Below are positions 1 through 64,000 of a stretch of DNA of 64,000 bases, piece by piece. The notes beneath the pieces are model-generated. The model searched no databases and was not told the DNA's origin. It saw only the letters and a program-made list of their open reading frames with translations. Made by a program: the position numbers and the translations under genes. Positions within the stretch are counted from its first letter, which is position 1. Every line of letters starts with the position of its first letter. The stretch is from a virus. Lineage: Duplodnaviria > Caudoviricetes. Location of the stretch: IMG/VR virus record IMGVR_UViG_3300049136_000131, positions 5,323 to 69,322 of that record; one strand, written 5' to 3'.

Positions 1-7
1 CTGCCCC

Positions 8-259
8 GTGACCGCAGACGGCCCGAGCCGGGTCGCATCCGGCTCGGGCCTGGCACCCACCGTACCCACACCCGGAAGGACCACCGTGGAACGCGTCTAC
101 ACCAACCACCGTGCGGGCGAACGCCGCATCCACATCGAGATCGACGAGACCGAAGTCCGCGCGCTCGCCGCGGGCGATGGCACGGCCACCGAGCAACTGC
201 GCGAGATCTGCACGAAGGCCGCCGAGCGGTGGCCGGCCGTGGACGGCGCCGATGTCTAG
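8..259 (+). CDS. hypothetical phage protein
   Basis: 83-aa ORF whose stop overlaps the next ATG (252). Confidence 0.45.
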   Translation: MTADGPSRVASGSGLAPTVPTPGRTTVERVYTNHRAGERRIHIEIDETEVRALAAGDGTATEQLREICTKAAERWPAVDGADV

Positions 260-893
260 GAAGCCCGGCCAGGAGAAGCTCACAGTGATACCGCTGACGT
301 TGAAGGACGCGTGCGCGGTCGTTGACCGCCTGCACCGGCACCACAAGAAGCCGACTGGCCACAAGTGGAGCCACGGGGTCATCGACGAGGATCGCCAGTG
401 GCGGGGTGTGGCAACCGTCGGCCGACCGGTGGCGCGCTGCTTCGATGACGGCTTCACGGTCGAGGTGACCCGCGTGGCGACGGACGGCACCCCGAACGCC
501 TGCTCGGCCCTGTACGGGGCGGCGTGGCAGAAGGCGAAGGTCGACCACTACCGGGCGATCACTTACACCCAGGACGGCGAGTCCGGTGCGAGCCTGCGCG
601 CGGTCGGATGGAAGCCGATCGCCGAACTGTCCCCGCGGAAGGGCTGGGACACCCCGTCGCGTCGTCGTGAGGACCGCGGCACGGACAACGTGGCCCGGAT
701 CTTGTGGGAGCAGCGGCGGAAGGATGCGCCACCCCTGCCGTCGATCTCCGCCCTGCGTGACGAATTGCGTGACGAAATTGAGTGCGCGGTCTGCCCCCGC
801 ATGATCCCCCTCACCTTCACCCGCGGACGCTCCCGCATCTACTGCTCCCGCGCCTGCCAACAACGCGCCTACCGCTACCGCCTCGTCGCCTGA
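252..893 (+). CDS. XF1762-like (GNAT-like) protein with C-terminal zinc finger
   Basis: HRHHKKP, VGRPVAR, EVTRVATDGTPNACSALYGAAW, YTQDGESGASLRAVGW motifs; C-terminal CxxC...YCSRACQQRAYR. Confidence 0.7.
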   Translation: MSRKPGQEKLTVIPLTLKDACAVVDRLHRHHKKPTGHKWSHGVIDEDRQWRGVATVGRPVARCFDDGFTVEVTRVATDGTPNACSALYGAAWQKAKVDHYRAITYTQDGESGASLRAVGWKPIAELSPRKGWDTPSRRREDRGTDNVARILWEQRRKDAPPLPSISALRDELRDEIECAVCPRMIPLTFTRGRSRIYCSRACQQRAYRYRLVA

Positions 894-947
894 CCACCCG
901 CCCGCCGGCCGTCTCGTGCGGCCGGCCCCACCACTGAAGGATGACCA

Positions 948-2081
948 GTGACCGACCAGACCGCCTACGTTGAGGTGCTTGCTCGCCTGCTGTGCGCCGC
1001 CGATGTCCACGTGCACGACGGCGACCATCCGAGTTGGCAGCAGTTGCGCGTTGCCCAGCACGGCCGTGGGCAGGACGACTACCGCAAGGCCGCCCGCTGG
1101 CTCGCCGCCCGGCTGACCGTCACGGACCAGCCGCCCGCCGCTCCTGCCGTGCAGGCGCCCGCCACCGACCAGACCGCCCTCCGCGACCGCATCGCCGAGG
1201 CGTTGGCGCGCGAGGACGCCCACAACACGGGCTACGACCACGGCTTCGCGGCCAGCTACGGCGCGGACGACGAGACCGACGGCTTCGTGGACGCGGTGTT
1301 GGCCGTGCTGCCCGCGCCCACCGACCAGGCCGCCGAACTGACAGAGGTCGAGCGCAAGATGCTGGAGTACGCCCTCGCGTTGGCCCAAGACAAGATCTGG
1401 TCGTTGGACGGCTTCACCGACGAGGACCAGGCCGCCGTTCACTCGCTGCGCCGCATGGCCGACAAGACACAGCCCACCCAGGCCAAGCCCGCCACCCCCA
1501 TGACCGAGCCCCGCCTGTTCCACCTCCAGCGCGACCACGACGTCTCCGGCGTGAGCGGCACCGGCCGCGTCGCCAACGGCGTCCTCTGGCCCGACGGCAC
1601 CGTGTCCCTGCGCTGGATAGGCGAGCGGCCGTCCACCGTCCACTGGGACCGCCTGGACGACGCCGAGCACGTCCACGGTCACGGTGGCGCCACCCGCATC
1701 GTCTGGGCCGACGAGCAGCCGCCCGCCGACCGGGCCGCCGTGCTGCGGGAAGCCGCCGAGGCGCTCGGCCGCATGGACTACGACACGGACAGCAACGACT
1801 ACGGCTACGCCACGTACCGCGACGCCTGGAACGGCGGAGTCATGGACGGCGCAGGCCTGCTGCGCCGCATGGCCGACGAGACACAGCCCACCGAGACCGA
1901 CGACCCCCGGGCCGCCTTGGAGCGGGTCCGCGAGCGCTGCCAGGCCGTCCGTGACCGCGTGGGGCCTGGCGGCATGATCAACGCCAGCCAAATCCTGGGC
2001 CTGCTCTCTCCCACGTGGCCCGACGGCAACTTCGAGGCCTCGGAGCCCGCCCCCGGGGCGCGGCAGGACGAGGAGGCCTGA
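948..2081 (+). CDS. mosaic hypothetical phage protein
   Basis: RBS GAAGGA; internal repeated linkers; contains the actinophage module RLFHLQRDHDVSGVSGTG...HGHGGATRIVW. Confidence 0.75.
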   Translation: MTDQTAYVEVLARLLCAADVHVHDGDHPSWQQLRVAQHGRGQDDYRKAARWLAARLTVTDQPPAAPAVQAPATDQTALRDRIAEALAREDAHNTGYDHGFAASYGADDETDGFVDAVLAVLPAPTDQAAELTEVERKMLEYALALAQDKIWSLDGFTDEDQAAVHSLRRMADKTQPTQAKPATPMTEPRLFHLQRDHDVSGVSGTGRVANGVLWPDGTVSLRWIGERPSTVHWDRLDDAEHVHGHGGATRIVWADEQPPADRAAVLREAAEALGRMDYDTDSNDYGYATYRDAWNGGVMDGAGLLRRMADETQPTETDDPRAALERVRERCQAVRDRVGPGGMINASQILGLLSPTWPDGNFEASEPAPGARQDEEA

Positions 2082-2083
2082 CC

Positions 2084-2272
2084 GTGGACCGCGACCTGAA
2101 CTGGTGCGGGATCTCCACCGAGACGATCGCCGCCGAGTACGAGACCGACGCAGCCCTTGCCGAGGCCGGGATGAACATGGGCGACCCGTACTTCCTCGCC
2201 GCGTTCGCCGCCGAGCAGGAGCAGCGCACGCTCGACGCTCAGGCCGCCGTGCGGCAGGACGGGGAGGCGTGA
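2084..2272 (+). CDS. hypothetical protein
   Basis: GTG 2 nt after the previous stop; coupled to next gene. Confidence 0.55.
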   Translation: MDRDLNWCGISTETIAAEYETDAALAEAGMNMGDPYFLAAFAAEQEQRTLDAQAAVRQDGEA

Positions 2273-2274
2273 TC

Positions 2275-2667
2275 ATGCCCGCATCTCAGCTCGCCCTCGA
2301 CGTCACCGGGACACCACCCGCTCCCGCGAAGTGGGGCGTCGTCGTTGACGAGGCACGGCTCTACAGCATCGGCGGCAGCCCCACCGAGTGGTGGACCACC
2401 ACCGCCGCCCAATTCCACCGCACCGGACGCCTCCGCCACCTCACCACCCTGATCATCGGCGGCAGCGTCGAGATCGGCCCCTTCGACCGCGAGGACGCCG
2501 ACTTCGCGCGGGACCACCTGATCGCCAACGGTGTGCGCCCGGAGCTGGCGACCGTCCGCCGCTGGACTGAGCAGCCGCACCTGCCGGGCTGCCGCAAGGC
2601 CAAGCCGTGCCGCCTCTGCACGCCGGGCACCACCGCCGCCGGGGCTCAGCAGCCGAAGGAGGCCTGA
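2275..2667 (+). CDS. hypothetical protein
   Basis: GGAGG RBS, GTGA overlap, high GC3. Confidence 0.6.
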   Translation: MPASQLALDVTGTPPAPAKWGVVVDEARLYSIGGSPTEWWTTTAAQFHRTGRLRHLTTLIIGGSVEIGPFDREDADFARDHLIANGVRPELATVRRWTEQPHLPGCRKAKPCRLCTPGTTAAGAQQPKEA

Positions 2668-2894
2668 CCGTGGCGCTCTGCCCCGAGTGCAGCACCGTGA
2701 TCCCCTGCCACTGCCACCTCACCCCGCCCGTCCAGATCCGGCCCGGCGTGTACCGGGCCGAGACGCCTCATGCGGGGCGCTGTACGCCCGTCACAGCGCC
2801 CCGCACACCCCGCACACCCCTCGCGTCCACCGAACACACAAACGGGCGGCACGAGCCCGCACAGACGATCCAACCGCCCCAGCAGGAGCAGACC

Positions 2895-3131
2895 GTGACC
2901 GAAACCCCCGCACCCGCCGTCGGACAGATCTGGCAGGACAACGACCCCCGCAGCTACGGCCGCAAGCTGCGAATCGTGGAGATCGGCGGCACCCACGCCG
3001 TCGTCGAACTGCACCAGCCCCGCTTGCCCGTCAGCAGCGCCAAGCCCGGCCGTCGTACCCGCATCCGCCTGGACCGCTTGCGCCCGACGAGCACCGGCTA
3101 CCGGTACATCAGCGGAGGCGAGCAGCAGTGA
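2895..3131 (+). CDS. small phage protein (DUF6354-like; alternative start at 2670)
   Basis: AGGAG RBS before GTG 2895; VGQIWQDNDPRSYGRKLRIVEI...RLRPTSTGYRY. Confidence 0.6.
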   Translation: MTETPAPAVGQIWQDNDPRSYGRKLRIVEIGGTHAVVELHQPRLPVSSAKPGRRTRIRLDRLRPTSTGYRYISGGEQQ

Positions 3132-3325
3132 CCGCCCCGTCCAGCGCTCCCCGGGGCGAGGGCACGCCCGCCCCGGCCTGCGGCACACCGCACTACGACC
3201 ACCCCGAAACCCTGTGCACCGAGCCCGCCGGCCACTACCGCTACGACCGCGACCCGCACGCCGGACCGCTCATCATCAACGGCCGCCAAGTCGGCGGCGC
3301 CGCATGGGACGAACGAAGGAGCAGC

Positions 3326-3694
3326 ATGACCGGACAGCCCTGCCCGTTCTGCGAGATCGTCGCCGGACGCGCGCCCGCGCAGATGATCCAAGAGTGGGAC
3401 GACGCAATCGCGATCGTCCCGTTGAACCCCGTCGTCGACGGCCACACCCTCGTCATCCCCCGCGAGCACGTCACCGACTTCGTCGCGGACCCGGTTGTGT
3501 CCGCCCACACCATGTACCGCGCTGCCGAGCTGGCGGGTGGTTACCCGGCCGGATCCATGAACCTGATCACCAGCAGGGGAAGGGCAGCTACGCAAAGCGT
3601 GTGGCATCTCCATCTGCACCTCGTGCCCCGCGCCGAGAACGACGGCCTCGCACTGCCCTGGTACAGCGGGCGAGGGAAGCAGGTGCGCTCGTGA
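3326..3694 (+). CDS. HIT family nucleotide hydrolase
   Basis: CPFCEIV, GHTLVIPREH, HLHLHLVPR histidine triad; AAGGAG RBS (in-frame upstream GTG at 3128). Confidence 0.9.
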   Translation: MTGQPCPFCEIVAGRAPAQMIQEWDDAIAIVPLNPVVDGHTLVIPREHVTDFVADPVVSAHTMYRAAELAGGYPAGSMNLITSRGRAATQSVWHLHLHLVPRAENDGLALPWYSGRGKQVRS

Positions 3695-3879
3695 CCCGCC
3701 CGCCAGTGCGCTGGCAGCCGGACGACGGGAGTGCCGCGATCCTCGCCGCCTACGCCCGCCGCGGCGAACGCCCCGGCAGCGTCCTGCGCCGCGCCCTGCT
3801 CCTCCTCGCCCGCGCCGACGGCATCCTCACCGGACTCGGCCGCATCGACGGACAACGACAGCCCAGGAGGCGACCGTGA
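3691..3879 (+). CDS. small hypothetical protein, possibly ribbon-helix-helix-like
   Basis: GTGA overlaps on both sides. Confidence 0.5.
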   Translation: MTRPPVRWQPDDGSAAILAAYARRGERPGSVLRRALLLLARADGILTGLGRIDGQRQPRRRP

Positions 3880-4187
3880 CCACCCACCCGCAACAGCCTC
3901 GCGTTCGCGCCCCGAAGCCGAACCAGTACGAGCGCGCCCAACGGCAGGCCGCCATCGACGCACTACTGCAGCGGGCTCTCCGCGGCGTTCTCACCATCCC
4001 TGAGGCTGCCGTCCTCGCCGACTACTGGCGCGCCGAACGGAAGATCGCAGACAAGACCCGTCAGCGCCTCGCCGATACGACGCGCGCCCTCCAGCGCCAC
4101 CGCGAAGCCGCCGATGCGGAGATACGCCAGCTTGAGGACCGCATCGCCATACTCACCGTCAACCAGCAGAGAGAGGCAAGCGCATGA
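3876..4187 (+). CDS. hypothetical coiled-coil protein
   Basis: AGGAGG RBS, coupled ORF. Confidence 0.65.
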   Translation: MTTHPQQPRVRAPKPNQYERAQRQAAIDALLQRALRGVLTIPEAAVLADYWRAERKIADKTRQRLADTTRALQRHREAADAEIRQLEDRIAILTVNQQREASA

Positions 4188-4537
4188 CCGAAGCGGCCGA
4201 GCCTGCGCCCTGGACGCAGCTTGAGGCCCGTGCCTTCAACGCCGTCCTCCCGGCGCTGCGGGAGGTGGGGGAGTGGCTGCCGCTCTCCGCCCGCCGCAAG
4301 GTCGCCCGAGCCGTTCTCGCCGAGATCCTCGGCCCCGTACCCGACGGCGCCGACACCGCCACGTGGACCGCTGTGCGCGCCATCCAGCTCATGAACGAGG
4401 CCGGGCGACAGCGAGACGAAGCCCAAGTCAAGCTCGCCCGCATCAGCGCTCTCGCCGACGAGTATCCGGCAGGCATCGACACCGCCCTCATCGAGGACGC
4501 CCTTGACGACCAGCGAGACCAGAAGGGACAGCCATGA
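4184..4537 (+). CDS. hypothetical protein
   Basis: ATGA overlap, GAGG RBS. Confidence 0.65.
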   Translation: MTEAAEPAPWTQLEARAFNAVLPALREVGEWLPLSARRKVARAVLAEILGPVPDGADTATWTAVRAIQLMNEAGRQRDEAQVKLARISALADEYPAGIDTALIEDALDDQRDQKGQP

Positions 4538-4818
4538 GTCCCGCAGCTCGCTACGCTCCGCCCTGCCCGCACGCCGACCAGCACACCCCGCACCCGCGGC
4601 GGCAGTTCGCCCATGAGGACTGGGCCCAGCAGATGCTCCGCACCCACACACAGCAGCGATGCCCTGCCTGCGGACTCTGGGCGATCTGGGTGCCCTGTCC
4701 CGACGCCCCCGACCTGCCGCCGATCGACTATCGGATCGAACACACCCAGTGCGGCTGCTGCAACGGCGACCCGGAGTGTGCCTGCTCGTACCACCAGCCC
4801 GCGACGAAGGAGGCGTGA
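4534..4818 (+). CDS. Cys/His-rich hypothetical protein
   Basis: ATGA overlap; CPACGLW and CGCC motifs. Confidence 0.6.
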   Translation: MSPAARYAPPCPHADQHTPHPRRQFAHEDWAQQMLRTHTQQRCPACGLWAIWVPCPDAPDLPPIDYRIEHTQCGCCNGDPECACSYHQPATKEA

Positions 4819-5291
4819 TGCGCGCCGAAGACATCCTCCAGCAGATCGACGGAGCTCTCGAGGACTGGACTGTCAGCGGCGACGCCATGCGCAGTCGGCC
4901 CGGCGGGGAACGCGGCGGGATCAAGGGCTCCACGCCGCAGACTGCGATCACGGACGAGACGGCGGGACCGAGCGTCTGGATCGCTCCCATCGGCACCGCA
5001 ATCGACGCAGACGGCTGGCAGGAAGCCGGCTACATCACCAGCGTCGACTTCGAGATCGACCAGGCGTCCATCAACCCGGCCGTGCTCACCACACCCCAGC
5101 CGACGGTGACCTGGCAGGAGATCGCCGACTGCATCGCCCAGATCGAAGCCGGGCGGGTACGGCGGGCGCAGCTGCTGGAAGAGTTCGTCCGAGCCTTCAC
5201 CGGGTCGCTCGAAGCCGTCCGGCCCCGCATGGAGGAGGCTGGCCGGGCGATTGCCAAGTCCCCCTACGGGCCACCGCGGCCCAGAAGGTGA
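4818..5291 (+). CDS. hypothetical protein
   Basis: TGATG overlap, AAGGAGG RBS. Confidence 0.65.
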   Translation: MRAEDILQQIDGALEDWTVSGDAMRSRPGGERGGIKGSTPQTAITDETAGPSVWIAPIGTAIDADGWQEAGYITSVDFEIDQASINPAVLTTPQPTVTWQEIADCIAQIEAGRVRRAQLLEEFVRAFTGSLEAVRPRMEEAGRAIAKSPYGPPRPRR

Positions 5292-5298
5292 ACAGCCG

Positions 5299-5334
5299 TG
5301 CGCCCCCGCCCCTCAACGAGGGAGCGGGGGCGCA
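5299..5334. terminator. bidirectional hairpin terminator
   Basis: TGCGCCCCCGC-CCCTC-AAC-GAGGG-A-GCGGGGGCGCA between convergent genes. Confidence 0.7.
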
Positions 5335-5343
5335 GTCGTGTTG

Positions 5344-5670
5344 TCAGGGTGTCCACTGCTCCGTACAGGCGAGGCAGATCCGCCGGTTCTCCCACGCCGC
5401 CCGCGCCTGATCCGCGGCCTCCGCCTTCCGGTACAGGCCGTACCCCCAAAGGCCGCCCGCTGCGATCGCAGCCAGGCCGACCGCGATCCCGCCCGACGCC
5501 AGGAACGCGACCCCCAGCACCACCAGGCCCACCGCGGGCAGCAGCCCGCCGGTGGCCGCGGCCGGCTGGGCGTAGGCATCCCGCAGCGGCGAACCCGGCG
5601 GCAGACTGTCGCGGTAGTGGGAGAGCAACTGCACGTTCGACGATCCGCACTTGGAGCTGGGGCAGTTCAT
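5344..5670 (-). CDS. small membrane protein with split zinc ribbon
   Basis: N-terminal CPSSKC, two hydrophobic helices, C-terminal CLAC. Confidence 0.7.
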   Translation of the reverse strand: MNCPSSKCGSSNVQLLSHYRDSLPPGSPLRDAYAQPAAATGGLLPAVGLVVLGVAFLASGGIAVGLAAIAAGGLWGYGLYRKAEAADQARAAWENRRICLACTEQWTP

Positions 5671-6002
5671 GCTGCAACCTCGTTTGGCGCGCGGGGAGTT
5701 GAGAGCAGCAGGGTCCGGTGCTACCCGGTGGTTCGGCAAGGCGGCTTGCCGTATCTGTGGCAGGCGCCACAAGGGGTGCGGCTCATGCGGCACGGCAGCA
5801 CCAGCAGCCAAGCTGGTGTAGTCAGACGGCTACTGAGGGACGCCACTCACGGCGGGCCCGGCCACGGATCCCTGCCCGGCGGGGCGCTGCTGGTGCGCTC
5901 GGAAATGGGTTCACGGATAGTGATTCTCGGCTGGCGGTATCAGGCTGACACTGCGGACCGATACCCTCGAATGTGGAAAAGCCATTTTCACCGGAGGCGA
6001 CG

Positions 6003-6287
6003 ATGAGCGACCAGCCGTGGACCATCGAGCGGATCCGTGACGCCCTCGGTAGCCCCGCCCTCGCCCAGCGCTTCCTCTCCGAGATCAACCGCGCGCCAGC
6101 CCACCAGCTGCTTTCCGTCTTCGCGCGCTGGGAGCGCATCGCCAAGGACACCCTGGCGGCCGTCGAGCGAGGCCAGCAGATCGCTGCCGCCGAAGCCCGC
6201 GGCGAAGACCCGACCGGCACCTGGACCGACGCAACAGACCGGGTCCTTGCCGACGCCGACCGCATCCGCTCCCGCGGCGCTGCCTGA
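6003..6287 (+). CDS. putative antitoxin-like protein
   Basis: GGAGG RBS; WTIERIRDALG...FLSEINRAP; precedes a RelE-sized ORF. Confidence 0.5.
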   Translation: MSDQPWTIERIRDALGSPALAQRFLSEINRAPAHQLLSVFARWERIAKDTLAAVERGQQIAAAEARGEDPTGTWTDATDRVLADADRIRSRGAA

Positions 6288-6405
6288 TCTTCCCGAGTCG
6301 GCGCAGACACCCCACCGCAGTCGCTACGCTGGGTCGCGCAAGAATCACTGTCCGCCGTCCAGTGGTTGTGCGCCCCGTTTTGGTGCCCAGACACTGAGAG
6401 GCATA

Positions 6406-6651
6406 GTGATCTACAGGCTCAAGTACGACCCGGCGGCCGAAGCGGTACACGAAGCGATGCCGCCAGCCGCCAGCGAAGCCCTCACCCTCGCGCTTGCCGA
6501 CGCCTGCTACGACCCTATCGCCGCGACCGAGCCCTACGGGGAAGACGACGGCGTCGTGCGGATGCTCGTCACCAAGCAAGTCTTCGCCGTACTCCTCATC
6601 GGGGAGACAATGAAGACGATCACCGTGCTGCAGGTCACCTACCTCGGATGA
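6406..6651 (+). CDS. putative RelE/ParE-fold toxin-like protein
   Basis: 81 aa; YRLKYDPAAEAVHEAMP start and ITVLQVTYLG end fit the RelE-like pattern. Confidence 0.45.
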   Translation: MIYRLKYDPAAEAVHEAMPPAASEALTLALADACYDPIAATEPYGEDDGVVRMLVTKQVFAVLLIGETMKTITVLQVTYLG

Positions 6652-6715
6652 CAGCGGACGGTGCTATCAGGGGCCGATCCGTAACGCCCGTGGCACCGCC
6701 ACCTGCGCCGGCGGA

Positions 6716-6871
6716 TCACTTGCCGGGCGTCTCCTGCCAGATCCGGGCTGCCAGCAGGTCCACTTCGTCTTGGGATAGGCCGCGCTTCGCCGCGATCAAG
6801 ACTCGGCTCCCGTCCGGCAGCGTCGCCCACCGCATCTCCGTTGCAGCCCCCGGAACAGGTCTTTCCGTCAT
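6716..6871 (-). CDS. small hypothetical protein (51 aa, below ORF-track cutoff)
   Basis: GGAGG RBS before ATG; MTERPVPGAATEMRWATLPDGSRVLIAAKRG... Confidence 0.45.
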   Translation of the reverse strand: MTERPVPGAATEMRWATLPDGSRVLIAAKRGLSQDEVDLLAARIWQETPGK

Positions 6872-6952
6872 GGCAGCCTCCGCTCGCTGGTCGAGCGGCC
6901 AGGGTAGCGAAATGCGCCCCCACCTGTCGGTGGGGGCGCATCGGTTCGGGGG

Positions 6953-7249
6953 TCAGAGCTCAGTGATCTCGAACGGTGGAGGAAGGGTCGGAGTCGGCAC
7001 GTGGAGTAGGTGTCCGAGCATCGCGCGGGCTGTGATCTCCCACTCCGATTCTGGCCGTCCCGGTGGCCGTGTGAACAGCAGCGATCCGTCCGCCCGGACC
7101 ACTGCCGCCCCCGTGAATGTCGGGTCTTGGATGCTGCTCGTCGTAACCTCGACGTCGAACTGGGCGAGGAGGTCACCCAAGGGCGCATCCGACAGGCGGT
7201 CTGTCGACAAAGGCACGCCCGCTGCGGCGCGCGTCCCGCTACTCTTCAT
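6953..7249 (-). CDS. hypothetical protein typical of Streptomyces mobile elements
   Basis: GGAG RBS; FTGAAVVRADGSLLFTRPPGRPESEWEITARAML. Confidence 0.6.
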   Translation of the reverse strand: MKSSGTRAAAGVPLSTDRLSDAPLGDLLAQFDVEVTTSSIQDPTFTGAAVVRADGSLLFTRPPGRPESEWEITARAMLGHLLHVPTPTLPPPFEITEL

Positions 7250-7501
7250 AGAGAACTCCATCCTTCACAGGGTTGGGTTGCTGATCAGCGAGTTCACGGC
7301 TCGCTGGTTAACAGGCCGGGCGGTCGCCACCGCCCGGCCGTTCGCGTCTCTGGACTCAAGCACCTTTGTCGCGGCCTCAGTTGGCGGAGGCGCGTGACCT
7401 GCGCAGTGTCCGGCTTGTGGTATCGGGACAGGATTCGCCGCGCGGGCGGGACGGGCGCGCGTTGAAGCAGTGGCCAAGCTCAAGCCGTCCGGAACTCGCC
7501 G

Positions 7502-7906
7502 TCAGTGCGGCAGCACGTCGTCGAGGAAGTGCTGCACCGGTTCGTAGAGGCCGTAGGGCACCAGGCCGGGGATCTCCTCGTGCCGCGCCCACACGACCTG
7601 GTCGAGCTCGTCCTCGTCCGCGACGTGCGCCGTACCCGAGACCACCTCGCAGGCCGTGTACGCCATGAACTTCCCAGACTTCGGATGCACCCGGTCGCCG
7701 ATGTACTTCACGGGCTTCACTGTCAGGCCCGTCTCCTCGAGCGTCTCCCGCACTGCCGCCTCCTCGGCGGTCTCACCCTCCTCGACACCGCCAGCCGGGA
7801 ACTGCCAGGACAACTCGCCTTCCTTCACGCGGCGGCGCACCATGAGAACGCGCTCCCCGTCGGTGATGATCGCGGCGGACACGTCAGGCTTCGTCGTCTC
7901 GGTCAT
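7502..7906 (-). CDS. Nudix hydrolase (canonical box), pSAM2 Pif-like
   Basis: GGVEEGETAEEAAVRETLEETGL fits Gx5Ex7REUxEExGU. Confidence 0.9.
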   Translation of the reverse strand: MTETTKPDVSAAIITDGERVLMVRRRVKEGELSWQFPAGGVEEGETAEEAAVRETLEETGLTVKPVKYIGDRVHPKSGKFMAYTACEVVSGTAHVADEDELDQVVWARHEEIPGLVPYGLYEPVQHFLDDVLPH

Positions 7907-8541
7907 ACGGTTGCCTCCAGGGCGTTCAAAATCGGCGGATAGATGCGGTCGGTGGGGATGAAGCGGCTGAGCTCCCCTATCGGGGCCCACGCCACGGCGA
8001 CGTTCTCGGAGGAATCCCCGTTGACTGCCTCGCCGTGCACAAAGTCGCAAAGGAAGTAGTCGCAGATAGCGCGCGTCCGAGGGTGGAGCCGTTCACCCAG
8101 GTGTTCGCGGACCATGCAGTGCACGCCGGTCTCGTCCAGGGTCTCCCGGACCGCGACCTTCGACGCCGAACCGCCCGGCTTCACAATCCCCGCAGGGAAC
8201 TGCCAGGCAATGTCGTCGCCGTCCTGCCTGCACACAAGCAGCACGTCATCACCGCGGCGGACCACGGCGATCGCCACCCTGAGAGCCTGCGCCTGCGGCT
8301 CAGGCATGGCTGCCCGCGACAAATGGATGAAACGCCGGCGCACCGCATCACCTGCCATTCTGTAAGCCGTCGCCAGGATTCGTTGCGTGTCCGGCTGGGG
8401 CACCATTGCCGGGTTCGCACGCCATGACGCGACGCTGCGTACCGACACCCCGAGCTTTCCCGCGAACTGCTCCTGGGTCATTTCGAATGCGTCTTGGAGC
8501 CGGGCGGCTTTCTCCCCGGTCCACTGCTGCACTTCGTCCAC
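7903..8541 (-). CDS. XRE-type HTH fused to a degenerate Nudix domain
   Basis: MTQEQFAGKLGVSVRSVASW HTH; GIVKPGGSASKVAVRETLDETG box lacks conserved Glu residues. Confidence 0.85.
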   Translation of the reverse strand: MDEVQQWTGEKAARLQDAFEMTQEQFAGKLGVSVRSVASWRANPAMVPQPDTQRILATAYRMAGDAVRRRFIHLSRAAMPEPQAQALRVAIAVVRRGDDVLLVCRQDGDDIAWQFPAGIVKPGGSASKVAVRETLDETGVHCMVREHLGERLHPRTRAICDYFLCDFVHGEAVNGDSSENVAVAWAPIGELSRFIPTDRIYPPILNALEATV

Positions 8542-8584
8542 TATCGGCTCCTCGGCCGCCTTCGTGGGGCCTGTTGCTGCGGGT

Positions 8585-8683
8585 CTGCATTCGTCTGCAT
8601 ATTCCGCTGCAGATCACTGCATGGCGCTGCATGTGGTCTTCGTGGTCCGGGCGCGTCTGCACGCGAAGACTGACCACATGCAG
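8585..8683. repeat. helically phased CTGCA(T/G) array (putative operator)
   Basis: CTGCA at 8585, 8595, 8607, 8617, 8627, 8657 and an inverted copy at 8678-8683. Confidence 0.6.
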
Positions 8684-8689
8684 CCTCGG

Positions 8690-8944
8690 TCACTCTCCCT
8701 TGCCGTACTGGAAGGCGCGTTGGAACGACACGTCTCCCATGGCCTTGCCGATCTCCTTCCATGTCTTCCCCTCGTCGCGGAACCCCTGGGCGATTTCCTG
8801 GCGTTGCCGCCGGCGCCACAGCTCGAGCTCGGTCTCAAGGAAGTTGGCCAGCTCAAGGTAGGCGGCCCAGCGCTCGTTGAGATCAGTGATCTCGCGCAGA
8901 TGCTCGTCGTAGCGGGTGAAGGGAGCGTCGGGGGAGTCGGCCAT
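8690..8944 (-). CDS. small HTH repressor-like protein (leaderless)
   Basis: C-terminal TWKEIGKAMGDVSFQRAFQYG HTH-like segment. Confidence 0.7.
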   Translation of the reverse strand: MADSPDAPFTRYDEHLREITDLNERWAAYLELANFLETELELWRRRQRQEIAQGFRDEGKTWKEIGKAMGDVSFQRAFQYGKGE

Positions 8945-8950
8945 GACGTG

Positions 8951-8979
8951 AGAGTACGGGCGATCCGACGCCCACTCAA
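8951..8979 (-). promoter_or_regulatory. HrdB-type promoter TTGAGT-N17-TACTCT with palindromic spacer
   Basis: -10 ends 7 nt before ATG 8944; GGGCG-ATCCGA-CGCCC inverted repeat in the spacer. Confidence 0.65.
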
Positions 8980-9008
8980 GGCACGGCTAGAACAGTTGTG
9001 TTGGGCGC

Positions 9009-9037
9009 TTGACTCGTCCCATCGAGACCTCTACGGT
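9009..9037 (+). promoter_or_regulatory. HrdB-type promoter TTGACT-N17-TACGGT for the transfer operon
   Basis: Consensus-like hexamers, 17-nt spacer, divergent from the repressor promoter. Confidence 0.65.
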
Positions 9038-9197
9038 CGTACCAGTCGCCCTTCAAGGCAGCATCTTGAAGGCGGCTACGTCGTCCACTCCTACCGGACC
9101 CAGTCCGCGGGCGGCACACAAATGAAGATCGGGCCGGACACCGCGACTCCTACATCGCAGGCCGGCCCTAACCACCAGGTTCTGTGAAGGAGACCCT

Positions 9198-9677
9198 GTG
9201 GCTACCACCGATCTTATCGGCACGCTCCAGCGTGCCGACCGCGAGGGCAACACCGCCCCGCTGCCGTCGGCCGCTGCTACGGCGCTGGCAGAGCTGATCC
9301 CGCATTTCCCGCTGGTGCAGGCCGTTGCCGAGTACGAGACGGCGGCCGTGCACGCCGCGCAGCTGGCTGGCCTCGCCGAGTCGGGCCGCATGTCGGATCT
9401 CGACGCGGACAGCCTGGCCACCGCCGAGGACCTGATGGCCGCCGCCCGCGCCACCCTGGCCGCCGCCGGCCGTCTCGACCTGATCGACGACCCGTCCCTG
9501 AAGGTCGCCCGCTACCGGGAGCTGTCGGCGACGATCGACCGGCTGTCGTCGCGGGAGTCGCACTACATGGCCCCGGACGACTGGAACGCCCTGCACAGCG
9601 CGCAGGAGGAGCGGGCCCGGCTGCACTTCGAGTTGAAGCGCGCCGGCCAGATGCACCTGATCGAGGCCGCGTCGTGA
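9198..9677 (+). CDS. hypothetical protein, first gene of the transfer-like operon
   Basis: AAGGAG RBS, GTG start. Confidence 0.7.
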   Translation: MATTDLIGTLQRADREGNTAPLPSAAATALAELIPHFPLVQAVAEYETAAVHAAQLAGLAESGRMSDLDADSLATAEDLMAAARATLAAAGRLDLIDDPSLKVARYRELSATIDRLSSRESHYMAPDDWNALHSAQEERARLHFELKRAGQMHLIEAAS

Positions 9678-9838
9678 GCGCCCGCGTGATCCTGGCCGAC
9701 TTCCCGGCTGGCGGCCCGCGTGGGTCGTGGCCGGCGGAGGAGAAGGCCGCCGAACTCACCGCGCAGGGCCAGCCCGCCACCGTCCGCATGGACCTCGACC
9801 GCGACCGGTTCGTGGTCGTCCCGGACGCCGAGTCGTGA
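9674..9838 (+). CDS. small hypothetical protein
   Basis: GTGA overlaps; VILADFPAGGPRGSWPAEEKAAELTAQG...RFVVV. Confidence 0.55.
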   Translation: MSARVILADFPAGGPRGSWPAEEKAAELTAQGQPATVRMDLDRDRFVVVPDAES

Positions 9839-9963
9839 GCCCCGCCGAGCAGGGCGCTGCGGCGAAAGCGCTGGCCTCGCAGACCCGACAGCACATGGAG
9901 GCCGCGAAGGCCGCCGCCGCTGCCGCTGAGGCCGCCCGCCGGGCCGCCGAACAGCAGCGCTAA
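9835..9963 (+). CDS. very small Ala-rich protein
   Basis: GTGA overlap, high GC3. Confidence 0.4.
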   Translation: MSPAEQGAAAKALASQTRQHMEAAKAAAAAAEAARRAAEQQR

Positions 9964-10060
9964 CCCCAAGCCGCCGCGGGTGGCGGTGTCCGCCCCCGTC
10001 CCGCCGCCCGCGGCTTCCCACCCCACTTCATCCCGGCATGACCAACCGAGGAGATCAGCC

Positions 10061-10291
10061 ATGCGTTTTTCCCGCCGCCAGTTGACCGAGCTTGCCGAGG
10101 ATCGCGAGAAGTCCGCGGCCCGCAGTGAACGCGCTGCCGCATCCGCCGAGCGTGACGCGGCCGCCGAGTCCCTCAGCCCGGCGACGCGTCGCCAGGCGGC
10201 CGCCCAAGCGCCGATCTCCCGGCGCTTCGCCCGCGAATGCCGAGAGGAAGCTTCCGCCTACCGCGCTGGCTACCAGCCCGACCAGATCTGA
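10061..10291 (+). CDS. hypothetical protein
   Basis: GAGGAG RBS. Confidence 0.55.
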   Translation: MRFSRRQLTELAEDREKSAARSERAAASAERDAAAESLSPATRRQAAAQAPISRRFARECREEASAYRAGYQPDQI

Positions 10292-10336
10292 CCCCACCCC
10301 TTTCCCGCCCCACCTGACCAGTGAGGAACCACCGCC

Positions 10337-10576
10337 ATGTCTCCGTACCTGTTCTCCGCCGACCTGGGCCGCACCGAGATCGGCCTGAAGGCCCGCACGA
10401 TCACCACGGTCGCCGAGGCGCTCGCGATGAGCATCACCGACTTGTTCGCCGAGTACGCCGACGCCCGCCAGGCCGCCGACCTGGCCCGCATGGAGTCGAT
10501 CCGCGACCACGCCACCCGGCTCGACGCCTCGCTGCTGGCCGAGCTGGACGGCTTCGACTACCCGGCCGCCGCCTAA
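10337..10576 (+). CDS. hypothetical protein
   Basis: GAGGA RBS, high GC3. Confidence 0.65.
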   Translation: MSPYLFSADLGRTEIGLKARTITTVAEALAMSITDLFAEYADARQAADLARMESIRDHATRLDASLLAELDGFDYPAAA

Positions 10577-10656
10577 CCCCCCGATACCGCCGCCGCGCGG
10601 TCGTCTACCCCCCGTCCCGCGCGGCGGCACCCAACCCAACCGAGAGGAGCCCGTCA

Positions 10657-10851
10657 GTGGGCCTGTTCAGCAAGGCGGCCGATTCCGCCGCCGCCAGCAT
10701 CGCCCGCGCCGGCCAGAAGATCGCCGGAGACAAGGGCGTCAACGCCGCCAACAAGGTCACCGGCCCGCTGCTCGGCCGCCGCTTCGAGCGCTGCTCCAAG
10801 GCGTGCGGGCACTGCAACGTGCCCTGCGTCAACGGCACCTGCAACCACTGA
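10657..10851 (+). CDS. small protein with Cys-rich C-terminus
   Basis: GAGGAG RBS; CSKACGHCNVPCVNGTC. Confidence 0.6.
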   Translation: MGLFSKAADSAAASIARAGQKIAGDKGVNAANKVTGPLLGRRFERCSKACGHCNVPCVNGTCNH

Positions 10852-10880
10852 TCATTCCGACACCCAACTGAGAGAAAGAC

Positions 10881-11066
10881 ATGTACACCGGATCAGCCGA
10901 CGAGTTGCGGGCGAAGACCGCCCGAAGCCAGGACATCGGCCGGAAGATCGCCGCCTTGCTCAACGAGGCGGAGCAGATCGCCCAGGGCTCGGTCGCCGCG
11001 CAGGTGCAAGGGCTCGGGTTCACCATCAGGCGCCGCGGCAGCGGCTTCACCGCCGACACGAGGTGA
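10881..11066 (+). CDS. hypothetical protein
   Basis: GAAAG RBS, coupled to next ORF. Confidence 0.6.
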   Translation: MYTGSADELRAKTARSQDIGRKIAALLNEAEQIAQGSVAAQVQGLGFTIRRRGSGFTADTR

Positions 11067-11245
11067 TCGGCTTGCCGACCTGGGAGTTCACCGCCACCTC
11101 GAGTACCGGGCAGCCCGTCAACCCGGTCACCAAGGCGCCGACCGACACGATCACCGTCTACAGCCAGGCCGATCTCGACCGGCGGATCGCCGCCGCGAAG
11201 ACGGACCCGCGGCAGATAGACGTCACCGTCCGCCGCATCAACTGA
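11063..11245 (+). CDS. hypothetical protein
   Basis: GTGA overlap, GAGG RBS. Confidence 0.6.
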   Translation: MIGLPTWEFTATSSTGQPVNPVTKAPTDTITVYSQADLDRRIAAAKTDPRQIDVTVRRIN

Positions 11246-11276
11246 CCAGTCCGCACCTGAAGGGATTTGATCCGCC

Positions 11277-12662
11277 ATGACTGCCAGCCCGCCGAAGGTG
11301 AACGGCCAGGCTCGGCCGCCCGCCCCGCCCGTGCTGGGGGACTGGCAGCCCATAGAGGCCACCCCCACCCAGGCCGACACCCCCACCGACACCCAGCCTG
11401 CCGAGACCCAGGCCGACAGCGACCTCGTCGCCCAGGCCAAGGCCGAAGCGATCCGTGCCCAGGCGTGGGCCGACTCCGAGAAGCAGCGCATCGCCGCCGA
11501 GGCGAAGAAGGAAGCCGAGCTGAAGCTGGCCGAGGCTGAGGCCGAAGCCATCCGTATCAAGGCGGAGGAAGACGCCCGTAAGCTGCGGCTCGCCAACGAC
11601 CGCGCCGAGCGCAAGGCCCGCGAGGAGGAGGCCGCCTCCAGCGCGCGGATCGCCGAGCACAACCGGCGCCGCGAGGAAGCCGACCGCGCCCGCGAGGCAG
11701 CGGCGCGGCAGGCCAAGGAACAGCAGCAGGCCGAGACCGCAAACGCCGAGGCCGTCGAGAAGTCCAGCAAGCGGTGGCGGAACGTGGCCCTGGGCTTCTA
11801 CGCCCTGTGCGCCGCCGTCGCCCTGCCCGTACAGATGGCAGCCTTCTACGACCCGAACGCTGAGTACCTGCTCGTCGCCCCGGTGTTCATCGAGGTGATC
11901 GCGCTCGTCGCCCTTGTCGGTGCCGCCGCGGCGGTCACGGACGGGCGCCCGCAGTGGCACTACCGGCTCGTCGCCTGGGTCGGCGCCCTGACCGCCGCGA
12001 CCATCAACATCGTTCACGGCCTTGACGCGTTCGACCCGGCGACCGCGTTCGGCACCGCCCTCGCATCGATCGCCGGCCCTGGCATGTGGGACCTCCACGA
12101 GCACGGCCGCATCCGGAAGCGCGACGGCAAGCCGACGTGGCGCGAGCGGTGGGCCGCGAAGAAGGCGGCCGAGGCGGAAGCCAAGCAGAAGGCTGTCGAA
12201 GAGTCGCGGCGTGCTGCCGAGAAGGCCGCCGCGGAGAAGGCCGCCGCAGAGGCTGCGGAGCAGCTTGCCAATGCTCGCGCCGAAGAGTTCCCGGACGTGT
12301 GGGACGAGGCCGAGAAGATCGCTGCGGCGGTCGGTGAAGTCACCGTCACCGAGGCCGTGTGGAAGCGCGCTTACCGCAACATCAAGGGTTGCGAGCCGGG
12401 CGAATCCATCGAGTCCATCACCGCCCGCCGCAAGGCCGAAGCGCGCGTCGAATCAGCCCTCAACGGCACCCCCGTCAACACGGTCAGCAAGACCACGAAC
12501 GCGCAGCGTGCGATCCAAATGAACAACTCCCCGCGCCGGTCCGCCTACAAGCCCGTTCCGCCGCGCCGAACGCCTGGCGACACAGCCCCGTATCACCCCC
12601 TCGCTCGCCGTGCGAACGGGGAAACGAAGCGCCGCCTGAACGCCGCCAAGAACGCCCGCTAA
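11277..12662 (+). CDS. SpdB2/DUF2637-like plasmid spread membrane protein
   Basis: Long Ala/Glu coiled coil, four hydrophobic segments ending GPGMWDLHEHG, basic C-terminus; upstream of FtsK-like gene. Confidence 0.65.
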   Translation: MTASPPKVNGQARPPAPPVLGDWQPIEATPTQADTPTDTQPAETQADSDLVAQAKAEAIRAQAWADSEKQRIAAEAKKEAELKLAEAEAEAIRIKAEEDARKLRLANDRAERKAREEEAASSARIAEHNRRREEADRAREAAARQAKEQQQAETANAEAVEKSSKRWRNVALGFYALCAAVALPVQMAAFYDPNAEYLLVAPVFIEVIALVALVGAAAAVTDGRPQWHYRLVAWVGALTAATINIVHGLDAFDPATAFGTALASIAGPGMWDLHEHGRIRKRDGKPTWRERWAAKKAAEAEAKQKAVEESRRAAEKAAAEKAAAEAAEQLANARAEEFPDVWDEAEKIAAAVGEVTVTEAVWKRAYRNIKGCEPGESIESITARRKAEARVESALNGTPVNTVSKTTNAQRAIQMNNSPRRSAYKPVPPRRTPGDTAPYHPLARRANGETKRRLNAAKNAR

Positions 12663-12686
12663 CCCATCCCCTGGAGTGATCAGACT

Positions 12687-13148
12687 ATGAACGCCACCCT
12701 TCGCCGTCTCGCCGTGTCGTCCGCCGCTGCTGTCGCGCTCGTCGGAAGCGCCGCCACCGTCACCACCGCCGAGGCCGCCGAGCACGAGGCGACCGTCGTC
12801 GCCATCGCCCGCACCGACACCCAGCCCAGCCTCACCAACGGCCTCACCCCCGACAGCGCCGGCAGCGGCGCCCAGCTGCAGAGCCCCGTCACCCAGATCC
12901 CGGCAGGCACCCAGCAGCAGATCCAGACCCAGGCGTCCGGCGGGGCGATCGGTGCTGGCGTGGTCGCCATCCTCGTCCTCGGGATCATCGTGTTCGTCCG
13001 CGTGAAGCACCGCGACATCAAGCCCGGCGACGCGGTTTTGGTCGGCCTGTTCGGCATCGCCCTGTCCGGCACGGTCGTCGGCGCCATGGGCGACCAGCTC
13101 ACCGACTCCGTCGTCAGCTCCCTCGGCAACGTCCTCAGCGGCCTGTAA
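12687..13148 (+). CDS. Spd-like membrane protein with signal peptide
   Basis: N-terminal signal sequence plus two C-terminal TM helices; adjacent to TraB-like gene. Confidence 0.6.
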   Translation: MNATLRRLAVSSAAAVALVGSAATVTTAEAAEHEATVVAIARTDTQPSLTNGLTPDSAGSGAQLQSPVTQIPAGTQQQIQTQASGGAIGAGVVAILVLGIIVFVRVKHRDIKPGDAVLVGLFGIALSGTVVGAMGDQLTDSVVSSLGNVLSGL

Positions 13149-13208
13149 CCCCACGACCCCCGCGGGGCCCCACCAGGGCCCCGCCCCTCATCTGGAAGGA
13201 CATGGCCA

Positions 13209-15467
13209 GTGGCCACCGAGACCGAGCCCATCGAGCAGCAACCCGCCGAGGCGACAGCCGTCGAGGCCGCTGAGCCCAGCCGTGGCGACCGCGCCAAGGC
13301 CGCCTTCAAAGAACAGCGCAACCACATGACCGCCCGTACCCGCGACTGGCTGGGCGGCGGCGACATCGACCAGGTCACCGCCATCCAGATCGCCACCGAG
13401 AAGAAGACGCGCAAACACACCGAGCGCCTCGCCCACCAGCAGCGCATCGTCGCCGAAGCCCACGGCCGACTCTCCCACGCCAAGGCACGGTCCGAAGCCG
13501 GCGAACCCATCAACGCCGGAACGCTCGCCACCCTCGCAGGCCGCGTCGCCGCCGAAGAGTCCCGGCTTGCCGAACTACAGGCACAGCCCGTCCTGCCCCC
13601 GACCGACCGTGAGATCAACGCCGCCCGCACCAGCAAGAAGGCCGGGCGCGCCGCGATCCTCGCAGGCGGCGGCTTCGCCTCCCTGCCCGTCCTCGGCACC
13701 GCCATAGAGCAGGCCGCCACCGGGCAGCCCATGCTCCTCGCCGCCCTCGGCACCGCCGCCGGCTACGGCTGGTACCTGATCTCGCGCCCCTTCACGGCCC
13801 GCAGCGCCCAGGGGGTGGAAGTCCCTTTCGTGACCACCCCGACCGGCAACCTGCCCGCCACGTTCCAGGCGGACCCGGCCGGGGGCACAGTGGTGATGCC
13901 CGGAACGAGCGGCGTCGTCATGTCCGTCGAGCAGCTGCCCGAAGGCGCCAAGCCGTACCCCATCCGGAACGCGCGCACGCCTGACCAGCTCGCCGAATGC
14001 GTGCTGCTCGCGGCCCACGCCGAGAACGTGCCGATCGTCGAGGTGTCGGACGTGCAGCGGCAGCCGTGGGGCTGGCAGTGCACCGTCCGTGTCGGTGAAG
14101 GTACCCCCGAAGCGATCATCGAGAAGAGTGGCGACCTGGAGACCAGGTTCGACCTGCCCACCAACGGCGTCAGGCCGCAGCCCCTCAAGGCTCGCCGCGC
14201 CTGCGCCATCCTGCGCCTCGTCGACGGCAACCCGTTCGCCACCGCCCCTGGCCTGCCTTACCGGGCCCCGAAGTCGATGTCGATCACCGACCGGTTCCGC
14301 ATCGGAACCAGCGTCGGCGGTGACCCGCTTGAACTGTCCCTGGCCGGTGTCATGGGCCTGTGGGTCGCGGCCTCGGGTGGCGGCAAGACCGGCATCCTCC
14401 AGGCGCTCGCCGAGGGCACCACCGCCTGCCGGGACAACATCACCATCGACCTCGACCCGCACGGGGATGGCCTCGAAGACTTGGGGGACTGCGTGCGGAT
14501 AACCGCTCGCACCAACGAGCAGATCGAAGCCGTCCTGCTGTTCTTCCTGGTCATGTCGAAGGCGCGCGCTCGGCTGAGGCAGAAGCTCGGCATGGGCAAG
14601 AAGTGGAAGGCCAGCGCCTCCCACCCTGCGGTCACGATCTTCTTCGACGAGTTCCCGAAGGCCACCGAACTCGCAAAGAAGCTGGCGTTCGACCTGCTGC
14701 TCGTCGGTCGCAAGGAGCTCATCGAGGTCGAGATTGCCTCCCAGGGAGGACAGAAGGGCTACCTGGGGGAGAACTTCGCGCAGATGGTCGCCCTCAAGGC
14801 TGTCGGCCCGTGCAAGGTCGGCGACACCCGCGCCGTGTTCGGCGACGGCGCCGTCAAGGAGGGTTACCTGCCGCACAAGCTGTCCCCGGCCACCGCCACC
14901 GACCCCAAGGACGCCGGCCACATCTACATCCAGGGTGTGCCTGGCATGGCCGACGAGCCGATCGAGTACGCCATCCACGAAACCCCGTCCGCGGTCCTGC
15001 GGCAGCTCGCCGAGGAACGCCTGGCTGCTGGCCTGCTCGACCCGGATCAGGACAGTCTCGACGCGATGAAGGGCGTGGACCTGCCCGAGTACGTCGAGCC
15101 GGTCTGGGACAGCGAAGGAAACCTCAAGAAGTCGGCGCCGGTGTCGCTCCTGACCTGGGAGCAGCTGCTGCGGCTGTGCGGTGCCGAGCCGCCTGCGGGA
15201 TCGGACCTCACGGACGGCCCTGCGCGGGCCGCGGTCGAGGATTCGGTTGCCGTCATGGAGAAGGCGGGCGTCGACCGCATGAAGACGGAGACGCTGCTCC
15301 TAGCGCTCCGCGAGTACGACCCGGACGCCTACGGCGAGATGTACGCCGATGAGCTGAAGGCCCTCCTGAAGGAGGCAGGTGCCGGGTCGCCGATCACGCT
15401 TGGTCCGATCGGTGAAGAGAAGAACCCGCGCGGGTTCAAGCGCGATCGGCTGCGCCATCTTCTGTGA
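13209..15467 (+). CDS. traB: FtsK/SpoIIIE-type conjugative DNA translocase (TraB/TraSA-like)
   Basis: 752 aa; TM pair, Walker A AASGGGKT, DLDPHG, Walker B IFFDE, C-terminal helical domain. Confidence 0.75.
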   Translation: MATETEPIEQQPAEATAVEAAEPSRGDRAKAAFKEQRNHMTARTRDWLGGGDIDQVTAIQIATEKKTRKHTERLAHQQRIVAEAHGRLSHAKARSEAGEPINAGTLATLAGRVAAEESRLAELQAQPVLPPTDREINAARTSKKAGRAAILAGGGFASLPVLGTAIEQAATGQPMLLAALGTAAGYGWYLISRPFTARSAQGVEVPFVTTPTGNLPATFQADPAGGTVVMPGTSGVVMSVEQLPEGAKPYPIRNARTPDQLAECVLLAAHAENVPIVEVSDVQRQPWGWQCTVRVGEGTPEAIIEKSGDLETRFDLPTNGVRPQPLKARRACAILRLVDGNPFATAPGLPYRAPKSMSITDRFRIGTSVGGDPLELSLAGVMGLWVAASGGGKTGILQALAEGTTACRDNITIDLDPHGDGLEDLGDCVRITARTNEQIEAVLLFFLVMSKARARLRQKLGMGKKWKASASHPAVTIFFDEFPKATELAKKLAFDLLLVGRKELIEVEIASQGGQKGYLGENFAQMVALKAVGPCKVGDTRAVFGDGAVKEGYLPHKLSPATATDPKDAGHIYIQGVPGMADEPIEYAIHETPSAVLRQLAEERLAAGLLDPDQDSLDAMKGVDLPEYVEPVWDSEGNLKKSAPVSLLTWEQLLRLCGAEPPAGSDLTDGPARAAVEDSVAVMEKAGVDRMKTETLLLALREYDPDAYGEMYADELKALLKEAGAGSPITLGPIGEEKNPRGFKRDRLRHLL

Positions 15468-15489
15468 CCGTTATGCGTGTAATGCCTAG

Positions 15490-15627
15490 CTGATCGGTAG
15501 CTGATCGGAGTCGATTCCTGAACAAACCTGCAGGTCACGGCCGCTCGGTCGGCTGATCTCAACCTGATCGGAGTCTGCTTCGAGCGGACGGCGATCAGAC
15601 CATGGAGCGCGCCTGACCTGCAGGTTT
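15490..15627. repeat. candidate clt (cis-acting locus of transfer)
   Basis: CTGATCGG at 15490, 15501, 15564; variants at 15553 and inverted at 15591; inverted repeat CAAACCTGCAGGTCA/TGACCTGCAGGTTTG; directly downstream of traB. Confidence 0.55.
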
Positions 15628-15690
15628 GCCAGCCGAGCGCTGCCGATCGCCAAGAACAAACCATCACATACCCGGAAACGGAGACCTCTC

Positions 15691-16092
15691 ATGCCCAAGA
15701 CCTGGAAGCCTGGCGATGCCAAGCGATTCGCCCGCGATGTCCGCCTCGGCACCCCGTACTACTTCGTGTACGACGTCGCCCGGAATGCCGCGCCTTACGA
15801 GGACGCCCGCCTGTACAGCGAGATCGTTTTCGACCGGCATGCCCCGCTCACCGGCACGCCCATGGCGGGCAGCATGTCCGCCGTCCGCCTCTGCCAGACC
15901 TACGGCCCCATCTACGACCAGCCGCCCGCCGGCATGCGCAACGTCGCCGGTCCCGGCCCGCAGGTCGGTGCGCCGCTCGGCGACAACTACGAGGCCGTCC
16001 TCGACGAGGCCGAACTCCGCGGCCTGGAGAAGCACGTCGCGAACGGCAGTGACCCCGCCAAGCGCCGCCCGCTCAACAGCCGACGGCCGTAG
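15691..16092 (+). CDS. hypothetical protein of transfer region
   Basis: GGAG RBS, high GC3. Confidence 0.7.
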   Translation: MPKTWKPGDAKRFARDVRLGTPYYFVYDVARNAAPYEDARLYSEIVFDRHAPLTGTPMAGSMSAVRLCQTYGPIYDQPPAGMRNVAGPGPQVGAPLGDNYEAVLDEAELRGLEKHVANGSDPAKRRPLNSRRP

Positions 16093-16183
16093 CTGAGCCG
16101 GGGCGCCCCTCGAATGCCTGCCAGCGACCCAGGGGCGCCCCTTCCCTCCAGCCCGATCAAGACCAGACGTGGAGACCCTCATC

Positions 16184-16369
16184 ATGCCCCAGCCCATGAC
16201 TGACCAGGAGTGGGAGGCCCAGAACGGCAACCTCTCACCCGACGAAGCCAGAGCCCGCGGACTGTGCTGGTGCTGCCAAGGCCGCACCGTCCTGTACACC
16301 GCGTTCGGCGGCGTCCAGCGCAAGGTGCCCTGCCCGGAGCACTGCGACAACGGCAAGGCCCGCCGATGA
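16184..16369 (+). CDS. small zinc-finger protein
   Basis: CWCC...CPEHC; ATGA overlap with next gene. Confidence 0.6.
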   Translation: MPQPMTDQEWEAQNGNLSPDEARARGLCWCCQGRTVLYTAFGGVQRKVPCPEHCDNGKARR

Positions 16370-16869
16370 CCACCCTCGTCACGGCTCCGCCCGCCGCAGA
16401 CCTCGACTTCGACACCCGCCTCGTCCTGCGAGCCGCCGAGATGACCGTGCGGCTCGACCAGGCCGCGGTCGCCTTCGCGATCAACACGGCCCACCTTCCC
16501 GGCTCCGACCCGAGACCCCTCGTCGTCGAGCCAGCAACCCTGCAGCTCACGCCCACCCTGGCGCCCTGCCCGTACAACACGACCGCAGGCCTGCTGCACC
16601 GAGCCCGTGCCCGGATCGAGACGGACGGCTGGTGCCGTGACGCCCTGTTCGACGAGTCCGGTGCCATCTGCCCCATCCGTGCGATCCGTCTCGAAGCCGC
16701 CACACGGGACCAGGCCGACGACGCGTGCGTGCTGCTCCTCGAAGCGATCCAGCGCGACTTCCGCGACGCCGAAACCATCCCGTCATGGAACGCCGCGCAG
16801 ACCAGCCCAGCCCCGGTCCTCCTCGCCTTCGACAGGGCCGCCACTCTCGCCCACAACCGCGATCAGTAA
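16366..16869 (+). CDS. DUF6197-like protein
   Basis: GWCRDALFDESGAICPIRAIR...IPSWN motif. Confidence 0.6.
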   Translation: MTTLVTAPPAADLDFDTRLVLRAAEMTVRLDQAAVAFAINTAHLPGSDPRPLVVEPATLQLTPTLAPCPYNTTAGLLHRARARIETDGWCRDALFDESGAICPIRAIRLEAATRDQADDACVLLLEAIQRDFRDAETIPSWNAAQTSPAPVLLAFDRAATLAHNRDQ

Positions 16870-16879
16870 GGAGCCTGCC

Positions 16880-17182
16880 TTGGGCATCAGCATCAGCCAC
16901 GGAGTGCCGTCCACCCGCTCCGCTCTCACCATCGAGAACCTTGGCAAGCACCTGGCCCACGCGCTCACCAGCTCGGAATGGCGCGAGCTCGCCTATCTCT
17001 TCGATGGCCACCTCCACACCCCCGTGTACACGCCGCCTGCCGAAGCGGGACGTATCGGCGACCTTCTCGCCAAGGCCGCCACCAGCCGGCGCATGGACTC
17101 AGACTGGGGGCAGCTCGCCAACTTCCTCGCCAGTTCAGCGCGCCGCGCAGCGAACGCAGGCGAACAGTGGGAATGGACCTGA
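16880..17182 (+). CDS. hypothetical protein
   Basis: AAGGAG RBS, TTG start; ends AANAGEQWEWT. Confidence 0.6.
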   Translation: MGISISHGVPSTRSALTIENLGKHLAHALTSSEWRELAYLFDGHLHTPVYTPPAEAGRIGDLLAKAATSRRMDSDWGQLANFLASSARRAANAGEQWEWT

Positions 17183-17203
17183 CGCCCGGCCAAACCCGCC
17201 AAC

Positions 17204-17239
17204 ACAGGGCCCCGACCGTCCCATCGGTCGGGGCCCTGT
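17204..17239. terminator. hairpin with perfect 15-bp arms
   Basis: ACAGGGCCCCGACCG-N6-CGGTCGGGGCCCTGT. Confidence 0.7.
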
Positions 17240-17332
17240 CGCCGTCACGAATCGATGAATCTGCAACGAGGCCGGACTTCCTTAACATCATCCGGCGATA
17301 GCCTGACGAGCCATCACATCCCTGGGGGGACC

Positions 17333-17848
17333 ATGACAGACAACACTCCGGACCAGCCCGACACCCCACCGCCGCCCGCCGAACCGCCCACCGTGCCCGC
17401 GGCCGAACCCGCGAAGAGACGCCTCACCCTGCTCGCGGCCGGACTCATCGGCCTGCTGGTCGGAGCCGGCGCCGTCGGCGGCGTCTGGGCGACCACCGCC
17501 AGCAGCGGGCCCGACAAGCCCGAGACGTTCACCCTCGAAGGCGCCTTCACCCTCACCGAGGACACCGTGACCACGGGCGACGACGACTGCTCGGCCAGCT
17601 ACGACAGCGGCTACGACGACATCGCCGAAGGAGCCTCCGTCACCGTGTACGGCGCATCCGGCGACGTCATCGCCACCGGAGAACTCGGCGACAGCAAGAT
17701 GGTCTCCTACAACTGCCGCTTCAAGATCGCCGTCCCGGACGTACCCAAGGGCGAGAAGTTCTACAAGGTGGAAGTCTCACACCGCGGCACAATCCAACTC
17801 TCGGCGAAGGAAGCGGAGAACGGGGAACTCGCCGCCAGCCTCGGCTAG
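17333..17848 (+). CDS. membrane-anchored extracytoplasmic protein (moron)
   Basis: Pro-rich N-terminus, one TM helix, beta-rich domain with two Cys. Confidence 0.75.
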   Translation: MTDNTPDQPDTPPPPAEPPTVPAAEPAKRRLTLLAAGLIGLLVGAGAVGGVWATTASSGPDKPETFTLEGAFTLTEDTVTTGDDDCSASYDSGYDDIAEGASVTVYGASGDVIATGELGDSKMVSYNCRFKIAVPDVPKGEKFYKVEVSHRGTIQLSAKEAENGELAASLG

Positions 17849-18042
17849 CCGGATGTGACAGGGCCCCGACCGCTGCTTGCGGTCGGGGCCTTCGTCATGC
17901 GCGGTACGGCGCGTGCCATCCACCGCTGGTCGGTCAGCTGCCGGGGCGGCATCGCCGGCTGCAACCCGGCCGCGACGAGAAGCCGCAGGCCTTCTGCTGT
18001 CTCCGACTCGCTGTCGCCCTGCACCGTGAAACGAAGCGCCAT
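17845..18042 (-). CDS. small hypothetical protein
   Basis: MALRFTVQGDSESETAEGLRLL; runs through the hairpin. Confidence 0.4.
   Translation of the reverse strand: MALRFTVQGDSESETAEGLRLLVAAGLQPAMPPRQLTDQRWMARAVPRMTKAPTASSGRGPVTSG
17858..17890. terminator. hairpin sharing its 15-nt left arm with the 17204 hairpin
   Basis: ACAGGGCCCCGACCGC-TGCTT-GCGGTCGGGGCC. Confidence 0.7.
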
Positions 18043-18099
18043 AGCGGCAGTCTGCCCGGACCCCGGGGGAGCAGGGGCGGGAATCGGGGGATCTGCCGG

Positions 18100-18246
18100 C
18101 TACCGCTTGTGTCGCTGGTAGGCGCGCCACAGCCGCCATGCACGGAGGGCGATCACTGGCAGGACCACGGCGCCGACCACGATGCCTGCCCACGGCGGGA
18201 GGCTGCCCGAGTCGGGGAGGAAGAGGGCCAGCATCACGGCCGCCAT
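18100..18246 (-). CDS. small membrane peptide
   Basis: One or two hydrophobic helices and a basic tail. Confidence 0.4.
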   Translation of the reverse strand: MAAVMLALFLPDSGSLPPWAGIVVGAVVLPVIALRAWRLWRAYQRHKR

Positions 18247-18716
18247 TGCTCGCGGTAGCCGGGCCGGTCCGCGTACACGGCCGCCTTCCGCTTGGCCCAC
18301 CGTTCCATGACGTGCAGCATCGCGGGCAGATAGTCCGCTTCGCGGCGCAGAGCAGCCAACTGGATCACGTCGGCGTCCTTTCCTGCTTCGGCAAGCCTGG
18401 CCGCCTCCCGTTGATGCGCCGCGTAGGCGTCCAGTAGACGGCCGTACTCGGCGAGCAACTCGCGGTCCGCGTCGATCTCGCGCAGCACCCGGCGCGGATC
18501 ATGCTCAGAGACGTGCCCGCCGATCCCGGCCGGCACGTCGTAGATGAGGTCAGCACCGCGCGCGGACACAACCTTGCCGCCCAGCTCGTCCTCCGCCTGG
18601 TAGACCCAGTCGAGGTTCATCTTGCCGAGCGAGTCGTCGGCTCCGCGCGCGATCCGCTCGTCCTCATCGAGCTGCTCGCCCAGCCACCGCATCAGGTCGT
18701 CGCTCATAGCGTCCAT
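18234..18716 (-). CDS. DUF6221 family protein
   Basis: LMRWLGEQLDEDERIAR, HDPRRVLREIDADRELL, YADRPGYREQWRP. Confidence 0.75.
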   Translation of the reverse strand: MDAMSDDLMRWLGEQLDEDERIARGADDSLGKMNLDWVYQAEDELGGKVVSARGADLIYDVPAGIGGHVSEHDPRRVLREIDADRELLAEYGRLLDAYAAHQREAARLAEAGKDADVIQLAALRREADYLPAMLHVMERWAKRKAAVYADRPGYREQWRP

Positions 18717-18720
18717 CGTG

Positions 18721-18885
18721 TCACCACCTCCGGGACGACCGCACGGGTTGGCCTCGGTGGTCGCTGCGGTTGCCGCGGGCGCTGTTGCAGCGGCGGTGCG
18801 CTGAGCGTGCGGTGGCGTGGGCTGCGATCCAGCTGGACTTGCCTGCGGCCGGCGGGCCAGTGAGGTGGATCAAGACCGTGGGCAT
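18721..18885 (-). pseudogene. chimeric remnant: P-loop N-terminus joined to an HNH-like C-terminal tail
   Basis: LTGPPAAGKSSWI Walker A followed directly by RSAHRRCNSARGNR...SSRRW. Confidence 0.4.
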
Positions 18886-19058
18886 GGGGAGGAGTGTGTC
18901 ACCACCGGCGGGAGCGGCGCTCCACCTTGGCTGGGCCCGCTCCTGTCCGGGGCGGGGCCACACGCGCGCGGTGGGCCATTGGCCCGGCGTTGTCGACCTC
19001 GTGTTGCACCATTGGCCTAATGCGTCACTCGCTTCCCGCACCACACGAGGAGCCTGCC

Positions 19059-19778
19059 GTGCACCACCACCCCACCACCGACCTCGACGGCTACGACTGG
19101 CCGATCTGCGTCACCCCCCGCTGCGGACGACAGCTGTGGGTCGCCGAACACGGCCGGTACGCCTGCCGGCCCTGCGAGGACGCCACCGCCCAGCGGATCA
19201 CCGAACTCCCCGGCCTGTTCCGGCAACTCGACACCACGGCCATGCTCATGCGCGGCGCCCGCCGGCCCGGCGGCTCCACCTCCGGCAGTAAGACGCCGCC
19301 GATCCCGCCGCGGCTGGAAGTCCTCTCCCTCGTCGGACCGGGTGGGATAGCCGCCCGGTTGGGGGCGATTGAGGATTCGTGGCGGGCCGCGCTGGGCTGG
19401 ACGATCGCGCCGTGGCGCGGCAGCCCGACGCAGGCTGTGCCTCATCTGGTCGGGTTTCTCACCAACAACCTGCTCTGGGCCTGCTCCAGCTACGAGTCCG
19501 TCGGCCAGGACATCGACGAACTGCGCAAGTTGCACGCCGAATGCACCGCGCTTGCGTCGGGGGAGAAGCGGCCAGGCCGCGTCCAGATCGGCTACTGCCC
19601 CACCCCGGTCGGCGACGGACACTGCGGGGCCCAGCTCACCGCGTCCACCGGCAGCCACCGCGTCCACTGCCACGCCTGCGGGGCACGCTGGGACGGGCTC
19701 GGGGAGTGGCGGGAACTCCGGGCGGCGCAGGAAGCTGTGCTCGCCGAGCAGGTGCAGCAGGCGGGAGCGGCAGCGTGA
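19059..19778 (+). CDS. putative late-transcription regulator, zinc-finger protein
   Basis: AGGAG RBS; N-terminal CxxxxC..CxxC and C-terminal CP..HCG..CHAC; position upstream of the virion genes. Confidence 0.5.
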   Translation: MHHHPTTDLDGYDWPICVTPRCGRQLWVAEHGRYACRPCEDATAQRITELPGLFRQLDTTAMLMRGARRPGGSTSGSKTPPIPPRLEVLSLVGPGGIAARLGAIEDSWRAALGWTIAPWRGSPTQAVPHLVGFLTNNLLWACSSYESVGQDIDELRKLHAECTALASGEKRPGRVQIGYCPTPVGDGHCGAQLTASTGSHRVHCHACGARWDGLGEWRELRAAQEAVLAEQVQQAGAAA

Positions 19779-20122
19779 CTACGAAGCTCGTCCCCTGGCA
19801 CGATCGAGAACTCATCTTCCCCATGGGGCTCCGCAAGACCGCGAACTGGGAGCGTGCCGTGGCTACCGGCGGCGCGCTGGATGACACCTGCCCGATCCAC
19901 GCGTGGCCCGTACCGCTCGACTTCAGCGAGGAGTGGCGGGACGGGGTGCTGGTCCTCACCTTTCACCCGTGTGAGCATCGGGGCTTCCCCCAGTGGGACG
20001 GTCGGCAGCGCACCGCGAGCCGCTGGCTGGACAACCCCATCGCACGACCGCCGCGTCGACGGAGAGGATATTCGCGAACGCTGATGCGGTTTCGGCAACA
20101 GGGCTTGCTATCTGATCAGTAG
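19775..20122 (+). CDS. hypothetical protein
   Basis: GTGA overlap. Confidence 0.5.
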   Translation: MTTKLVPWHDRELIFPMGLRKTANWERAVATGGALDDTCPIHAWPVPLDFSEEWRDGVLVLTFHPCEHRGFPQWDGRQRTASRWLDNPIARPPRRRRGYSRTLMRFRQQGLLSDQ

Positions 20123-20207
20123 CGAGCGTATGGTGTGCTCCAATCGATCTCGCTGTGTCTGGAGGGCCGCCACCGTGCGGCCCTTTCGCGTGTCTGGGGG
20201 TGGTCGA

Positions 20208-20450
20208 ATGCCCCCGCAACTCGTCACCGAAGACCTCGCCGCCTACTGGACCGGACGCCCCCCAGCCACCATCCGACGGTGGGCAGCCGAAGGCAGGCTC
20301 ACGAAGCACCGCGACCACGGGCGGCGACGCAACGGCGTCCTCTACGACCTCGCCGAACTCCCCGCCGCAAAACGCGACCCCGACACCCGCGAACTCATCG
20401 CGCCCGCCGAAGCTCCGCCGGTCATCGACCATGGCTTACTCGCCGCCTGA
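20208..20450 (+). CDS. HTH DNA-binding protein (MerR/Xis-like)
   Basis: AAYWTGRPPATIRRWAAEGRL...LYDLAEL. Confidence 0.7.
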   Translation: MPPQLVTEDLAAYWTGRPPATIRRWAAEGRLTKHRDHGRRRNGVLYDLAELPAAKRDPDTRELIAPAEAPPVIDHGLLAA

Positions 20451-20638
20451 TGCTCCCTGCGTGAGGCTCCCGCAGGGCAGGGCCTAGAAGCGCCCCCCGC
20501 GCTCGGCCCACCAAGTCCGCCCGGTCCAAGTGGGGGGCCGGGCGGACAACACCCCCCCGAACGTCCCGCCGTTCGCTGTCCCCGGACGGCGGGACTCCCA
20601 CCCTCGCGCCGCGCAGCGCACACCGTGAAGGAGGCCGC

Positions 20639-21022
20639 GTGGCCGACAACCTGACCAACACCGCCGAGAACCGCTGCCTCGACTTCATCCTCGGCCTGAC
20701 CGTCACCGCCCCCACCACACCCCTCAAGGTTGCGCTCGTCACCGCGAACGGCGACGACGCCACCGCCGGCACCGAGGTGACAGGCGGGTCCTACACGAGG
20801 CAGAACCTGTCCGTCGCCGCGGCCGTCGGAGGCGCCACCAGCAACTCGGCCGACCTCGTATGGACCGGCATGCCAGCCGCGACAGTCGTCGGCGTGGAGA
20901 TCTGGGACAACTCGGCGACGCCAGTGCGGCTCTGGTACGGGCCTCTGTCCGCCTCGCGCACCGTCGCCGCCGGGGACGAGCTTCGCCTCACGGCCGGGTC
21001 CCTGTCACTGTCCTTGCAGTAG
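20639..21022 (+). CDS. virion tail-fibre-associated protein
   Basis: AAGGAGG RBS; LKVALVTA..TEVTGGSYTRQ..SNSADLVW..VVGVEIWD pattern. Confidence 0.7.
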   Translation: MADNLTNTAENRCLDFILGLTVTAPTTPLKVALVTANGDDATAGTEVTGGSYTRQNLSVAAAVGGATSNSADLVWTGMPAATVVGVEIWDNSATPVRLWYGPLSASRTVAAGDELRLTAGSLSLSLQ

Positions 21023-21031
21023 GGAGGCGCC

Positions 21032-22141
21032 GTGCCGTCCCTCTCGATGCTCCAGGACAACTTCAACGACGGCGTGATCGGACCCGACTGGGGCAACTCC
21101 TACGGCGGCGTCACCGAAACCGCCGGGCAGGCCCGCGTCCCTTGCGGCACCGGGTTCGCCGGATACCAGACCGCCTACTCGTGGACGTTCGCCGGGGCAT
21201 CGTTCTTCGTGAAGATCGCCACCGTGCCGACCCCCGGCCCGGCGACCGAATGCTACTGCGGAGTCCTCGTCAACTCCGGCACCGACGGCACGCGCATCGG
21301 CTACACGATCAACACAGTCACGGGCCTGCTGCGCTGCAAGAACGACGTCGGCTACCTCGATCCGAACGTAGTGGAGATCCCCTACGACCCCGTCGCGCAC
21401 GCCTTCCTGCGGCTACGCGAGGACAGCACAAACGTCTATTGGGACACCAGCCCGGACGGCAGCACGTGGACGAACCAGCGCACCCTCGCCAGCCCCGCCT
21501 GGATCGCCGCCGCAGTCGATACGTGCGCGCTCGACATGTCCGCCCACCGCGACGCCGGCACCACCGACTACGCGGAATTCGACCTGTTCAACACGCTCAA
21601 CAACGGGGCCGTCCACACCGCTGAAGCCGACCTGACCGCCACCACCAGCCTCACCGCCGCAACCAGCCTGGTCGCGCACGGGGCGGCGGCGCTCACCGCC
21701 GACAGCAGCCTGTCCGCGGCACCCCGCGTGTCCGCGCATGCCGCCGCCAGTCTCGCCGCCGAACCGACGCTCACGGCCGACGCGGCCGATTCCGAGATCC
21801 CGGAGGTGGCCGAGTTGTCCGCCGGAGACTGGGACCTGTACATCGAGCAAGGCGCCACCTTCGTACAGACCTACACCGTCGCCGACGACCCCGCCTTCAC
21901 GTGGGCCGGCTGGACCGCCCGAGCGCAGATCCGCTCCGAAGCCTCCGAGACTGGTGAGCTGCTCCTCAACCTCACGCCCTACCTGACGATCACCGGGGCG
22001 TCGATCCGGCTCGTCATCCCCGCCACCGTCACCGAAACCCTGACCCGGAACGGGCGCTGGGACCTCGAAGTCGTCACCGGCACGACCGTCGTGCGCCTAC
22101 TGAACGGGCGGGCGATCGTGTCCCCGGAGGTGACCCGGTGA
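21032..22141 (+). CDS. lectin/LamG-like virion protein with C-terminal baseplate beta-sandwich
   Basis: FLRLRED..YWDTSPDG lectin-like segment; DLYIEQGATF...WDLEV..RLLNGRAIVSPEVTR. Confidence 0.65.
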   Translation: MPSLSMLQDNFNDGVIGPDWGNSYGGVTETAGQARVPCGTGFAGYQTAYSWTFAGASFFVKIATVPTPGPATECYCGVLVNSGTDGTRIGYTINTVTGLLRCKNDVGYLDPNVVEIPYDPVAHAFLRLREDSTNVYWDTSPDGSTWTNQRTLASPAWIAAAVDTCALDMSAHRDAGTTDYAEFDLFNTLNNGAVHTAEADLTATTSLTAATSLVAHGAAALTADSSLSAAPRVSAHAAASLAAEPTLTADAADSEIPEVAELSAGDWDLYIEQGATFVQTYTVADDPAFTWAGWTARAQIRSEASETGELLLNLTPYLTITGASIRLVIPATVTETLTRNGRWDLEVVTGTTVVRLLNGRAIVSPEVTR

Positions 22142-23154
22142 AAATCCAGGTCACAGGCGAACGGCCCGCCGACGCCGTGAACGTCAACGGCTGCCAGCAA
22201 GCCGCGGTCATCGAGGTCGCCGTGGGGCTCGTGTCCAGTGTCAACGGGCGCACCGGCGGCGTCACCGGCCTCGCCGAAGCAGCCGACGTACCCGACATCG
22301 CCCAAGCCGCAGCCGGCGAGGCCGAGGCCAATGCGATCGCCGCCGCGGCGGTGGATGCGACGAGCAAGGTGGCCGCGCACTCCGCGGCAGCCGACCCGCA
22401 CGGCGACCGGGCCTGGGCAGATAGCAAGTTCCTGCCCCTCACCGGCGGCACCGTCAACGGGCCCCTGCGCGTCAACGGCGCCGCCAACACCTACCGGCAC
22501 GTCGCCTACCAATCAGGCGGCGTCGACCGCTGGCAGCTGCAATGCGACGGCATCAGCGAGGCGGGCAGCAACGCCGGCTCCAACCTGCGCCTGTCCGCAC
22601 GGGCCGACGACGGCAGTGATCTCGGGCTCGCCTGGCACGTCAACCGGGCCACCCGCCGCACCAGCTTCGGCACCACCAGCCCCCTCGGCGACGCGTGGGT
22701 CACCTCCGTCGGCGCCATCGGCGCGCGGGACCTCGGAGCCGACCCGGCGACCGCAGCGGGCGGCAGCCAGTACTACTCCAAGGGCGGCAAGGCCTACGTC
22801 AAGCAGGGCGACGGGTCCGTCGTCCAGCTCGGCGTCGTCACCAGCAGCAAGAGCGCAGTCTTCCCCACCCCGACCGGCGCCGTGTCCTACGCCGTCTGGC
22901 GGGCACCGAAAGCCTGCACCGTCACCGCGGTGCGCGGCTACCGCACCGGCGGCACCGGCGCCACCATCAACGCCTCCAAGAACACGTTCGCGCTCCTCGC
23001 CGCTGACTTGTCGCTGTCGACGGCGGATACGTGGCTGTCGGCGGGGAGTCTCCAGAACACGGCCATGGCCGTGGGGGACACACTCACTTTGCGGATCACT
23101 GGTGTCACTGGCACGCCGACCGCGGTGACGATTCAGGTGGAGATGCAGGGCTGA
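22138..23154 (+). CDS. tail fibre protein
   Basis: VSSVNGRTGGV, ADPHGDRAWAD, FLPLTGGT fibre motifs. Confidence 0.75.
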   Translation: MKIQVTGERPADAVNVNGCQQAAVIEVAVGLVSSVNGRTGGVTGLAEAADVPDIAQAAAGEAEANAIAAAAVDATSKVAAHSAAADPHGDRAWADSKFLPLTGGTVNGPLRVNGAANTYRHVAYQSGGVDRWQLQCDGISEAGSNAGSNLRLSARADDGSDLGLAWHVNRATRRTSFGTTSPLGDAWVTSVGAIGARDLGADPATAAGGSQYYSKGGKAYVKQGDGSVVQLGVVTSSKSAVFPTPTGAVSYAVWRAPKACTVTAVRGYRTGGTGATINASKNTFALLAADLSLSTADTWLSAGSLQNTAMAVGDTLTLRITGVTGTPTAVTIQVEMQG

Positions 23155-24707
23155 TGCCGGGGCTGATCATGGTTCACGACGACGACACGCAAACCCAGCC
23201 CGCCCCGCAGACCCTCACCACCCAGAGCGTGGCGGGGCCGCCGCAGCAGTTGCAGGTATTCGACAGTGCGGGCCTGCTGGCCACGCTGACCGTCGGCGCC
23301 CGCACCGTGACCATGCGAGGGCAGACCCGCACGTTCACCGAGACGAAGCGGCCGTTCACCGACACCTTCGACCGGACCACCAGCAACGGCTGGGGCACCT
23401 CGCCGGGCGGCGGCAACTGGTCCAACAGCAACGGCACCGACGCCGACTACAGCGTGTCGGGTGGGGCCGGAATCATCAGCATGACCGCCAGCAACGCCAG
23501 CCGCCACACCTCCCTCGTCAACGACATCACGGACTGCGACGCGCGCCTATCCTGGTCCCTCGACGTCATGCCCGCCGGCAACGCGTCCAGCCTGGCGCTG
23601 TCGTTCGCGTACACCAGCTCGACGCAGCAATACCGGGCACGCCTGTCCGTCCTCACAACCGGCGACGTACAACTCGCGCTGGAGCTACAGACGAGCAGCG
23701 GCACGACGACACTCGGCGCCCTCACCACCGTGGGCACCGGGTACGTGGTCGGCGACGTCTGGCACATCCGCGCACAGCGCACCGGGACGACACTCCGGTG
23801 CCGCGCCTGGAAGGACGGCACGACGGAACCAGCCACGTGGACTCACCAGGTCACGGATGCGACGCTCGGCGCCGGCCGGATCGGAGTCCGCGGCATCGCC
23901 GCCACGGGCAGCACCGCGATCCCGTTCACGTTCAGGGTGCACGATCTCCAGCTGTACTCCGGGACGTGGCCGGACCCGCCCACGATCACGCACAACACGT
24001 GGGTACGGGTGTTGTCGGCACCGTTCGATGGGACGTGGACGACGGCGCTCGCCGACCAGATCAGGGCCTGGGCAGTCGACACCGCGCCGGACGCCCTCGC
24101 CTACGCGATGATGTACATCACCGGTGCACCCCCAGTCACCAGCAACACGCTCGGCGCGCAGGTGGCAGGCCAATCCAACTACGGGCCCAACAACGCGGAC
24201 GGCACCCGGCAAGAAGGCGCCGACTTCCACGAGTACATGGGCTTGGGGTGGACTTTCCCCAACGGCGAGACCGTCAACGCCCCTGATCCGAAGTGGCAAC
24301 GCTGCCTGGACTGCAGCGGGTTCGTCCGCATGATCTACGGCTTTCACATGGGCATACCCATGGTTCGCAACCTCAGCTTCGACGGCATCAACCTGCCGAG
24401 GCAGACCAAAGACATCGGGCCGTCAGGGCCAGGTATCGTCGTCGCCCAGTCGGCCGACTCACCCCCACCGCTGACCAACCTGGGGATCGGCGACGTGCCG
24501 TTGTTCGACGCCGACACTACGGACCCGGTCGCTGGCCAGCTCGACCACAACGGCATCTACCTCGGGACCGACACCGGCGGACACCCCCGCTTCATCAACT
24601 CCCGCAAAACGCCGAACGGTCCGACGTTCGGTGATCTCGGTGGTTCGTCCCGGCTCGACGGCACGGACTTGTACGCCACGAGCCTCCGCCTGATCAGGCG
24701 TTTCTGA
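23154..24707 (+). CDS. virion protein: carbohydrate-binding domain plus NlpC/P60-like peptidase
   Basis: DTFDRT..GWG beta-sandwich; LDCSGFVRMIYG and DHNGIYLG catalytic Cys/His motifs. Confidence 0.7.
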   Translation: MPGLIMVHDDDTQTQPAPQTLTTQSVAGPPQQLQVFDSAGLLATLTVGARTVTMRGQTRTFTETKRPFTDTFDRTTSNGWGTSPGGGNWSNSNGTDADYSVSGGAGIISMTASNASRHTSLVNDITDCDARLSWSLDVMPAGNASSLALSFAYTSSTQQYRARLSVLTTGDVQLALELQTSSGTTTLGALTTVGTGYVVGDVWHIRAQRTGTTLRCRAWKDGTTEPATWTHQVTDATLGAGRIGVRGIAATGSTAIPFTFRVHDLQLYSGTWPDPPTITHNTWVRVLSAPFDGTWTTALADQIRAWAVDTAPDALAYAMMYITGAPPVTSNTLGAQVAGQSNYGPNNADGTRQEGADFHEYMGLGWTFPNGETVNAPDPKWQRCLDCSGFVRMIYGFHMGIPMVRNLSFDGINLPRQTKDIGPSGPGIVVAQSADSPPPLTNLGIGDVPLFDADTTDPVAGQLDHNGIYLGTDTGGHPRFINSRKTPNGPTFGDLGGSSRLDGTDLYATSLRLIRRF

Positions 24708-24721
24708 CGAAGGAGACCGTC

Positions 24722-25261
24722 ATGCCCACCAGCGACGCCGAGGGCAAGGGCTGGTCCCTCGAACGGTTCCGCTTCCACCTGCCGAACACGGTCACCGACG
24801 TCGGACCCGGCGAAGGCACCTATGCCAAGCTGTTCCGGCCCGTGCACGAGGGCGTGTGGTGGACAGCGGTCGAGATCCACCGGCCGTACATCACCAAGTA
24901 CAAGCTCAAGTCGACGAAGACGCGGCGGATGTACGACGAGATCCACGTCGAAGACGTCCGTGAATCCGCCGACCACCTGTTCTACCGAGACCTCGTGATC
25001 TTCGGGGACGTGCTGGAGCACGTCGAACGGGACGATGCCGTCGCTCTACTCCAGCGCGCGGAGGCGGCCGGGGCGTGGAACATTCTCGTCTCCGTACCCA
25101 TCGTGCCGTCGGAGCAGGGCGAGGTCGACGGCAACCCCTACGAAGCCCACCTCCACCAGTGGGACCCCGACGACATGGACCAGGTGCTCGCCGGACTCGG
25201 CGGGACGGTCGACTCCATGCGTGGGTCCACGCTCGGCTGCTGGTGGTGGACTCGGACGTGA
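24722..25261 (+). CDS. class I SAM-dependent methyltransferase
   Basis: TDVGPGEG motif I, VIFGDVLEH, SVP, NPYEAHLHQW. Confidence 0.8.
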   Translation: MPTSDAEGKGWSLERFRFHLPNTVTDVGPGEGTYAKLFRPVHEGVWWTAVEIHRPYITKYKLKSTKTRRMYDEIHVEDVRESADHLFYRDLVIFGDVLEHVERDDAVALLQRAEAAGAWNILVSVPIVPSEQGEVDGNPYEAHLHQWDPDDMDQVLAGLGGTVDSMRGSTLGCWWWTRT

Positions 25262-25515
25262 CCAGCGAGATCTTCCGCTACGAAGTCCCCGTCGACGACC
25301 GCTGGTACGAGATCGCCGGCTGCGGAACGCCGCTGCACGTCGACTGCCGCAACCTGCGCATCGTCGAGTTCTGGGCCTGGCGCCGCGACGATCTGCCCGC
25401 CCGGCGGTTCCGCGTCTTCGGCACCGGCCAACTCGTCCCAGACGGCGCCCACTACCGAGGCACGACCATCGCGCCCGGCGGGCAACTCGTCTGGCACCTC
25501 ATCGAACAGCCCTAA
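25258..25515 (+). CDS. hypothetical phage protein
   Basis: IFRYEVPVDD...VFGTGQ...LVWHLIE. Confidence 0.65.
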   Translation: MTSEIFRYEVPVDDRWYEIAGCGTPLHVDCRNLRIVEFWAWRRDDLPARRFRVFGTGQLVPDGAHYRGTTIAPGGQLVWHLIEQP

Positions 25516-25536
25516 CCCCACCCCGGAGCCCGCGCC

Positions 25537-25893
25537 GTGCCCGAACCCCTCGCTGTCGAGAACCTGTGCGAGCACAGCTGGCAGTACAACAAGCCCGCCC
25601 ACGCCAACGCCTCCGTCCGCATCTGCGGCCTCTGCCACGCCATCGACGGCGAAGATCTCCTGCGGACCCTCGACGAGTACGCGCTGGAGCAGATGGCCAA
25701 GCTGAAGCAGAAGCCGACAACGCTTCTGTACGCGCACTCCGACGGCGAGGTCTACAGCTACGTCGACCAGCCCGGCGGCATCCCCGACAGCGCGCGCGAG
25801 CGGGCCCTCCTGCGTGGCCTCCTGGGCTACGCGCTCGCCCAGCTAGACCAGTACGAGGTGGCAGGCCCGATGGTCGCCACACTCCAAGCCTGA
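25537..25893 (+). CDS. hypothetical protein
   Basis: GGAGCCCGCGCC start motif. Confidence 0.65.
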   Translation: MPEPLAVENLCEHSWQYNKPAHANASVRICGLCHAIDGEDLLRTLDEYALEQMAKLKQKPTTLLYAHSDGEVYSYVDQPGGIPDSARERALLRGLLGYALAQLDQYEVAGPMVATLQA

Positions 25894-25911
25894 CCCCACG
25901 GAGCCCGCGCC

Positions 25912-26508
25912 ATGGATCTCCACGCCTGGATCACCCAGCAAGTCGATGAGACCGAGCGTCGCGCCCGTGGATGCACGGCGGCCGACTGGCGGCACGTCGG
26001 CAGCGGCATCATCGTCGACCGCGACACCGACGGTTGGCAGCACGCCCCCGACGAAGCAGTGATCGTCTCCGTCGCGTCAGAGCGGATCTACTGGAACACG
26101 TCACCACCCAGCGCCCCCGACGCGGACCACATCATCAACCACTCGCCCGAGAGCGTCCTCCGCCGCTGCGAGGCAGACCGCCGCATCCTCGCCCGGCACC
26201 GGCTCGACCCCGCAGCAGAGAACACGCCCCGCGCGGCAGCCTGCGACGGCTGCGGAGTCGAGTGGGTGCAGGACTACTGCGACCCGATCATCGACAACCT
26301 GAACGACTGCCCCGAGCTGCTCGACCTCGCCCATGCCCACGGCATCACCGAGCAGATCCTCGCCAGCCTCGACCGGCCGCAGCCGCCCGAGCCGAAGCCG
26401 CGCATCCACAGGTCGTCCGGCCTGCTCGACGCTCGCGGAGCCTTCGCCCCGCCCCGCACCACCGCCGACGTGCCTGCCGCGCTACGCGGCCCCAACTGGC
26501 AACCCTGA
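25912..26508 (+). CDS. DUF6221 family protein (second paralog)
   Basis: MDLHAWITQQVDETER, HSPESVLRRCEADRRILARH. Confidence 0.7.
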   Translation: MDLHAWITQQVDETERRARGCTAADWRHVGSGIIVDRDTDGWQHAPDEAVIVSVASERIYWNTSPPSAPDADHIINHSPESVLRRCEADRRILARHRLDPAAENTPRAAACDGCGVEWVQDYCDPIIDNLNDCPELLDLAHAHGITEQILASLDRPQPPEPKPRIHRSSGLLDARGAFAPPRTTADVPAALRGPNWQP

Positions 26509-26521
26509 GAGGAACCGCGCT

Positions 26522-26707
26522 ATGAGCCAGTTCGCTGTCATCCGTCACCAGGGCGTGAGCCCCCAGCGCATCGAAGCCGAGTCCTTCACTTACGACGGCG
26601 ACGACAAGATGTTCGTCTTCAGCGACGCCAACAAGAAGACCGTGGCGCTGGTGCCCAACGACGGCGTGTCCGTCGTGGCGACTTCCGACGCCGTAGGCAA
26701 CCCCTGA
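26522..26707 (+). CDS. small hypothetical protein
   Basis: GAGGA RBS, high GC3. Confidence 0.6.
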   Translation: MSQFAVIRHQGVSPQRIEAESFTYDGDDKMFVFSDANKKTVALVPNDGVSVVATSDAVGNP

Positions 26708-26752
26708 CCCTCGCGGCCACGAGCCGTCCACAACCCCACAGGAGCCCGCGCC

Positions 26753-27013
26753 ATGGCCCGCTACCGCAAGAAGCCCGTCGAGATCGAAGCCGTGCAGTGG
26801 ACCGAGGACGTGTCCATGCGGGAGCTGATCGACTTCACGAACGGGCTGGTCAATCTCAACGACGTCGACCGTGACTTCACCGTTTACGACCGACTCCACG
26901 ACACGTGGGTGAAGTTCGAGTACGGAGACTGGATCATCAAGGGCGTGCAGGGCGAGTACTACCCCTGCCGCAACGACGTTTTCGCCGCCACCTACGAGGC
27001 GGTGACCGACTGA
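26753..27013 (+). CDS. conserved phage protein (YRKKPVEIEA / GDWII family)
   Basis: RYRKKPVEIEAVQW...GDWIIKGVQGEYYPC..F..TYE. Confidence 0.85.
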   Translation: MARYRKKPVEIEAVQWTEDVSMRELIDFTNGLVNLNDVDRDFTVYDRLHDTWVKFEYGDWIIKGVQGEYYPCRNDVFAATYEAVTD

Positions 27014-27225
27014 TGGCCTCCGTACCCAGCTACCGCGAACTCGCCCACCGGAGCCTCGGGCAGGCCGCGTCCGAACTCAACGCCATCCCGCAAGGCAACG
27101 TGGCCACCGACATCGTCATGGCCATCTCAGCCAAGGGCCAGGCCATCGCCACCATCGCTGCCGCTCAAGCGCTTCTGGAGATCGGCGACGTTCTCCGCGA
27201 GAACCTGAAGCGAGGCGATGTCTGA
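27013..27225 (+). CDS. hypothetical protein
   Basis: TGATG overlaps. Confidence 0.6.
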   Translation: MASVPSYRELAHRSLGQAASELNAIPQGNVATDIVMAISAKGQAIATIAAAQALLEIGDVLRENLKRGDV

Positions 27226-27713
27226 TGGCTCGCCTGCAGATCCTCGAACTCCCCGAAGGCAGCGGAGACGACCAGCCGCCATTCGTTCTCGTCATCGACC
27301 AGGCCGACGAAGCCACAGTCGAAAGCCTCCACCGGCAGGCGACCGGGCACGTCGACGACCCGGCCATGTACAACCCCATCGCCGACCAGATCGGCGCCCG
27401 CGCCGTCCTTGTCTTCGAAGAGACCATCGACATCCCCGCCAACGACACCACCGCCTACCTCCGCGACGACGTGCGCAACGAGGTCACGGCCAAGCTCGGT
27501 GACCACGACGTGCGAAGCGCCATCGCCACCGACATGCAGAAGATGCGCGACGCCCAGGCCGAGGCGACCAACGTCCGCGACAAGGACGGTGCGCGGGCCG
27601 AAGACGTCGCCGTCCGGCTCTACGGCGTCGTCACAGCCAGCACGCCCGACCGGCGCGCCGGCTTCAGCGGATGGGCGCTCAACAGCGACACCGAACGCAG
27701 CCCCGAGGAGTAG
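27225..27713 (+). CDS. hypothetical protein
   Basis: MARLQILELPEG..PFVLVIDQ..IGARAVLVFEETIDI. Confidence 0.65.
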   Translation: MARLQILELPEGSGDDQPPFVLVIDQADEATVESLHRQATGHVDDPAMYNPIADQIGARAVLVFEETIDIPANDTTAYLRDDVRNEVTAKLGDHDVRSAIATDMQKMRDAQAEATNVRDKDGARAEDVAVRLYGVVTASTPDRRAGFSGWALNSDTERSPEE

Positions 27714-27716
27714 ACG

Positions 27717-27992
27717 ATGAGCGAAGCCGAGTACCGGGACGTGCAAGCCACCCGCCACCTTGGCATCGGAGTCAAGGTCGACGTAGCCCCCCAGCGGGCC
27801 AAGATGGCTGTCTCCTTCCTCGCCCACCCCGGCCTCTACCTCCGGATCGAAGACGGCGACATCGTCCTCGCCGACCAAGTCGTCTACCGCATCACCGGCT
27901 ACAACCCCGCCGACTACACACTCACACTCGAACTCGTCAAGGACTGGCGGCCCGGCGAGAAGGACGACCCCAACGCCGCGACGCAACCGTGA
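27717..27992 (+). CDS. hypothetical protein
   Basis: GAGGAG RBS; coupled to HNH gene. Confidence 0.6.
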   Translation: MSEAEYRDVQATRHLGIGVKVDVAPQRAKMAVSFLAHPGLYLRIEDGDIVLADQVVYRITGYNPADYTLTLELVKDWRPGEKDDPNAATQP

Positions 27993-28282
27993 GCGGAGGC
28001 TGGAAGGGCAGCGACCGCAAGAGCCGGCTGCCGTCGAACTGGCAGACCATCCGCCGCAAGGTGCTCGACCGCGACCCGATCTGCAAGATCTGCGGCGTGC
28101 GGCCATCCACGCACTGCGACCACATCGAAGCCAAGACCGACGCCCACGCCGAAGACCGACTGCAAGGCGTGTGCGCCACCTGCCACGGACTCAAGTCCAG
28201 CCGGGAAGGCAACGACGCGCAGCGCAACAACCCGCGGCCCGGACGGAAACGACCACCCGAACCCCACCCCGGACTGAGGTGA
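27989..28282 (+). CDS. HNH endonuclease, terminase-associated type
   Basis: RLPSNWQTIRRKVLDRDPICKIC..CDHI..LQGVCATCHGLKS. Confidence 0.85.
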   Translation: MSGGWKGSDRKSRLPSNWQTIRRKVLDRDPICKICGVRPSTHCDHIEAKTDAHAEDRLQGVCATCHGLKSSREGNDAQRNNPRPGRKRPPEPHPGLR

Positions 28283-28284
28283 CG

Positions 28285-28507
28285 ATGCCCCGCCTACCTC
28301 AGTCCACGCCCGCGACCAACGCCGCGACGACGTCCTCATCGAAGACCCCAACCTCACCCTGCGCTTCGAAGCGCAGGGTGAGGTTGGGCCATCCTCGCCG
28401 ACCCGCACGGCATCTGCCTCGCCATCCCCAGCGAGCAAGGCGCATCCATCCAACGGGTAGACGAACAACAACCCGACAACCAGGAGCCCGCGCCGCAAGA
28501 GGAGTGA
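28285..28507 (+). pseudogene. frameshifted small phage gene
   Basis: GAGGTG RBS; protein-like pieces MP / AYL / VHARDQRRDDVLIEDPNLTL / GWAILADPHGICLAIPSEQG fall in different frames. Confidence 0.5.
28347..28388. repeat. perfect 42-bp palindrome with no loop
   Basis: CCCAACCTCACCCTGCGCTTC|GAAGCGCAGGGTGAGGTTGGG, checked base by base. Confidence 0.95.
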
Positions 28508-28513
28508 TCCACT

Positions 28514-28750
28514 GTGGCAAGCAAGGGACGAGGCAACCGAGGCAACGCCGACACACTACGCAGGTACTGGACCAGCGGAGCCGGCGCAAGCCGCATCCGA
28601 TGGGGAACACCAGGCGACTGGCGGCGCTGCAACAGGCTCCTCTCCAAGTACATGGGTGCCCGAGCCCGCGGCTACTGCCAACTCCTACACCGCAGGGCAA
28701 CCGGCGCGTACACCGGCAGCAGGGCCAACGCCGGCAGGCGTCGCAGTTGA
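28514..28750 (+). CDS. conserved small actinophage protein
   Basis: LRRYWTSGAGASRIRWGTPGDWRRC..LLSKY..GYC. Confidence 0.75.
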   Translation: MASKGRGNRGNADTLRRYWTSGAGASRIRWGTPGDWRRCNRLLSKYMGARARGYCQLLHRRATGAYTGSRANAGRRRS

Positions 28751-28849
28751 GGAACCGCCGCACTGCGCATCGGCGTTGGAGCAGTAGAACCCCGGCGAGT
28801 GCTGGAACACTCCCGGGGCGCGGCCGACCCTGAACCAGACAGGACCGAC

Positions 28850-29404
28850 ATGACCCAGGCTATGCGAGCCTGCCCATACTGCGGCGACACCATGACGAAC
28901 GTCAGGCGCAAGCAGTGCGGCAAGCCCGACTGCAAGCGCGCCTTCAACGCCGAGCGCATGCGCAAGTGGCAGCGCCAGTACCAGGCTGAACACGGCCAGT
29001 GGTACACCAGCCACAAGCACGGTGAGGCGCAGCGCGCGTACCACCGACAGAGGCGTGAGGAGCTTGGCCACTGGCGACAGCTCTACCCAGCTGCCGCAGC
29101 GGCCTACGATGCGCGCCGACGGATGAGGGTCGAGCAGGCAAGCCAGGGTGAGCCCGTCGTGCCGGCCGACGTACACGCCAGGGACGGATGGACATGCCAG
29201 CTATGCGGTCTACCCATCGACCCTGAGGTCGCATGGCCAGACCCAATGAGCGCATCAGTGGATCACATCGTTCCGCTCGCGCTTGATGGTGCGCACAGCA
29301 TGGCCAACGTGCAGAGCGCCCACCTCGGCTGCAACAGCCGCAAGTCCGCCCGCCTGACGATCACCGCTGCCCACCAGGAGCCAGCTCCCGACCTGGGGGG
29401 ATGA
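28850..29404 (+). CDS. free-standing HNH endonuclease, homing type
   Basis: N-terminal CPYC/CGKPDC; RDGWTCQLCGLPID..SVDHIVPLALDGAHSMANVQSAHLGCNSRK. Confidence 0.85.
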   Translation: MTQAMRACPYCGDTMTNVRRKQCGKPDCKRAFNAERMRKWQRQYQAEHGQWYTSHKHGEAQRAYHRQRREELGHWRQLYPAAAAAYDARRRMRVEQASQGEPVVPADVHARDGWTCQLCGLPIDPEVAWPDPMSASVDHIVPLALDGAHSMANVQSAHLGCNSRKSARLTITAAHQEPAPDLGG

Positions 29405-29470
29405 TCCCCTCCCCGCCGATCTTGGGGAATCGGGGCCGTGTAGCTCTCGACTGTCTGTACGGGTTCCCAA
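29395..29470. other. candidate cos / genome-end region
   Basis: Non-coding GGGGGATGATCCCCTCCCC..ATCGGGGCCGTGTAG..CTGTACGGG between HNH and terS; + strand shifts from C/A-rich to G/T-rich here. Confidence 0.5.
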
Positions 29471-29594
29471 GGCCGCTGACCTGCGGTGATGCGAGCCGGC
29501 CTGGCAGCCCGCTCGGCTTCAGTAGCATCACAGAGCAGTAACGGTGCAGGTGAATGGCCTGTAGCCGTAACGTCTGACCCCCTAGACTGGCGTC

Positions 29595-30233
29595 ATGACC
29601 GAGACCGCCCGCCGCACTGAGTGTGAGGAGTGCGCTGGTCCGATGCCGTTGCTGGCTCGGGCGGACGCGCGGTTCTGCTCCTCTGCATGCCGGCAGGCCG
29701 CGTACCGGGAGCGGCGCCGCGCCGAGCGTGAGCGTGTGGAGGGTGAGCGGGCTGCGCGGGTTCCGGCCGAGCTGACGGAACGTCCGCGGTGGGTGCGGTA
29801 TTCGTCGCGGAAGGTGCCGCTGCGGGTGGATGGTCGTTTCGCTTCGGTGGATGACCCGTCGTCGTGGTCGGACTTCCCGGCCGCGGTGAAGGCGAAGGCC
29901 GGCGAGGGTATCGGCTTCGTGCTGACGGCTGGTGACGGCATCGTCGTCGTGGACCTGGACCACGCCGTGCAGGGCGGCCGTGTCTTGCCGTGGGCTCAGG
30001 CGATCGTCGACCAGTTGCCCGCGACGTACATGGAGCGTGGCCGGTCGGGGACTGGCCTGCATCTGTGGTTCCGCGGTGCGGTCCCGCACGGCCGGCGTAT
30101 CCGGCGGGGGGAGTTGGCGGTCGAGTTCTACTCGGATCGCCGCTACATGATCGTTGGCGACCGTGTGGGCGGTACGCCTCTTGAGCTTGCCGAGCTGCCT
30201 GATGCAGCCGGCGTGATTGCCTCGCTTCTGTGA
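29595..30233 (+). CDS. primase-polymerase (AEP/NrS-1-like) domain protein with N-terminal zinc finger
   Basis: GIGFVL..VVVDLDH, YMERGRSGTGLHLWF motifs; CEEC..FCSSACRQAAYR. Confidence 0.7.
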   Translation: MTETARRTECEECAGPMPLLARADARFCSSACRQAAYRERRRAERERVEGERAARVPAELTERPRWVRYSSRKVPLRVDGRFASVDDPSSWSDFPAAVKAKAGEGIGFVLTAGDGIVVVDLDHAVQGGRVLPWAQAIVDQLPATYMERGRSGTGLHLWFRGAVPHGRRIRRGELAVEFYSDRRYMIVGDRVGGTPLELAELPDAAGVIASLL

Positions 30234-30316
30234 CGCCCGGGCGGTGTCCCTGATCGGGGCGCTGTTCCTCAGCCCTTCGCGCGCCCTGGTGGCGTGCTCT
30301 GACCCTGGAGGTCGTC

Positions 30317-30754
30317 ATGGGCGCACATGGACCGATCCCGAAGCGCAGCGAGGAGCGTCGTCGCCGGAACAAGGACGACGGGCCCGAGCTGCTGCAGGCC
30401 CCGTCGGGGCCGCCTGAGGATCTGCCTGAGCTTCCCGAGCCTGACCCGTTGTGGCATCCGATTGCGGTCGACTGGTACCTGTCTCTGCGGGAGTCGGGGC
30501 AGGCCGCGTTCTACGAGCCGTCGGACTGGGCTGTGGCCCGGTACGCGGCGGACCTGATGTCGAAGGTGCTGCTGTCGGAGCGCGGGCCGAACGGCCAGCT
30601 GGTGGCCGCATTGAACTCGGTGATGTCGTCGCTGCTGACGACTGAGGGCGATCGACGGCGGGCCCGCATGGAGCTCGAGCGGAAGAAGCCTTCCGGCCCG
30701 CAGTTGGCGTCGGTGAGCCCGCTGGACTCGTACCGTGACATCGCAGGGGGCTGA
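30317..30754 (+). CDS. terS: terminase small subunit
   Basis: GPIPKRSEERRRRNK, WHPIAVDWY..SGQAAFYEPSDW, LLTTEGDRRRARMELER. Confidence 0.85.
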   Translation: MGAHGPIPKRSEERRRRNKDDGPELLQAPSGPPEDLPELPEPDPLWHPIAVDWYLSLRESGQAAFYEPSDWAVARYAADLMSKVLLSERGPNGQLVAALNSVMSSLLTTEGDRRRARMELERKKPSGPQLASVSPLDSYRDIAGG

Positions 30755-30755
30755 C

Positions 30756-31007
30756 GTGGTCAAGTACGTTGTCTGCGCGGGTAGCCAGGCGGAGGCGCAG
30801 GCCTGGGCCCGGCTTCACGATATCCCGCAGCAGCAATGCCTGTACGCCAGCTCGCTGAGGCGGATCGAGGGTCTTCGCGACTTCGCCGTGGTCCGGTTGC
30901 GAGGCTTCTTCGACCGGCCGGATCGGGGCGAGATTGAGGCATGTCTGCTGCGCAACGAGCTGAAGCGGCGTTCGCCGCTGAACGACCGTCGCGGCGATGG
31001 AGTCTGA
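30756..31007 (+). CDS. hypothetical protein between terS and terL
   Basis: GTG start just after the terS stop; overlaps terL start. Confidence 0.45.
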   Translation: MVKYVVCAGSQAEAQAWARLHDIPQQQCLYASSLRRIEGLRDFAVVRLRGFFDRPDRGEIEACLLRNELKRRSPLNDRRGDGV

Positions 31008-32730
31008 CGAGCAGGTCCCCGACGTTGTCGAGCCGTTCACGCTCGGGCCGACGTGGAAGCGCGGCCCGGACGGCAAGTTCATCCTGCCTGAGTACACGCT
31101 GGGCTGGCAGTGCCTGGCGTGGACGAAGACGTACCTGCAGCACTACGTCGGGAAGCCGTGGCAGTACACGCCCGAGCAGGCGCGCCTGACGCTGTGGTGG
31201 TACGCGATGGATCCGGAAACGAACCGGTTCCTGTGGCGTGACGGCGTTATTCAAAGACTGAAGGGCTGGGGCAAGGACCCGCTGGTGGCAACTTGGTCGG
31301 CGTTCGAGTTCGTCGGCCCGTGCCGGTTCGGCGAGGTCGCGGACGAGGGCAACGAGTGGGGCGTGCCCGCCGGACAGCCTCTCGGGATGCAGCACCCGGC
31401 AGCTTGGGTGCAGATCGCGGCCGTCAGTCAGGATCAGACCCGGAACACCATGACGCTGTTCCCTTCGATTCTAACGAAGCGGGCAATCAAGGAATATCGC
31501 ATTGACCTCGGCAAGGAGATCATCTACGCCGATAAAGGGCGAGCCCGAATTGAGGCTGTGACGTCGTCGCCGCGGGCACTTGAGGGTGGCCGACCGACGT
31601 TCGTGTCGTTGGGGGAGACGCACCACTGGGTGGAGTCGAACCAGGGGCACGAGATGGCGGCCGTGATCGAACGCAACGCCACCAAGTCGGCGGACGGTCA
31701 GGCGAGGACGCTAGCGAACACCAACGCCTACGAGCCCGGCGAGGACTCGGTGGCGGAGCGGACCCGGGAAGCGTTCGAGTCCGCGGAATCCGGGCGCGCG
31801 GCTGACGTCGGTCTGTTCTACGACAGCCTGGAAGCGCCCGCCGAGGCCAGGTTGACGCGGGAATGGATCCGGCCGACGCTTCTCGCGGTCCGCGGGGATT
31901 CGATATGGCTAGACATCGAACGGCTGGAGGCGTCGATTCTCGACGTTCGCAACCCGCCATCGCGATCGCAGCGATTCTGGTTCAACCGAATCGTGGCGGC
32001 TGAGGACGCGTTCCTAGCCCGCTACGAGTGGGACGCCAATCCGCATGAAGGGCTCGACCTGGAGGCGGGGGACGATCTGGTGCTGTTCTTCGACGGCTCG
32101 AAGTCAGATGACGCCACTGCTCTGGTTGGGTGTCGGATCCGGGATGGGTTCTTGAAGACGCTGGGTGTGTGGCAGCGGCCCGCGAACTGGCCAGGCGACC
32201 AGCCTTACCGGGTGCCACGGGATCAGGTTGACGGAGTCGTCGATAGCGTCTTTTCCCAGTACAAGCCCCTGGCGTTTTTCGCGGACCCTGGCGCCGGCTA
32301 CGACGAGGCTGACGGCGAACGGTACTGGGATGGCTACATCGACGCGTGGGCGCAGCGCTACGGCAAGCGTCTGAAGCTGAAGGCCGTGCCGTCCGGGCAC
32401 GGGCAGCACGCGGTGATGTGGGACATGGGCGATCGACGCCGACAGCAGGTGTTCACGGAGGCGGTGGATCGCTTCTACCGGGACGTCTTGGAGCGGCAGG
32501 TACCGCATGACGGGCACAAGGTACTGCGGCAGCACGTCTCGAACGCGCGACGTCGGACGAACGCGTGGGGTTACACGATCGGCAAGGAGCACCGCGATTC
32601 AGCCCGAAAAATCGACCTTGTGGTGTGTGCAATCGGGGCACGGATGCTACGCCGCATGGTCTTGAACTCGCCTTCTTGGGCCAAGCGTTCGAAGGCCACA
32701 GGCAAGGGGAGGGTGGTGGTGCTGCGATGA
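30997..32730 (+). CDS. terL: terminase large subunit
   Basis: QRLKGWGKDP, AAVSQDQT, GETHHW, FFDGSKSDDATALV, KIDLVV. Confidence 0.95.
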   Translation: MESDEQVPDVVEPFTLGPTWKRGPDGKFILPEYTLGWQCLAWTKTYLQHYVGKPWQYTPEQARLTLWWYAMDPETNRFLWRDGVIQRLKGWGKDPLVATWSAFEFVGPCRFGEVADEGNEWGVPAGQPLGMQHPAAWVQIAAVSQDQTRNTMTLFPSILTKRAIKEYRIDLGKEIIYADKGRARIEAVTSSPRALEGGRPTFVSLGETHHWVESNQGHEMAAVIERNATKSADGQARTLANTNAYEPGEDSVAERTREAFESAESGRAADVGLFYDSLEAPAEARLTREWIRPTLLAVRGDSIWLDIERLEASILDVRNPPSRSQRFWFNRIVAAEDAFLARYEWDANPHEGLDLEAGDDLVLFFDGSKSDDATALVGCRIRDGFLKTLGVWQRPANWPGDQPYRVPRDQVDGVVDSVFSQYKPLAFFADPGAGYDEADGERYWDGYIDAWAQRYGKRLKLKAVPSGHGQHAVMWDMGDRRRQQVFTEAVDRFYRDVLERQVPHDGHKVLRQHVSNARRRTNAWGYTIGKEHRDSARKIDLVVCAIGARMLRRMVLNSPSWAKRSKATGKGRVVVLR

Positions 32731-34190
32731 CCCTGTCCATCCCCGAGCTCCCGCTGGTGTACCTATCGGACGAGGAGCAGGCGCTGATCAACCTGCTGCG
32801 GGCGGACATGCTGCGGGACCGCTGGGCGCTGCAGCTTCGGGACGCCTACTTCAACGGTGAGCAGCTGATCCGCGACCTGGGTATCTCGATTCCGCCACAG
32901 CTCAAGGGCTTGCACACGGTCATTGGTTGGCCGCGGGTCGGCGTGGAGTCACTGGAGGAGCGTCTGGATCTGGAGGCGTTCCGCTGGGCGGACGGCTCCG
33001 ACTCCACCGAGTTGACGGAGATCGCCGAGGCCAACGATCTGTTCGACGAGTCGAGCCTCGCCCATCTGGACGCATTCGTGTACGGCCGCGAATATCTGGC
33101 GGTCGGCTCGGGCGGCTGCGGCACGGACGACTGCCCGCCACTGATCACGGCAGAGTCACCGCTGGACATGACGCTGATGTGGGATGCCCGGCTGCGAATC
33201 GGCACAGCCGCCCTGCGCGAGTGCGCAGCCGACAGCTACGTCGAGGCGGGGCCCGAGGAGCGGATGCTCGTCCTCTACCTGCCGGATCAGACGGTGATGT
33301 GCCTGCCGTCGGAGTCTGGCGGGTGGGAGGTTGTAAACCGTGACATGCACGGCCTGGGGGTCGTGCCGGTGGTCCGGCTGGCGAATCGCCAGCGAACCGC
33401 TGACCGGGTCGGTAAGTCGGAGATCACCCCGGAGGTCATGTCGGTCACGGATGCTGCGTGCCGCCGGCTGATGGGCATGGAGGTCGCAGCCGAGTTCTTC
33501 GGGGCGCCGCAGCGGTACCTTCTCGGGGTCACGGAGTCGGCGTTCCAGGATGCCGGGGGCAATCCGAAGTCGGCGTGGGAGACGTACATCGGCCGCGTGC
33601 TCGCTCTGGAACGGGACGAGGACGGCAACGTGCCGACGGTCGGCCAGTTCTCGGCGCACGATCCGACCGGCATGACGAAGATCATCGATCTGTACGCCAG
33701 GATCATGGCGTCGCAGATGTCGGTGGCCCCGCACGTCCTCGGCTACAGCAGCGACAACCCTGCCAGCGCGGACGCGATTCGGTTCGCCGACAACCGGCAG
33801 GTCAAGAAGGCTGAACGGCGTATCCGTCGCTTCGGTGCCGGATGGCAGCAGGCGATGCGCCTCGCCCTGTGGGTGCGGGACGGTGAGCCACCGGAGAAGT
33901 CGCGCCGTATCGAGACGGTGTGGCGGAACCCCGCGACGCCGACCGTCGCTGCGCAAGTGGATGCCACGGTCAAGCTGGTGCAGGCCGGCGTGCTGCCCGC
34001 CGACTCCGATGTCACGCTGGAGATGGCCGGGTTCACGGAGCCGCAGCGCCAGAGGATCGCGGCGGACCGGCGGCGGGCTGCTGGCAGGGCTGGGAGCACC
34101 GCCTTGCTGGATCGCCTGGCTGAGCTTGGTGCGGGCGGTCCGCCGGCGAATGGTGAACCGTCGGAGGCCGAACTTGGCGACCTCGGATAG
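32727..34190 (+). CDS. portal protein (SPP1 Gp6-like)
   Basis: GWPRVGVESLEERL, GKSEIT, EFFGAPQRY, WRNPATPT; follows terL. Confidence 0.92.
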   Translation: MTLSIPELPLVYLSDEEQALINLLRADMLRDRWALQLRDAYFNGEQLIRDLGISIPPQLKGLHTVIGWPRVGVESLEERLDLEAFRWADGSDSTELTEIAEANDLFDESSLAHLDAFVYGREYLAVGSGGCGTDDCPPLITAESPLDMTLMWDARLRIGTAALRECAADSYVEAGPEERMLVLYLPDQTVMCLPSESGGWEVVNRDMHGLGVVPVVRLANRQRTADRVGKSEITPEVMSVTDAACRRLMGMEVAAEFFGAPQRYLLGVTESAFQDAGGNPKSAWETYIGRVLALERDEDGNVPTVGQFSAHDPTGMTKIIDLYARIMASQMSVAPHVLGYSSDNPASADAIRFADNRQVKKAERRIRRFGAGWQQAMRLALWVRDGEPPEKSRRIETVWRNPATPTVAAQVDATVKLVQAGVLPADSDVTLEMAGFTEPQRQRIAADRRRAAGRAGSTALLDRLAELGAGGPPANGEPSEAELGDLG

Positions 34191-34983
34191 TTCAAGGAGC
34201 GTCGCACGTTGGCGGCAGGCCCAGTTCGGGCTGACCACGCTGCTATTGCGTGACCTGCGCGGGCTGCGGCGCCTCATCAACCCGGACCGTTTGCAGGTAA
34301 CGCTGCCGACATGGATCGAAGCGGTGGCGGCCCTGGTGGCACGCTACTCGGAGGCGTCTGCGACCTTGGGCGCCGACTTCTACGATGGTGAGCGGGAGGC
34401 TGCGGGCGTACCCGGAACGTTCACGGTGCAGCTGGCCGATCCGCCTCCGGGTGAGCAGACTTCGAACTCGCTGCGATGGGCTACGAAGGATCTGTGGCCG
34501 CGCGGGGAGGGTGTCGCCACGGTGGCTCAACTGGAGCCGCTTGACGCCCGTCTGGAAGCGGCGATGTCGAAGGCGGACGGCGCGGTCGGCAGGCTGGTGC
34601 TGAACGCCGGCCGGGAGACGGTGCAGGATGCCGTCAGGCGAGACGGCGAGGCCATCGCTTACGCGCGAGCCGCCGCCCTCGGCTGCTGCTCCTTCTGTGC
34701 CTTGATGTCTAGCCGTGGCGCCGTCTACAAGGACCGCGGCACGGTCGGTGAGGACGCGAACGACCAGTTCATTGGCGACGACAGCGTGATCAAGTACCAC
34801 AACTACTGCCGGTGCCAACCGATCCCTGTGTTCAGGGGGCAGTCGTTTGAGCTGTCACCGAAGGCTCGCGAGTGGGACCGCATCTACCGCGAGTACGCCC
34901 AAGGCCATCCGGGAGACCAGCTTCGGCGCTTCCGAGTCGCTCTCGCGGAAGAGCGGTCTCAAGCAGACCCCGGATCCTTCTGA
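34174..34983 (+). CDS. minor head / MuF-like protein
   Basis: GGAGG RBS plus TTG; CCSFCALMSSRG..YHNYCRC. Confidence 0.75.
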   Translation: MATSDSSRSVARWRQAQFGLTTLLLRDLRGLRRLINPDRLQVTLPTWIEAVAALVARYSEASATLGADFYDGEREAAGVPGTFTVQLADPPPGEQTSNSLRWATKDLWPRGEGVATVAQLEPLDARLEAAMSKADGAVGRLVLNAGRETVQDAVRRDGEAIAYARAAALGCCSFCALMSSRGAVYKDRGTVGEDANDQFIGDDSVIKYHNYCRCQPIPVFRGQSFELSPKAREWDRIYREYAQGHPGDQLRRFRVALAEERSQADPGSF

Positions 34984-35044
34984 GCAAGGGTCGCCCTGGT
35001 GGCGGCCGTTCCCATTTCCACAGCCCCTGGAGGGCCGATTCGTC

Positions 35045-35686
35045 ATGCCCGAAGAGATCGAGACGACCGAGCAGCAGCAGGACGCCGGCACCGAGGAGAC
35101 CGTCGAGGAGACGGCGACCGAGGGCAACGGCACCGAGCAGCGGGACGACGCCCAGGAGGCGGAGACCGGCGGCAAGGCGGAGGAGCCGTTCGACCGGAAG
35201 AAGTTCGAGGCGGAGCTGCGCAAGAAGAACAGCGAAGCCGCGAACCTGCGCAAGCGTCTGAAGGAGCTGGAGCCGGCGGCTGCCGAGCTGCAGCGCATCA
35301 AGGACGCGGAGAAGTCGGAGTCCGAGCGGCTCAACGACCAGCTCGCGCGTGCGCAGGAGCAGGTGACCAAGACGCGTCAGCGGCTGGTGCGCACGCAGGT
35401 GCAGGCCCTGGCCATGACCGGGTTCGCGGACCCGGAGGACGCGGTCGGCGCACTGAATCTTGACTCGTACATCGACTCTGACGGCGACATCGACGAGGCG
35501 GCCATCAAGGCGGACCTCGACGCGCTCTTGGAGCGCAAGCCGCACTGGGCGAAATCCCAGCCCCAGGAGGGCCCGCGGCGTCCCGCGCCGGATCGCACTC
35601 AGGCGTCCGGCGCCAACAAGCAACGGACCCTCAACCCCGCGGAAGAGTTCGCGGGGTTCGTGAACACGCGGCTGAGCAGCCGCTGA
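35045..35686 (+). CDS. scaffolding protein
   Basis: Acidic N-terminus, coiled coil, located before capsid gene. Confidence 0.85.
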   Translation: MPEEIETTEQQQDAGTEETVEETATEGNGTEQRDDAQEAETGGKAEEPFDRKKFEAELRKKNSEAANLRKRLKELEPAAAELQRIKDAEKSESERLNDQLARAQEQVTKTRQRLVRTQVQALAMTGFADPEDAVGALNLDSYIDSDGDIDEAAIKADLDALLERKPHWAKSQPQEGPRRPAPDRTQASGANKQRTLNPAEEFAGFVNTRLSSR

Positions 35687-35698
35687 AAGAGGTAGACC

Positions 35699-36652
35699 AT
35701 GGCCACGGCCGCTCTCAATCTGTCCGACGTCAACGACGCACTACTGCCCCGCACCCTCGCGGGGCCGATCTTCGAGAAGTCCGTGGAGACCAGCGCGGTC
35801 ATGCAGCTGGCCCGGCCGGCGCCGCTGGCCCTGGACGCGACCACCTCGGTGCCGATCCCGATGGACGTGCCGCAGGCGGACTGGGTCGGGCAGGCGGCGC
35901 GCAAGCCGCTGTCGTCTGGCGGGGTCGGCGTGAAGCAGATGCAGGCGAAGAAGGTTGCTGTGCTGATCCCGGTCGCCGAAGAGGTCGTCATGACCAACGC
36001 GGGCGGCCTGTGGACCCAGCTGCAGAACGACCTGCCCACCGCGTTCGCCCGTGCCTTCGACCACGCCGCGATTCACGGCAAGACGATGAAGGGCGCGGCC
36101 GGTCCGTTCGCGGACTACCTGGCGGCCACCACGAACAGCGTCACTCTGGGCACTGCCCCGCGCGACCAGGGCGGCGTGTGGGCCGACTTCGTCGACGGCA
36201 TGGAGCATGTCGTCGACGGCGACTGGGACTACACCGGCACCGTCGCCGACCACCGTCTGAAGCCGCGACTGCTGCGCGCGACCGACGCCAACGGTCAGCC
36301 GATCCTGGTCGATACCCAGACGCCGGGCACGAACATGGCGTCCGCCGGAACCCTGATCGGCGAACCGCTGGCGTACTCGCGGTCGGTGTCGGGCAAGCAG
36401 CGTCGCCAGTCCACCTCAGTGGACACGGGCCTGCGGGCGATCGGCGGCGACTGGTCGCAGGCGGCCTACGGCATCGGCATGGACATCACCGTGCGGATCT
36501 CCAAGGAAGCCACCTACGTCGACGAGGACGGCGGCGTGCACTCCGCGTTCCAGGAGAACCTGGTGCTGCTGCTGGCAGAGGCCTACTACGGCTTCGTTCT
36601 CGGTGACGAGCAGGCCTTCGTGAAGTTCACCGGCACGCCGAGCGGTTCCTGA
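35699..36652 (+). CDS. major capsid protein (HK97 fold)
   Basis: WVGQAARKP, KKVAVLIPVAEE, GDWSQAAYG, FQENLVLLLAEAYYGF. Confidence 0.93.
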   Translation: MATAALNLSDVNDALLPRTLAGPIFEKSVETSAVMQLARPAPLALDATTSVPIPMDVPQADWVGQAARKPLSSGGVGVKQMQAKKVAVLIPVAEEVVMTNAGGLWTQLQNDLPTAFARAFDHAAIHGKTMKGAAGPFADYLAATTNSVTLGTAPRDQGGVWADFVDGMEHVVDGDWDYTGTVADHRLKPRLLRATDANGQPILVDTQTPGTNMASAGTLIGEPLAYSRSVSGKQRRQSTSVDTGLRAIGGDWSQAAYGIGMDITVRISKEATYVDEDGGVHSAFQENLVLLLAEAYYGFVLGDEQAFVKFTGTPSGS

Positions 36653-37683
36653 TGGGGCGGGCTGTCCCGGCTGCCGCGCCGGGCGGGGCAGCCAAGCCGC
36701 TGTCCATCGTCGCCCGCGTGCACGCCATGCCACCGGAGCACAACGCTGGCGCCGAGCACATGCTCGTGTCGATGCTCCGGCCGTTGGTGGGGCGCGGCCA
36801 CGACGTGCAGGTGTGGCTGTCCCGCTACGGCAAGGCCCACGAGGAGTACGAGTACCGGGGCATCCGAGTGGTGCCGCTGGAGTCGAGGCTGGACTTCCCG
36901 ACTGCGGTGCGTCGTGCGGATGTGCTGGTGGCGCATCTGGAGACGGTGCCGCAGACGGCTTCGCTGGCCCGCGGGTACGGCAAGCCGCTGATCGTGGTCT
37001 GCCACAACACGCACCGGCAGACGTTCCGGGATGCTGCGGCGGGCGGCACGTCGCTGGCGGTCTACAACTCGCAGTGGATGGAGCGGGAGGCGGAGTTGTT
37101 CTTCGCCGAGTTCCCGAAGGCCGTCCGGCCCGAGCAGTCGCTGATCGTGCGCCCGCCGGTGTTCGCCGACGAGTACGCGACGAAGCCGGGCAAGGCGATC
37201 ACGCTGATCAACTGCAACGCGGAGAAGGGCGGCAAGGTACTCGCCGAGCTCGCCCGCCGCATGCCGGACCAGCAGTTCATCGCGGTACGCGGCGCCTACG
37301 GGGAGCAGATCCTCCCCGACCTGCCCAACGTCGAGATCGTGGAGCACGTCCGCGGCGAGGACATGCGGGAGCAGGTGTACGCCCGCACCCGCGTGTTGCT
37401 GATGCCGTCGTTCTACGAGTCGTGGGGCCGGGCCGGCGTCGAGGCGCTCGCCTCCGGCATCCCCGTGGTCGCGCACCCGACGCCGGGGCTGTGCGAGTCG
37501 CTGGGTGAGGCGGGGATTTTCGTCGACCGCAACGACATCGACGGCTACGAGGCGGTGCTGCGGAAGCTCGCAGCGCCCGCGGAGTACCGGCTGGCGTCGA
37601 AGCGGGCGCGGGCCCGGTCTGCCGAGCTCGATCCGGCTGCCGACCTGGCGGCCTGGTGCAGTGCTGTGGAGTCTCTGGCCTGA
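36652..37683 (+). CDS. glycosyltransferase family 4 (GT-B)
   Basis: HNAGAE, YNSQW, KGG, LMPSFYESWGRAGVEALASGIPVVAH. Confidence 0.9.
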   Translation: MGRAVPAAAPGGAAKPLSIVARVHAMPPEHNAGAEHMLVSMLRPLVGRGHDVQVWLSRYGKAHEEYEYRGIRVVPLESRLDFPTAVRRADVLVAHLETVPQTASLARGYGKPLIVVCHNTHRQTFRDAAAGGTSLAVYNSQWMEREAELFFAEFPKAVRPEQSLIVRPPVFADEYATKPGKAITLINCNAEKGGKVLAELARRMPDQQFIAVRGAYGEQILPDLPNVEIVEHVRGEDMREQVYARTRVLLMPSFYESWGRAGVEALASGIPVVAHPTPGLCESLGEAGIFVDRNDIDGYEAVLRKLAAPAEYRLASKRARARSAELDPAADLAAWCSAVESLA

Positions 37684-37693
37684 GGAGAGCGTC

Positions 37694-38107
37694 GTGGCTT
37701 TCGTCCCTCCAACCGCAGAGCAGCTCGGCCTGTACCTGGGCATGGATGAGATCGTCGGGGCACGAGCCAATCTGCTCATCACGACGGCGACCGCTCTCTG
37801 TCAGACGATCGTGAAGCCCCTCCCGGAGGGCGCTGAGGCGGTTGTCCTGTCGGTGGCTGGCCGGGCCTACGTCAATCCGCAGCAGGTGTCTTACGAGACG
37901 ATCGGCCCGATGTCGGTGCAGCGCCCTCAGGGGTCTGGCGGCCTGTACCTGACGAAGGCCGACAAGTCCGCGTTGAAGTCGCTGGCAGGCCGAGGCGGCG
38001 CGTTCACCGTCGACCCGACGCCGGACACGGCCGACCCGTCGCCGACGTGGCTGATCGATGACGCCGGGTTCGCGGACGAGGTCGAACCGGGCTGGGGGTA
38101 TGGCTGA
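37694..38107 (+). CDS. head-to-tail adaptor
   Basis: AGRAYVNPQQVSYETIGP..GLYLT; position in operon. Confidence 0.8.
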   Translation: MAFVPPTAEQLGLYLGMDEIVGARANLLITTATALCQTIVKPLPEGAEAVVLSVAGRAYVNPQQVSYETIGPMSVQRPQGSGGLYLTKADKSALKSLAGRGGAFTVDPTPDTADPSPTWLIDDAGFADEVEPGWGYG

Positions 38108-38505
38108 TGCCTCCGTATCCGTTCGGGGAGACGGTGCGGATCGTGCGCACTGGCGCCCCGCCGACCGGTCCGGACGGCAAGGTGCTGCGGGACTCCCGCG
38201 GCCAGCCGCTTCCTGGCCCGGACGAATCGTTCGACCTGCACGGCTGTGTCGTGACGCCGCGCGCGGAGACGCCCCAGGTGGGCGGCTCGCAGCAGCAGGA
38301 CCGGGACACGGTGATCGTCGGTTGGACCGTGTATGTCCCGCCCGGGCAGCAGGATCATTCGCGTCTGCCGCTGCGCACAACGGATCAGGCCAAGGTCCGC
38401 GGCGTGAAGTGCGGCATCACTGGCGAGCCTGGCGACTGGGGCCGTTCGCCGTTCACCGGAACCCGCGGCCCTATCCAGTTCGCTGCCGACCGGGTCACTG
38501 GCTAG
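38107..38505 (+). CDS. head-to-tail stopper
   Basis: PFGETVRIVR..RDSRGQPLPG..GEPGDW; position in operon. Confidence 0.75.
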   Translation: MPPYPFGETVRIVRTGAPPTGPDGKVLRDSRGQPLPGPDESFDLHGCVVTPRAETPQVGGSQQQDRDTVIVGWTVYVPPGQQDHSRLPLRTTDQAKVRGVKCGITGEPGDWGRSPFTGTRGPIQFAADRVTG

Positions 38506-38575
38506 CTACGCGCCTGCTCCATCCCTTGGCCTCGATGTCCATGTGATCCCCCAAGGCTGGTGAGGAGTTGAGGGT

Positions 38576-38902
38576 ATGGCAGCACGGTTCAAGATGAAGC
38601 GGAAGGGCGTCGGCCAACTACTGCGCTCGGAGATGATCCGCGGTGATCTGGTGCGCCGCGCTGAGGACATCCGGTCCACGGCTGTCGCACTGTCCCCGGT
38701 GGGCGGGTCCGGGGATCCGCATCCGGGCCAGTACAAGGGCGCGTGGACGGTGACCAGCACGAAGCGCGGTGGGCGCCGCCGGGACCGGGCTGTGGCATAC
38801 GTCCGCAACCCCACCTACTACGCCCGCTGGGTGGAGTACGGCACCGAACGCGTACCCGCCCACCACGTGCTGCTGCGGGCCGCCGCAACGGGGGCCGACT
38901 GA
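38576..38902 (+). CDS. HK97 gp10-like neck protein
   Basis: YARWVEYGT..AHHVLLRAA. Confidence 0.8.
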   Translation: MAARFKMKRKGVGQLLRSEMIRGDLVRRAEDIRSTAVALSPVGGSGDPHPGQYKGAWTVTSTKRGGRRRDRAVAYVRNPTYYARWVEYGTERVPAHHVLLRAAATGAD

Positions 38903-39303
38903 TGGCCGCCGTCGGCTCCGTCGACGTTGAGCTGGAGGTCATGGTGTGGCTGCGTGCCCGCCTCGCTCCTGACGTCGTAGTTCGTGACGAGCTGGACAAC
39001 AACCTGCTCAACGAACTGCCTACGGTGCAGGTGCAGCGCCTCCCGGCTGGTGGCGACGACGGGATCCGCCTGGACCGGGCGCTCGTCGACATCGACGTGT
39101 ACGCCGGGACAAGGGGCGCGGCGTTCGCCTTGTCGGCGACGATCCGGGGCCTGCTGCTGGGCGAGCTAAGCGGCAGCAGCACGGACGCCGCGGTGTTCGG
39201 CCGGGTGGGCACCATCAGCGCTCCTGGCGTCCGTCCCTACGAGAACACAGGCCTCCGACGCGTCGGAGCGACCTACGAGATCTTCTGTCACCCGGTCTCC
39301 TGA
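38902..39303 (+). CDS. tail terminator
   Basis: LPTVQVQRLPAGGDDG..VDIDVYA; position in operon. Confidence 0.75.
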   Translation: MAAVGSVDVELEVMVWLRARLAPDVVVRDELDNNLLNELPTVQVQRLPAGGDDGIRLDRALVDIDVYAGTRGAAFALSATIRGLLLGELSGSSTDAAVFGRVGTISAPGVRPYENTGLRRVGATYEIFCHPVS

Positions 39304-39379
39304 CCGGTTCGGGCCCGCGCCGGACCCTGAAAATCTGACCCCGCCGATCGCGGGGTCTTCGCATGTCTGGAGACCCTTC

Positions 39380-39967
39380 ATGGTTTCGATCACCCGCGCG
39401 GCGGACCTTCTGGAGGTCGGTGCGAACGGCGGAGGCTGGGTGGCCCCGCTCGGCACGACGTCCCCTGGGGACCCGGCCGTCCAGCCGGTGTCGCCGTGGC
39501 TCCCGCTCGGCGCCATCTCGGATGACGGCCTGGTGCAGGGCTTCGAGGAGGACTCCCAGTCCTTCACGCCCTGGGGCTACACCGCCCCGATCCGCACCAC
39601 CATCACCTCGTCGCTGCGCACGTTCGGGCTGACGGTGTGGGAGACCGGCCGCACCACCGTGCAGTCGCTGCAGTACCGCATCGACTCCGCCGACCTCACC
39701 CCGACCAGTGGCCTGACGACGTTCGCGGAGACCGCGAGCCCGGCACCGGACCGGCGCGCGTTCTGGTTCGTCGTCCTCGACGGCGACAGCATGCAGCGCG
39801 GCTTCTATGTCCCCGAGGGCGAGATCACCGAGCGTTCGGACGTCACCCACAAGCAAGACGAGATCGCGGGCTTCGAGTGGACGATCACCGCCTACCCCGA
39901 CGCCGACGGCAACACGGTCTACCACGCGGACCGCGTGCCGGAGACGCCCGCATACAGCGGGTCCTGA
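39380..39967 (+). CDS. major tail protein
   Basis: LGAISDDGL, FTPWG, GFEWTITAYPD. Confidence 0.85.
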   Translation: MVSITRAADLLEVGANGGGWVAPLGTTSPGDPAVQPVSPWLPLGAISDDGLVQGFEEDSQSFTPWGYTAPIRTTITSSLRTFGLTVWETGRTTVQSLQYRIDSADLTPTSGLTTFAETASPAPDRRAFWFVVLDGDSMQRGFYVPEGEITERSDVTHKQDEIAGFEWTITAYPDADGNTVYHADRVPETPAYSGS

Positions 39968-40053
39968 GCTGGTGGACGGGCCGACACCCTGGCGCGGGCC
40001 TGGCCCGTCCACCTTTCCCCTTGCCCGCGCCATGAACTGAAGGAGCCCGCGCC

Positions 40054-40470
40054 GTGGCCAACACGCGTACCAGCACCAGCAGGAAGCCTCGCACTGCGGC
40101 ACGTGCCGCATCCCGCCCGTCGACTCGCCCGGCTGCCGAGCCGGAGCAGGACGTCGACGAGCCGCAGGGAACGGCAGCGGAGATCGAGGCCGAATACCAG
40201 TACGTCACCGCCGACCTCGCAGGCGAGGACATTCAGATCATCCCGCCCGGCTCGTGGCGAGCCTCGTGGCAGCGGCTGCTCAACCAGGGGCAGATCGAGG
40301 GCTTCGCGGAGATGGTCATCCACCCGGACGACCTCGACGCGTTCTGGGACATCGACCCCACGAACACCGAGTTCTACGAGTTCATCGAGGACGCGGCTCG
40401 GCAGGCCGGTGAGAGCCTGGGGAAATCGCGTGGACCCGGCAGGTCGTCGCAGCGCACGAAGAGGCGGTAG
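40054..40470 (+). CDS. tail assembly chaperone (G)
   Basis: Between major tail and tape measure genes; ends near slippery site. Confidence 0.85.
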   Translation: MANTRTSTSRKPRTAARAASRPSTRPAAEPEQDVDEPQGTAAEIEAEYQYVTADLAGEDIQIIPPGSWRASWQRLLNQGQIEGFAEMVIHPDDLDAFWDIDPTNTEFYEFIEDAARQAGESLGKSRGPGRSSQRTKRR

Positions 40471-40886
40471 AGGGCGACCTCGCCTTCTACTACCCCCGCA
40501 GCGAGGACCAGCTCGACGCCTACTACCGCGGCGAAATTACCGCACGGCGCCTTCGGGTCCTCATCCAGCGATTGCCGCCCGAATCGGCTACCTGGACGGC
40601 GCTGCGCAACGCGATGACGCCCGAGGAGCTGGCCGAGCAGGCCGACAAGGGCGAGCCGGAGAAGGCCCCTTGGTCGCAGCTGGAGCAGCTCGTCGCGGTG
40701 GTGGCGGATCGGGTGGCCCACCTGGAGTGGGCGCTGTGGACCGTGAACATCGAGCAGAAGTCGAAGCGCCCCGACCCGCCGGAGCCGATCCGCCGGCCGG
40801 GCGCGAAGCCCCGCAGGGCCAAGCCGAAGCTCACCGAGAACAGCGCTGATCGCTTGTTCCAACTACTCAATGGGGGCGCCGCGTAG
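40054..40886 (+). CDS. tail assembly chaperone GT, via -1 frameshift at GGGGAAA (40419-40425)
   Basis: -1 frame reads GEIAWTRQVVAAHEEAVEGDL..RRLRVLIQRLPPESAT to stop 40886. Confidence 0.8.
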
Positions 40887-40904
40887 CGCCACGGAGGAGG
40901 TGCC

Positions 40905-43900
40905 GTGGCTGCGATCAGCGTTGGATCCGTTGAGGTTGATGTCGTCCCCAATACGCGGGGCATCCGCAGTCGCCTGCAGGCAGGTCTCGTGCCTGCCGCG
41001 AACCAGGTTGGCGACGAGGTCGGTCGGATCATCGGCCGGCACATCTCCACGCAGGTCGCGCAGGCCATCCGCACCGGCGTCACCCAGGGCGGCCGGACCG
41101 CTCAGGCCCCGGCCGCCCGGCAAGGGCAGGCCACCGGCAGCACGTTCGCACGGTCGCTGCGCACCACCCTTGAGACGGCGCTGCGAAACCTGCCCGAGGT
41201 GCGGCTGCGGGCAAACTCGACGGACGCTGAGCGGGAGATCTACCAGATCCGCAACCACCTCCGCGCCCTGCAGGATTCACGGATCGGCATCGACATCAGC
41301 TCCGCCGATGCTGTCGCCGCGATCAACCACCTCCAGCAGCGGTTGCAACGGCTGTCGTCGTCGGACGCCGATGTCGCCATCCGTGTCGACGCGGCGAGCG
41401 CCGCAACGACGCTGGCGGCGATCCAAGCGCAGGTCAACCGGCTGGATGGCCAGACGGCCCGCGTCGACGTGGATACGAGTACGGCTGCGGCGAATCTGCG
41501 GCTGCTGTCCACGGCGGCGATCGCGTTCGGTCCGGCGATCATTCCGGCTCTGCCGGTGGTGGCCGCCGGCCTGGGAGCGGTCGCTGCTGCCGCGACGGCG
41601 GCTGCCGTCGGTATCGGCGCGGTGGCGCTGGTCGCGGTACCCGCGTTTGTCCAGATGGGCAAGGTGCTGCAGGCGCAGAAGGCCGCCCAGGACGCGGCGA
41701 CGAACGCAACGATGCGGGGCGGGCAGGCTGCGTCGCAGGCGGCGCAGCGGTCCCTGCAGATGGCGGGCGCTCAGCAGGCTCTGGCGACCGCGCACCGGAA
41801 CGCGGGCCGTCAGATCGCTCAGGCCGAGCAGGGTGTATCCGACGCGGTGCGGTCGGCGTCGGAGGCGAACCGGCGGGCCAAGCAGCAGTTGGCTGATGCC
41901 GTGCAGCAGGCTGCGGACCGGCAGCGGCAGTCTGCCGAGCAGGTCCGCCGCGCCGAGGAGTCCCTGGCGGACGCGCAGCGTACCGCCCGGCAGGCCCAGG
42001 AAGACCTGACCCAGGCTCGCCGGGACGCCGCTCAGGAACTCGCCGACCTCGAAACCCGGCTCACGAACGCACAGCTCTCCGAGCGGGACGCCGTGCTGTC
42101 TGTGCAGGAGGCACAGGACCGGCTCCGCGCCGTGCAGGCCGAGGGCTCGACTGCGACGCTCATGGAGCAGCAGCGTGCCCAGCTCGCCTACGACCAGGCT
42201 GTGCAGCGTCTGAAGGAAGCGCGCGACGAAACCAAGGACCTCACCGCGGAGAAGAAGGCTGCGGACAAGGCTGGTGTTGAGGGTTCGGAGACGGTCCGCA
42301 CGGCGCAGGAGCGTCTCTGGCAGGCTGATGAGGCGGTTGTCCGGCAGCAGCAGGAGCTTACCCGTGCGCGGCAGGACGCTGCCCGCCAGCAGGTGGAGGC
42401 CCAGGAGGCTGTCGCTGAGGCGCAGCGGAACGTGGCCCGCACCCAGGAGGACGGCGCCCGGTCGGTGGCTCGCGCCCAGGAGCAGCTGGCCGCGGCCCAG
42501 CAGTCCGCTGCCGACTCGATTGCGTCCGCGCAGCGAGGAATTGCCTCCGCGTCGCTTCAGGCGGCCGGGGGCGTCGATCAGGCTGCCATTGCTCAGGCCA
42601 AGTACCAGGCTGAGCTGGCGAAGCTGACGCCGTCGGCGCGGGAGACGTACAACGCGTTCCTCGGCTTGCGGACCGCGTTCTCGGCGTGGTCGCGCTCGTT
42701 GCAGCCTGCGGTGATGCCCATCTTCACGCGGGCGTTGAATGGGCTGAAGAACAGTCTGCCGGGCCTGACCCCGTTCGTGCTGGCTGCTGCGGACGCGATC
42801 AAGGGGTTGCAGGATCGGGCGTCTGCCGGGTTCAAAAAGCCCTGGTGGAAGGAGTTCAAAGCCGACCTGGAGAGGTCCATCGGCCCGGCCATCACCGGGC
42901 TGGGCATCTCCTTCGGGAACGTGTTCAAGGGCATGGCCGGCGTTCTGCAGGCCTTCTTCCCCCACATGGATTCGATCTCCCGGCGGATGCAGGACATCAC
43001 CGGCCGGTTCGCCAACTGGGGCCAGAGCCTCAAGGGGTCGCCGGAGTTCGAGCGGTTCCTCAGCTACAGCTCCGAGAACGGCCCGCTCCTCGCTGACACC
43101 TTCGGGAAGCTCGGCCGGGCCCTGCTCGACATCGGCCAGGCGCTTCAGCCCGTATCCCGCCCGCTTCTGGAACTGATCGGCGCCCTCGCCTCCGGGCTGA
43201 GCTCCATCGCCACGTACCTGCCCGAGCTCGTCCTCGGTATGTGGGGGCTCCTCGTCGTCACACGGCTGTGGACGATCGCCATGTTCCTCGCCAACGGGGC
43301 GATGACCCTGTTCAACATCATCTCGAAGGCTGGCCCGTGGGGCTGGATCGTCCTGGCCATTACGGCCGTGGTTCTCGCCGTCGTCTACATGTACCGCCGG
43401 TTCGATTGGTTCCGGGCGGCCGTACAGACGGTGTGGAACGCGATCAAGGCCGGGGCCATGTGGCTGTGGACGGACGCCATCAAGCCTGCGTTCGATGCGA
43501 TCTGGGGCGGGCTGCAAACCGTTGGCCGCTGGGCTATGTGGTTGTGGCACAACGCCATCAAGCCCGCGTTCGACTGCATCTCGATGGCGGCGCGCATCCT
43601 GTTGACCGCGCTGGTCACGATCGCCCTCCTGCCGATCATTGCCGTCATCAAGATCGTCGGCGCGATCGCCAAGTGGCTGTGGACGGACGCCATCAAGCCC
43701 GCCTTCGATGCGATCGCCGCTATCGCCATGTGGCTGTGGACGAACGTCTTCAGCCCCGTCTTCACGTGGATCGCCGACAAGGCGAAGTGGCTGTGGAACA
43801 ACGCCATCAAACCGTCCTGGGCGGCGATCCAGGCGGGTACCCAATACCTGTGGGCGACCGTGCTGAAGCCGGTCTTCAAGGCAATTCAGGGCGGCTTGCA

Positions 43901-45413
43901 GACCGTCGGCCAGTGGGCTAAATGGCTGTGGAAGGAGGCCATCAAGCCCGCTTGGGGCGGCATCGTCTCGGCTGCCAACTACGCGTGGGAGAAGGGCTTG
44001 CGGCCCGCGTTCAACGCGATCAAGTCGGCGGTGCGCACCGTCGGCGACGCTTTCGAGTCTGCCCGCAAGGCGATCAAAACCGCCTGGGACAAGCTGAAGA
44101 GCATCGCCCGGACCCCTGTCCAGTACGTCGTCGACGTCGTCTACAACAACGGCATCCGCGGCGTCTGGAACAAGGTCGCGGGTGCCTTCGGAGCGCCGAA
44201 GCTACCGGCGTTCAAGTTCGCGGCCGGCGGCATCATGCCTGGCTACACGCCGGGGAAGGACGTCCACAAGTTCGTGTCGCCGACCGGTGGCCAGTTGGAG
44301 TTGTCGGGCGGCGAGAGCTTCTTCCGACCGGAGTTCACGCGGGCCGTCGGCTCTGGCTTCGTGGGCACCATGAACCGCATCGCGAAGACCCGCGGTTCCT
44401 CTGGTGTAGCGACGGCCCTTGCGCCGGTGCTGGGCGGCAACCCGGCCACGTCGACAGACACGTCGCTGCGCTACGCCCGCGGCGGCGTCTTCCCGACGCA
44501 GCGCTTCGCGGATGGCGGCATCTTCGGCTGGATCAAGAACGCAGCCTCGACCGCCGTGGGCGCAGGCTCCGCAGCCTGGAACAAGATCAAGGAGGGGGCG
44601 TCGTGGCTCACCGACACCCTCGAAGCGTCTGCACGCGCGGGCGTGCGCAACGTCGTTGATCCGCTGCTGAAGAACTTCCCCGGTATGGACACCGGCATCG
44701 GCAAGATGATCCGGCGCATCCCGACGCGGATCATCGACAGCATGTTCGGCTACAGCAAGGAAGCCGACAAGCGCGGCGCAGGCGGCATCGGCGGACCCCG
44801 CATCCAGGCCGCGCTGACCTGGGCGAAAACCCAGAACGGCAAGCCCTACCAGTGGGGCGGCAACGGCAACCCCAGCTGGGACTGCTCCGGCTTCATGTCC
44901 GCGATCGAGTCCGTGATCCGCGGGCAGAAGCCGCACCGCAGGTGGAGCACACACGCCTTCAACGGCGGCACCCCGCCTGGCTGGGTCAAGAACGGCAACA
45001 GCGCATTCCGCGTTGGCATCACGCACGCCGGCGTCGGCCACACCGCAGGCACCCTCGGCAAGACGAAGGTTGAGTCGAGGGGCGGGGACGGTGTCGTGGT
45101 GGGCCGACGGGCGCGCGGCTACAACGACCGCCTGTTCACGTCGTGGTACGGGTTCCAGCCCGGCAAATACGACTCGGGAGGTTACCTTCAGCCCGGCCTC
45201 AACCTCGCCTACAACGGCACTGGCCGACCCGAGCCCGTGTTCACCACGTCGCAGGCGAACGCGCTCACCTCGCTCGCAGCGCGGTCCTCGCAGCAACAAC
45301 TCGGGGACCTGGCCGTCACCGTCTACGTCGGCAACGAGCAGATCACCGACATTGCGCGCGCCGAGGTGCGCACCGCTCAGGGCGAGCTCATTCAGGTACT
45401 CAACGCGGGCTGA
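40905..45413 (+). CDS. tape measure protein with C-terminal NlpC/P60-like domain
   Basis: 1502 aa; Trp-periodic helical repeats, FAAGG motifs, YQWGGNGNPSWDCSG..GHT. Confidence 0.93.
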   Translation: MAAISVGSVEVDVVPNTRGIRSRLQAGLVPAANQVGDEVGRIIGRHISTQVAQAIRTGVTQGGRTAQAPAARQGQATGSTFARSLRTTLETALRNLPEVRLRANSTDAEREIYQIRNHLRALQDSRIGIDISSADAVAAINHLQQRLQRLSSSDADVAIRVDAASAATTLAAIQAQVNRLDGQTARVDVDTSTAAANLRLLSTAAIAFGPAIIPALPVVAAGLGAVAAAATAAAVGIGAVALVAVPAFVQMGKVLQAQKAAQDAATNATMRGGQAASQAAQRSLQMAGAQQALATAHRNAGRQIAQAEQGVSDAVRSASEANRRAKQQLADAVQQAADRQRQSAEQVRRAEESLADAQRTARQAQEDLTQARRDAAQELADLETRLTNAQLSERDAVLSVQEAQDRLRAVQAEGSTATLMEQQRAQLAYDQAVQRLKEARDETKDLTAEKKAADKAGVEGSETVRTAQERLWQADEAVVRQQQELTRARQDAARQQVEAQEAVAEAQRNVARTQEDGARSVARAQEQLAAAQQSAADSIASAQRGIASASLQAAGGVDQAAIAQAKYQAELAKLTPSARETYNAFLGLRTAFSAWSRSLQPAVMPIFTRALNGLKNSLPGLTPFVLAAADAIKGLQDRASAGFKKPWWKEFKADLERSIGPAITGLGISFGNVFKGMAGVLQAFFPHMDSISRRMQDITGRFANWGQSLKGSPEFERFLSYSSENGPLLADTFGKLGRALLDIGQALQPVSRPLLELIGALASGLSSIATYLPELVLGMWGLLVVTRLWTIAMFLANGAMTLFNIISKAGPWGWIVLAITAVVLAVVYMYRRFDWFRAAVQTVWNAIKAGAMWLWTDAIKPAFDAIWGGLQTVGRWAMWLWHNAIKPAFDCISMAARILLTALVTIALLPIIAVIKIVGAIAKWLWTDAIKPAFDAIAAIAMWLWTNVFSPVFTWIADKAKWLWNNAIKPSWAAIQAGTQYLWATVLKPVFKAIQGGLQTVGQWAKWLWKEAIKPAWGGIVSAANYAWEKGLRPAFNAIKSAVRTVGDAFESARKAIKTAWDKLKSIARTPVQYVVDVVYNNGIRGVWNKVAGAFGAPKLPAFKFAAGGIMPGYTPGKDVHKFVSPTGGQLELSGGESFFRPEFTRAVGSGFVGTMNRIAKTRGSSGVATALAPVLGGNPATSTDTSLRYARGGVFPTQRFADGGIFGWIKNAASTAVGAGSAAWNKIKEGASWLTDTLEASARAGVRNVVDPLLKNFPGMDTGIGKMIRRIPTRIIDSMFGYSKEADKRGAGGIGGPRIQAALTWAKTQNGKPYQWGGNGNPSWDCSGFMSAIESVIRGQKPHRRWSTHAFNGGTPPGWVKNGNSAFRVGITHAGVGHTAGTLGKTKVESRGGDGVVVGRRARGYNDRLFTSWYGFQPGKYDSGGYLQPGLNLAYNGTGRPEPVFTTSQANALTSLAARSSQQQLGDLAVTVYVGNEQITDIARAEVRTAQGELIQVLNAG

Positions 45414-45422
45414 GGAGGTCGT

Positions 45423-47648
45423 ATGGCGATCCCAGGGAACTTCCTCTCCTCGACGACGGAGTCCATCGACCCGAACACGAGCGGGTGGACACCGAAGCTC
45501 AATTGCACACTGAGCAAGGGTGGGGGTGGCCGGAACGGCGACGGCTGCCTCGCCGTCAAGTCGACGGTGGCGGGGGAGATGCAGGCCCGCACCGTCTCCT
45601 CCTACCCGGTCACCCCGGGCACTGTGTACTACGCGTTCGCGGACACGTCCGGGGTGAGCACGGAACGGATCGGCATCCGCTGGATGGCCGGGTTCACCGA
45701 ACTCGGCATCACCTGGTCCCTGACCACCATGGCCGCATCCTCGTCATGGCACCGCGTGTCCGTGGCCGGCGCCGCCCCGACCGGGGCTACCAGCGCCATG
45801 GTCATCGTGTCATCGACAGAGGCTGGCGCGGGCGCCCTGCACTACTGGGAGAACGTCTACCTCGGCCTGCCGATCCGCACCCAGGGCAACCTCCTCGGGT
45901 TCGGCACGGAGTCCACCGAGATTGACACGTCCGGCTGGACGCCCGAGGTCAACGCGACGATCTCCCGTCAGGTGCCAGTAGCCTCATGGTCCTCCACCTG
46001 GTACTACGCGGGCGGGCACACGCTGGCCATCACCGCGACCGCAGCGGGCAACGCGTCCGCACTGACAACGGGTCGGCCGCCGGTGACGCCCGGCAACGAG
46101 TACTTCGCCTACGCGTACCTGCAGCCGCCCGTACTGTCTGCGCAGGCGTGGCTGGAGCTTCGGTTCTACGATGCCAACGGCAACCAGGTCGGCGCATCGC
46201 GTGCCTACCTGGCGCCGCCCGGCACCGGCTTCTACAGGCAGATCCTCTCCGGAACGGCCCCAGCGAACGCGGCAACCTGCGGCATCGCTGCTGGCTTTGA
46301 CGGAGCGGGAGCCGGCCAGGTGCTCCGGATCGAGACGATCGTCGTGAAGACAGCGTCGCAGATCGTCGAGGGCACTGTCCTGCCCTACGTCAGCGGATCG
46401 TTCGAGCAGGACACAGGTGACTGGACCACCACGGCGGGTGCCGCAACGCTGGCCCGGTCGACTCCATGGGGAGCAGCCTCCTACATCGGCAACTACAGCC
46501 TGGCCCTGTCGCAGACGGCGGCTGGCTCGTCGACGATCCGCTCCCCCCTAGTGCCGGTGCCGGATGCGCCGGGCCTGAACTGGCGGGCGCAGATCGTTGC
46601 GAAGGTCGGTGCGGGAGCCTGGTCATCGGTCGCCGTAAAGGTGCACTGGTACGACGGCGTCGGCGGCGACCTGGGCAGCAGTCTGGGCAGCACCTATGCC
46701 CTGCCGTCCGGCGGCTGGTACCTGCTGACGACCGACGCGGTCGCCCCGCCGGGCACAGTGCAGGCGGCCGTGGAGGTCACTGCGGTGGCGTCCGCCGCCT
46801 CGTCGGTGATGCAGGTCGACGCGGTCGCCCTGTGGCAAGTCCTCCCGCTCACCGCCGTCGAGGCATTCCCGGACAACGGGTACGTCGGGCTGACCCTGCG
46901 GGAACTTCCCGTCGACTACCTGATCAGCGTGTACCGGGTCACCCCAGATGGGGCCCGCACCCTGGTCCGCGGCGGCGAAGGCCTCATATCGCAGCAGGCC
47001 CTCGCGGGCGATCTCTTCCTCGCCGAGGACCATGAGGCGCCGCTCGGCGTGCAGGTCTACTACTACATCGAGCTCTACAGCCAGCCCGGCGTCCTCGCCA
47101 CGACCCGCTCCTCCGACCCAGTTACGCTCACCCTCGCCGACTCCACCGAGGCGTGGCTGAAAGACCCCGGCAACCCGCAGCGCAACGTGCGGGTGCTGGT
47201 CGATAAGGCCCCGGACTGGCAGCGGCCCATCGAGCAGGCGAGCTTCGTGGTCCGCGGACGCCGCAACAAGGTCGTCCTCAGCGGGAAGCGTCAGGGCCTC
47301 GAAGGGGACCTCGCCATCTGGACCCGGTCCGATGCGGAACGGGAGGCGCTTCACCACCTGCTCGACTCCGGAAACGTCCTGCTGTGGCAGGCCAGCCCCG
47401 GCCGCGGCGTCAGCGACATGTACGTCAACGTCGGCCAGGTCACGGAGGCGCGCGTCAGCCCTCTCGCGCAGGAGCAATGGCGGGCCTGGACGCTGCCGCT
47501 GACCGAGGCGGACATGCCCACCGCGCTCGGAGTGAACGGCGCCACCGGCCGCACCTGGCAGGACGTACTCGCAGAGTTCGCCACCTGGCAGGACGTCCGC
47601 GACACCTACGCCACCTGGGAAGACCTGCTGTTGGACCGGCGGAGGTGA
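45423..47648 (+). CDS. tail protein with carbohydrate-binding repeats (Dit-like)
   Basis: Repeated CBM-like modules; C-terminal EAWLKDPGNP domain. Confidence 0.75.
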   Translation: MAIPGNFLSSTTESIDPNTSGWTPKLNCTLSKGGGGRNGDGCLAVKSTVAGEMQARTVSSYPVTPGTVYYAFADTSGVSTERIGIRWMAGFTELGITWSLTTMAASSSWHRVSVAGAAPTGATSAMVIVSSTEAGAGALHYWENVYLGLPIRTQGNLLGFGTESTEIDTSGWTPEVNATISRQVPVASWSSTWYYAGGHTLAITATAAGNASALTTGRPPVTPGNEYFAYAYLQPPVLSAQAWLELRFYDANGNQVGASRAYLAPPGTGFYRQILSGTAPANAATCGIAAGFDGAGAGQVLRIETIVVKTASQIVEGTVLPYVSGSFEQDTGDWTTTAGAATLARSTPWGAASYIGNYSLALSQTAAGSSTIRSPLVPVPDAPGLNWRAQIVAKVGAGAWSSVAVKVHWYDGVGGDLGSSLGSTYALPSGGWYLLTTDAVAPPGTVQAAVEVTAVASAASSVMQVDAVALWQVLPLTAVEAFPDNGYVGLTLRELPVDYLISVYRVTPDGARTLVRGGEGLISQQALAGDLFLAEDHEAPLGVQVYYYIELYSQPGVLATTRSSDPVTLTLADSTEAWLKDPGNPQRNVRVLVDKAPDWQRPIEQASFVVRGRRNKVVLSGKRQGLEGDLAIWTRSDAEREALHHLLDSGNVLLWQASPGRGVSDMYVNVGQVTEARVSPLAQEQWRAWTLPLTEADMPTALGVNGATGRTWQDVLAEFATWQDVRDTYATWEDLLLDRRR

Positions 47649-47651
47649 TCG

Positions 47652-48743
47652 GTGTACCCCGTCTCCGACCGGTTCCTCGCCCGGCTCGCCGAGTCGCACC
47701 GGGTGGCCACGCAGGTGCAGCTGTTCCTCACGACCGGCGAAGTCATCGACCTTGAGCACACGGGCGGCTCAGTGCAGGTCGACCGGGCGCAAGCTATCCG
47801 CCGCACCTGCACCGTCACCGTCGCTGACCCGTCACTGATCCCGCGCACCCCCACGGACCAGCTCGCCACCTACGGGGCGCGGCTGCGGATCGCCCGCGGC
47901 GTCGAGTACGGCGACGGCAGTCAGGAACTCGTGCCGCTCGGACTGTTCCGCCTGGACGACGTCGATGGCGACGTCAACGAAGGCCCAGTGACACTCCAAG
48001 GCAAAGACCTGTCCGCGATCGTCGCCGACGACAAATTCACCGCCCCCTACAAGGCCAGCGGCACCGTCGTCGGCGCCGTGACCGCACTCATCCAGCGGAG
48101 CATTCCGGACGCTGCCATCCTCAGCCGGATCACCGACGTGCCCATCGGCAGTCGTGTTTTCGACGTGGAAGCCGACCCGTGGGCAGGGGCGCAGGAGATC
48201 GCTGCCGCGGCCGGCGCCGAGGTGTATCCCAACGCCGACGGCGTCTTCGTCCTCGCCACCCTGCCCGACCTGCTCACCACCGAGCCCGTCTGGGCAATCG
48301 AAGCGGCCGAGGGCGGCGTCTACATCAGGGCCAGCCGCGGCATGAGCGCCGACGGCGTCCACAACGGCGTCTTGGCGCGCGGCGAAAACACCGCGGAGAA
48401 CGTAGCGCCCGTCCAATACCTTGCCGTCGACGATGACCCCAACTCGCCGACGTACTGGTCGGGGCCGTTCGGCCGGCGCCCCATGTTCTACAGCTCCTCC
48501 ACGTTGACCACGGTCAATGCCTGTGCTCAGGCCGCGAACCTGAAGCTCGCCGCCGCCAAGGCGCCCAATGCGACGGGCGACATCAGCTCCCTGCCCAACT
48601 CGGCGCTTGAGACCGGTGACGTGCTGCGGGTCGTGCACGAGGACGACACCCGCGAACTCCATCAGGCCGCCGCCTTCACCGTGCCCCTCGATGAGGGCGG
48701 CGACTTCCCGATCAGCACCATCTCGGCGAAGGAGGACGCGTGA
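47652..48743 (+). CDS. minor tail protein (DUF5047/Tal-like)
   Basis: VDRAQAIRRTCTVT..YGARLRIARG..PLGLFR. Confidence 0.75.
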   Translation: MYPVSDRFLARLAESHRVATQVQLFLTTGEVIDLEHTGGSVQVDRAQAIRRTCTVTVADPSLIPRTPTDQLATYGARLRIARGVEYGDGSQELVPLGLFRLDDVDGDVNEGPVTLQGKDLSAIVADDKFTAPYKASGTVVGAVTALIQRSIPDAAILSRITDVPIGSRVFDVEADPWAGAQEIAAAAGAEVYPNADGVFVLATLPDLLTTEPVWAIEAAEGGVYIRASRGMSADGVHNGVLARGENTAENVAPVQYLAVDDDPNSPTYWSGPFGRRPMFYSSSTLTTVNACAQAANLKLAAAKAPNATGDISSLPNSALETGDVLRVVHEDDTRELHQAAAFTVPLDEGGDFPISTISAKEDA

Positions 48744-49342
48744 AAACCTCCCAAGCCTCCAACCGCGACCTCGCCTGGGCAATCAGACAGCAGGCCAAAC
48801 GGACGGGGGAGCGATCCCCGTCGGTCCGCGGCTCTGACTGGCGCCTCGCCGTCGTCACCGCCGAGAACGGCGACGGCACCGTCGACGCCGACGGCATCGA
48901 CGACGTCCGCTGCATGGAGACCTACAGCCTGCCGGCCGTTGGCGACGTCATCGCCATCACCCAGTCCAGCAGCGGCAACTGGCTCGCCTGGGGCCGCACC
49001 ACCACGGTCGACCCGGACTGGGTGCCGCTCACCCTCGCGGCCGGATACACCAACCCCGGCCACGGCTACACCGCGAGCTACCTGCGCGAGGGCCGCCGGA
49101 TCTGGCTACGCGGACGCATCGGCCCCACCAGCGGGGCGATTGCCGACGGCGCGACCATCCTCACTCTGCCAGCCGCGATCCGGCCCACCTCTTCCATGGC
49201 ATGGGCTGTCACCCGTGACGCCGCAGTCGTGCCAGCCACGATCCGCGTCGAGATCGTCGGCGGCTCCGGCGTCCTGAAGACCTTCCAGTCCAGCAACCTG
49301 CCGACCTGGATCTCCCTCGACGGCATCAGCTACACCATCTAG
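48740..49342 (+). CDS. minor tail protein
   Basis: DWRLAVVT..PAVGDVIAI..GNWLAWG; fibre-tip-like C-terminus. Confidence 0.7.
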   Translation: MKTSQASNRDLAWAIRQQAKRTGERSPSVRGSDWRLAVVTAENGDGTVDADGIDDVRCMETYSLPAVGDVIAITQSSSGNWLAWGRTTTVDPDWVPLTLAAGYTNPGHGYTASYLREGRRIWLRGRIGPTSGAIADGATILTLPAAIRPTSSMAWAVTRDAAVVPATIRVEIVGGSGVLKTFQSSNLPTWISLDGISYTI

Positions 49343-49350
49343 GAGGCCCC

Positions 49351-49971
49351 GTGCCCACTCAGGACAGCTACGGGCAGGGCATCAATATCGCCGCGCTGAC
49401 CGACGCTCCTGACGCGTCCAAGCTGGCCCGCGACATCGTCAACGCGATCGCCCAGCGCAGTGTCATGCGGTTCGCTTCCGCCTCAGCCCGCAGCGCCACC
49501 CTCGTCGGCGACTACGCCCCGGTCGACGGCATGGTGACGCTGCTGCAGGACGTGAAGCGACTGGACGCCCGACTCGACGGCACCTGGGTCGCCCTGTCGG
49601 TGGGTGCCTCCACGTGGAAGACCATCAGCCCGGCATCCGGCTGGTCGCAGAATGGGAACAGCCAGGGCACCTTCCAGTACCGGCTGCTCAACATCAGCGG
49701 CGAGGAGTCCATCCAGTTCCGGGGTGGCCTGGCCCGGTCCTCCTACCCGACGAGCCCGCCCTCCAGCTACGTCGTCAACAACACGGCGCTGCCAAGCTCC
49801 GTTCGGCCGTCGACGCTGCGGACCGTGCTCATCCCCAGTTCCGACGTCAGCAGCGACCGGATCGCCCTGAAGTTGGACGTCAAGACCGACGGCTACCTCG
49901 AAGTCTTCGGGTTCGGCAGCACGACGAAGCCGCCGTGGATCGGCTTCAACGGCGTCACCGTCAGCCTCTAA
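49351..49971 (+). CDS. tail fibre/tip protein
   Basis: DSYGQG..LTDAPDA..VMRFASASARSA; WIGFNGV end. Confidence 0.7.
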   Translation: MPTQDSYGQGINIAALTDAPDASKLARDIVNAIAQRSVMRFASASARSATLVGDYAPVDGMVTLLQDVKRLDARLDGTWVALSVGASTWKTISPASGWSQNGNSQGTFQYRLLNISGEESIQFRGGLARSSYPTSPPSSYVVNNTALPSSVRPSTLRTVLIPSSDVSSDRIALKLDVKTDGYLEVFGFGSTTKPPWIGFNGVTVSL

Positions 49972-49985
49972 ACCATCCTGCCCAC

Positions 49986-50005
49986 GCCCCTGAACGGGGC
50001 TTTTT
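49986..50005 (+). terminator. intrinsic terminator between tail and lysis genes
   Basis: GCCCC-TGAAC-GGGGC-TTTTT. Confidence 0.6.
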
Positions 50006-50027
50006 CTATGCCCAGAAAGGGGGCCCC

Positions 50028-51014
50028 GTGGCCAGGACAGGCCCACAGAAGATCCCCGGCGCCAGCCAAACCTACTTCTACGGAACCGGCCGCTACTCCG
50101 GCTCCGACATGGAAGTGAACTGCGGCGTCGTCCACACCACCGAGGGCCGAAGCCTCCCCAGCTACAGCGGCGGAGCCATGGCCCCGACTGTGACAGGCGT
50201 GCCCGACATCAAGGCCAAGAAGATCCGCTGGTACCAGCACTTCGACGTCGACGAGTCCGCCCGCGCCCTCGCCAACAAGCTCGGCGGCGTGGCGACCAAT
50301 ACCGCGAACGCCTTCCAGATCGAACTCGTCGGCACCTGCGACGCCAAGAGGTCGACCGTGTGGGACGGCAAGCGGGCCGGCGTCGACTACATCTACTGGC
50401 CGGGCGCTCCAGAGTGGGCGCTCGCTGAGGTGGCGTGGCTGGTGCGCTGGCTGCACGACTACCACCGCATCCCTCTGACCTGCGTGCGCGACTGGCTCGC
50501 TTACGGCAAGGACCCGCGCCGGCCCGGCATCACGCCAGCTTCCTACGGGGCGAGTCCTGCCCGCATGTCTCATTCTGCCTGGCGCGCCTTCACCGGCTGG
50601 TGCGGGCACCAGCACGTACCGGAAAACGACCACGGCGACCCGGGCTCCATGAACTTCGCCCGCGTCATTCAGCTCGCCAAGGGCGAGCCCAGCACCGAGG
50701 AGGACCCCATGGCCGGCATCACCAAGCAGGACATCCACAACGCTGTGTGGAGCATCGACGGCATCAGGGCCGGTTCGACGGAGAAGAACCCGAAGAACGA
50801 GACGTGGCAGCCGCAGACGTACCTGAAGGGCACGTTCGAGAACACGGTGAAGATCCTGGCGGCGGAGGTGGGGCAGTCGGCAGCGATCGCCAAGCTGGCC
50901 CAGCTCGTCGGCTCCGACGTTGACACCGAACAGGTCGTCGCCGCCGTGGAGAAGGCCATCGCCGACGCCGTTGTCAAGGTCAGTGTCGACGTCACCGGCA
51001 CCGACGCCTCGTGA
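50028..51014 (+). CDS. endolysin, N-acetylmuramoyl-L-alanine amidase
   Basis: VVHTTEG, QIELVG, GHQHVPENDHGDPG zinc-amidase motifs. Confidence 0.88.
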   Translation: MARTGPQKIPGASQTYFYGTGRYSGSDMEVNCGVVHTTEGRSLPSYSGGAMAPTVTGVPDIKAKKIRWYQHFDVDESARALANKLGGVATNTANAFQIELVGTCDAKRSTVWDGKRAGVDYIYWPGAPEWALAEVAWLVRWLHDYHRIPLTCVRDWLAYGKDPRRPGITPASYGASPARMSHSAWRAFTGWCGHQHVPENDHGDPGSMNFARVIQLAKGEPSTEEDPMAGITKQDIHNAVWSIDGIRAGSTEKNPKNETWQPQTYLKGTFENTVKILAAEVGQSAAIAKLAQLVGSDVDTEQVVAAVEKAIADAVVKVSVDVTGTDAS

Positions 51015-51565
51015 GCGCCATCGACTACGACCTGGAGTTCCTGGAGGACGGGCGCCACATCGACCTGATCTCCATCGGCATGGTGTGCGACGACGGCCGC
51101 CAGTACTACGCCGTCAACCGCGACATGCCGGTACGGAAGATCCGCAAGCACAAGTGGCTGATGGAGAACGTCGTCCCCGGCCTGCCCAAGGGCAGCGGAG
51201 ACCGGCACAACCACGTGCCGAAGTCTTGGCTGTTCGACTACGCCGACCCGGTCGTGAAGCGGCGTGAGCGGATCGCCGACGACGTCATGGACTTCATCCG
51301 CGCCGCAGGACCGGACGTGCAGCTGTGGGCGAACTACGGCGCCTACGACCACGTCTGCCTCGCCCAGCTCTGGGGCCGCATGACCGACCTCCCCGAGGGC
51401 GTCCCCATGTTCACGCACGACATCCAGCAGGAACGCGCCCGGCTCGGCATCTCGTGGGACGCCCTACCGAAGCAACTCTCCAGCGAGCACAACGCGCTCG
51501 CGGACGCCCGCCACAACCAGACCGTCCGGCGCTGGCTCGCCGAACAGGAAGCGAGAGCATCATGA
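51011..51565 (+). CDS. DEDDh 3'-5' exoribonuclease (Rv2179c/RNase AS-like)
   Basis: DYDLEFLEDG..LISIGMV, AYDHVCL, HNALADARH. Confidence 0.85.
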   Translation: MSAIDYDLEFLEDGRHIDLISIGMVCDDGRQYYAVNRDMPVRKIRKHKWLMENVVPGLPKGSGDRHNHVPKSWLFDYADPVVKRRERIADDVMDFIRAAGPDVQLWANYGAYDHVCLAQLWGRMTDLPEGVPMFTHDIQQERARLGISWDALPKQLSSEHNALADARHNQTVRRWLAEQEARAS

Positions 51566-51915
51566 GGATCTTCGGCCGTGAACCGGCACTCATCATCGCC
51601 ACCATCTCGGCGGCCCTGTCGCTGCTGGTCACCTTCCAGTTCGGCCTGTCCGCCGAGCAGGCGGGCGCGATCGTCGCCGTCATCTCCGCCGTGTTCGCCG
51701 CAGCCACCGCCGCAGTCACCCGGCCCATCGCACCCAGCGCGTACACCGGCCTCGTCGCCGCCGTCGCAGCACTCCTCGCCGCCTACGGCCTCGAACTGTC
51801 GGTGGAGAAGATCGGCGCCCTCAACGCCGTCGTCCTCGCCGGACTCGCCCTCCTGACCCGCGGCCAGGTCTCCCCAGCCACCCCCGCGGCGTCGACCCGC
51901 CCCACGGGAGTTTGA
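51562..51915 (+). CDS. holin-like membrane protein
   Basis: IFGREPAL..four hydrophobic segments..RGQVSP. Confidence 0.75.
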   Translation: MRIFGREPALIIATISAALSLLVTFQFGLSAEQAGAIVAVISAVFAAATAAVTRPIAPSAYTGLVAAVAALLAAYGLELSVEKIGALNAVVLAGLALLTRGQVSPATPAASTRPTGV

Positions 51916-52341
51916 GTGCCGCGCCGTGTGGCCCGGCGGCTGGGCAGGGCCCTCGGCCGCCGCGGCGCGATCCTCGTCTGCTACGGATCGGTGTGGGCCC
52001 TGTACGGATCCGCCATGATCACGTCACCGCCCGCCGACAGACGAGGCCTGGCACCCCTCCTGAAAGTGATGCCCCTTGATGGATGGGGCTGGCTGTGGGT
52101 CATCACCGGCCTGGTTGCTGTCGCCGCCGCCTTCGCGCCACAGGGCCTCGACTGGGCCGGGTTCCTCGCCCTCCCCGTCATCGTCCTGCCCTGGACGGGC
52201 GCCTACATCGCGGCATGGCTCATGGGCGATTACCCGCGCGGGTGGGTCGCCGCAGCCGTATGGGCGCTCATCGCAGTGCCGGTAATTGTGGTGGCCGGCT
52301 GGAGGGAGCCACCCCAGGTGAAGAGAGTGAGATCGGAATGA
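51916..52341 (+). CDS. 4-TM membrane protein of the lysis cassette
   Basis: Hydrophobic helices; ends VAGWREP. Confidence 0.7.
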   Translation: MPRRVARRLGRALGRRGAILVCYGSVWALYGSAMITSPPADRRGLAPLLKVMPLDGWGWLWVITGLVAVAAAFAPQGLDWAGFLALPVIVLPWTGAYIAAWLMGDYPRGWVAAAVWALIAVPVIVVAGWREPPQVKRVRSE

Positions 52342-52691
52342 CGATGGACACCTGGGTGCAGGCGATTCTGGCCGTGATCGGTGCGGGAGGCGGTGTCGTC
52401 GCCGCCCGATCGGCACGCCGCACCAAGCGGCAGGAGAAGCGGGACGACTTCCTCGCCATCTCCACCCAGCAGGGCGCGGCCATCGAGCGGCTGGAGAGGC
52501 GCGTCCAACGGCAGGAGACCGAGGCGGAGAAGCAGCGGGAACGCATCACAGACCAGGATGAGGCGATCGGCTGGCTCCTGCACCGTGTCCGTTCGCTGGT
52601 GTCTCACATCAAGAAGACCGGGATGGAGCCGCCGCCAGCGGACCCGATGTCGGAGCGCGCGGCCCGCTACATCCACCACATCGACGTGTGA
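52338..52691 (+). CDS. TM plus coiled-coil lysis accessory protein
   Basis: N-terminal TM helix followed by coiled coil. Confidence 0.7.
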   Translation: MTMDTWVQAILAVIGAGGGVVAARSARRTKRQEKRDDFLAISTQQGAAIERLERRVQRQETEAEKQRERITDQDEAIGWLLHRVRSLVSHIKKTGMEPPPADPMSERAARYIHHIDV

Positions 52692-52706
52692 GAACTGGAG
52701 TGCGAC

Positions 52707-52880
52707 ATGCCCGAACCGATCCCGCTGCGACCGCGCCGCGACGACACCGCTGCGGACATGCGGTCCCTCGTCCAACTTGGCGAGGTGGAACCGCAGCCCA
52801 TCCCGGAGCCGGCCACGAACCCGTTCCAGGAGCCGGTGTACAACCCGCCCCTCGAACCACCCGCCGACGAACCTGCGTGA
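52707..52880 (+). CDS. small Pro-rich protein
   Basis: GGAG RBS; MPEPIPLRPRRDDTAADMRSLVQLG.. Confidence 0.45.
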   Translation: MPEPIPLRPRRDDTAADMRSLVQLGEVEPQPIPEPATNPFQEPVYNPPLEPPADEPA

Positions 52881-52881
52881 C

Positions 52882-52913
52882 AACGCCCCGCCGCCTTCGG
52901 GCGGTGGGGCGTT
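52882..52913 (+). terminator. terminator ending the late operon
   Basis: AACGCCCCGCCGCC-TTCG-GGCGGTGGGGCGTT. Confidence 0.75.
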
Positions 52914-52997
52914 CTGGCCTATCTGGGGCACGAGTTGGCGAAGCCACTGGACGCGTTACCGGTTGATGCGGGTATGGTGGTCACACAACTTCATGCA

Positions 52998-53067
52998 CCT
53001 CCCGGTGCGCAGGCCGCGGCTACTTCTTTGGGTGAACTCGCCGCACGCCGACTCTGATCTCGGGAGG
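52998..53067 (+). ncRNA. short Y-RNA-like ncRNA (about 70 nt)
   Basis: Terminal stem CCTCCCG/CGGGAGG; CCCGGTGCGCAGG, CGGCTACTTC and TGATCTCGGG motifs shared with the next RNA; upstream of Ro60. Confidence 0.7.
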
Positions 53068-53078
53068 CACAGCATCGG

Positions 53079-53219
53079 GGGTGCCCGGTGCGCAGGCGAC
53101 GGCTACTTCCACTGTTAATGGGGTGGTTGCGGGTTCGAGTCCCGCCGGAGGCTTAGCGGCCTCCGTAGCTCAATCGGCAGAGCACCTACGTACCGTCACC
53201 GTCTTGATCTCGGGCACCC
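53079..53219 (+). ncRNA. yrlA: YrlA-like Y RNA with circularly permuted tRNA-like domain (about 141 nt)
   Basis: Terminal stem GGGTGCCCG/CGGGCACCC; anticodon-like arm, T arm GCGGG-TTCGAGT-CCCGC, looped acceptor stem CGGAGGC/GCCTCCG, then D arm GCTC-AATCGGCA-GAGC. Confidence 0.85.
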
Positions 53220-53232
53220 CACTGCTGAGCTT

Positions 53233-53254
53233 CCCCTCCACGTGAGGGGTTTTT
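53233..53254 (+). terminator. terminator-like hairpin overlapping the Ro60 RBS
   Basis: CCCCTC-CACGT-GAGGGG-TTTTT ending 2 nt before ATG 53257. Confidence 0.55.
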
Positions 53255-53256
53255 CT

Positions 53257-54918
53257 ATGTCCCGCTTCAACACGCGCGGCACCCGTCCCGCCGTCCACTC
53301 GCCCGTGAAGTCGACCGGGGAGACGACCCGCACCCACGAAGGCGGCACCGGACACCTCCGCGACGCGAAGAGTGAACTCTTCCTTCTCGCCCTCAGCAAC
53401 ATGGTCGGCGCCGACACCTTCTACGAGAAGGGCGGCGACCGCGACGACCGCTACACCCAACTCGTGCGCCAGCTCGCCGTCTTCGACCCGGCCTGGACAG
53501 TCGGCTTCCTCGGCTGGCTCCGCGGCGAGGGCAACATGCGCACCGCATCCCTCGTCGGCGCAGCCGAGTTCGTCAAGGCCCGCCTCGATGCAGGCCGCGG
53601 GACCGGCGGGCTCACCGGCACCTCGGCCCTGGAGACCGAGCAGAACGGCGGCTACAACCGGCAGGCCATCCGCGCCGTCCTCCAGCGCGCCGATGAGCCG
53701 GGGGAGATGCTCGGCTACTGGACCAGCAAGTACGGCCGCCGCCTGCCCAAGCCGGTGAAGCGCGGCATCGCCGACGCCGTACAGCGCCTGTACAACGAGC
53801 GGTCGCTCCTCAAGTACGACACCGACTCCAAGGGCTACCGCTTCGGCGACGTCCTGGAACTGGTGCACGCCTCGCCGCGGGCGCCGTGGCAGGGCGACCT
53901 GTTCCGGTATGCCATCGACCGCCGTCACCGCAACGACGCCGCGATCCCAGCCCACATGCGAATCCTCACCTCGGACGTAGTCCTGCGACACCAGGCAAGG
54001 CAGAGCGCCGAAGCCCTACTCGACAGCGAAGCGCTTCACGGCGCAGGGATGACGTGGGAGACGACCCTGTCGCTGGCAGGCGACAGGGTCGACAAGGCGA
54101 AGCTGTGGGAGGCGCTCATCCCGTCCATGGGCCTGATGGCCCTCGCGAGGAACCTGCGGAACTTCGACGAGGCGGGCGTCTCCGACGAGGTGGCCGCCCG
54201 TATCTGCGCCCGCTTCACCGACCCGGAGCAGGTGCGGAAGTCGCGCATGTTCCCGTTCCGCTGGTGGGCCGCCTACAAGCACGCCCCCTCCCTGCGGTGG
54301 GCCCACGCCCTCGAGCAGGCCCTCGGCCACTCCCTTGCCAACGTGCCGCGGCTGAAGGGCCGCACGCTGATCCTGGTCGACCGGTCCCCGTCCATGTTCC
54401 CGGGCTACTACTTCTCCACCCCGAACAGCTCCGACATCACGCTCGCCGAACAGGCAGCCGTGTTCGGCTCCGCCCTTGCCCTACGCGCCGAGAGCCCGAC
54501 CCTCGTCGAGTTCGGATGGACCAGCCAGCGACTCGACGTACCCAAGGGCGGCTCGGTGCTGAAGCTCATCGAGAAGTACGGGCAGATCGACGGCACCGAC
54601 ATCCCGTCCGCCGTCAAGCAGCACTACGACCGGCACGACCGCGTCGTCATCGTCACCGACGAACAGACCCGTCCCGGCTGGCTCCCCTCCAACGGCTGGC
54701 AGCGCGGCGGCATGCGGGAGACCGCCATCGACGACCTCGTGCCGAAGACGACGCCCGTCTACATGTGGAACATGGCCGGCTACAAGCCCGGCGCCATGCC
54801 CAGCGGGACGACCGGCCGCCACACGTTCGGCGGGCTCACCGATCACGCCTTCCGGCTCGTGCCGCTCCTCGAAGCGGGACGTGACGCCAACTGGCCGTGG
54901 ATGCAGCCAGCCGCCTGA
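53257..54918 (+). CDS. rsr: Ro60/TROVE-domain RNA-binding protein with C-terminal vWA domain
   Basis: THEGGTG, GNMRTASLV, PKPVKRGIADA, MTWE, MALARNLRNF, SRMFPFR, LILVDRSPSM, VIVTDEQ. Confidence 0.92.
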   Translation: MSRFNTRGTRPAVHSPVKSTGETTRTHEGGTGHLRDAKSELFLLALSNMVGADTFYEKGGDRDDRYTQLVRQLAVFDPAWTVGFLGWLRGEGNMRTASLVGAAEFVKARLDAGRGTGGLTGTSALETEQNGGYNRQAIRAVLQRADEPGEMLGYWTSKYGRRLPKPVKRGIADAVQRLYNERSLLKYDTDSKGYRFGDVLELVHASPRAPWQGDLFRYAIDRRHRNDAAIPAHMRILTSDVVLRHQARQSAEALLDSEALHGAGMTWETTLSLAGDRVDKAKLWEALIPSMGLMALARNLRNFDEAGVSDEVAARICARFTDPEQVRKSRMFPFRWWAAYKHAPSLRWAHALEQALGHSLANVPRLKGRTLILVDRSPSMFPGYYFSTPNSSDITLAEQAAVFGSALALRAESPTLVEFGWTSQRLDVPKGGSVLKLIEKYGQIDGTDIPSAVKQHYDRHDRVVIVTDEQTRPGWLPSNGWQRGGMRETAIDDLVPKTTPVYMWNMAGYKPGAMPSGTTGRHTFGGLTDHAFRLVPLLEAGRDANWPWMQPAA

Positions 54919-54930
54919 CCCGAGCGCCAC

Positions 54931-54962
54931 AGCGCCCCGCCCTCATCCAAGGGCGGGGCGCT
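54931..54962. terminator. bidirectional terminator
   Basis: AGCGCCCCGCCCT-CATCCA-AGGGCGGGGCGCT between convergent genes. Confidence 0.75.
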
Positions 54963-54971
54963 TCGTCTTGC

Positions 54972-55592
54972 TCAGAACTCCAGCTGCTTCTTCAGCTCGG
55001 CCACGTTCGGGCCGGAGTCCACAGAGGGCATCTCCCAGCGGTGCGCCTTCTCTTCGCCGTCGACGTAGATCAGCGTCCCGCCCTTCGCTTGCGCGGGCGT
55101 CAGGTCGAACACCTGTGACCGCCACTGCCAGGCACCAGGCTGGATAGGTTCGGCGTTCTCATACTTTCCCGCGCTGATTGTCGTTGAGTTGCCGCTGTCC
55201 CAGCCGATCATCTCTCCGTCTGGGGCCATCCACTTCCACCCGCCGCCAGTGATTGGCGGTACTTCGTCTGCGGCGACCGCCGTCATGGCCTTGGCTTTCA
55301 TGACGATCACGGCGAAGACACCGTTCTCCGCGGTCTCCCCGGTCGCCGCCTTCGTGTAGACCACTGTGTCCGGGGTGATTTCCAGGACGCCTGTGCCGCC
55401 GTCTCCGGTGGTCTGCGCCGGCTGTCCGAGCTTCAGTCCCTTCTCGGGCTGCCCAGCCGTGGGCTCCTCGCTGGACGTAGCCGTGGACGGCGGCTTGTTC
55501 GTCGCCGCATCGTCGCCGCTGTCGCTACCGCCGCATGCGGTGAGCGCGGCCAGAAGTAAGGCAGCCGTCGCTGCCGTCGCGCGTGCGCGCAT
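54972..55592 (-). CDS. lipoprotein (DUF4352-like; possible superinfection exclusion)
   Basis: Signal peptide with lipobox LTAC, Ser/Thr linker, Ig-like domain. Confidence 0.75.
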   Translation of the reverse strand: MRARATAATAALLLAALTACGGSDSGDDAATNKPPSTATSSEEPTAGQPEKGLKLGQPAQTTGDGGTGVLEITPDTVVYTKAATGETAENGVFAVIVMKAKAMTAVAADEVPPITGGGWKWMAPDGEMIGWDSGNSTTISAGKYENAEPIQPGAWQWRSQVFDLTPAQAKGGTLIYVDGEEKAHRWEMPSVDSGPNVAELKKQLEF

Positions 55593-55733
55593 CGAACCCC
55601 CAAGGTTGAACGTCGGAACACCGTAGAACACGGGTGGACGGTCAGTGAGGGAGCGTCACCAGGCTGTGACACGAAGTCCCGCCGTCTCGCCACAACGGCG
55701 GAGGAGCGGGGCGGAATGCTATGCCCGGAAGCG

Positions 55734-56456
55734 TTACTCGGAGGCGCGCTGCTGGGCTCTACGGAGCAACCGAAGCAGTAGATCGGCCAACTGGACCACC
55801 TCGGCTGCCTCGACCGGATCGTCGAAGTGCACCGTCCGGTGGCTAGCGGGATTCTTGAAGGCGCCGATGGCTCCCGCGAACAGCTCCATGAGCGCGACGA
55901 CTTCACCTCCGTGCGCTCCCTTGTCGGCGAGAGGCCCACCCGGCTTCAAAGCTTGCCGCATGAGGTCCACGCCGATAACCGATGAGTCCAGGCCGGCGGC
56001 GGCTCGAACCTCGACCTCGACCGCCTTCATGGCGGCGAAGCAGGCCGTCTCGTAGTCGCCCAGATTGAAGATGGGGCGCACCTTCTCCTCAAGCGTCGGA
56101 TCGAGCACTCCTGCGAGGCGGTCTGCGGCCCAGAGCTTCGCTTGACCCTTTGAATCCGTCGCTATCTCAAGGCCGTCGGTGGTCACGCGTTGCCAGGAGG
56201 AGGTCGTGTTCTTGGGATGCGGCCCGATAAGCCCCCGCGACTCCAGCCACGCCCAGGCGTCCGCCAGGCGGGCGAGGAGGCGGTCTTTGTCCCGCTCGCC
56301 GCTGTGGTCGAAGGCTTGTTCTGCGCTGCGGAGCATGTTGTTGGCGTTCACCGTGCGCCCTTCCCCGAATGATCGGAGCAGAGCCATGGCGAGCTCAGGC
56401 GTCGGAAGCTGACGGATCTGTTCGACCGGCACCGGACCGGAGTAGCTCATCGTCAT
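55734..56456 (-). CDS. TIGR02391/Ymh-like family protein
   Basis: AWAWLESRGLI N-domain; YETACFAAMKAVEVEVR, GVDLMRQAL, LFAGAIGAFKNPASH. Confidence 0.8.
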   Translation of the reverse strand: MTMSYSGPVPVEQIRQLPTPELAMALLRSFGEGRTVNANNMLRSAEQAFDHSGERDKDRLLARLADAWAWLESRGLIGPHPKNTTSSWQRVTTDGLEIATDSKGQAKLWAADRLAGVLDPTLEEKVRPIFNLGDYETACFAAMKAVEVEVRAAAGLDSSVIGVDLMRQALKPGGPLADKGAHGGEVVALMELFAGAIGAFKNPASHRTVHFDDPVEAAEVVQLADLLLRLLRRAQQRASE

Positions 56457-56510
56457 CCGGTGAAGCTAGCAGCCGTGCAGCCTCTGCGGGTGGCCCATCG
56501 ACCTCAGTGA

Positions 56511-56537
56511 TAGCGCATAACGTTCCCTTATGCGCTA
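56511..56537. promoter_or_regulatory. inverted repeat with 7-bp spacer (recombinase site or operator)
   Basis: TAGCGCATAA-CGTTCCC-TTATGCGCTA, AT-rich, upstream of the recombinase operon. Confidence 0.55.
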
Positions 56538-56558
56538 CCAAATTGGTACTCTGATGGC

Positions 56559-57092
56559 ATGTCAAAGTCCTCTCTTGCCGGGGATCGAGCCTTCGTCCGA
56601 GAGCTCGATGGTGCCCGGCTTCGACTCCAGACCGCACGCCGAGAACGCCGCCGCGCCGACGAGGCGGTGGCCGCAGAGACTCGACGCATCCAATACCTGG
56701 AAGCGCGGTCGCTCGCGGACCCGGGACACGACTTCGGCGACCTCACTATCCTCCTCCGCGAGATCGATCCCGCAGAGCTGGAGAGGTTCAGTCCAACGTG
56801 CATCTACTGCCGGGCACCCATGTCCTCAGAGGCGGCGATCGATCCTTGCCGAGGCGATTCGCATCGCTGTTACGCGGCCGTAGAGGAAGGAGCAACGCCT
56901 ACGGCATTTCAGCAGTACGGCCGCGACGGCTGGCTGTGCGGACAGTCGGGCTCATTCGACCCCACAGGCACGTCCTGGGAATGCGCCTCGGGACACCGCA
57001 CCGACCGCCCGTGCGAGCGACGCCCAGGCTGGGGCGATAGTGACTGCCTGAATGAATGCCCGTGCCGCGACCTCGGGAGGAAGACGCGGTGA
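56559..57092 (+). CDS. Cys-rich hypothetical protein
   Basis: Coiled-coil N-terminus, many Cys; GTGA overlap with the recombinase. Confidence 0.55.
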   Translation: MSKSSLAGDRAFVRELDGARLRLQTARRERRRADEAVAAETRRIQYLEARSLADPGHDFGDLTILLREIDPAELERFSPTCIYCRAPMSSEAAIDPCRGDSHRCYAAVEEGATPTAFQQYGRDGWLCGQSGSFDPTGTSWECASGHRTDRPCERRPGWGDSDCLNECPCRDLGRKTR

Positions 57093-58225
57093 CGCTCCCA
57101 GCCCAGCAGGCTGGGCAGTCGATCGCGCTGCCCGGCTCGGACCTATTCGAGGAAGTCCGCCGCAAGCTCATCGACGACCTCGGTCAAGTCCAAGTCGACC
57201 GGCGCGGACAAGAGCGCACCTACCGGCCCCGCGCCGAACTCCTCGCCGAAGCCGTCACCCCCGACACGTTCGTCATGGTCATGGACTGGCTGTCGTCCAC
57301 CCGGCGCGGCAGCCTCCAGACGAAGCGCAACTACGTCGACGACATCCGCCGCGTCTGGGGCAGCTACGCGCAGGAGTTGGGGCACGAGCAGTTCGCCCTC
57401 GGCTGCTTCACCGCCGACCACATCCGCGCATGGCGCCTCCGGATGGAAGGCCGCGGCGTCCCGCCCACCACGATCAGCCGCTACCTCAACGCGCTCTCCT
57501 CGCTCCACACCTACGCCGCCGAGAAGATCAATCTCCCCAAGAACCCCGTCACCCAAGACGACCGCCCCAAAGTCGACAAAGGCAACACCTCCCGAAGCAC
57601 CCCCGTCCTCGAAGTCGACGAAGTCCAAGCCGTAGTGAAAGCAGCGGAGGCCGAGTTCGACGCGCTCATCGTCCTACTCCTCTACACTCTCGCCGGCCGA
57701 GTCACCGAGATGGTCGCCGCAGACGTCACCGACCGCATCGAACGCGGACGCCGCTCCTACCTCGACGTCACCCGCAAGGAACACAAGGAGCGCATCCTCC
57801 CGCTCCCCGTCACCGTCGCCGAACTCCTCGACGCCCACACCGCGGGCCGCACCGAAGGTCCGCTCCTCCTCGACGCCGACGGAGGCCGGCTCGACCGGCA
57901 CGACGTCGCACGGCTCCTCACCCGTCTTGGCCGCAAGGCGCGCGTCCTCACCTGCCCGGCCGCTGGCAAGCCCGGCCATTCCTTCGCTCGCTGCAAGGTC
58001 TGCCGCAAGCTCACCCCCCACGTCCTGCGCGCGTCCCGGATCACTCACATGCTCGACGACCACGTCGACCTCGCCGAAGTCCAAGCCTTCGCCGACCACG
58101 ACAACCCCGCCACGACCGTCGGCTACTGGAAACGCCGCAACAAGGGCCAGCGCAACGCCGCCCACGTCGACGCAGCCGAAGCCCTCTTCGGAGAGATCAC
58201 CGACCGCTTCCGTCGCGACGCCTGA
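57089..58225 (+). CDS. tyrosine recombinase (XerC/D-like)
   Basis: SAM-like N-domain; catalytic R (AGRVTE), K (TRKEHK), HxxR (PHVLR), H/Y (ADHDNPATTVGY). Confidence 0.9.
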   Translation: MTLPAQQAGQSIALPGSDLFEEVRRKLIDDLGQVQVDRRGQERTYRPRAELLAEAVTPDTFVMVMDWLSSTRRGSLQTKRNYVDDIRRVWGSYAQELGHEQFALGCFTADHIRAWRLRMEGRGVPPTTISRYLNALSSLHTYAAEKINLPKNPVTQDDRPKVDKGNTSRSTPVLEVDEVQAVVKAAEAEFDALIVLLLYTLAGRVTEMVAADVTDRIERGRRSYLDVTRKEHKERILPLPVTVAELLDAHTAGRTEGPLLLDADGGRLDRHDVARLLTRLGRKARVLTCPAAGKPGHSFARCKVCRKLTPHVLRASRITHMLDDHVDLAEVQAFADHDNPATTVGYWKRRNKGQRNAAHVDAAEALFGEITDRFRRDA

Positions 58226-58242
58226 CCAGGCAGGAGATGCAG

Positions 58243-58884
58243 ATGACAGTTCACGAGGACATGGCCGAGGCCCTCTGGGAAGACATCCAGGAAAGCCCGG
58301 AAGCGGTCGCCGCCATGTTCAGGCTGCGCAACCGGCACATCCGTGGCGAGATGGATGAAGGCGGCATGTATGGGACGGGTTACGCCGACGCGCTCGGCAG
58401 CTCCGCAAGGTTCCCGCCCAAGAAGTGGCCCTTGGCTCAACACGCCGCCTTCATCAACATCCACGCCCTCATCGGAGCAGGCGACGTCGCCTTCACCTGC
58501 ATCAGTACAGGCGGCACGCCGGGCGCGGACGCCGACCGGGTCGGGAACGCCCGAAAGCTGGAGGACACAGCGGACCCGTTCCAGGCGGAACTCGACATGT
58601 ACCAGAACGGAGCCGACTCCGACGGTGTCATCCGGTGGGGCAGGCCGCTGAAGATCAGCCGCTCCACTGGAGCTCACTTCTACCCTTCAGCTTGCAGAAA
58701 GCAGGAGTACTCGCTCCTTACATACCCGACTGTGCTCGAGGTTGGCTCGGCACCCCTTGAGGTGGGCGACTCCTGGCCCTCACGCACGCTGATGCATCTC
58801 CACCAGTACGGCGCCGTTGCACGGTGGCCCTACGGATCGAAACTCATCTGGCTCTTCATCAACTTTGCGAAGTTCTCGTGGTGA
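58243..58884 (+). CDS. hypothetical protein
   Basis: AGGAG RBS after the recombinase stop. Confidence 0.6.
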   Translation: MTVHEDMAEALWEDIQESPEAVAAMFRLRNRHIRGEMDEGGMYGTGYADALGSSARFPPKKWPLAQHAAFINIHALIGAGDVAFTCISTGGTPGADADRVGNARKLEDTADPFQAELDMYQNGADSDGVIRWGRPLKISRSTGAHFYPSACRKQEYSLLTYPTVLEVGSAPLEVGDSWPSRTLMHLHQYGAVARWPYGSKLIWLFINFAKFSW

Positions 58885-58939
58885 GGGCTCGCGAAGTCGC
58901 CGACAAGTGGACCGGCGCCGCATCGGAGGACATCGGCCT

Positions 58940-59269
58940 ATGACCTTGGAGATCCGAGAGACCGACGACCCAGATCACCTCAAGCTGTACGACGGTGAGG
59001 ACTGGATCGGCGAGATCAAGAACATCCCCCTTGATGAGGAAGGTGTCGCGCTCGGCGAGCTGCCCAACTGGGACGTCACAGTCTGGAGCGTGATGGGTAC
59101 GGGCAAGACGTGGTCGGCAGACGGCGAATCGCTCGACGAGGCCAAGCAGTACGCACAGGAACTGTACGAGGAGTTCGCGGCCGAGCGGCGCGAGCTGAGC
59201 AAGGGCTCCCGCATCTGGACGACGGGCAGCGTCCCGATGGGCGGAAAGCCCGGGTGGCGCCGCCGCTAG
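58940..59269 (+). CDS. acidic hypothetical protein
   Basis: GGAGG RBS. Confidence 0.6.
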   Translation: MTLEIRETDDPDHLKLYDGEDWIGEIKNIPLDEEGVALGELPNWDVTVWSVMGTGKTWSADGESLDEAKQYAQELYEEFAAERRELSKGSRIWTTGSVPMGGKPGWRRR

Positions 59270-59349
59270 ACCCCGCTCGTGCCACACTGTCCGCAGGCTC
59301 CGCCGGGCTCCCCCGTCTCGGCGGGGCTTCTGCTGGGGTGGAGGGTTGC

Positions 59350-59718
59350 ATGGCTGACGAGTTGCGGGAGCTGTTGAAGGCTCGGCGGGGGGAACTGGGC
59401 TTGTCGTACCAGTCGCTTGCCGCAGCCTGCGCAGACGCCGGGTCGGGCGCCTCGGTATCGACAGGCTGGCTGCACCGATTGGAGACCGGGGCTCCGGTCG
59501 TTGCGCCGAGCGCTGAAGTTCTGACGGCCTTGGCGGCCGGCCTGCGGCTGGAAACGGTGCGGCTACGGGAGGCCGCTGCCGCACAGTTCTTCGATCTCCG
59601 CTTGCCGTGGACAGCGTCGGGGGAAGCGGCTGAGCTGCTGGAGCAGGTCGCGGTCTTGCCGGAGAACCAGCGGCGAGCACTGCTCGATCTGATTCAGGGG
59701 ATGGCGAAGAACCGGTGA
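59350..59718 (+). CDS. XRE-family transcriptional regulator
   Basis: RRGELGLSYQSLA..STGWLHRLETG HTH. Confidence 0.8.
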   Translation: MADELRELLKARRGELGLSYQSLAAACADAGSGASVSTGWLHRLETGAPVVAPSAEVLTALAAGLRLETVRLREAAAAQFFDLRLPWTASGEAAELLEQVAVLPENQRRALLDLIQGMAKNR

Positions 59719-59795
59719 CGGAACGCCTGCTCTGGCATAGCTGGCGCGCAGCCTTGCGGCCCGCTCTCCGTCGGTGAGAGAGGGCCGCGCGTGCG

Positions 59796-59981
59796 TCACG
59801 CCTTCGCTTCGGGCAGCTGCCCGGGCCTGACGGGCACTATCTCGACGCTGCTGCACCCGTTGCCTTCGAGCGTCTCCTTCTGCCTCCCGGCGGACGGCTT
59901 GTCGTAGGCGACGGCAGAGGCTTGCGGTATGCCAGCCGGGTCGGTCCAGGTGAGCCCGTAATTCTGCATAGTGATCGTCAT
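59796..59981 (-). CDS. small hypothetical protein
   Basis: MQNYGLTWTDPAG..SAVAYDKPSA..VEIVPVRPGQLPE. Confidence 0.55.
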   Translation of the reverse strand: MTITMQNYGLTWTDPAGIPQASAVAYDKPSAGRQKETLEGNGCSSVEIVPVRPGQLPEAKA

Positions 59982-60264
59982 GCGTCCATCATGGCTGGCG
60001 GCACTGACATCGCCCGGCGAACTACTTTCGGCCGGGATCTTCCCCGGTGGCTGGTTAGTGGCGCATGCTGTGCGTCCGGGCGCTTCCCCTTCCCCAGGTG
60101 GAGCCCCTGTTGGGCCCTGCTGTTTGCTGCGAGTAGCGGGGCACGCCGCTCCTCCCGGTCCTCCCCACGGGAGGGCTTGCGGCTGCCCGAAACTCATCAG
60201 CGTGTGCGGCGGCAGATGTCTGGCCGTAGCCTGGCCTTGCTCGGGGCTCACGCGGAGGTCTGCC

Positions 60265-61182
60265 ATGCCCCGAACCGTCTGGAGCGGAGCCATCTCGTTC
60301 GGCCTAGTCACGGTGCCCGTGAACGTGGTCAGCGCGACGGAGAACCACTCGATCCAGTTCCACCAGTACCACCTGGAGGACATGGGCCGGGTCCGGGTGC
60401 GGAAGTACTGCGAGGTCGAGGACCGCGAGGTCCGCTCCGACGAGATCGGCAAGGGTTACCAGCTCACCAAAGAGCAGGTCATCCCCATCACGGACGAGGA
60501 GCTCAGCAACTTGCCGCTGCCCACCGCTCGGGCGATCGAGATTGAGGCCTTCGTCCCGCTGGAGTCCGTGGACCCGATCCGCATCGCGGAGGGCTACTAC
60601 TTGCAGCCGAAGGAGTCGGTGGCAGCGAAGCCGTACAAGCTCCTCGTCCAGGCACTGTCCCGGTCGTCGAAGGTGGCCGTCGCGAAGTACGCGTGGTCGG
60701 GCCGGGAGCGCCTTGGCCTGCTGCGCGTCCGCGACGATGTGATCGTGCTGCACGCCATGCGCTGGCCCGACGAAATCCGCGACCCCGCCGTCGTCGACCC
60801 GCCCACGGTCGACGTCACTGACGACGAGATCGACAGCGCGCTGGCCCTCATGGACAGCATGACCCGTGACGACCTCGAAGGCGCCGAGTTCCGCGACACC
60901 TACACCGAGGCCCTCGCCCAGATCATCGAGGCGAAGTGCGAGGACCACGAGCTGCCGGCGGCGCCCGAGCAGGCCGAGCAGCCGGGGCCGATCGTCGATC
61001 TCATGGCCGCGCTGCAGGAGTCCGTGCAGAAGGCGCAGGCCTCCCGCGGCGAAGACGCTGACGTCCACGAGATGCCGAAGAAGAAGGCCGCCACCAAGAA
61101 GGCCGCGGCCGCGAAGAAGCAGCCGGCCAAGAAGACCGCCGCCAAGAAGACGGCGGCCCGGAAGCCACGCCGCGCGTCTTAG
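60265..61182 (+). CDS. ku: Ku protein (NHEJ end-binding)
   Basis: MPRTVWSGAISFGLVTVPV, EIGKGYQ, YYLQP, VAVAKY, HAMRWPDEIR, DLMAALQES; Lys/Ala tail. Confidence 0.95.
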   Translation: MPRTVWSGAISFGLVTVPVNVVSATENHSIQFHQYHLEDMGRVRVRKYCEVEDREVRSDEIGKGYQLTKEQVIPITDEELSNLPLPTARAIEIEAFVPLESVDPIRIAEGYYLQPKESVAAKPYKLLVQALSRSSKVAVAKYAWSGRERLGLLRVRDDVIVLHAMRWPDEIRDPAVVDPPTVDVTDDEIDSALALMDSMTRDDLEGAEFRDTYTEALAQIIEAKCEDHELPAAPEQAEQPGPIVDLMAALQESVQKAQASRGEDADVHEMPKKKAATKKAAAAKKQPAKKTAAKKTAARKPRRAS

Positions 61183-61517
61183 CCGTCGAGGAAGCCGAGC
61201 TCAGTGTCTGGCCGACAGTGCGGGCAAGGGTCGATGCCCTCGGTGAGCGCGCGCAGTGCCTGATCCCGTGGCACGCCCTTGGAGCGCTTGCCGGCCATGT
61301 GGCAGCCGCCGACGTGGACGTAGACGGGTGGCGCGTCGCGGGTGAGGCCGTGTTCGAGGAGCCAGTCGGGTGCGGGCGGTCGGGCGTCGATGCCGCGCTG
61401 CCGCTCCTGCTCGCGCCGCTCGGCGTCTGTGATCTGCTGCCGTACCCGGTCGAGGGTGTAGACGAGCCACGTCTCCAGGGTGCGGAGGCGGGGCAGGTCG
61501 GGCGGCAGGTCGGTCAC
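61179..61517 (-). CDS. DUF6233 domain protein
   Basis: DWLLEHG..VHVGGCHMAGKR..CPHCRPDTELG. Confidence 0.75.
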   Translation of the reverse strand: MTDLPPDLPRLRTLETWLVYTLDRVRQQITDAERREQERQRGIDARPPAPDWLLEHGLTRDAPPVYVHVGGCHMAGKRSKGVPRDQALRALTEGIDPCPHCRPDTELGFLDG

Positions 61518-61538
61518 CCCTCCAGCTTGCCCCAATAT

Positions 61539-61554
61539 TCGAACAAGGTTTCTA
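61539..61554. promoter_or_regulatory. imperfect actinobacterial SOS (LexA) box
   Basis: TCGAAC-AAGG-TTTCTA versus consensus TCGAAC-N4-GTTCGA, between divergent genes. Confidence 0.4.
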
Positions 61555-61562
61555 CTAGGGGT

Positions 61563-61787
61563 ATGGCCAGGCATCGCGTCGACTACCTCACCCCAGCGCA
61601 GGAGCGCATCCTCCGCTACATCCGCGAGGCCATCACCGACCACGGCGTCGCACCCACCGTCGCTGAGATCGGCCGCCAGGTCGGTCTCTCCAGCAGCTCA
61701 TCCGTCCACTACCAGTTGCGCGAGCTGGAGACGAAGGGCGCCATCGTCCGCGAGCCTTACAGATCCCGCGGCATCCGGCTCGCATGA
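61563..61787 (+). CDS. LexA-like DNA-binding domain only (no peptidase domain)
   Basis: LTPAQERILRYI..PTVAEIGRQVGLSSSSSVHYQLRELETKGAI.REPYRSR; 74 aa. Confidence 0.85.
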   Translation: MARHRVDYLTPAQERILRYIREAITDHGVAPTVAEIGRQVGLSSSSSVHYQLRELETKGAIVREPYRSRGIRLA

Positions 61788-61993
61788 TGACCGCCGTGAA
61801 CCCCGAGCGCTACCACGTCACCCTCGCCGCCGATGGCCGGCCGCTGATGCATGGCTGGTGGGGGAGCGAGGCGACCGCCCGCCGCAAGTTCATCTCGTGG
61901 GTGGGCGAGTACGGCTCCCTGCCCGGCGCCCGCGTCACTCTCGTCGACGAGGAGACAGGCAGCGTGTTGACGACGTGGCAGGGCGAGCCGTGA
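61784..61993 (+). CDS. hypothetical protein
   Basis: ATGA overlap; RYHVTLAADGRPLMHGWW. Confidence 0.65.
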   Translation: MMTAVNPERYHVTLAADGRPLMHGWWGSEATARRKFISWVGEYGSLPGARVTLVDEETGSVLTTWQGEP

Positions 61994-62259
61994 TCGTCTG
62001 CCATGCTGCGGGCATGAACGTCCGCCCGTTCCCCTCCCGCGACCGTGCGCTGCGGCAGATCTTGCGCCGCCACCGTAATGAGCTCCCGACCAGCCTGCTG
62101 CCCGCGTCCCGTGCACCAGAGTCGCCGGGCGTCTACGTCCTGTCGACTCGCCGCCCCGGCGTTGTCAGTGGCTCGTCGTAGGCTTGTCGTATCTATCAGC
62201 CAATGCTGGCGCAGTGCTGAAGCCGCCCCGTCTGGTCACGCAGACGGGGCGGACTGCTG

Positions 62260-62457
62260 TCAGAAGCCGGGCCCGTTGTTGCGGCAGCCGAAGGTCGGGC
62301 ATTCGGGCCGGATGGTGACGAGCGGGTCGGGGTGGTCGTCGAAGGCTCCGGCGGCGTTGGTGGTGAGGAGCCGCATCTTGCGGCCGCAGTGTTCGCAGTG
62401 CGGGCGGGGGAGGGCTCGAACCTCGGAGCGGCGGCAGGACTTCGGGAGTTCGGTCAT
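62260..62457 (-). CDS. small zinc-ribbon protein
   Basis: CEHC..ECPTFGC. Confidence 0.4.
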   Translation of the reverse strand: MTELPKSCRRSEVRALPRPHCEHCGRKMRLLTTNAAGAFDDHPDPLVTIRPECPTFGCRNNGPGF

Positions 62458-62548
62458 GCCGCCGACGGTGGCATAGATCCGGCGTCTTGTCTGAGGCGCT
62501 ATCCCCCGCCGCAGGTCAGGCATCACTTTACGGACGTGCATAAAGTGA

Positions 62549-62752
62549 TCAACCCGTCTCTACCGGGTGCCTGACGGCCTTCTTGAGTGCCATCTCCATC
62601 GTGTACCGGTCGAGCCCGGCCTGCTCGGCGTGCGCGGTGATGGCGGCCTGTACGGCGCTCGCGGTGGCGACGGTGAGCCGCCCGGCCTGGATCTCCTCCC
62701 AGGCGCGGCGCTCCAAGTCCAGCAGGGTGTCGGGGAACTCGATGTCGCTCAC
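62549..62752 (-). CDS. small hypothetical protein
   Basis: IEFPDTLLDLERRAW..LDRYTMEMALKKAVRH. Confidence 0.55.
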   Translation of the reverse strand: MSDIEFPDTLLDLERRAWEEIQAGRLTVATASAVQAAITAHAEQAGLDRYTMEMALKKAVRHPVETG

Positions 62753-62835
62753 GAGCCAGGATCTTAAGCAGCGGTCGTCACGCCCCCGCGCTCGACCTGC
62801 CGGAGGCTGACCGTTAGGCGTATGCAGCCCCCGCA

Positions 62836-62864
62836 TTGACAGTTCGATGCAGGGGATGCATCAT
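62836..62864 (+). promoter_or_regulatory. promoter TTGACA-N17-CATCAT with overlapping ATGCA repeats
   Basis: Consensus -35, 17-nt spacer, ATGCA motifs around it. Confidence 0.55.
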
Positions 62865-62906
62865 TGGGTGCCGGAAGCAGATCACCGAACGGCCGAGGAG
62901 TCCACT

Positions 62907-63518
62907 GTGTCCAGCGTCGCCGCCCGCGCTATCACCGAGAACGACCGCTTCTCCATCGCCGACCGCGCACCCATCGGCAGCCGCTACACCGACGGCGAGG
63001 AGGAGTTCACGCTCGTCGCATACTCGGTGGACCCTCACGGCCGGACCGCCCACCCTCTGTTCATCGCCGACGAGGACGTCGCCGCTGGCCCCAACGGCCA
63101 CTGGTACGACCGCGCCACCAAGGGGAGTATCGCGTTGCTGGAGGTCTCCGACCTCGTGGGGATCGACGACGAGGCGATCCAGCCCGCCGCTCCGAATCAG
63201 GAACGAACCGACGCCGCCCTCGCTGCCCTGGCCAACCGTGAGGAGCACACCTTCCGCGACACCAGCGACTTTTCCCGCGTCATGCTGCACGGCGACCTCA
63301 ACTCTGACGAGGAGGTCACCGCATTCCTGGGCTACGCCAAGGCCGAACTCGAACTGCGTGTGGCGCAGCGGCAGCTTGAGAGGGCGTCGCGGGAACGGTC
63401 CGAGTGGATCGCGCTGGTCGCCGATCTGGCAGGGTCGCAGCGGCGGGGCGCCCAGGTGCTGGGGCTGAACCAGTCGACCATCAGCCGCGCCCTCCGTGAG
63501 CGTCCGGAGCGGCCGTAG
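62907..63518 (+). CDS. protein with C-terminal HTH (moron)
   Basis: GAGGAG RBS; SQRRGAQVLGLNQSTISRAL. Confidence 0.7.
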   Translation: MSSVAARAITENDRFSIADRAPIGSRYTDGEEEFTLVAYSVDPHGRTAHPLFIADEDVAAGPNGHWYDRATKGSIALLEVSDLVGIDDEAIQPAAPNQERTDAALAALANREEHTFRDTSDFSRVMLHGDLNSDEEVTAFLGYAKAELELRVAQRQLERASRERSEWIALVADLAGSQRRGAQVLGLNQSTISRALRERPERP

Positions 63519-63520
63519 GC

Positions 63521-63700
63521 CTAAGCCGCCGTGGTGATGTCCCCGCGCTCGACCTGCCGCAGCTCGGCCAGCAGCAGCCGATACTGCTCCCGCTGCTCAT
63601 CCGACAGACGCGCATCCCGATGCGGAAACAGCGCGCGAATCGCCGCGTTCAGCTCCTCGGCAGACCGTGGAGCACGCTGCGGAGCGACATCGGGGGACAT
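63521..63700 (-). CDS. small hypothetical protein downstream of GntR
   Basis: MSPDVAPQRAPRSAEELNAAIRAL..YRLLLAELRQVERGDITTAA, 59 aa. Confidence 0.55.
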   Translation of the reverse strand: MSPDVAPQRAPRSAEELNAAIRALFPHRDARLSDEQREQYRLLLAELRQVERGDITTAA

Positions 63701-63733
63701 GCGGTGATTCTAGGGCGCGGGTCTGACAGTGGG

Positions 63734-64000
63734 CTATGCGTTCTCGGCGGGTGGCTGACCGACATACGTGCCGCGGCCCTGCACCGTCCACACGACTTGC
63801 TCCTCGGCGAGAACGGCGATCGCGCGCCGCACTGTGGTCCGCGCCAGCCCGTACTCCTGCACCAGCCGCGTCTCGCTGGCGATCGGCCGACCGTCCGCCC
63901 AGTCACCGCGTGCGATACGCGCCTTCAGGATCTCGGCGAGCTGCCGGTACGGGGTCACCGGCCCCTCGTGATCGATCTCCGCATCAGGATCAGTCGCCAT
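63734..64000 (-). CDS. GntR-family wHTH regulator (KorSA-like, DNA-binding domain only)
   Basis: PYRQLAEILKARI..SETRLVQEYGLARTTVRRAI..QGRGTYV. Confidence 0.9.
   Translation of the reverse strand: MATDPDAEIDHEGPVTPYRQLAEILKARIARGDWADGRPIASETRLVQEYGLARTTVRRAIAVLAEEQVVWTVQGRGTYVGQPPAENA

What the first reader, a model, noticed from the sequence alone, without database searches (positions are those of the whole stretch)
9009..16092. TraB/Spd mycelial conjugation module inside an apparently intact siphophage genome
Seen: an operon with a DUF2637/SpdB2-like protein, an Spd-like membrane protein, a 752-aa FtsK-type ATPase (AASGGGKT, IFFDE) and a downstream repeat locus. It lies on the same strand as, and continuous with, phage early and late genes, with no junction or att site visible. 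Known: Streptomyces plasmids and AICEs transfer dsDNA through TraB acting at clt; plasmid-phages such as pZL12 are a precedent for having both routes. Inference: a dual-route element that spreads by virions and by hyphal conjugation, with pSAM2-like Nudix/GntR control. This class is poorly characterised.
Basis: partly seen in the sequence, partly recalled or inferred. Interest (0 to 1): 0.8.

Follow-up and report, generated by a model that had tools for sequence, protein, structure and literature searches.

The report
Conjugation-type DNA pump inside Streptomyces prophage
A temperate tailed phage of Streptomyces carries, as a conserved built-in part of its genome, the plasmid-style DNA pump (TraB), its repeat-rich DNA target and membrane helper proteins, so it may also move between hyphae without making virus particles; this function was not tested here.

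Summary
The anatomy holds up. Window 13209-15467 encodes a 752-aa membrane-anchored FtsK-type ATPase. Pfam and NCBIfam miss it, but a 50-sequence profile hits solved FtsK motors (E 4e-16) and its AlphaFold model matches them (E 4e-13).

Directly after its stop codon lies a repeat and palindrome array built on CTG[A/C]TC[A/G]. It is conserved and 10-40-fold enriched at that position in relatives, as expected of a clt. Upstream are a multi-pass membrane protein (SpdB-like by leads only; the DUF2637 model does not match) and a small membrane protein.

The module sits between early and late genes of a complete siphophage gene set. It is not a nested AICE:
- The same order recurs in 18 IMG/VR contigs and 21 Streptomyces genome loci.
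- A capsid gene lies 10-26 kb downstream of traB in 12 of 15 genomes.
- In S. griseoflavus JCM 4479 one 89.1-kb element holds both traB and the virion genes. It has 104-bp att repeats and one adjacent integrase.
- In S. acidicola a collinear element forms a perfectly periodic 89.9-kb concatemer.

Transfer itself is inferred, not shown. pZL12 is the known precedent, so I rate this a new variant of a known kind. Other first-reader notes on this window touch the same clt and Nudix genes.

The parts
7502..7906 (-). Nudix hydrolase, divergent from the transfer operon
   Evidence: NCBIfam Nudix families at 8e-14. Conserved upstream of the module in 6 of 18 IMG/VR loci.
7903..8541 (-). HTH + Nudix fusion protein, overlapping the start of the Nudix gene above
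   Evidence: Pfam NUDIX 1.1e-14, HTH_3 weak at 0.0033. Conserved together with its partner gene.
9198..9677 (+). First gene of the transfer/spread operon (159 aa, no family)
   Evidence: GC3 0.92. No Pfam or NCBIfam hit. Homologues lie at the same place in 5 IMG/VR loci and in S. griseoflavus.
9674..11245 (+). Small ORFs of the operon (9674-9838, 10337-10576, 10881-11066, 11063-11245), variably conserved
   Evidence: GC3 gene calls. No family hits. Patchy conservation across loci.
11277..12662 (+). 461-aa coiled-coil, multi-pass membrane protein; SpdB/SpdB2-like by leads only
   Evidence: Hydrophobic helices at 170-216 and an invariant core W167-I279. An 86%-identical homologue is named 'SpdB2 protein' and others 'DUF2637' by UniRef. 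1 of 20 homologues hits DUF2637 at 2.6e-4. Atlas score 0.79 to SpdB_N clusters, a lead only. The protein itself has no DUF2637 match.
12687..13148 (+). 153-aa protein with signal peptide and two TM helices (small Spd-like membrane protein)
   Evidence: Translation and hydropathy. Conserved directly upstream of traB in most loci.
13209..15467 (+). TraB-type FtsK/SpoIIIE-family dsDNA translocase (752 aa): N-terminal helices with a membrane anchor, ATPase motor, C-terminal helical DNA-binding-like domain
   Evidence: phrog_12531 at 3.4e-68. Profile vs PDB FtsK at 4e-16. AF2 pLDDT 87.7. Foldseek FtsK motor at E 4e-13. hhalign to SCP2 TraA at E 7e-6.
15468..15690 (.). clt-like cis site: CTGATCGG / CTG[AC]TC[AG] repeats, direct and inverted, inside a 51-nt imperfect palindrome framed by ACCTGCAGGT
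   Evidence: Homologous arrays with 8-15 motif copies lie at the same position in relatives.
15691..16092 (+). Conserved 133-aa protein of unknown function immediately after the clt-like site
   Evidence: Present after traB in 17 of 18 IMG/VR loci. No family and no usable Atlas hit.
16100..16141 (.). Perfect 11-bp inverted repeat (GGGGCGCCCCT, 20-nt loop) after the 133-aa gene; possible operon end
   Evidence: I16. Not recognised by the terminator scan.
16169..16869 (+). 66-aa Cys-rich ORF and a DUF6197 protein, the same family as the gene that follows traA in plasmid SCP2
   Evidence: Pfam DUF6197 at 4e-17. 45% identity to SCP2.19c, which lies directly downstream of traA.
28799..30754 (+). 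HNH endonuclease (28799-29404), a 212-aa ORF, and the small ORF ahead of the terminase (30449-30754): packaging region, likely cos end
   Evidence: phrog HNH at 8.5e-21. The linear record of relative pNBC_01369 ends exactly between its HNH and this ORF's homologue.
30997..36652 (+). Terminase large subunit, portal, scaffold, HK97-type major capsid protein
   Evidence: phrog_9 at 3.7e-72, phrog_104 at 6e-138, phrog_4708 at 1.4e-15, phrog_10 at 3.8e-42.
40989..51014 (+). Tape measure protein, tail proteins, endolysin
   Evidence: phrog_4197 at 2.7e-130. phrog_16363, phrog_1887 and endolysin phrog_1493.
57089..58225 (+). Tyrosine recombinase (the only recombinase seen in the record held), 41 kb from the transfer module
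   Evidence: Pfam Phage_integrase at 2.3e-14 plus the SAM-like N domain. No att-like repeat found beside it.
63734..64000 (-). Short GntR-type wHTH regulator whose start codon is the last base of the record
   Evidence: Pfam GntR at 1.1e-14. Record end reads ...CAT.

Best explanation
Window 9198-16869 is the DNA-transfer/spread module of a roughly 70-90 kb temperate Streptomyces siphophage. The module is a stable, inherited part of that phage lineage.

Proposed mechanism, by analogy with plasmid TraB systems. When the prophage is present as a double-stranded circle (excised or extrachromosomal), the membrane-anchored TraB ATPase assembles on the CTG[A/C]TC[A/G] repeat array that lies just 3' of its own gene. 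It then pumps the unprocessed double-stranded genome into a neighbouring hypha or hyphal compartment. The multi-pass membrane protein and the small membrane proteins encoded upstream would help the DNA pass across septa. The divergent Nudix pair (or a GntR in relatives) would regulate or limit transfer. The element would therefore have two routes: virions, and cell-to-cell DNA translocation.

Shown here: FtsK-type fold and intact ATPase motifs; the conserved repeat array at the canonical clt position; conserved synteny inside phage genomes; and, in a relative, a single att pair around the whole element.

Inferred: DNA binding at the repeats, pore formation, the direction and biological role of translocation, and the roles of the membrane and Nudix proteins.
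For: ATPase identity:
- Walker A and B present and invariant.
- Family profile hits FtsK motors 2IUS and 2IUU at 4e-16 and 1.6e-13.
- AF2 model has pLDDT 87.7. Best folds are FtsK motor, TcpA coupling protein and EccC.
- Hydrophobic helix or helices at 148-192.
- Remote homology to SCP2 major transfer protein TraA (hhalign E 7e-6), and 30-46% identity to genes on 47 Streptomyces/Kitasatospora plasmids.

clt-like site:
- Three CTGATCGG in 82 bp, against 7 in 64 kb.
- The same architecture in all 15 IMG/VR relatives examined.
- The motif is 3-15 copies in the 223 bp after the traB stop, against 0.25-0.49 expected, in 14 of 15 genome loci.
- Published clt sites are likewise 5-9 bp direct repeats plus inverted repeats next to or overlapping the 3' end of tra (PMC3583192).

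Context:
- DUF6197 gene downstream, as in SCP2.
- Module order conserved in 18 IMG/VR and 21 genome loci.
- 7 of 8 near-complete viral records with this traB carry an HK97 capsid gene, including a 61-kb record with direct terminal repeats.
- A capsid gene lies 10-26 kb downstream in 12 of 15 genomes.
- In S. griseoflavus an 89.1-kb element with 104-bp att repeats and one adjacent integrase holds both traB and the virion genes.
- In S. acidicola a collinear element forms a perfectly periodic 89,881-bp contig, i.e. a circular or concatemeric form.
- Relative pNBC_01369 has a very divergent FtsK-like Tra gene at the syntenic place.

Against: - No functional data of any kind.
- Curated models for FtsK_SpoIIIE and DUF2637 do not match.
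- The C-terminal winged-helix assignment rests only on secondary-structure order in the full-length model. The isolated-domain model was too poor to search (pLDDT 51).
- The motif count in this window is low (4) compared with most relatives (8-15).
- 35%-identical, membrane-anchored homologues sit in virulent 131-kb phages among tRNA genes, with no spd or clt context. This ATPase clade therefore need not mean conjugation.
- No plasmid partition genes in the 69 kb held.
- The record is a trimmed piece of an 89.6-kb metagenome contig, so its ends and physical state are unknown.
Confidence: 0.6

Rival explanations
1. The module serves the phage inside one mycelium only. It would move replicating or lysogenising phage DNA across hyphal cross-walls, or into prespore compartments, so that infection or lysogeny spreads through a multicellular host. 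It would not mediate mating-type transfer between different mycelia.
For: Related FtsK-like ATPases with N-terminal membrane helices are standard genes of virulent 131-kb Streptomyces phages, which have no plasmid or integrative state (89 records). Spd-type functions in plasmids are themselves about intramycelial spread (PMC4447253, listed; abstract only read). The element already has an efficient inter-cell route, its virions.
Against: The full plasmid-type set is present: tra, a clt-like array at the 3' end, membrane proteins, Nudix genes and a DUF6197 gene as in SCP2. In plasmids the same TraB drives both entry into the recipient and spreading. The two readings are not exclusive.
Confidence: 0.25
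2. The ATPase has a different phage job, such as takeover of host chromosome segregation or sporulation, superinfection exclusion, or help with genome processing. The repeats would then be an origin, a partition site or a regulatory site rather than a clt.
For: Papers on Streptomyces phages list FtsK/SpoIIIE-like genes next to WhiB-like developmental regulators without an assigned function (PMC13587820). No curated TraB or FtsK model matches. Iteron-like repeat arrays also mark origins.
Against: The array sits exactly where clt sites sit, and it co-travels with traB across head-module swaps. Membrane proteins are co-operonic. Homologues lie on many Streptomyces plasmids.
Confidence: 0.1
3. A separate AICE or plasmid fragment inserted into a prophage, or joined to it by misassembly of a metagenome. 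It would have its own att, int and rep, so the co-location would be accidental.
For: The window comes from a metagenome contig. AICEs are common in Streptomyces and carry tra, spd, Nudix and GntR genes (PMC2440964, listed).
Against: No int or rep in or beside the module. No flanking direct repeats above chance and no compositional break. The same junctions occur in isolate genomes and 18 viral contigs. One att pair and one adjacent integrase bound the whole element in S. griseoflavus. Logan contigs of the run bridge 10290-23446 and 5001-10300 without differences, although they are from the same sample and so not independent.
Confidence: 0.03

Closest known systems
pZL12 / phiZL12 plasmid-phage of Streptomyces sp. 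9R-2 (Zhong et al. 2010, J Bacteriol 192:3747; known to me from its abstract and from citations in PMC3583192 and PMC4487206; the paper itself is not held)
   Same: One replicon carries both a full siphophage virion module and a Streptomyces-type conjugal transfer locus (a major tra gene plus adjacent genes). Size class is about 90 kb. Relatives of the present element are filed as 88-92 kb 'plasmids'.
   Different: pZL12 is an autonomous ParA/ParB plasmid. No partition genes are in the 69 kb held here, and close relatives are integrated prophages with att repeats and a tyrosine integrase. No sequence comparison with pZL12 was possible. The closest isolated phages share at most 41% portal identity.
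TraB/clt dsDNA conjugation system of Streptomyces plasmids (pSVH1, pIJ101, pJV1, pWTY27, SCP2)
   Same: Membrane-anchored FtsK-like ATPase. A cis site of short direct and inverted repeats at the 3' end of the tra gene. Membrane (Spd-type) proteins in the same operon. A DUF6197 gene after tra, as in SCP2.
   Different: Embedded in a phage genome. Sequence is too divergent for Pfam FtsK_SpoIIIE. The motif (CTG[A/C]TC[A/G]) differs from the published TRS and clt repeats (GACCCGGA from my own recollection of the pSVH1 literature, not in the papers read here; TGACACC and CCGCACA[C/G][C/G]). There is no detectable similarity to SCP2 Spd-region proteins.
AICEs such as pSAM2 and SLP1 (integrase + replication + TraB-type transfer + spd + Nudix Pif / GntR Kor)
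   Same: The integrated relatives combine att-flanked site-specific integration, a tyrosine integrase, TraB-type transfer genes and Nudix genes divergent from the transfer operon.
   Different: Five- to ten-fold larger, with complete virion, lysis and phage replication modules. There is no AICE-type rep next to tra. Any Pif-like role of the Nudix proteins is untested.
FtsK/SpoIIIE-like proteins of virulent Streptomyces phages (Karimac-like, Stanwilliamsviridae, about 131 kb)
   Same: Same ATPase clade (35% identity over residues 249-651, phrog_12531) with an N-terminal membrane segment.
   Different: 603 aa. They align only up to about residue 651 of the 752, so the last ~100 residues were not matched. 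They sit among tRNA genes without spd-like neighbours or a repeat array.

Membership tests
FtsK/SpoIIIE-type dsDNA translocase superfamily | RecA-like motor domain with Walker A and Walker B, and the fold of the FtsK alpha/beta motor | tested here: met
   GGGKT and FFDE are invariant. Profile vs 2IUS at 4e-16. Foldseek 6T8G and 2IUT at E 4e-13, TM by target 0.65-0.68 over about 430 columns.
FtsK/SpoIIIE-type dsDNA translocase superfamily | Match to the curated Pfam model FtsK_SpoIIIE (PF01580) | tested here: not met
   No hit at E<=0.01 for the protein and none at E<=10 in six frames of the record. NCBIfam also has none.
Streptomyces TraB (conjugative dsDNA translocase) | N-terminal membrane association | tested here: met
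   Hydrophobic segment 148-166 by hydropathy, and helices 133-170 and 174-192 in the model. Prediction only.
Streptomyces TraB (conjugative dsDNA translocase) | [quoted passage not shown] | tested here: inconclusive
   The full-length model shows the order H671-686, E690-692, H693-703, H713-722, then strands up to 744, at pLDDT of about 85-98 in most of this stretch. The isolated-domain model had pLDDT 51 and was unusable for fold search. No sequence match to a known wHTH.
Streptomyces TraB (conjugative dsDNA translocase) | Cognate clt: a cluster of short repeats at or next to the 3' end of the tra gene | tested here: met
   for the window. Conserved and 10-40-fold enriched in relatives. Binding was not tested.
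Streptomyces TraB (conjugative dsDNA translocase) | Mediates plasmid transfer and pock formation; hexameric pore | not testable with these tools
   Needs mating assays and biochemistry.
SpdB2 / DUF2637 spread proteins | Match to Pfam DUF2637 (PF10935) | tested here: not met
   None for the 461-aa protein and none in the record at E<=10. Only 1 of 20 close homologues reaches 2.6e-4. PF27080 SpdB_N is not in the library.
SpdB2 / DUF2637 spread proteins | Multi-pass membrane protein encoded in the tra operon | tested here: met
   The position directly upstream of traB is conserved. Source names 'SpdB2 protein' and 'DUF2637' on homologues, and an Atlas score of 0.79, are leads only.
Complete tailed temperate phage (siphovirus-type) | Terminase, portal, scaffold, HK97 capsid, tape measure, tail proteins, endolysin and recombinase in phage order | tested here: met
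   CheckV completeness is 100% as listed by IMG/VR. Holin and virion production were not tested.
AICE nested in a prophage | Own integrase, replication gene and flanking att repeats around a 9-24 kb unit | tested here: not met
   No int or rep in 7.5-20 kb. No repeats above chance. A single att pair encloses the whole 89-kb element in S. griseoflavus.
Phage-plasmid (pZL12 type) | Autonomous replication and partition genes; extrachromosomal state | tested here: inconclusive
   No ParB_N or ParA-type (AAA_31) match in the 69 kb held, but about 20 kb of the source contig is not visible. Relatives: pNBC_01369 has ParA and ParB; S. acidicola has a periodic contig; a 61-kb record has terminal repeats; others are integrated.

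The most novel reading that the evidence does not exclude
A widespread lineage of Streptomyces temperate phages, seen in at least 20 species-representative genomes, consists of true hybrids of prophage and AICE. One att-bounded element would use virions for long-range spread. It would use a TraB/clt pump for virion-independent, receptor-independent transfer into neighbouring hyphae and for spread through the mycelium. The related pumps of virulent Streptomyces phages would be a general phage adaptation to a septate, multicellular host.
Probability: 0.35. Interest if true: 0.8.

Novelty: new variant of a known kind. Interest (0 to 1): 0.6.

Why it matters
If the pump works as in plasmids, these prophages can enter strains that lack the phage receptor. 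They could lysogenise without lysis and carry cargo through soil Streptomyces populations by two independent routes. Here that cargo includes DNA-modification genes, a Ro60/TROVE gene with a tRNA-like RNA gene, Ku and glycosyltransferases.

This blurs the phage/AICE/plasmid categories used in mobilome surveys: the TraB here is invisible to Pfam-based conjugation finders. It also bears on an open question, how phages cope with a septate multicellular host.

It is directly testable, because culture-collection strains (S. griseoflavus JCM 4479, S. mirabilis JCM 4551, S. rishiriensis NBRC 13407) carry collinear elements. The only experimental precedent I know of is pZL12, and searches of the held literature found no description of TraB modules in integrated prophages.

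Tried and rejected
- The pZL12 paper (PMC2897331) is not held and pSLE1 (LN831788) is not in the plasmid collection. No direct comparison with pZL12 or pSLE1 was possible.
- blastn of the module against phages: no match.
- Pfam and NCBIfam on all module proteins: nothing except a weak 7TM match and weak TIGR01620/TolA matches.
- Single-sequence search of PDB with TraB: nothing useful. The family profile was needed.
- The separate AF2 model of the C-terminal 115 aa had pLDDT 51, too poor for a fold search.
- hhalign of the 461-aa protein family against SCP2.27c: no similarity.
- The Atlas gave nothing for the 133-aa protein.
- PF27080 is not in the library.
- The sigma-70 promoter and terminator scan over 7.4-17.4 kb was uninformative.
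- att-like repeats beside the window's own recombinase or tRNA-like gene: none above 15 bp.
- I looked for co-variation between the repeat motif variant and the TraB C-terminal sequence and saw none. The domain is nearly invariant while the motif varies around a CTGNTC core.
- Sequencing runs: the only holder is a soil-metagenome DNA run that is probably the source, and no RNA holder is listed. Its contigs show contiguity only, with a unitig break at 10290-10300 and minor-variant joints from related strains.
- Rfam at gathering thresholds: no hit in the window.
- Complex prediction was not used. No binding claim is made that a pass would change.

Full report
WHAT THE RECORD IS

The window is bases 5323-69322 of a 69,322-bp IMG/VR virus record. 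IMG/VR classes it 'provirus' with CheckV completeness 100%. The TraB protein of the window is on record on a contig of 89,645 bp. The only public run that holds the DNA is a soil-metagenome run that is probably its source.

The record's limits look artificial:
- Its last three bases are the start codon of a GntR gene on the minus strand.
- Its first bases lie inside an open frame that matches the C-terminal part of a phage replication-initiator family.
- There are no terminal repeats.

So about 20 kb of the element is not visible.

THE OBSERVATION

DNA is about 70% G+C, so I called genes by third-position G+C. A co-directional gene row runs from 9198 to 16869.

The 752-aa ORF (13209-15467):
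- It has AASGGGKT and IFFDE.
- Pfam, NCBIfam and a six-frame scan with PF01580 find nothing.
- It matches phrog_12531 'FtsK/SpoIIIE-like' at 3.4e-68.
- An exhaustive search found 232 cluster representatives at E<=0.001.
- A profile of 50 of them hits solved FtsK motors (2IUS 4e-16, 2IUU 1.6e-13) and then EccC and TcpA.
- K393, D480 and E481 are invariant.
- The AlphaFold model (pLDDT 87.7) has long N-terminal helices with a hydrophobic stretch at 148-192, an alpha/beta motor at 236-620, and a small C-terminal helical domain with two terminal strands.
- Foldseek puts FtsK motor structures first (E 4e-13, TM by target 0.65-0.68), then the pCW3 coupling protein TcpA.
- The profile is also remotely similar to SCP2 TraA, the major transfer protein of that plasmid (hhalign E 7e-6).
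- tblastn finds 30-46% identical genes on 47 Streptomyces/Kitasatospora plasmids.

Upstream proteins. The 461-aa protein (11277-12662) has coiled-coil arms and an invariant hydrophobic core. It does not match DUF2637, and only one of 20 close homologues does, at 2.6e-4. The support for 'SpdB2-like' is all lead-level: UniRef names on homologues, an Atlas score of 0.79 to SpdB_N clusters, and its place in the operon. The 153-aa protein (12687-13148) has a signal peptide and two membrane helices.

THE REPEAT LOCUS

In the 223 bp between traB and the next gene:
- CTGATCGG occurs three times within 82 bp, against seven in the whole window on both strands.
- There are degenerate and inverted copies and a 51-nt imperfect palindrome framed by ACCTGCAGGT.

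The strong evidence is comparative. In all 15 IMG/VR relatives examined, the same position holds a homologous array. It has 8-14 copies of CTGCTCA or CTGATCA in both orientations, framed by CCGCAGGTCAC...GTGACCTGC. In 14 of 15 Streptomyces genome loci the motif CTG[AC]TC[AG] occurs 3-15 times in the 223 bp after the traB stop, against 0.25-0.49 expected from the rest of each locus.

Published clt sites have the same make-up and position: 5-9 bp direct repeats plus inverted repeats, next to or overlapping the 3' end of tra, and bound by the Tra protein (PMC3583192).

The last 110 residues of TraB are nearly invariant across these loci while the motif varies around a CTGNTC core. I saw no helix/motif co-variation.

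IS IT PART OF THE PHAGE?

The window is phage-like on both sides.
- Early side: Mom-like and C5 methyltransferase genes and several phage families.
- Late side: HNH endonuclease, terminase, portal, scaffold, HK97 capsid, tape measure, tail proteins, endolysin and RNase H.
- There is no compositional step, no recombinase or replication gene near the module, and no flanking direct repeat above chance.

Relatives settle the question.
- The core order recurs in 18 IMG/VR contigs at 63-82% TraB identity: divergent Nudix pair or GntR, small ORFs, 461-aa protein, 153-aa protein, TraB, array, 133-aa protein, DUF6197.
- In two of those contigs the terminase is within 10 kb downstream.
- Of eight such records at least 90% complete, seven have an HK97 capsid gene. 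One of them is a 61,186-bp record with direct terminal repeats and a different head module.
- In species-representative genomes there are 21 loci. In 12 of 15 genomes tested, a capsid gene lies 10-26 kb downstream of traB on the same strand (with the coordinates).

S. griseoflavus JCM 4479 carries an element collinear with the window from the C5 methyltransferase to the TROVE gene. Its tail and transfer modules are 55-88% identical but its head module is swapped. The element is bounded by perfect 104-bp direct repeats 89.1 kb apart. These repeats are the 3' end of a rhamnogalacturonan lyase gene. Just inside the left repeat are a 469-aa tyrosine integrase, then a Gp3-like directionality-factor homologue and DnaB. 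Ordinary host genes lie outside. One att pair and one adjacent integrase thus enclose both traB and the virion genes.

In S. acidicola K1PN6 a collinear element forms a contig that is perfectly periodic at 89,881 bp, with two identical 22-kb copies. That indicates a circular or concatemeric free form.

Two records filed as plasmids (92 and 88 kb; ParA/ParB, type III PKS, tyrosine recombinase) share the late genes at 50-83% amino-acid identity. At the syntenic place they carry a very divergent FtsK-like Tra gene (hhalign E 7e-12). One of them is a linear record whose ends fall between the HNH and the pre-terminase gene, which suggests a cos end.

The sizes 89.1, 89.9 and 89.6 kb (the window's own contig) agree.

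MECHANISM AND RIVALS

The best reading is given under Best explanation: a TraB/clt/Spd-type module that lets the double-stranded phage genome pass between hyphae or hyphal compartments without virions. I put 0.6 on it.

The main reservation is that 35%-identical, membrane-anchored ATPases are standard in virulent 131-kb Streptomyces phages. There they sit among tRNA genes, with no membrane-protein neighbours or repeat array. Recent papers on Streptomyces phages list such genes without a function. The pump may therefore serve spread within one mycelium rather than mating (0.25), or another phage task (0.1). A nested AICE or an assembly chimera is very unlikely (0.03). Contigs of the holder run bridge the junctions, but they come from the same sample.

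REGULATION

Two overlapping Nudix genes, one fused to an HTH, are divergent from the operon. Six IMG/VR relatives have the same pair and three have a GntR there instead.

In this record the GntR is at the far end. If the record's two ends were joined, the GntR would be divergent from the long early operon. The likeness to pSAM2 Pif/KorSA is at family level only.

COMPARISON WITH WHAT IS KNOWN

pZL12 is the precedent for one replicon with both virions and a Streptomyces tra locus. I know it from its abstract and from citations.

The present lineage differs in three ways:
- It includes att-bounded, integrase-bearing prophages.
- No partition genes are visible.
- It has no close isolated phage relative (portal identity at most 41%).

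Searches of the held literature found no description of TraB modules in integrated Streptomyces prophages. I therefore rate it a new variant of a known kind, of moderate-to-high interest mainly because it is widespread and directly testable in culture-collection strains.

Other first-reader notes on this same window already flag the clt candidate and the Nudix pair. They are not independent evidence.

Noticed in passing
window 53080-54918: ARAGORN calls a tRNA-Asn(GTT) at 53080-53154, directly upstream of a TROVE/Ro60-like gene (53257-54918; Pfam TROVE 7.5e-16). Rfam gives no tRNA or any other hit at gathering score, so the 'tRNA' may be a tRNA-like module of a Y-RNA-type partner. The pair is conserved in the S. 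griseoflavus relative (tRNA-Asn-like at 236026-236100, TROVE 77% identical).
   Followed up: partly
window 59971-61517: A Ku beta-barrel protein (Pfam Ku 7e-44) is convergent with a DUF6233 gene. Relative pNBC_01369 has a DNA ligase next to its DUF6233 gene. This suggests an end-joining function for a cos-ended linear genome.
   Followed up: no
G020:C111 (S. acidicola K1PN6 NODE_1), loci L028/L033 and L045-L049: This 207-kb contig is perfectly periodic at 89,881 bp (10,119 of 10,119 compared positions identical; two identical 22,220-bp traB loci). That is 2.3 tandem copies of a phage collinear with the window, so a concatemer or a circular replicon.
   Followed up: yes
G017:C9 153263-153366 and 242370-242473 (S. 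griseoflavus JCM 4479), loci L050-L055: Perfect 104-bp att repeats formed by the 3' end of a rhamnogalacturonan lyase gene bound an 89.1-kb prophage. A 469-aa tyrosine integrase, a Gp3-like RDF homologue and DnaB lie in the left arm.
   Followed up: yes
L002/L003 (NZ_CP109578.1, Streptomyces sp. NBC_01369 'plasmid unnamed3', 92,397 bp, linear): The record's ends fall between an HNH endonuclease gene and the gene ahead of the terminase. The 'plasmid' may therefore be a cos-ended phage genome. It also has ParA/ParB, a type III PKS (PhlD), a tyrosine recombinase and a GntR divergent from a tra/spd-like operon.
   Followed up: partly
window 20639-24707: A block of tail-fibre-like genes lies upstream of the terminase, far from the tail module: Gp80-like, LtfC-like beta-sandwich, phrog_4013, and a 517-aa protein with phosphodiesterase-phrog and weak NlpC/P60 matches. 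It is present in S. acidicola, S. griseoflavus and some IMG/VR relatives but absent from pNBC_01369.
   Followed up: partly
L001 1-411 (record bases 1-411): The record starts inside an open frame whose end matches the C-terminal part of phage replication-initiator phrog_1408. The IMG/VR provirus boundary probably cuts a gene.
   Followed up: partly
window 252-893, L001 2550-4328, window 24722-25261, window 36652-37683: Several DNA- or virion-modification genes are present: a Mom-like protein, a 592-aa C5 cytosine methyltransferase, a small SAM methyltransferase, and a GT4 glycosyltransferase directly after the capsid gene.
   Followed up: no
L023 (Streptomyces phage Karimac, NC_048724, 74757-76568): Virulent 131-kb Streptomyces phages (89 records) encode a 603-aa membrane-anchored homologue of this TraB amid a tRNA array. 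Its function is unknown.
   Followed up: partly
window 55734-56456: A minus-strand gene with Pfam Hypoth_Ymh (1.9e-21) lies between the TROVE gene and the recombinase. It could be accessory cargo; its function was not examined.
   Followed up: no

Follow-up and report, generated by a model that had tools for sequence, protein, structure and literature searches.

A self-contained cassette encoding Ro60 and two Y RNAs was located on the plus strand of a Streptomyces-type prophage, between the lysis genes and the integrase of a siphophage. It lies in a window of 64,000 nucleotides (the whole stretch of DNA analyzed here), and its order along the plus strand is a short Y RNA (RNA1), a YrlA-type Y RNA (RNA2), and rsr, with both RNAs just upstream of rsr. 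We consider it very likely (a probability of roughly 0.85) that the unit encodes a Ro60 (Rsr)-Y RNA ribonucleoprotein module of a type known from bacteria and phages, carried as an accessory cassette by a temperate Streptomyces-type siphophage. The cassette adds one more instance of a system on record from both bacteria and phages, and is no new kind; the original prediction had likewise held that the Ro60 family itself is not new, in agreement with PMC4201824 and PMC12135203. Gene identities, RNA structures, their conservation, their linkage to rsr, and the patchy distribution of the cassette were all observed. The features, in window coordinates, are as follows:

52882-52913, plus strand: GC-rich, terminator-like hairpin at the upstream edge, where the transcript of the preceding lysis region would end (14-bp stem, -31.5 kcal/mol, z -4.1)
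52948-52978, plus strand: putative promoter-like element, TGGACG (-35-like), 19-nt spacer, TATGGT (-10-like)
52984-52995, plus strand: leader CACAACUUCAUG joining the -10-like box to RNA1, with conservation of 90% or more in alignment A5
52996-53072, plus strand: RNA1, short YrlB-like Y RNA with a Ro-binding stem, small apical hairpin, and pyrimidine-rich loop (homologue alignment)
53078-53222, plus strand: RNA2, YrlA-type Y RNA with a Ro-binding stem bearing a circularly permuted tRNA-like domain (Rfam, covariance model, covariation)
53107-53123, plus strand: anticodon-arm-like hairpin UUCCA-CUGUUAA-UGGGG, followed by a 5-nt linker UGGUU; the 'V' stem-loop of Chen et al. 2014
53129-53145, plus strand: T-arm mimic GCGGG-UUCGAGU-CCCGC (helix 6, 100% paired)
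53146-53165, plus strand: acceptor-stem mimic of 7 bp, CGGAGGC/GCCUCCG, with loop UUAGCG (6 of 7 pairs with compensatory change)
53168-53183, plus strand: D-arm mimic GCUC-AAUCGGCA-GAGC, preceded by UA (helix 8, 99.5% paired)
53233-53254, plus strand: hairpin CCCCUC-CACGU-GAGGGG plus UUUUU, called terminator-like (-11.6 kcal/mol)
53257-54918, plus strand: rsr, Ro60 orthologue of 553 aa with a TROVE HEAT-repeat ring and vWA/MIDAS domain (Pfam, PHROG, profile, fold)
54931-54962, no strand assigned: GC-rich hairpin at the downstream edge (-31.2 kcal/mol, z -5.5)

Sequence profiles and a predicted fold support the identification of the protein as Ro60. The TROVE plus vWA gene of the original prediction was confirmed by a Pfam match to TROVE (PF05731; 7.5e-16, 58.8 bits against a cut-off of 23) and by the vWA MIDAS motif (DxSxS...T...D), whose residues D375, S377, S379, T447, and D468 are invariant in 28 homologues. 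Rsr was matched over its full length by phrog_850 at 2e-45, and in a profile search the E values were 1.6e-44 for phiLo Ro60, about 1e-12 for the Ro60 proteins of human and Xenopus, and 6e-9 for Rsr of D. radiodurans. When the AF2 model of Rsr (pLDDT 82.7, pTM 0.80) was compared by Foldseek with the Ro60 proteins of phiLo, Xenopus, human, and D. radiodurans, E values ranged from 1e-17 to 1e-12 and TM scores from 0.61 to 0.75; the closest solved structure was that of Thermus phage phiLo Ro60, and the C-terminal domain of the model was matched by vWA/integrin I-domain folds. Against the NCBIfam Rsr equivalog NF041674 the score was 21.4 bits, with a cut-off of 900, so Rsr represents a distant branch, inside the superfamily and outside the narrow equivalog.

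Every element named in the original prediction was found where it had been placed. These include two stem-closed RNAs of about 70 and 141 nt that have the words CCCGGTGCGCAGG, CGGCTACTTC, and TGATCTCGGG in common and carry different payloads on a Ro-binding stem, a small apical hairpin in RNA1 and a tRNA-like domain in RNA2. The shared stem is bulged, with 5' CCCGGUGCG(C/A)AGG...GGCUACUUC and 3' ...UGAUCUCGGG. The 5' motif is GUGCGCAGG in the window and GUGCGAAGG in about 20% of homologues; compared with the published Ro-binding word GNCGAAN0-1G (Chen et al. 2014), the CG(A/C)AG core is retained with one extra base, giving the variant GUGCG(C/A)AGG. In about 90 of 111 related loci, the two RNAs are found again upstream of an rsr homologue. 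A covariance model (R1) found just two matches in the 64-kb window, RNA2 at 147 bits and RNA1 at 50.6 bits, the latter via the stem common to both RNAs. Across 99 related loci plus the window it found 187 matches; every one shares the strand of rsr, and nearly all lie no more than 500 nt upstream of that gene. In one locus (L033) an RNA array lies downstream. With only two sites matched in the window and 187 on the same strand beside rsr, the two RNA structures go far beyond chance. A small open reading frame through the RNAs, from an ATG at 52993, was rejected, homologue indels not being multiples of three.

The closing stem of RNA1 spans 52998-53067 (about 70 nt) and its apical hairpin is UUC-UUUGGGU-GAA. 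Among 64 distinct homologues, 97.4% of cells were paired, against 36-56% in slid controls, and 6 of 18 pairs showed compensatory change; the inner stem covaries, and all 64 sequences have an identical outer stem (CCUCCCGG/CUCGGGAGG). Structure, covariation, and position, adjoining YrlA and rsr, mark RNA1 as a putative second, simple Y RNA hairpin of the YrlB or Yrn2 type, for which no sequence family exists to test against. RNA2 (about 141-145 nt; fold z -4.25) lies 35 nt upstream of the rsr ATG on the same strand, as do its counterparts in about 87 loci, and is by its predicted structure a Y RNA of the YrlA type that mimics a tRNA in circularly permuted form. In 99 distinct homologues 97.1% of cells were paired (38-51% in slid controls) and 25 of 38 pairs showed compensatory change, supporting all eight helices, the outer stem included. 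The stem covariation whose absence would have counted against the original prediction was found, strong in RNA2 and moderate in RNA1.

A search with YrlA models had been proposed as a check alongside the original prediction, and here the outcome was divided: Rfam YrlA (RF02553) matched RNA2 over its full length at 44.5 bits (E 8.8e-9 in a 451-nt search), below the gathering score of 69 bits. At that threshold Rfam reported nothing in the window, and in the 19 related loci examined, of which 3 came from cultured phages, it reported true tRNAs only, so YrlA was missed in every case. The parts of the tRNA-like domain are well conserved. The anticodon-arm-like hairpin, with its 5-bp stem (3 of 5 pairs covary) and 7-nt loop of consensus C-U-NNN-A-A, is kept in 89 of 99 homologues, the T-arm loop is UUCGAGU or UUCGAAU in 86, the UA junction before the D-arm mimic is present in 85, and the YUAY word of YrlA, CUAC in the window, appears as UAC in 96. 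ARAGORN called 93 of the 99 un-permuted domains full tRNAs. M. smegmatis YrlA has a 7-bp stem too and is a substrate of RNase P (PMC4201824); by analogy, RNase P may cleave the acceptor-stem mimic of RNA2. The sub-threshold Rfam match, together with conservation and covariation across about 100 loci, supports the reading of both structures as putative Y RNAs.

The cassette may have signals of its own at its edges, in the form of a conserved -10-like box and flanking GC hairpins; scans gave no consensus promoter or U-tract terminator. A TAnnnT hexamer stands at constant spacing from RNA1 in about 35 of 37 loci (alignment A5), in which the remaining upstream DNA is only 33% identical. A sigma-70 consensus scan called no promoter at 52948-52978, and the 19-nt spacer is atypical. 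The original prediction had placed the unit between two terminators; hairpins do occupy both positions, and the downstream one separates the convergent genes rsr (plus) and 54972-55631 (minus), but both are devoid of a canonical U-tract and are better termed terminator-like GC hairpins. A terminator scan called neither of them, and called only the hairpin at the rsr Shine-Dalgarno (SD) sequence. This third hairpin (53233-53249, plus UUUUU), overlooked in the original prediction, lies between RNA2 and the rsr ATG, and its 3' arm is the SD itself. In 37 of 42 loci (alignment A6) its two arms hardly vary, and its U-tract is kept in near relatives only. Among public sequencing runs containing this stretch, one DNA run, possibly of the source sample, and no RNA run were listed.

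The description of the cassette as a moron held up in the sense of an accessory cassette of patchy occurrence that has a promoter-like element of its own; expression in the lysogen and a part in RNA surveillance or anti-defense, as the original prediction proposed, would be conjectural additions to it. Among 65 related phage contigs, chosen as sharing a neighboring RNase gene, rsr was present in 10, and the syntenic prophage L128 shares both flanks and is without the cassette, homology of the window to L128 ending at 52896. Flanking open reading frames of 112 loci were clustered in search of a conserved protein partner, and no gene was linked in more than 13 of 111 loci; this lack of a conserved protein neighbor, along with absence from close relatives, fits the moron reading. 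The nearby RNase AS-like exoribonuclease was rejected as a partner and attributed to phage synteny: among 111 rsr loci, 8 have it no farther than 3 kb upstream, and rsr is near the RNase in 10 of 65 loci.

From these observations we infer how transcription might start, how the RNAs might be processed and bound, which effector might be reached, and what benefit the phage or lysogen might draw. A single transcript would start at the promoter-like element about 20 nt upstream of RNA1 and contain RNA1, YrlA, and the rsr mRNA in order. Both RNAs would then be excised from this precursor, as is known for M. smegmatis, in which YrlA and YrlB lie in one precursor upstream of rsr, are processed, and are bound by Rsr (PMC4201824). 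Each RNA would bind the Ro60 ring via the common bulged stem. The tRNA-shaped head of YrlA could tether Ro60 to a host factor sensing the shape of a tRNA, or to an exoribonuclease acting 3'-5', for instance PNPase, a candidate proposed by analogy with Deinococcus, Salmonella, and phiLo, and RNA decay would be redirected or damped as a result. The short RNA would form a second, head-less particle acting as a gate or competitor.

ARAGORN calls a tRNA-Asn(GUU) gene at 53080-53154, and similar elements are labelled tRNAs in GenBank phage records. That a real tRNA gene is present is scarcely credible and was rejected on structure: the ARAGORN model takes the 5' strand of the Ro-binding stem for acceptor and D arm, the acceptor end is a closed loop without a free 3' end, Rfam tRNA scored below threshold everywhere in the window, and covariation favors the permuted order of anticodon-like arm, T arm, closed acceptor stem, and D arm. 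Because tRNA finders and several GenBank phage records call such RNAs tRNAs, phage tRNA counts are inflated and Y RNAs hidden. It is also improbable, if less so, that the tRNA-shaped heads act as decoys for, or sensors of, host enzymes by which anticodon loops are cut or modified, for example tRNA-targeting anti-phage nucleases, with Ro60 presenting or protecting the heads and the cassette acting as a counter-defense or superinfection-related module. Retention of the C-U-NNN-A-A loop with a varying triplet (GUU 26, GCU 19, GUC 9, CUU 6, and others) would suit such a role, but triplet drift could equally reflect absence of constraint. All 14 loci with two YrlA copies have two different loops, phage tRNA arrays contain Y-like RNAs among their true tRNAs, and damaged tRNAs induce the Salmonella rsr operon (PMC7790460, abstract). 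However, the same RNAs occur at chromosomal, non-phage loci, the hairpin can also be read as a class-II-like variable arm (PMC4201824), and PADLOC returned no defense-system match for Rsr or five neighbors.

A real, though minority, chance attaches to a proposal compatible with the Ro60-Y RNA module, namely that the two structures would serve mainly as a cis-acting leader controlling rsr and not as stable trans-acting Y RNAs. Four nearly invariant segments could form a switch: CCUCCC in the 5' arm of RNA1 (segment 1), GGGAGG in its 3' arm (2), C(C/U)UCCCCUCC after RNA2 (3), and GAGGGG, the SD (4). In the off state 1:2 and 3:4 would be paired and the SD hidden, and the hairpin with its U-tract may terminate transcription in near relatives; in the on state 2:3 would be paired and the SD free. 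Ro60 on RNA1 would favor the off state, leading to autoregulation, and a four-segment SD/anti-SD switch of this kind could possibly make rsr expression depend on how the short Y RNA folds. For the window, the MFE of the whole leader has 2:3 pairing around RNA2. Across 55 distinct leaders the conformers differ by a median of 3.5 kcal/mol, with values from -5.1 to +9.8; left unconstrained, the MFE is off in 31 and on in 20. The RNA1 outer stem is invariant, whereas that of RNA2 covaries. In four loci (L074, L076, L078, and L081) the 3' arm of the short RNA, GGGAGG, falls 9-10 nt before the ATG and hence serves as the SD. The RNA1 motif and SD hairpin occur together in 55 loci, neither occurs in 24, the hairpin occurs alone in 1, and RNA1 occurs without it in 28, many with relaxed hairpins, a co-occurrence confounded by shared ancestry. 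This support is purely thermodynamic and comparative; any GGGAGG pairs with any CCUCCC, and as the four segments never vary there is no covariation. Moreover, the array of L033 sits downstream of rsr, and the M. smegmatis RNAs are stable and Rsr-bound (PMC4201824). An elaboration that joins the two ideas strikes us as quite unlikely: the Ro60 ring would be a carrier of tRNA look-alikes that are complete, from anticodon arm and variable loop to T arm, acceptor stem, and D arm, and that can be exchanged for one another, the triplet differing between copies. To the phage they would be decoys or sensors for host enzymes attacking or marking tRNA anticodon loops, and the invariant SD/anti-SD quartet flanking the RNAs would tune Ro60 synthesis to the amount of free short Y RNA.

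We favor the Ro60-Y RNA ribonucleoprotein module. The role of such particles is only partly understood in bacteria and is open in phages; a compact prophage version, in a tractable host genus and with clean presence/absence relatives, could serve for deletion and complementation.

Chen et al. (2014; RNA 20:1715, PMC4201824) described YrlA and YrlB upstream of rsr, phages included. In M. smegmatis, as here, two Y RNAs lie just upstream of rsr on the same strand, and YrlB is a simple long hairpin like RNA1. YrlA of M. smegmatis and of mycobacteriophage ET08 (RF02553) likewise shows the permuted order, in which a closed 7-bp acceptor-like stem stands between T arm and D arm; it also shares the YUAY word, and an additional hairpin precedes its T arm. 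That hairpin, the 'V' of Chen et al. (2014), bears a full anticodon-arm signature in the 89 members noted above, which agrees with the published idea that YrlA derived from a tRNA dimer. A tblastn search with Rsr against cultured phages returned no Mycobacterium phage at E ≤ 1e-5; ET08 was examined by accession, and the covariance model from the Streptomyces set found its YrlA at 72 bits, 150 nt upstream of the Ro gene. The systems differ in order, M. smegmatis having YrlA first, and in carrier, which is a temperate prophage here, the chromosome in M. smegmatis, and a large lytic phage in the case of ET08.

Thermus phage phiLo (PDB 9KOP, 9L5Y) also encodes a Ro60 with two upstream Y-like RNAs, Yrl1 and Yrl2. 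Its Ro60 is the best match to Rsr in both sequence and fold (TM 0.62-0.75), yet identity is only about 23-25%. phiLo Ro60 binds both RNAs and host PNPase (PMC12135203, NAR 2025), with attenuation as a phiLo feature, and the RNAs are described as stem-bulge-stem with a CGAA motif. The Salmonella Typhimurium rsr-yrlBA-rtcBA operon (Chen 2013; Wang et al. 2018, 10.1101/312249; Hughes et al. 2020, PMC7790460) likewise combines Ro60 with a YrlA that mimics tRNA and with another small Y RNA, and its YrlA has the same T- and D-arm core as RNA2. In Salmonella YrlA, however, the Ro-binding stem replaces the anticodon stem, and according to the structure paper there is no anticodon loop, while RNA2 has a separate anticodon-like hairpin. 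RtcB is adjacent in Salmonella; across the 69-kb provirus record PF01139 had no match, in line with the original prediction of no RtcB nearby, and no sigma-54/RtcR control was evident.

Homologous Ro genes at 44-48% identity were found in the Streptomyces phages Kela, JustBecause, BRock, and GiJojo (genomes of 112-200 kb) and the Gordonia phages VanLee and Trax (76-85 kb). In these cultured actinophages, as in the prophage described here, YrlA-like RNAs adjoin the Ro gene. At least in GiJojo the Ro gene sits in a tRNA array, whereas here it belongs to a stand-alone cassette in a temperate prophage.

The original prediction, a Ro60 gene with two Y RNAs, proved correct on both protein and RNA evidence. 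The IMG/VR provirus record that contains the window is 69,322 bases long, with a G+C content of 68-70%. Its siphophage gene set is complete and includes portal, scaffold and tail proteins and a holin-like gene, and the Y RNA/rsr cassette has the lysis region on one side and the integrase on the other. The principal features are as follows:

30997-32727, large terminase
35699-36649, major head protein
40905-45410, tape measure
49614-51011, endolysin
about 51011-51565 (+), RNase AS/Rv2179c-like 3'-5' exoribonuclease (Pfam PF16473), directly after the endolysin
52882-52913 (+), strong GC hairpin (-31.5 kcal/mol), followed by a promoter-like element (+) before RNA1
52996-53072 (+), RNA1, the short YrlB-like RNA, then a 5-nt spacer
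53078-53222 (+), RNA2, the YrlA-type RNA
53233-53249 (+), small hairpin, then UUUUU; its 3' arm, GAGGGG, is the Shine-Dalgarno (SD) sequence
53257 (ATG) to 54918 (+), rsr, 553 codons
about 54931-54962, second GC hairpin (-31.2 kcal/mol), common to rsr and the convergent gene
54972-55631 (-), unknown 219-aa protein, between rsr and integrase
55734-56456 (-), TIGR02391/Hypoth_Ymh protein, between rsr and integrase
57056-58222, tyrosine integrase

The three words first noticed as shared by the two RNAs do occur in both; the SD-bearing hairpin at 53233-53249 was absent from that account. Elsewhere in the window, the tape-measure protein has a further match, to an endolysin family (phrog_971, 1.6e-119), a glycosyltransferase-like gene (36652-37680, +; phrog_26352, 2e-168) lies directly 3' of the major head gene, and a Ku-like gene (59971-61179, +) lies 3' of the integrase. 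Five other loci likewise have Ku homologues 2-3 kb 3' of rsr (e.g., L010, 5374-6276).

A TROVE domain was found in the 553-aa product by Pfam, and a phage 'RNA-binding protein' family in PHROGs matched it over its full length. A profile of 28 homologues recovered the Ro60 of Thermus phage phiLo (1.6e-44), human and Xenopus Ro60 (about 1e-12), and Deinococcus Rsr (6e-9). The AlphaFold model (pLDDT 82.7) superposed on the phiLo, human, Xenopus, and Deinococcus structures with TM scores of 0.61-0.75, and in the same structure comparison on no non-Ro60 structure of similar size; in the vWA domain, every MIDAS residue is invariant. Together, Pfam, PHROGs, profile, predicted fold, and MIDAS residues identify the putative product of 53257-54918 as a Ro60/Rsr orthologue. 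It belongs to a distant branch of the family: the NCBIfam Rsr equivalog gave only 21 bits, and its best homologues in cultured phages, from Streptomyces phages Kela and JustBecause, share 48% identity with it.

At the Rfam gathering threshold neither RNA1 nor RNA2 was reported. The YrlA comparison by which the prediction was to be checked held in extent but not in score: a permissive search with 451 nt aligned RNA2 end to end with YrlA (E 8.8e-9), at 44.5 bits against a gathering score of 69. Loci with Rsr relatives numbered 111, of which 32 came from viral or proviral contigs and 79 from genomes, chiefly of Streptomyces and Kitasatospora; in about 90 of them BLAST placed both RNAs 5' of rsr. 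R1, a covariance model trained on 71 RNA2 homologues, gave 187 matches, every one on the same strand as rsr and, with few exceptions, within 500 nt 5' of its start codon; across the 64-kb window it matched at the two known places only. Covariation in an alignment of rsr upstream regions, another of the checks proposed, was found. In 99 distinct full-length RNA2 sequences, standard pairs filled 97.1% of cells and 25 of 38 pairs showed compensatory changes; in controls with slid partners, 38-51% of cells were paired, and 500 shuffles all fell short of the observed values. RNA1 (64 distinct sequences) was 97.4% paired, with compensatory changes confined to the inner stem; its outer stem, CCUCCCGG/CUCGGGAGG, was identical in all 64. 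Conservation, pairing with covariation, and linkage to rsr thus show that RNA1 and RNA2 are real, selected structures. Full-length R1 matches occurred in about 13 of 151 genomes sampled evenly from the same class, so RNA2-type RNA is widespread. Streptomyces sp. NBC_01506 carries a second full-length YrlA-type match (G001 C1, 376069-376214, -; 113 bits) about 7 Mb from its compared rsr locus.

Inside its Ro-binding stem, RNA2 begins with UAC and a 5-bp hairpin with a 7-nt loop, continues through a linker of 4-5 nt (usually NGGUC; UGGUU in the window), a T arm (loop UUCGAGU), and a 7-bp acceptor-like stem with a short closing loop, and ends with UA, a D arm, and an 8-nt junction back to the Ro-binding stem. 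The hairpin loop is 7 nt long in 89 of 99 homologues (consensus C-U-NNN-A-A), with covariation in three of the five pairs. When the sequences were un-permuted in silico (acceptor 5' strand, D arm, hairpin, linker, T arm, and acceptor 3' strand joined), ARAGORN recognized 93 of 99 as full-length tRNAs, and that of the window as tRNA-Asn(GUU). The loop triplet varies (GUU 26, GCU 19, GUC 9, CUU 6, and others among the 99), and all 14 two-copy YrlA loci have two different loops. By sequence the hairpin is anticodon-like, and either it or the Ro stem may stack under the D stem. The tRNA-Asn(GUU) that ARAGORN called on the native sequence at 53080-53154 is a false call; the region is Y RNA. Similar labels occur in cultured phages, where YrlA-type RNA next to Ro genes is sometimes annotated as tRNA: GenBank tRNAs beside Ro-like genes overlap R1 matches in Microbacterium phage SM23 (tRNA-Asn, 82 bits) and in Streptomyces phages Frankenweenie (tRNA-Pro, 47 bits) and GiJojo (tRNA-Arg, 51 bits). 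Y RNAs mis-called as tRNA in the compared loci were:

L113, 2974-3040
L114, 1880-1970
L115, 2268-2342

RNA1 has the Ro-stem words common to RNA2 and, beyond them, a short hairpin at its apex whose loop is rich in pyrimidines. A third Y-like class (about 108 nt; R1 38-65 bits), with the same Ro stem and another head, replaces YrlA directly 5' of rsr, and some viral contigs hold four to seven Y-like RNAs in arrays interspersed with true tRNA genes, downstream of rsr in L033:

Third class: L018, L043, L062, L067, L072, L095, L098, about 2846-2967
Third class: L074, L076, L078, 2885-2997
Array: L026, 1493-2956
Array: L033, 5168-6100
Array: L115, 1-4900

Four nearly invariant, mutually complementary words surround RNA1 and RNA2:

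Segment 1, CCUCCC, RNA1 5' arm
Segment 2, GGGAGG, RNA1 3' arm
Segment 3, C(C/U)UCCCCUCC, after RNA2
Segment 4, GAGGGG, SD of rsr
52998-53003, 53062-53067, 53229-53238, 53244-53249, the quartet of SD/anti-SD-like words in the window, including GGGAGG, CUUCCCCUCC, and GAGGGG

These segments might form a control element that hides or frees the rsr SD, a reading that we consider unlikely. It would account for an RNA1 outer stem that never varies while that of RNA2 covaries, but the segments themselves are invariant. In the predicted minimum-energy fold of the whole leader, segments 2 and 3 pair and bracket RNA2; over 55 distinct leaders the median difference between the SD-hidden state (1:2 plus 3:4) and the SD-free state (2:3) was 3.5 kcal/mol, and unconstrained folding gave the former in 31 and the latter in 20. 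The RNA1 word and SD hairpin occurred together in 55 loci, RNA1 alone in 28, the hairpin alone in 1, and neither in 24, although these counts are phylogenetically non-independent. In four loci (L074, L076, L078, L081) the short RNA comes last and its own 3' arm, GGGAGG, serves as SD; because this word stands 9-10 nt before the rsr ATG (just before position 3001), the ribosome-binding site there lies inside a Y-RNA closing stem. The 5' end of RNA1 includes CACCUCC, invariant in 64 of 64 homologues and presumably identical to the anti-SD end of 16S rRNA.

At least two kinds of context surround rsr: in prophages it has lysis genes upstream and an integrase downstream, and on chromosomes it has neighbours such as TerD or an epimerase. 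Clustering of every flanking ORF in 112 loci gave no protein family that accompanies rsr in more than 13. Of the 65 viral contigs in which the exoribonuclease gene occurs with at least 4 kb of sequence downstream, just 10 have rsr, and from the closest relatives (84-91% identity) both rsr and the Y-RNA words are missing. Matches between prophage L128 and the window cover 52819-52896, 55491-55631, and 57110-58943 at 76-88% identity; L128 has 0.6 kb in place of the 2.6 kb that in the window takes in the Y RNAs, rsr, and the greater part of the gene after it. A TAnnnT box is kept about 20 nt 5' of RNA1 in about 35 of 37 loci, and DNA further upstream is unalignable. This patchy occurrence, the L128 comparison, and the kept box support the self-contained accessory cassette originally proposed. 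Among the sequencing runs listed as containing the sequence, none was of RNA. The exoribonuclease gene is not linked to rsr, since both are present in only 10 of the 65 contigs; its product scored 145.8 bits with NCBIfam NF033638 (cut-off 200), and at least 80 IMG/VR contigs carry homologues of it (60-91% identity). PADLOC returned no match for the products of 54972-55631 or 55734-56456. The 219-aa gene was again found beside rsr, in varying position, in 7 of 111 loci.

That the cassette is real is well supported; systems of its kind are already known. YrlA-like RNAs adjoin Ro60 in 254 bacteria and 22 phages; in Mycobacterium smegmatis, YrlA and YrlB lie 5' of rsr on one precursor, and RNase P cleaves the 7-bp acceptor stem of YrlA (Chen et al. 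2014, PMC4201824). [quoted passage not shown] They also described a less-conserved 'V' stem-loop 5' of the T arm, after a conserved YUAY, and modelled it as a variable arm; the RNA2 hairpin corresponds to this stem-loop and is not new. R1 also recovered the YrlA that they reported from mycobacteriophage ET08; the loop of its hairpin, AUUGAAA, is 7 nt long. Two points depart from the published description: the actinobacterial RNA2 set is highly uniform in its anticodon-loop signature, and Salmonella YrlA is described without an anticodon loop (10.1101/312249). A 2025 study of phiLo showed that its Ro60 binds two Y-like RNAs encoded upstream and also the PNPase of the host (PMC12135203). What is new here is a further example of this known Ro60-Y RNA kind, in a temperate phage.

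What the first reader, a model, noticed from the sequence alone, without database searches (positions are those of the whole stretch)
53107..53184. Circularly permuted tRNA-Asn(GUU) mimic that keeps an anticodon-like loop
Seen: order is anticodon-like arm TTCCA-CTGTTAA-TGGGG, variable GTGGTT, T arm, acceptor 3' strand, TTAGCG loop, acceptor 5' strand GCCTCCG, TA, D arm. The 5' acceptor plus D-arm sequence GCCTCCGTAGCTCAATCGGCAGAGCA and the CUGUUAA loop read like tRNA-Asn. The acceptor end is looped shut, so it cannot be charged. Known: YrlA RNAs mimic tRNA through D, T and acceptor stems. Inference: the retained GUU loop could act as a decoy or sensor for anticodon nucleases, or recruit tRNA-modifying enzymes. 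I cannot verify whether this feature is already described for YrlA.
Basis: partly seen in the sequence, partly recalled or inferred. Interest (0 to 1): 0.7.

Follow-up and report, generated by a model that had tools for sequence, protein, structure and literature searches.

The report
Prophage Y RNA with anticodon-arm mimic
This is a YrlA-type Y RNA of a Streptomyces prophage, sitting just upstream of the phage's Ro60 gene. Its tRNA look-alike part includes a conserved anticodon-like stem-loop, which published models label a variable arm or say is absent, but the GUU triplet itself is not conserved.

Summary
Window 53078-53220 (+) is a YrlA-class Y RNA. It lies upstream of a TROVE/Ro60 (rsr) gene in a 69-kb Streptomyces provirus and next to a shorter second Y RNA.

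The closed acceptor and the permuted order are known YrlA features. The anticodon-like hairpin is real and conserved. It occurs in 64 of 80 actinobacterial rsr loci, in about 22 of 32 related viral loci, and in Xanthomonas and Rhizobium phage loci.

Covariation corrects the stem. Its top two pairs join the two bases before the variable loop (53122-53123) to the two bases after D arm plus N26 (53185-53186), not to the upstream UU. The lower three pairs and the 7-nt loop come from the upstream strand. This gives a 5-bp composite stem and a complete cloverleaf.

The loop frame C32-U33...U36-A37-A38 is conserved. Positions 34-35 are the most variable sites of the RNA, with 17 to 31 different triplets. 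So this is not a conserved Asn mimic, although this copy is closest to Streptomyces tRNA-Asn (58/74).

The hairpin corresponds to the "V" stem-loop of Chen et al. 2014. M. smegmatis YrlA has it and is cleaved by RNase P and CCA-tailed in vivo, so "cannot be charged" is unsafe. A decoy role is untested.

The parts
52998..53067 (+). Short YrlB-like Y RNA. It has the same terminal stem and the same YUACUUC motif but no tRNA-like domain.
   Evidence: It shares 5' CCCGGUGCGCAGG and 3' UGAUCUCGGG with the larger RNA. It is conserved at the same position in related loci.
53078..53220 (+). Whole YrlA-class Y RNA (class H, meaning the form with the hairpin).
   Evidence: MFE fold -74.5 kcal/mol, z = -3.96. 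Rfam YrlA 44.5 bits, E 8.8e-9. My model R1 scores 130.7 bits.
53078..53096 (+). 5' strand of the terminal stem, with the conserved GGUGCGCAGG (53087-53096). Presumed Ro60-binding module.
   Evidence: It pairs with 53209-53220. Helix 1 is 98.5% paired, and one pair covaries (AU 46, CG 17, GC 2). Ro binding itself is inferred from the YrlA family (PMC4201824).
53098..53106 (+). 5' strand of connector helix P2 (GACGGCUAC), which ends in the conserved YUAC.
   Evidence: It pairs with 53190-53197. Several of its pairs have compensatory changes (helix 2: 5 pairs, 6).
53107..53108 (+). UU linker. It is invariant and not the pairing partner of G53122/G53123.
   Evidence: As a pair with positions 42-43 it gives only UG/UA, 12 of 68 cells unpaired and no two-sided change. 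UUC is also conserved in the short Y RNAs that lack the hairpin.
53109..53111 (+). CCA, the lower 5' strand of the anticodon-like stem (tRNA positions 29-31).
   Evidence: It pairs with 53119-53121. Pair types are CG 62/UA 1; CG 57/UA 4/GC 2/AU 1; AU 53/CG 7/GC 2/UA 1.
53112..53118 (+). 7-nt anticodon-like loop CUGUUAA. The triplet GUU is at 53114-53116.
   Evidence: In 59 seven-nt loops: C32 57, U33 59, U36 49, A37 47, A38 58. Positions 34-35 are variable and give 17 triplets.
53119..53123 (+). UGGGG, the 3' strand of the anticodon-like stem (positions 39-43). 53119-53121 pair with the upstream CCA and 53122-53123 pair with the downstream CC.
53124..53128 (+). Variable loop UGGUU (positions 44-48).
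   Evidence: U48 together with A15 (53173) keeps the Levitt pair. Across class H this pair is G:C in 53 and A:U in 15 of 70.
53129..53145 (+). T arm GCGGG-UUCGAGU-CCCGC.
   Evidence: Aligned to the Rfam YrlA T arm. 100% paired.
53146..53165 (+). Closed acceptor: 3' strand CGGAGGC, loop UUAGCG (53153-53158), 5' strand GCCUCCG. RNase P cleavage is predicted between 53158 and 53159.
   Evidence: The 7-bp stem covaries strongly (helix 6). The RNase P site is inferred from M. smegmatis YrlA (PMC4201824).
53166..53184 (+). U8-A9, D arm GCUC-AAUCGGCA-GAGC, and A26.
   Evidence: Aligned to the Rfam YrlA D arm. 24/26 identical to the 5' part of Streptomyces tRNA-Asn. N26 is a purine in 69 of 70.
53185..53186 (+). 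CC at tRNA positions 27-28, forming the top two pairs of the anticodon-like stem with G53123 and G53122.
   Evidence: Pair types are GC 59/AU 5/other 1 and GC 41/CG 23/AU 1, 99.2% paired. In the mixed viral and chromosomal set GC, CG, AU and UA all occur.
53187..53220 (+). UAC linker, P2 3' strand (53190-53197) and terminal-stem 3' strand with UUGAUCUCGGG.
53233..53254 (+). Intrinsic-terminator-like hairpin plus T run, between the Y RNAs and the rsr start codon.
   Evidence: The hairpin is conserved in related loci.
53257..54918 (+). rsr, a Ro60 ortholog (TROVE domain), 553 aa.
   Evidence: Pfam TROVE E 7.5e-16. 77% identical to a Streptomyces sparsogenes locus. Phage homologs are annotated 'Ro-like RNA binding protein'.

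Best explanation
The element is a YrlA-type Y RNA encoded by a Streptomyces prophage.

Anatomy. Its terminal stem (GGUGCGCAGG / UUGAUCUCGGG) is the presumed docking site for the phage's own Ro60 ring protein. A connector helix (P2) leads to an effector module that is a complete tRNA cloverleaf in permuted order. The module has a T arm, a 7-bp acceptor closed by a 6-nt loop, a D arm, purine 26, a 5-nt variable loop and a 5-bp anticodon-like stem with a 7-nt loop.

The composite stem. The stem is built from three strands. Positions 27-28 follow the D arm as in a real tRNA. Positions 29-31 come from the upstream strand. P2 leaves the stem between 28 and 29, so the site is a three-way junction.

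What is selected. Selection keeps the shape of the loop (C32, U33, U36, A37, A38), not the triplet. Positions 34-35 drift freely.

Inferred function. The module works as a whole-tRNA look-alike that tRNA-recognising proteins can engage. By analogy with M. smegmatis YrlA, RNase P opens the acceptor loop and CCA is added. The two halves stay base-paired on Ro60.

Inferred origin. The permuted order and the Asn-like body fit descent from the junction of two tandem tRNA-Asn genes. No tool here shows which partner the anticodon-like loop serves.
For: Shown here:
- YrlA identity and the adjacent rsr gene.
- Every helix is supported by compensatory changes. In A2, 94.3% of cells pair and the covariation score is 0.445 against 0.160 in shuffles, 0 of 500 shuffles as high. 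In A4, 95.7% of cells pair.
- The 27-28/42-43 pairs covary: GC/CG/AU/UA, and GC 41/CG 23/AU 1 and GC 59/AU 5.
- The loop frame is conserved while positions 34-35 have the highest entropy of any aligned core position of the RNA.
- The Levitt pair 15:48 switches G:C to A:U in step, in 68 of 70 copies. N26 is a purine in 69 of 70.
- Re-ordered by the composite model, ARAGORN of 70 modules a tRNA with the loop triplet as anticodon.
- Class H is present in 64 of 80 Rsr-anchored chromosomal loci and about 22 of 32 viral loci. It is also in Xanthomonas and Rhizobium phage loci.
- Tandem tRNA-Asn genes with 6-7 nt spacers match the Rfam YrlA model.

From the literature:
- The YrlA module folds like tRNA in a crystal structure (bioRxiv 10.1101/312249).
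Against: - No experiment was done on this RNA. Expression, ends, Ro60 binding and processing are all inferred.
- Sequence cannot tell whether the hairpin or P2 stacks under the top two pairs in three dimensions. In the Salmonella crystal the connector takes the anticodon-stem position.
- C29-G41 never varies, so that pair is unproven.
- The AC/GU pairs that close P2 are invariant, so they are unproven too.
- The lower three pairs were a selection criterion in my parse. The covariance model removes that bias only partly.
- The score against Rfam's YrlA model is below its gathering threshold (44.5 against 69).
- The discriminator is U. Streptomyces tRNA-Asn has G there, which I recall is an AsnRS identity element.
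Confidence: 0.65

Rival explanations
1. Variable-arm model, as drawn by Chen et al. 2014. The connector helix P2 takes the anticodon-stem position under the D stem. The hairpin sticks out as a long variable arm, as in class II tRNAs. Its loop is then conserved for a reason unrelated to anticodon mimicry.
For: The published text calls the fourth stem-loop 'V' and places YUAY at its start. In the Salmonella crystal the connector occupies the anticodon-stem position. Class O relatives have no hairpin and still keep the same core.
Against: The 27-28/42-43 pairs covary and lie exactly where a tRNA anticodon stem starts: after purine 26, and before a 4-5 nt variable loop whose last base keeps the Levitt pair. 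The top and lower pairs together usually make 5 bp. The loop is 7 nt in 59 of 65 copies, or 61 if the two 9-nt cases are read with one more closing pair, and it has the universal tRNA frame C32-U33...A37-A38. As far as I recall, long variable arms of class II tRNAs have shorter loops without this frame.
Confidence: 0.2
2. The anticodon-like loop is a decoy or sensor for anticodon-loop nucleases from host defence or toxin systems. Alternatively it is a handle for anticodon-loop modification enzymes.
For: - The setting is phages and prophages.
- Positions 34-35 vary fast on an otherwise fixed RNA, which could reflect an arms race.
- U36-A37-A38 is kept. This is the loop context in which t6A37 is made (my own knowledge).
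- In phage Kela an RNA ligase gene lies next to Ro. In Salmonella rsr lies in the rtcBA RNA-repair operon, which responds to damaged tRNA (PMC7790460; title and abstract only).
Against: - Chromosomal, non-phage copies show the same variability.
- The acceptor-closing loop varies as much, so neutral drift is enough to explain it.
- The triplet matches the closest-tRNA isotype of the body in only 11 of 70 copies.
- A single RNA would be heavily outnumbered by cellular tRNAs.
- No nuclease gene was identified nearby. Only eight ORFs between 49.6 and 58.9 kb were scanned against Pfam, and five of them matched no family.
Confidence: 0.12
3. A true permuted or split tRNA gene. After RNase P cleavage, trimming and CCA addition it would become a two-piece tRNA that is charged and decodes.
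For: - The order (3' part, spacer, 5' part) is that of permuted tRNA genes.
- The re-ordered sequence is called tRNA-Asn by ARAGORN.
- M. smegmatis YrlA gains CCA in vivo.
- Six of 70 closing loops encode discriminator plus CCA.
Against: - The triplet changes freely on a constant body.
- The RNA is always flanked by the Ro-type terminal stem and lies next to rsr.
- The discriminator is U rather than the G of Streptomyces tRNA-Asn.
- A helix leaves the anticodon stem, which I would expect to clash with the ribosome.
Confidence: 0.03

Closest known systems
Mycobacterium smegmatis YrlA (Chen et al. 2014, PMC4201824)
   Same: It is encoded upstream of rsr together with a YrlB. It has a T arm, D arm and a closed 7-bp acceptor. 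The published probe and primer sequences give UUAC-CA-CUUCUAA-UGG-AAUGGUC-GC, so it has the same hairpin with a 7-nt CU-NNN-AA loop.
   Different: It is chromosomal, not phage-borne, and its triplet is UCU. The UU linker is absent. The paper labels the hairpin 'V'.
Salmonella Typhimurium YrlA (Rfam RF02553; crystal structure PDB 6CU1, Wang et al. 2018)
   Same: It is a Ro60-associated RNA with a permuted tRNA-like module, a closed acceptor and the innermost 'anticodon-stem' pairs next to the D arm and variable loop. The window aligns over the full model.
   Different: It has no hairpin and 'lacks the anticodon loop'. The stem runs on into the connector through a kink. Its acceptor is 6 bp and it is not cut by RNase P. 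The window scores 44.5 bits, below the 69-bit threshold.
Permuted tRNA genes of the red alga Cyanidioschyzon merolae (Soma et al. 2007; recalled from memory)
   Same: The 3' part of the tRNA lies upstream of the 5' part, and the acceptor ends are joined by a short spacer.
   Different: Those genes yield mature decoding tRNAs with fixed anticodons through a circular intermediate. Here the break is inside the anticodon stem and carries a Ro-binding extension, and the triplet is not fixed.
Deinococcus radiodurans Yrn1
   Same: It is a Ro60-bound Y RNA with a T-arm-like element and, in one drawing, a possible 'anticodon arm' with a 5-bp stem.
   Different: That loop is 6 nt, the D arm is doubtful, the orientation of the arms differs and it is thought to have evolved independently.
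Tandem tRNA-Asn(GUU) genes of Streptomyces and other Actinomycetes
   Same: The junction reads anticodon arm, variable loop, T arm, acceptor 3' strand, 6-7 nt spacer, acceptor 5' strand, D arm. The Rfam YrlA model matches it (E 1e-6 to 1e-7). The window module is 58/74 identical to this tRNA.
   Different: These are two ordinary tRNA genes. They have no Ro-type terminal stem and are not next to rsr.

Membership tests
YrlA Y RNA (Chen 2014; Rfam RF02553) | Encoded close to a Ro60/Rsr (TROVE) gene and on the same strand. | tested here: met
   The RNA ends at about 53220 and rsr starts at 53257 on the same strand. Pfam TROVE E 7.5e-16.
YrlA Y RNA (Chen 2014; Rfam RF02553) | Conserved T-arm-like and D-arm-like stem-loops separated by a closed 'acceptor' stem-loop. 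| tested here: met
   Full-length alignment to the model. The helices are 95-100% paired with covariation. The Levitt pair covaries.
YrlA Y RNA (Chen 2014; Rfam RF02553) | Score at or above Rfam's gathering threshold (69 bits). | tested here: not met
   44.5 bits, E 8.8e-9, and no hit at gathering. None of the 151 Actinomycetes genomes searched reached the threshold either. I suspect the model is built mainly from hairpin-less YrlAs.
YrlA Y RNA (Chen 2014; Rfam RF02553) | 5' Ro-binding motif GNCGAAN0-1G, in a stem formed by the two ends. | tested here: inconclusive
   The literal motif is absent. A different conserved 5' block, GGUGCGCAGG, sits in a terminal stem that is 98.5% paired. From memory it resembles the GGUCCGA of vertebrate Y RNAs.
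YrlA Y RNA (Chen 2014; Rfam RF02553) | Bound by Rsr/Ro60 in vivo. | not testable with these tools
   This needs immunoprecipitation.
Canonical tRNA (Rfam RF00005) | Acceptor stem formed by the 5' and 3' ends, and a score above 29 bits. | tested here: not met
   No RF00005 match in the window or in the whole 69-kb record. The ARAGORN call at 53080-53154 rests on the anticodon-like arm and T arm only.
Permuted or split tRNA gene | 3' part upstream of 5' part, which re-orders into a cloverleaf. | tested here: met
   ARAGORN of 70 re-ordered modules a tRNA.
Permuted or split tRNA gene | Anticodon fixed and consistent with the identity of the body. | tested here: not met
   17 to 31 triplets on near-constant bodies. 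Isotype agreement in only 11 of 70.
Permuted or split tRNA gene | Processed to a charged, decoding tRNA. | not testable with these tools
   This needs acid-gel northern blots or aminoacylation assays.

The most novel reading that the evidence does not exclude
After RNase P opens the acceptor loop and CCA is added, as happens to M. smegmatis YrlA, hairpin-bearing YrlAs would be two-piece tRNAs held on Ro60, with a real anticodon arm. They could then be aminoacylated, modified or cut like tRNAs. The fast-changing positions 34-35 would be the footprint of a conflict with anticodon-loop nucleases, with the Y RNA acting as bait or alarm for tRNA damage during phage infection.
Probability: 0.1. Interest if true: 0.85.

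Novelty: new member of a known kind. Interest (0 to 1): 0.5.

Why it matters
What the tRNA-like half of bacterial Y RNAs is for remains open. Published work describes that half as acceptor, T and D arms, with the anticodon stem replaced by a connector.

Here covariation across about 100 relatives indicates something more complete in most actinobacterial and actinophage copies, and in some proteobacterial phage copies. The so-called variable stem-loop completes a 5-bp anticodon stem with a 7-nt loop that keeps the universal tRNA loop frame. That widens the list of candidate partners to proteins that read the anticodon end of tRNA. It also gives concrete mutants to test.

There is a practical point too. 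tRNA finders call these RNAs tRNA genes, and public phage records carry such calls:
- 'tRNA-Asn' in Microbacterium phage SM23
- a 74-nt 'tRNA-Ser(gct)' in Streptomyces phage Alone3
- 'tRNA-Arg(tct)' in Gordonia phage VanLee
- 'tRNA-Thr' in Xanthomonas phage 10KY502B

Such calls would inflate counts of phage tRNA genes.

Tried and rejected
1. A real tRNA-Asn gene, as ARAGORN calls it. Rejected: no Rfam tRNA match.
2. Rejected for the top two pairs.
3. The MFE register CCACU/GGUGG. It does not fit the covarying columns.
4. The idea that each copy mimics one specific tRNA, with the triplet matching the body. Only 11 of 70 agree and the margins are tiny. The window's Asn match is best but narrow.
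5. Pairing of the triplet with the loop of the neighbouring short Y RNA. The window has AAC opposite GUU, but L016 and L002 carry GCU with no matching change (by eye).
6. The supplement of Chen 2014, which would hold alignments and drawn structures, is not held. I therefore could not see how 'V' is drawn for M. smegmatis or read its full sequence.
7. The sigma-70 promoter scan found nothing in 52800-53320.
8. A DNA search of the phage collection found only phage SM23.
9. The search of 151 Actinomycetes genomes with the Rfam model gave mostly weak hits, many at tandem tRNA genes. Genomes G007 and G015 are unpublished and were not used.

Full report
**1. What is there**

The window belongs to a 69,322-base IMG/VR provirus record. 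The closest chromosomal relatives of its Ro60 gene are in Streptomyces; S. sparsogenes is 77% identical.

There are two slips: the variable loop is UGGUU (5 nt), and the top of the stem is paired differently (section 4).

The surrounding RNA, 53078-53220, folds into a closed multi-branch structure of -74.5 kcal/mol with z = -3.96. It is followed by a terminator-like hairpin at 53233-53249. Next comes a 553-aa TROVE-domain ORF at 53257-54918. A shorter RNA at 52998-53067 shares the same 5' and 3' blocks but has no tRNA-like part.

**2. What family it is**

At gathering thresholds Rfam reports nothing in the window. With E-values, 53099-53205 matches YrlA (RF02553) over the whole model at 44.5 bits, E 8.8e-9.

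ARAGORN calls 53080-53154 tRNA-Asn(gtt). The Rfam tRNA model matches nothing in the window or in the whole record. So the only 'tRNA' of this prophage is the Y RNA.

The closed acceptor and the permuted order are the published hallmarks of YrlA (PMC4201824). They are not new.

**3. Relatives**

The Ro60 protein brought in 32 viral loci and 80 chromosomal loci from Streptomyces, Kitasatospora, Micromonospora, Nonomuraea, Streptosporangium and others. A DNA pattern brought in 120 more viral stretches.

Upstream of rsr there are arrays of two to four Y RNAs in these loci and more in some phage records. The tRNA-like ones fall into two classes.

- **Class O** is the canonical YrlA. A 4-5 bp 'anticodon stem' runs on into the connector.
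- **Class H**, to which the window belongs, has a hairpin between the conserved YUAC-UU and the variable loop.

A covariance model built on class H separates the two cleanly. Class H scores 104 bits or more and class O 97 or less. Class H is present in 64 of the 80 chromosomal loci, which were chosen through the protein and not the RNA. It is also present in about 22 of the 32 viral loci.

Class H also occurs in Gordonia phages VanLee and Neville, and in Xanthomonas phage 10KY502B. A variant, with the strand break one pair lower, occurs in Rhizobium phage RHph_TM39.

**4. The stem is built from three strands**

The two bases just 5' of the variable loop (tRNA positions 42-43; G53122, G53123) could pair in two ways. 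The other is the two bases that follow D arm plus N26 (C53185, C53186).

On 34 diverse sequences the second option gives these pair counts:
- GC 24, AU 5, CG 1, UA 1, UG 1, other 2
- GC 25, CG 7, AU 1, UA 1

That is 97% paired, with two-sided changes at both pairs. The UU option gives only UG/UA, leaves 12 of 68 cells unpaired and shows no two-sided change.

On the 65 model-found sequences the same pairs read GC 59/AU 5/other 1 and GC 41/CG 23/AU 1, 99.2% paired. UUC is also invariant in the short Y RNAs that have no hairpin, so it is conserved for some other reason.

The lower three pairs (53109-53111 with 53119-53121) covary at two positions: CG/UA/GC/AU and AU/CG/GC/UA. The third pair, C-G, hardly varies.

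Together this gives a 5-bp stem. Positions 27-28 continue from the D arm exactly as in tRNA. Positions 29-31 arrive from the connector side. The site is therefore a three-way junction inside the anticodon stem.

The core around it behaves like tRNA. N26 is a purine in 69 of 70 copies, the variable loop is 4-5 nt, and the Levitt pair 15:48 is G:C in 53 and A:U in 15 of 70. Re-ordered by this model, ARAGORN of 70 modules tRNAs with the loop triplet as anticodon. In native order 24 of 70 are miscalled the same way.

**5. The loop**

In 59 seven-nt loops of the chromosomal set the counts are C32 57, U33 59, U36 49, A37 47 and A38 58. Position 34 is G, C or U and never A. Position 35 takes any base. 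There are 17 different triplets.

In the larger parsed set there are 31 triplets. Within 29 near-identical Streptomyces copies, positions 34 and 35 have the highest entropy of any aligned core position of the RNA. U36 and A38 hardly change.

So the frame of an anticodon loop is under selection and the 'anticodon' is not. The acceptor-closing loop varies as much, so neutral drift suffices and diversifying selection is not shown.

**6. Is it an Asn mimic?**

I extracted 58 distinct tRNAs from Streptomyces scabiei. The window's re-ordered module is closest to tRNA-Asn(GUU) at 58/74. Its 5' 26 nt match 24/26, the anticodon loop and T loop are identical, and the variable loop matches 4/5. Thr (56), Arg (55) and Lys (54) follow closely.

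Near relatives with the same body carry GCU (L016, L006). Across 70 modules the triplet's amino acid equals the best-matching tRNA in only 11. The claim holds for this copy as a resemblance, but not as a conserved identity.

One lead on origin came up. Tandem tRNA-Asn genes separated by 6-7 nt occur in S. scabiei and several other Actinomycetes. Their junction has exactly the class H order, and the Rfam YrlA model matches it. One YrlA (L307) even has the T arm of the host tRNA-Asn. GUU is also the commonest triplet. Descent from such a junction is plausible but remains an inference.

**7. What the literature says**

Chen et al. [quoted passage not shown] They use 'anticodon arm' only for Deinococcus Yrn1.

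Their M. smegmatis probes spell UUACCACUUCUAAUGGAAUGGUCGC, which is the same hairpin with loop CUUCUAA. That RNA is cut by RNase P at the tRNA 5' site and gains CCA in vivo. They attribute this to its 7-bp acceptor. The window copy also has 7 bp.

Wang et al. 2018 state that Salmonella YrlA 'lacks the anticodon loop'. No paper in the searchable library links YrlA to an anticodon-like loop. The figures and supplement of Chen 2014 were not available, so I cannot exclude that a drawing shows it.

**8. Function**

What is shown: family, context, secondary structure, loop constraints and distribution.

What is inferred: Ro60 binding through the terminal stem, RNase P and CCA processing, and the module acting as a whole-tRNA look-alike for tRNA-binding proteins.

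The decoy or sensor idea is compatible with several observations. These are the phage setting, the RNA ligase next to Ro in phage Kela, and the Salmonella rsr-rtcBA link to damaged tRNA. It has no direct support, and the same variability is seen in chromosomal copies.

**9. Verdict**

This is a real, well-supported YrlA Y RNA, and so a new member of a known kind. In my reading it is mislabelled in the published model: it is an anticodon-arm mimic rather than a variable arm. The conserved-GUU and 'cannot be charged' parts do not hold.

No claim here rests on the unpublished genomes G007 and G015.

Noticed in passing
window 52998-53067: A second, short Y RNA (YrlB-like) with the same terminal stem and YUACUUC motif but no tRNA-like domain. 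It is conserved at this position in nearly all related loci.
   Followed up: partly
window 53233-53254: A terminator-like hairpin (CCCCUC-CACGU-GAGGGG plus U run) lies between the Y RNAs and the rsr start codon, and is conserved in relatives. The Y RNAs may be a separate transcription unit, or read-through may control rsr.
   Followed up: no
window 51011-51565: An ORF with an Rv2179c-like 3'-5' exoribonuclease domain (Pfam E 4e-12) lies about 1.5 kb upstream of the Y RNA/Ro60 unit, on the same strand.
   Followed up: no
L001 2974-3040; L291 1274-1347; L292 1204-1275; L325 1729-1796: Public phage records annotate hairpin-bearing YrlAs as tRNA genes. Examples are SM23 'tRNA-Asn', Alone3 'tRNA-Ser(gct)' (74 nt, too short for a Ser tRNA), VanLee 'tRNA-Arg(tct)' and Xanthomonas phage 10KY502B 'tRNA-Thr'. 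The Rfam tRNA model matches none of them.
   Followed up: yes
L305 (S. scabiei G001:C1:3470730-3470881); L300-L302, L306: Tandem tRNA-Asn(GUU) genes with a 6-7 nt spacer are conserved in several Actinomycetes. Their junction is matched by the Rfam YrlA model. This is a possible evolutionary source of the permuted module and a source of false YrlA hits.
   Followed up: partly
L293 729-1481 (Streptomyces phage Kela): A gene annotated as RNA ligase lies immediately upstream of the Ro-like gene. This recalls the rsr-rtcB linkage in Salmonella.
   Followed up: no
L291 800-1420; L325 1270-1860; L327 900-1700: Some phages carry arrays of four to six Y RNAs of mixed types upstream of Ro. In Alone3 the array is embedded in the phage's tRNA gene cluster.
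   Followed up: partly
L008, L009, L011, L012, L020 (about 1330-1460): Proviruses whose Ro60 is 71-74% identical to the window's carry a class O YrlA instead. It still contains ACAGUUAAU where the hairpin loop would be, and its 4-bp stem covaries (CCAU/AUGG to CCGA/UCGG). The two architectures seem to interconvert.
   Followed up: partly
window 55734-56456 (-): An ORF with a Hypoth_Ymh domain (Pfam E 2e-21) lies downstream of rsr on the opposite strand.
   Followed up: no
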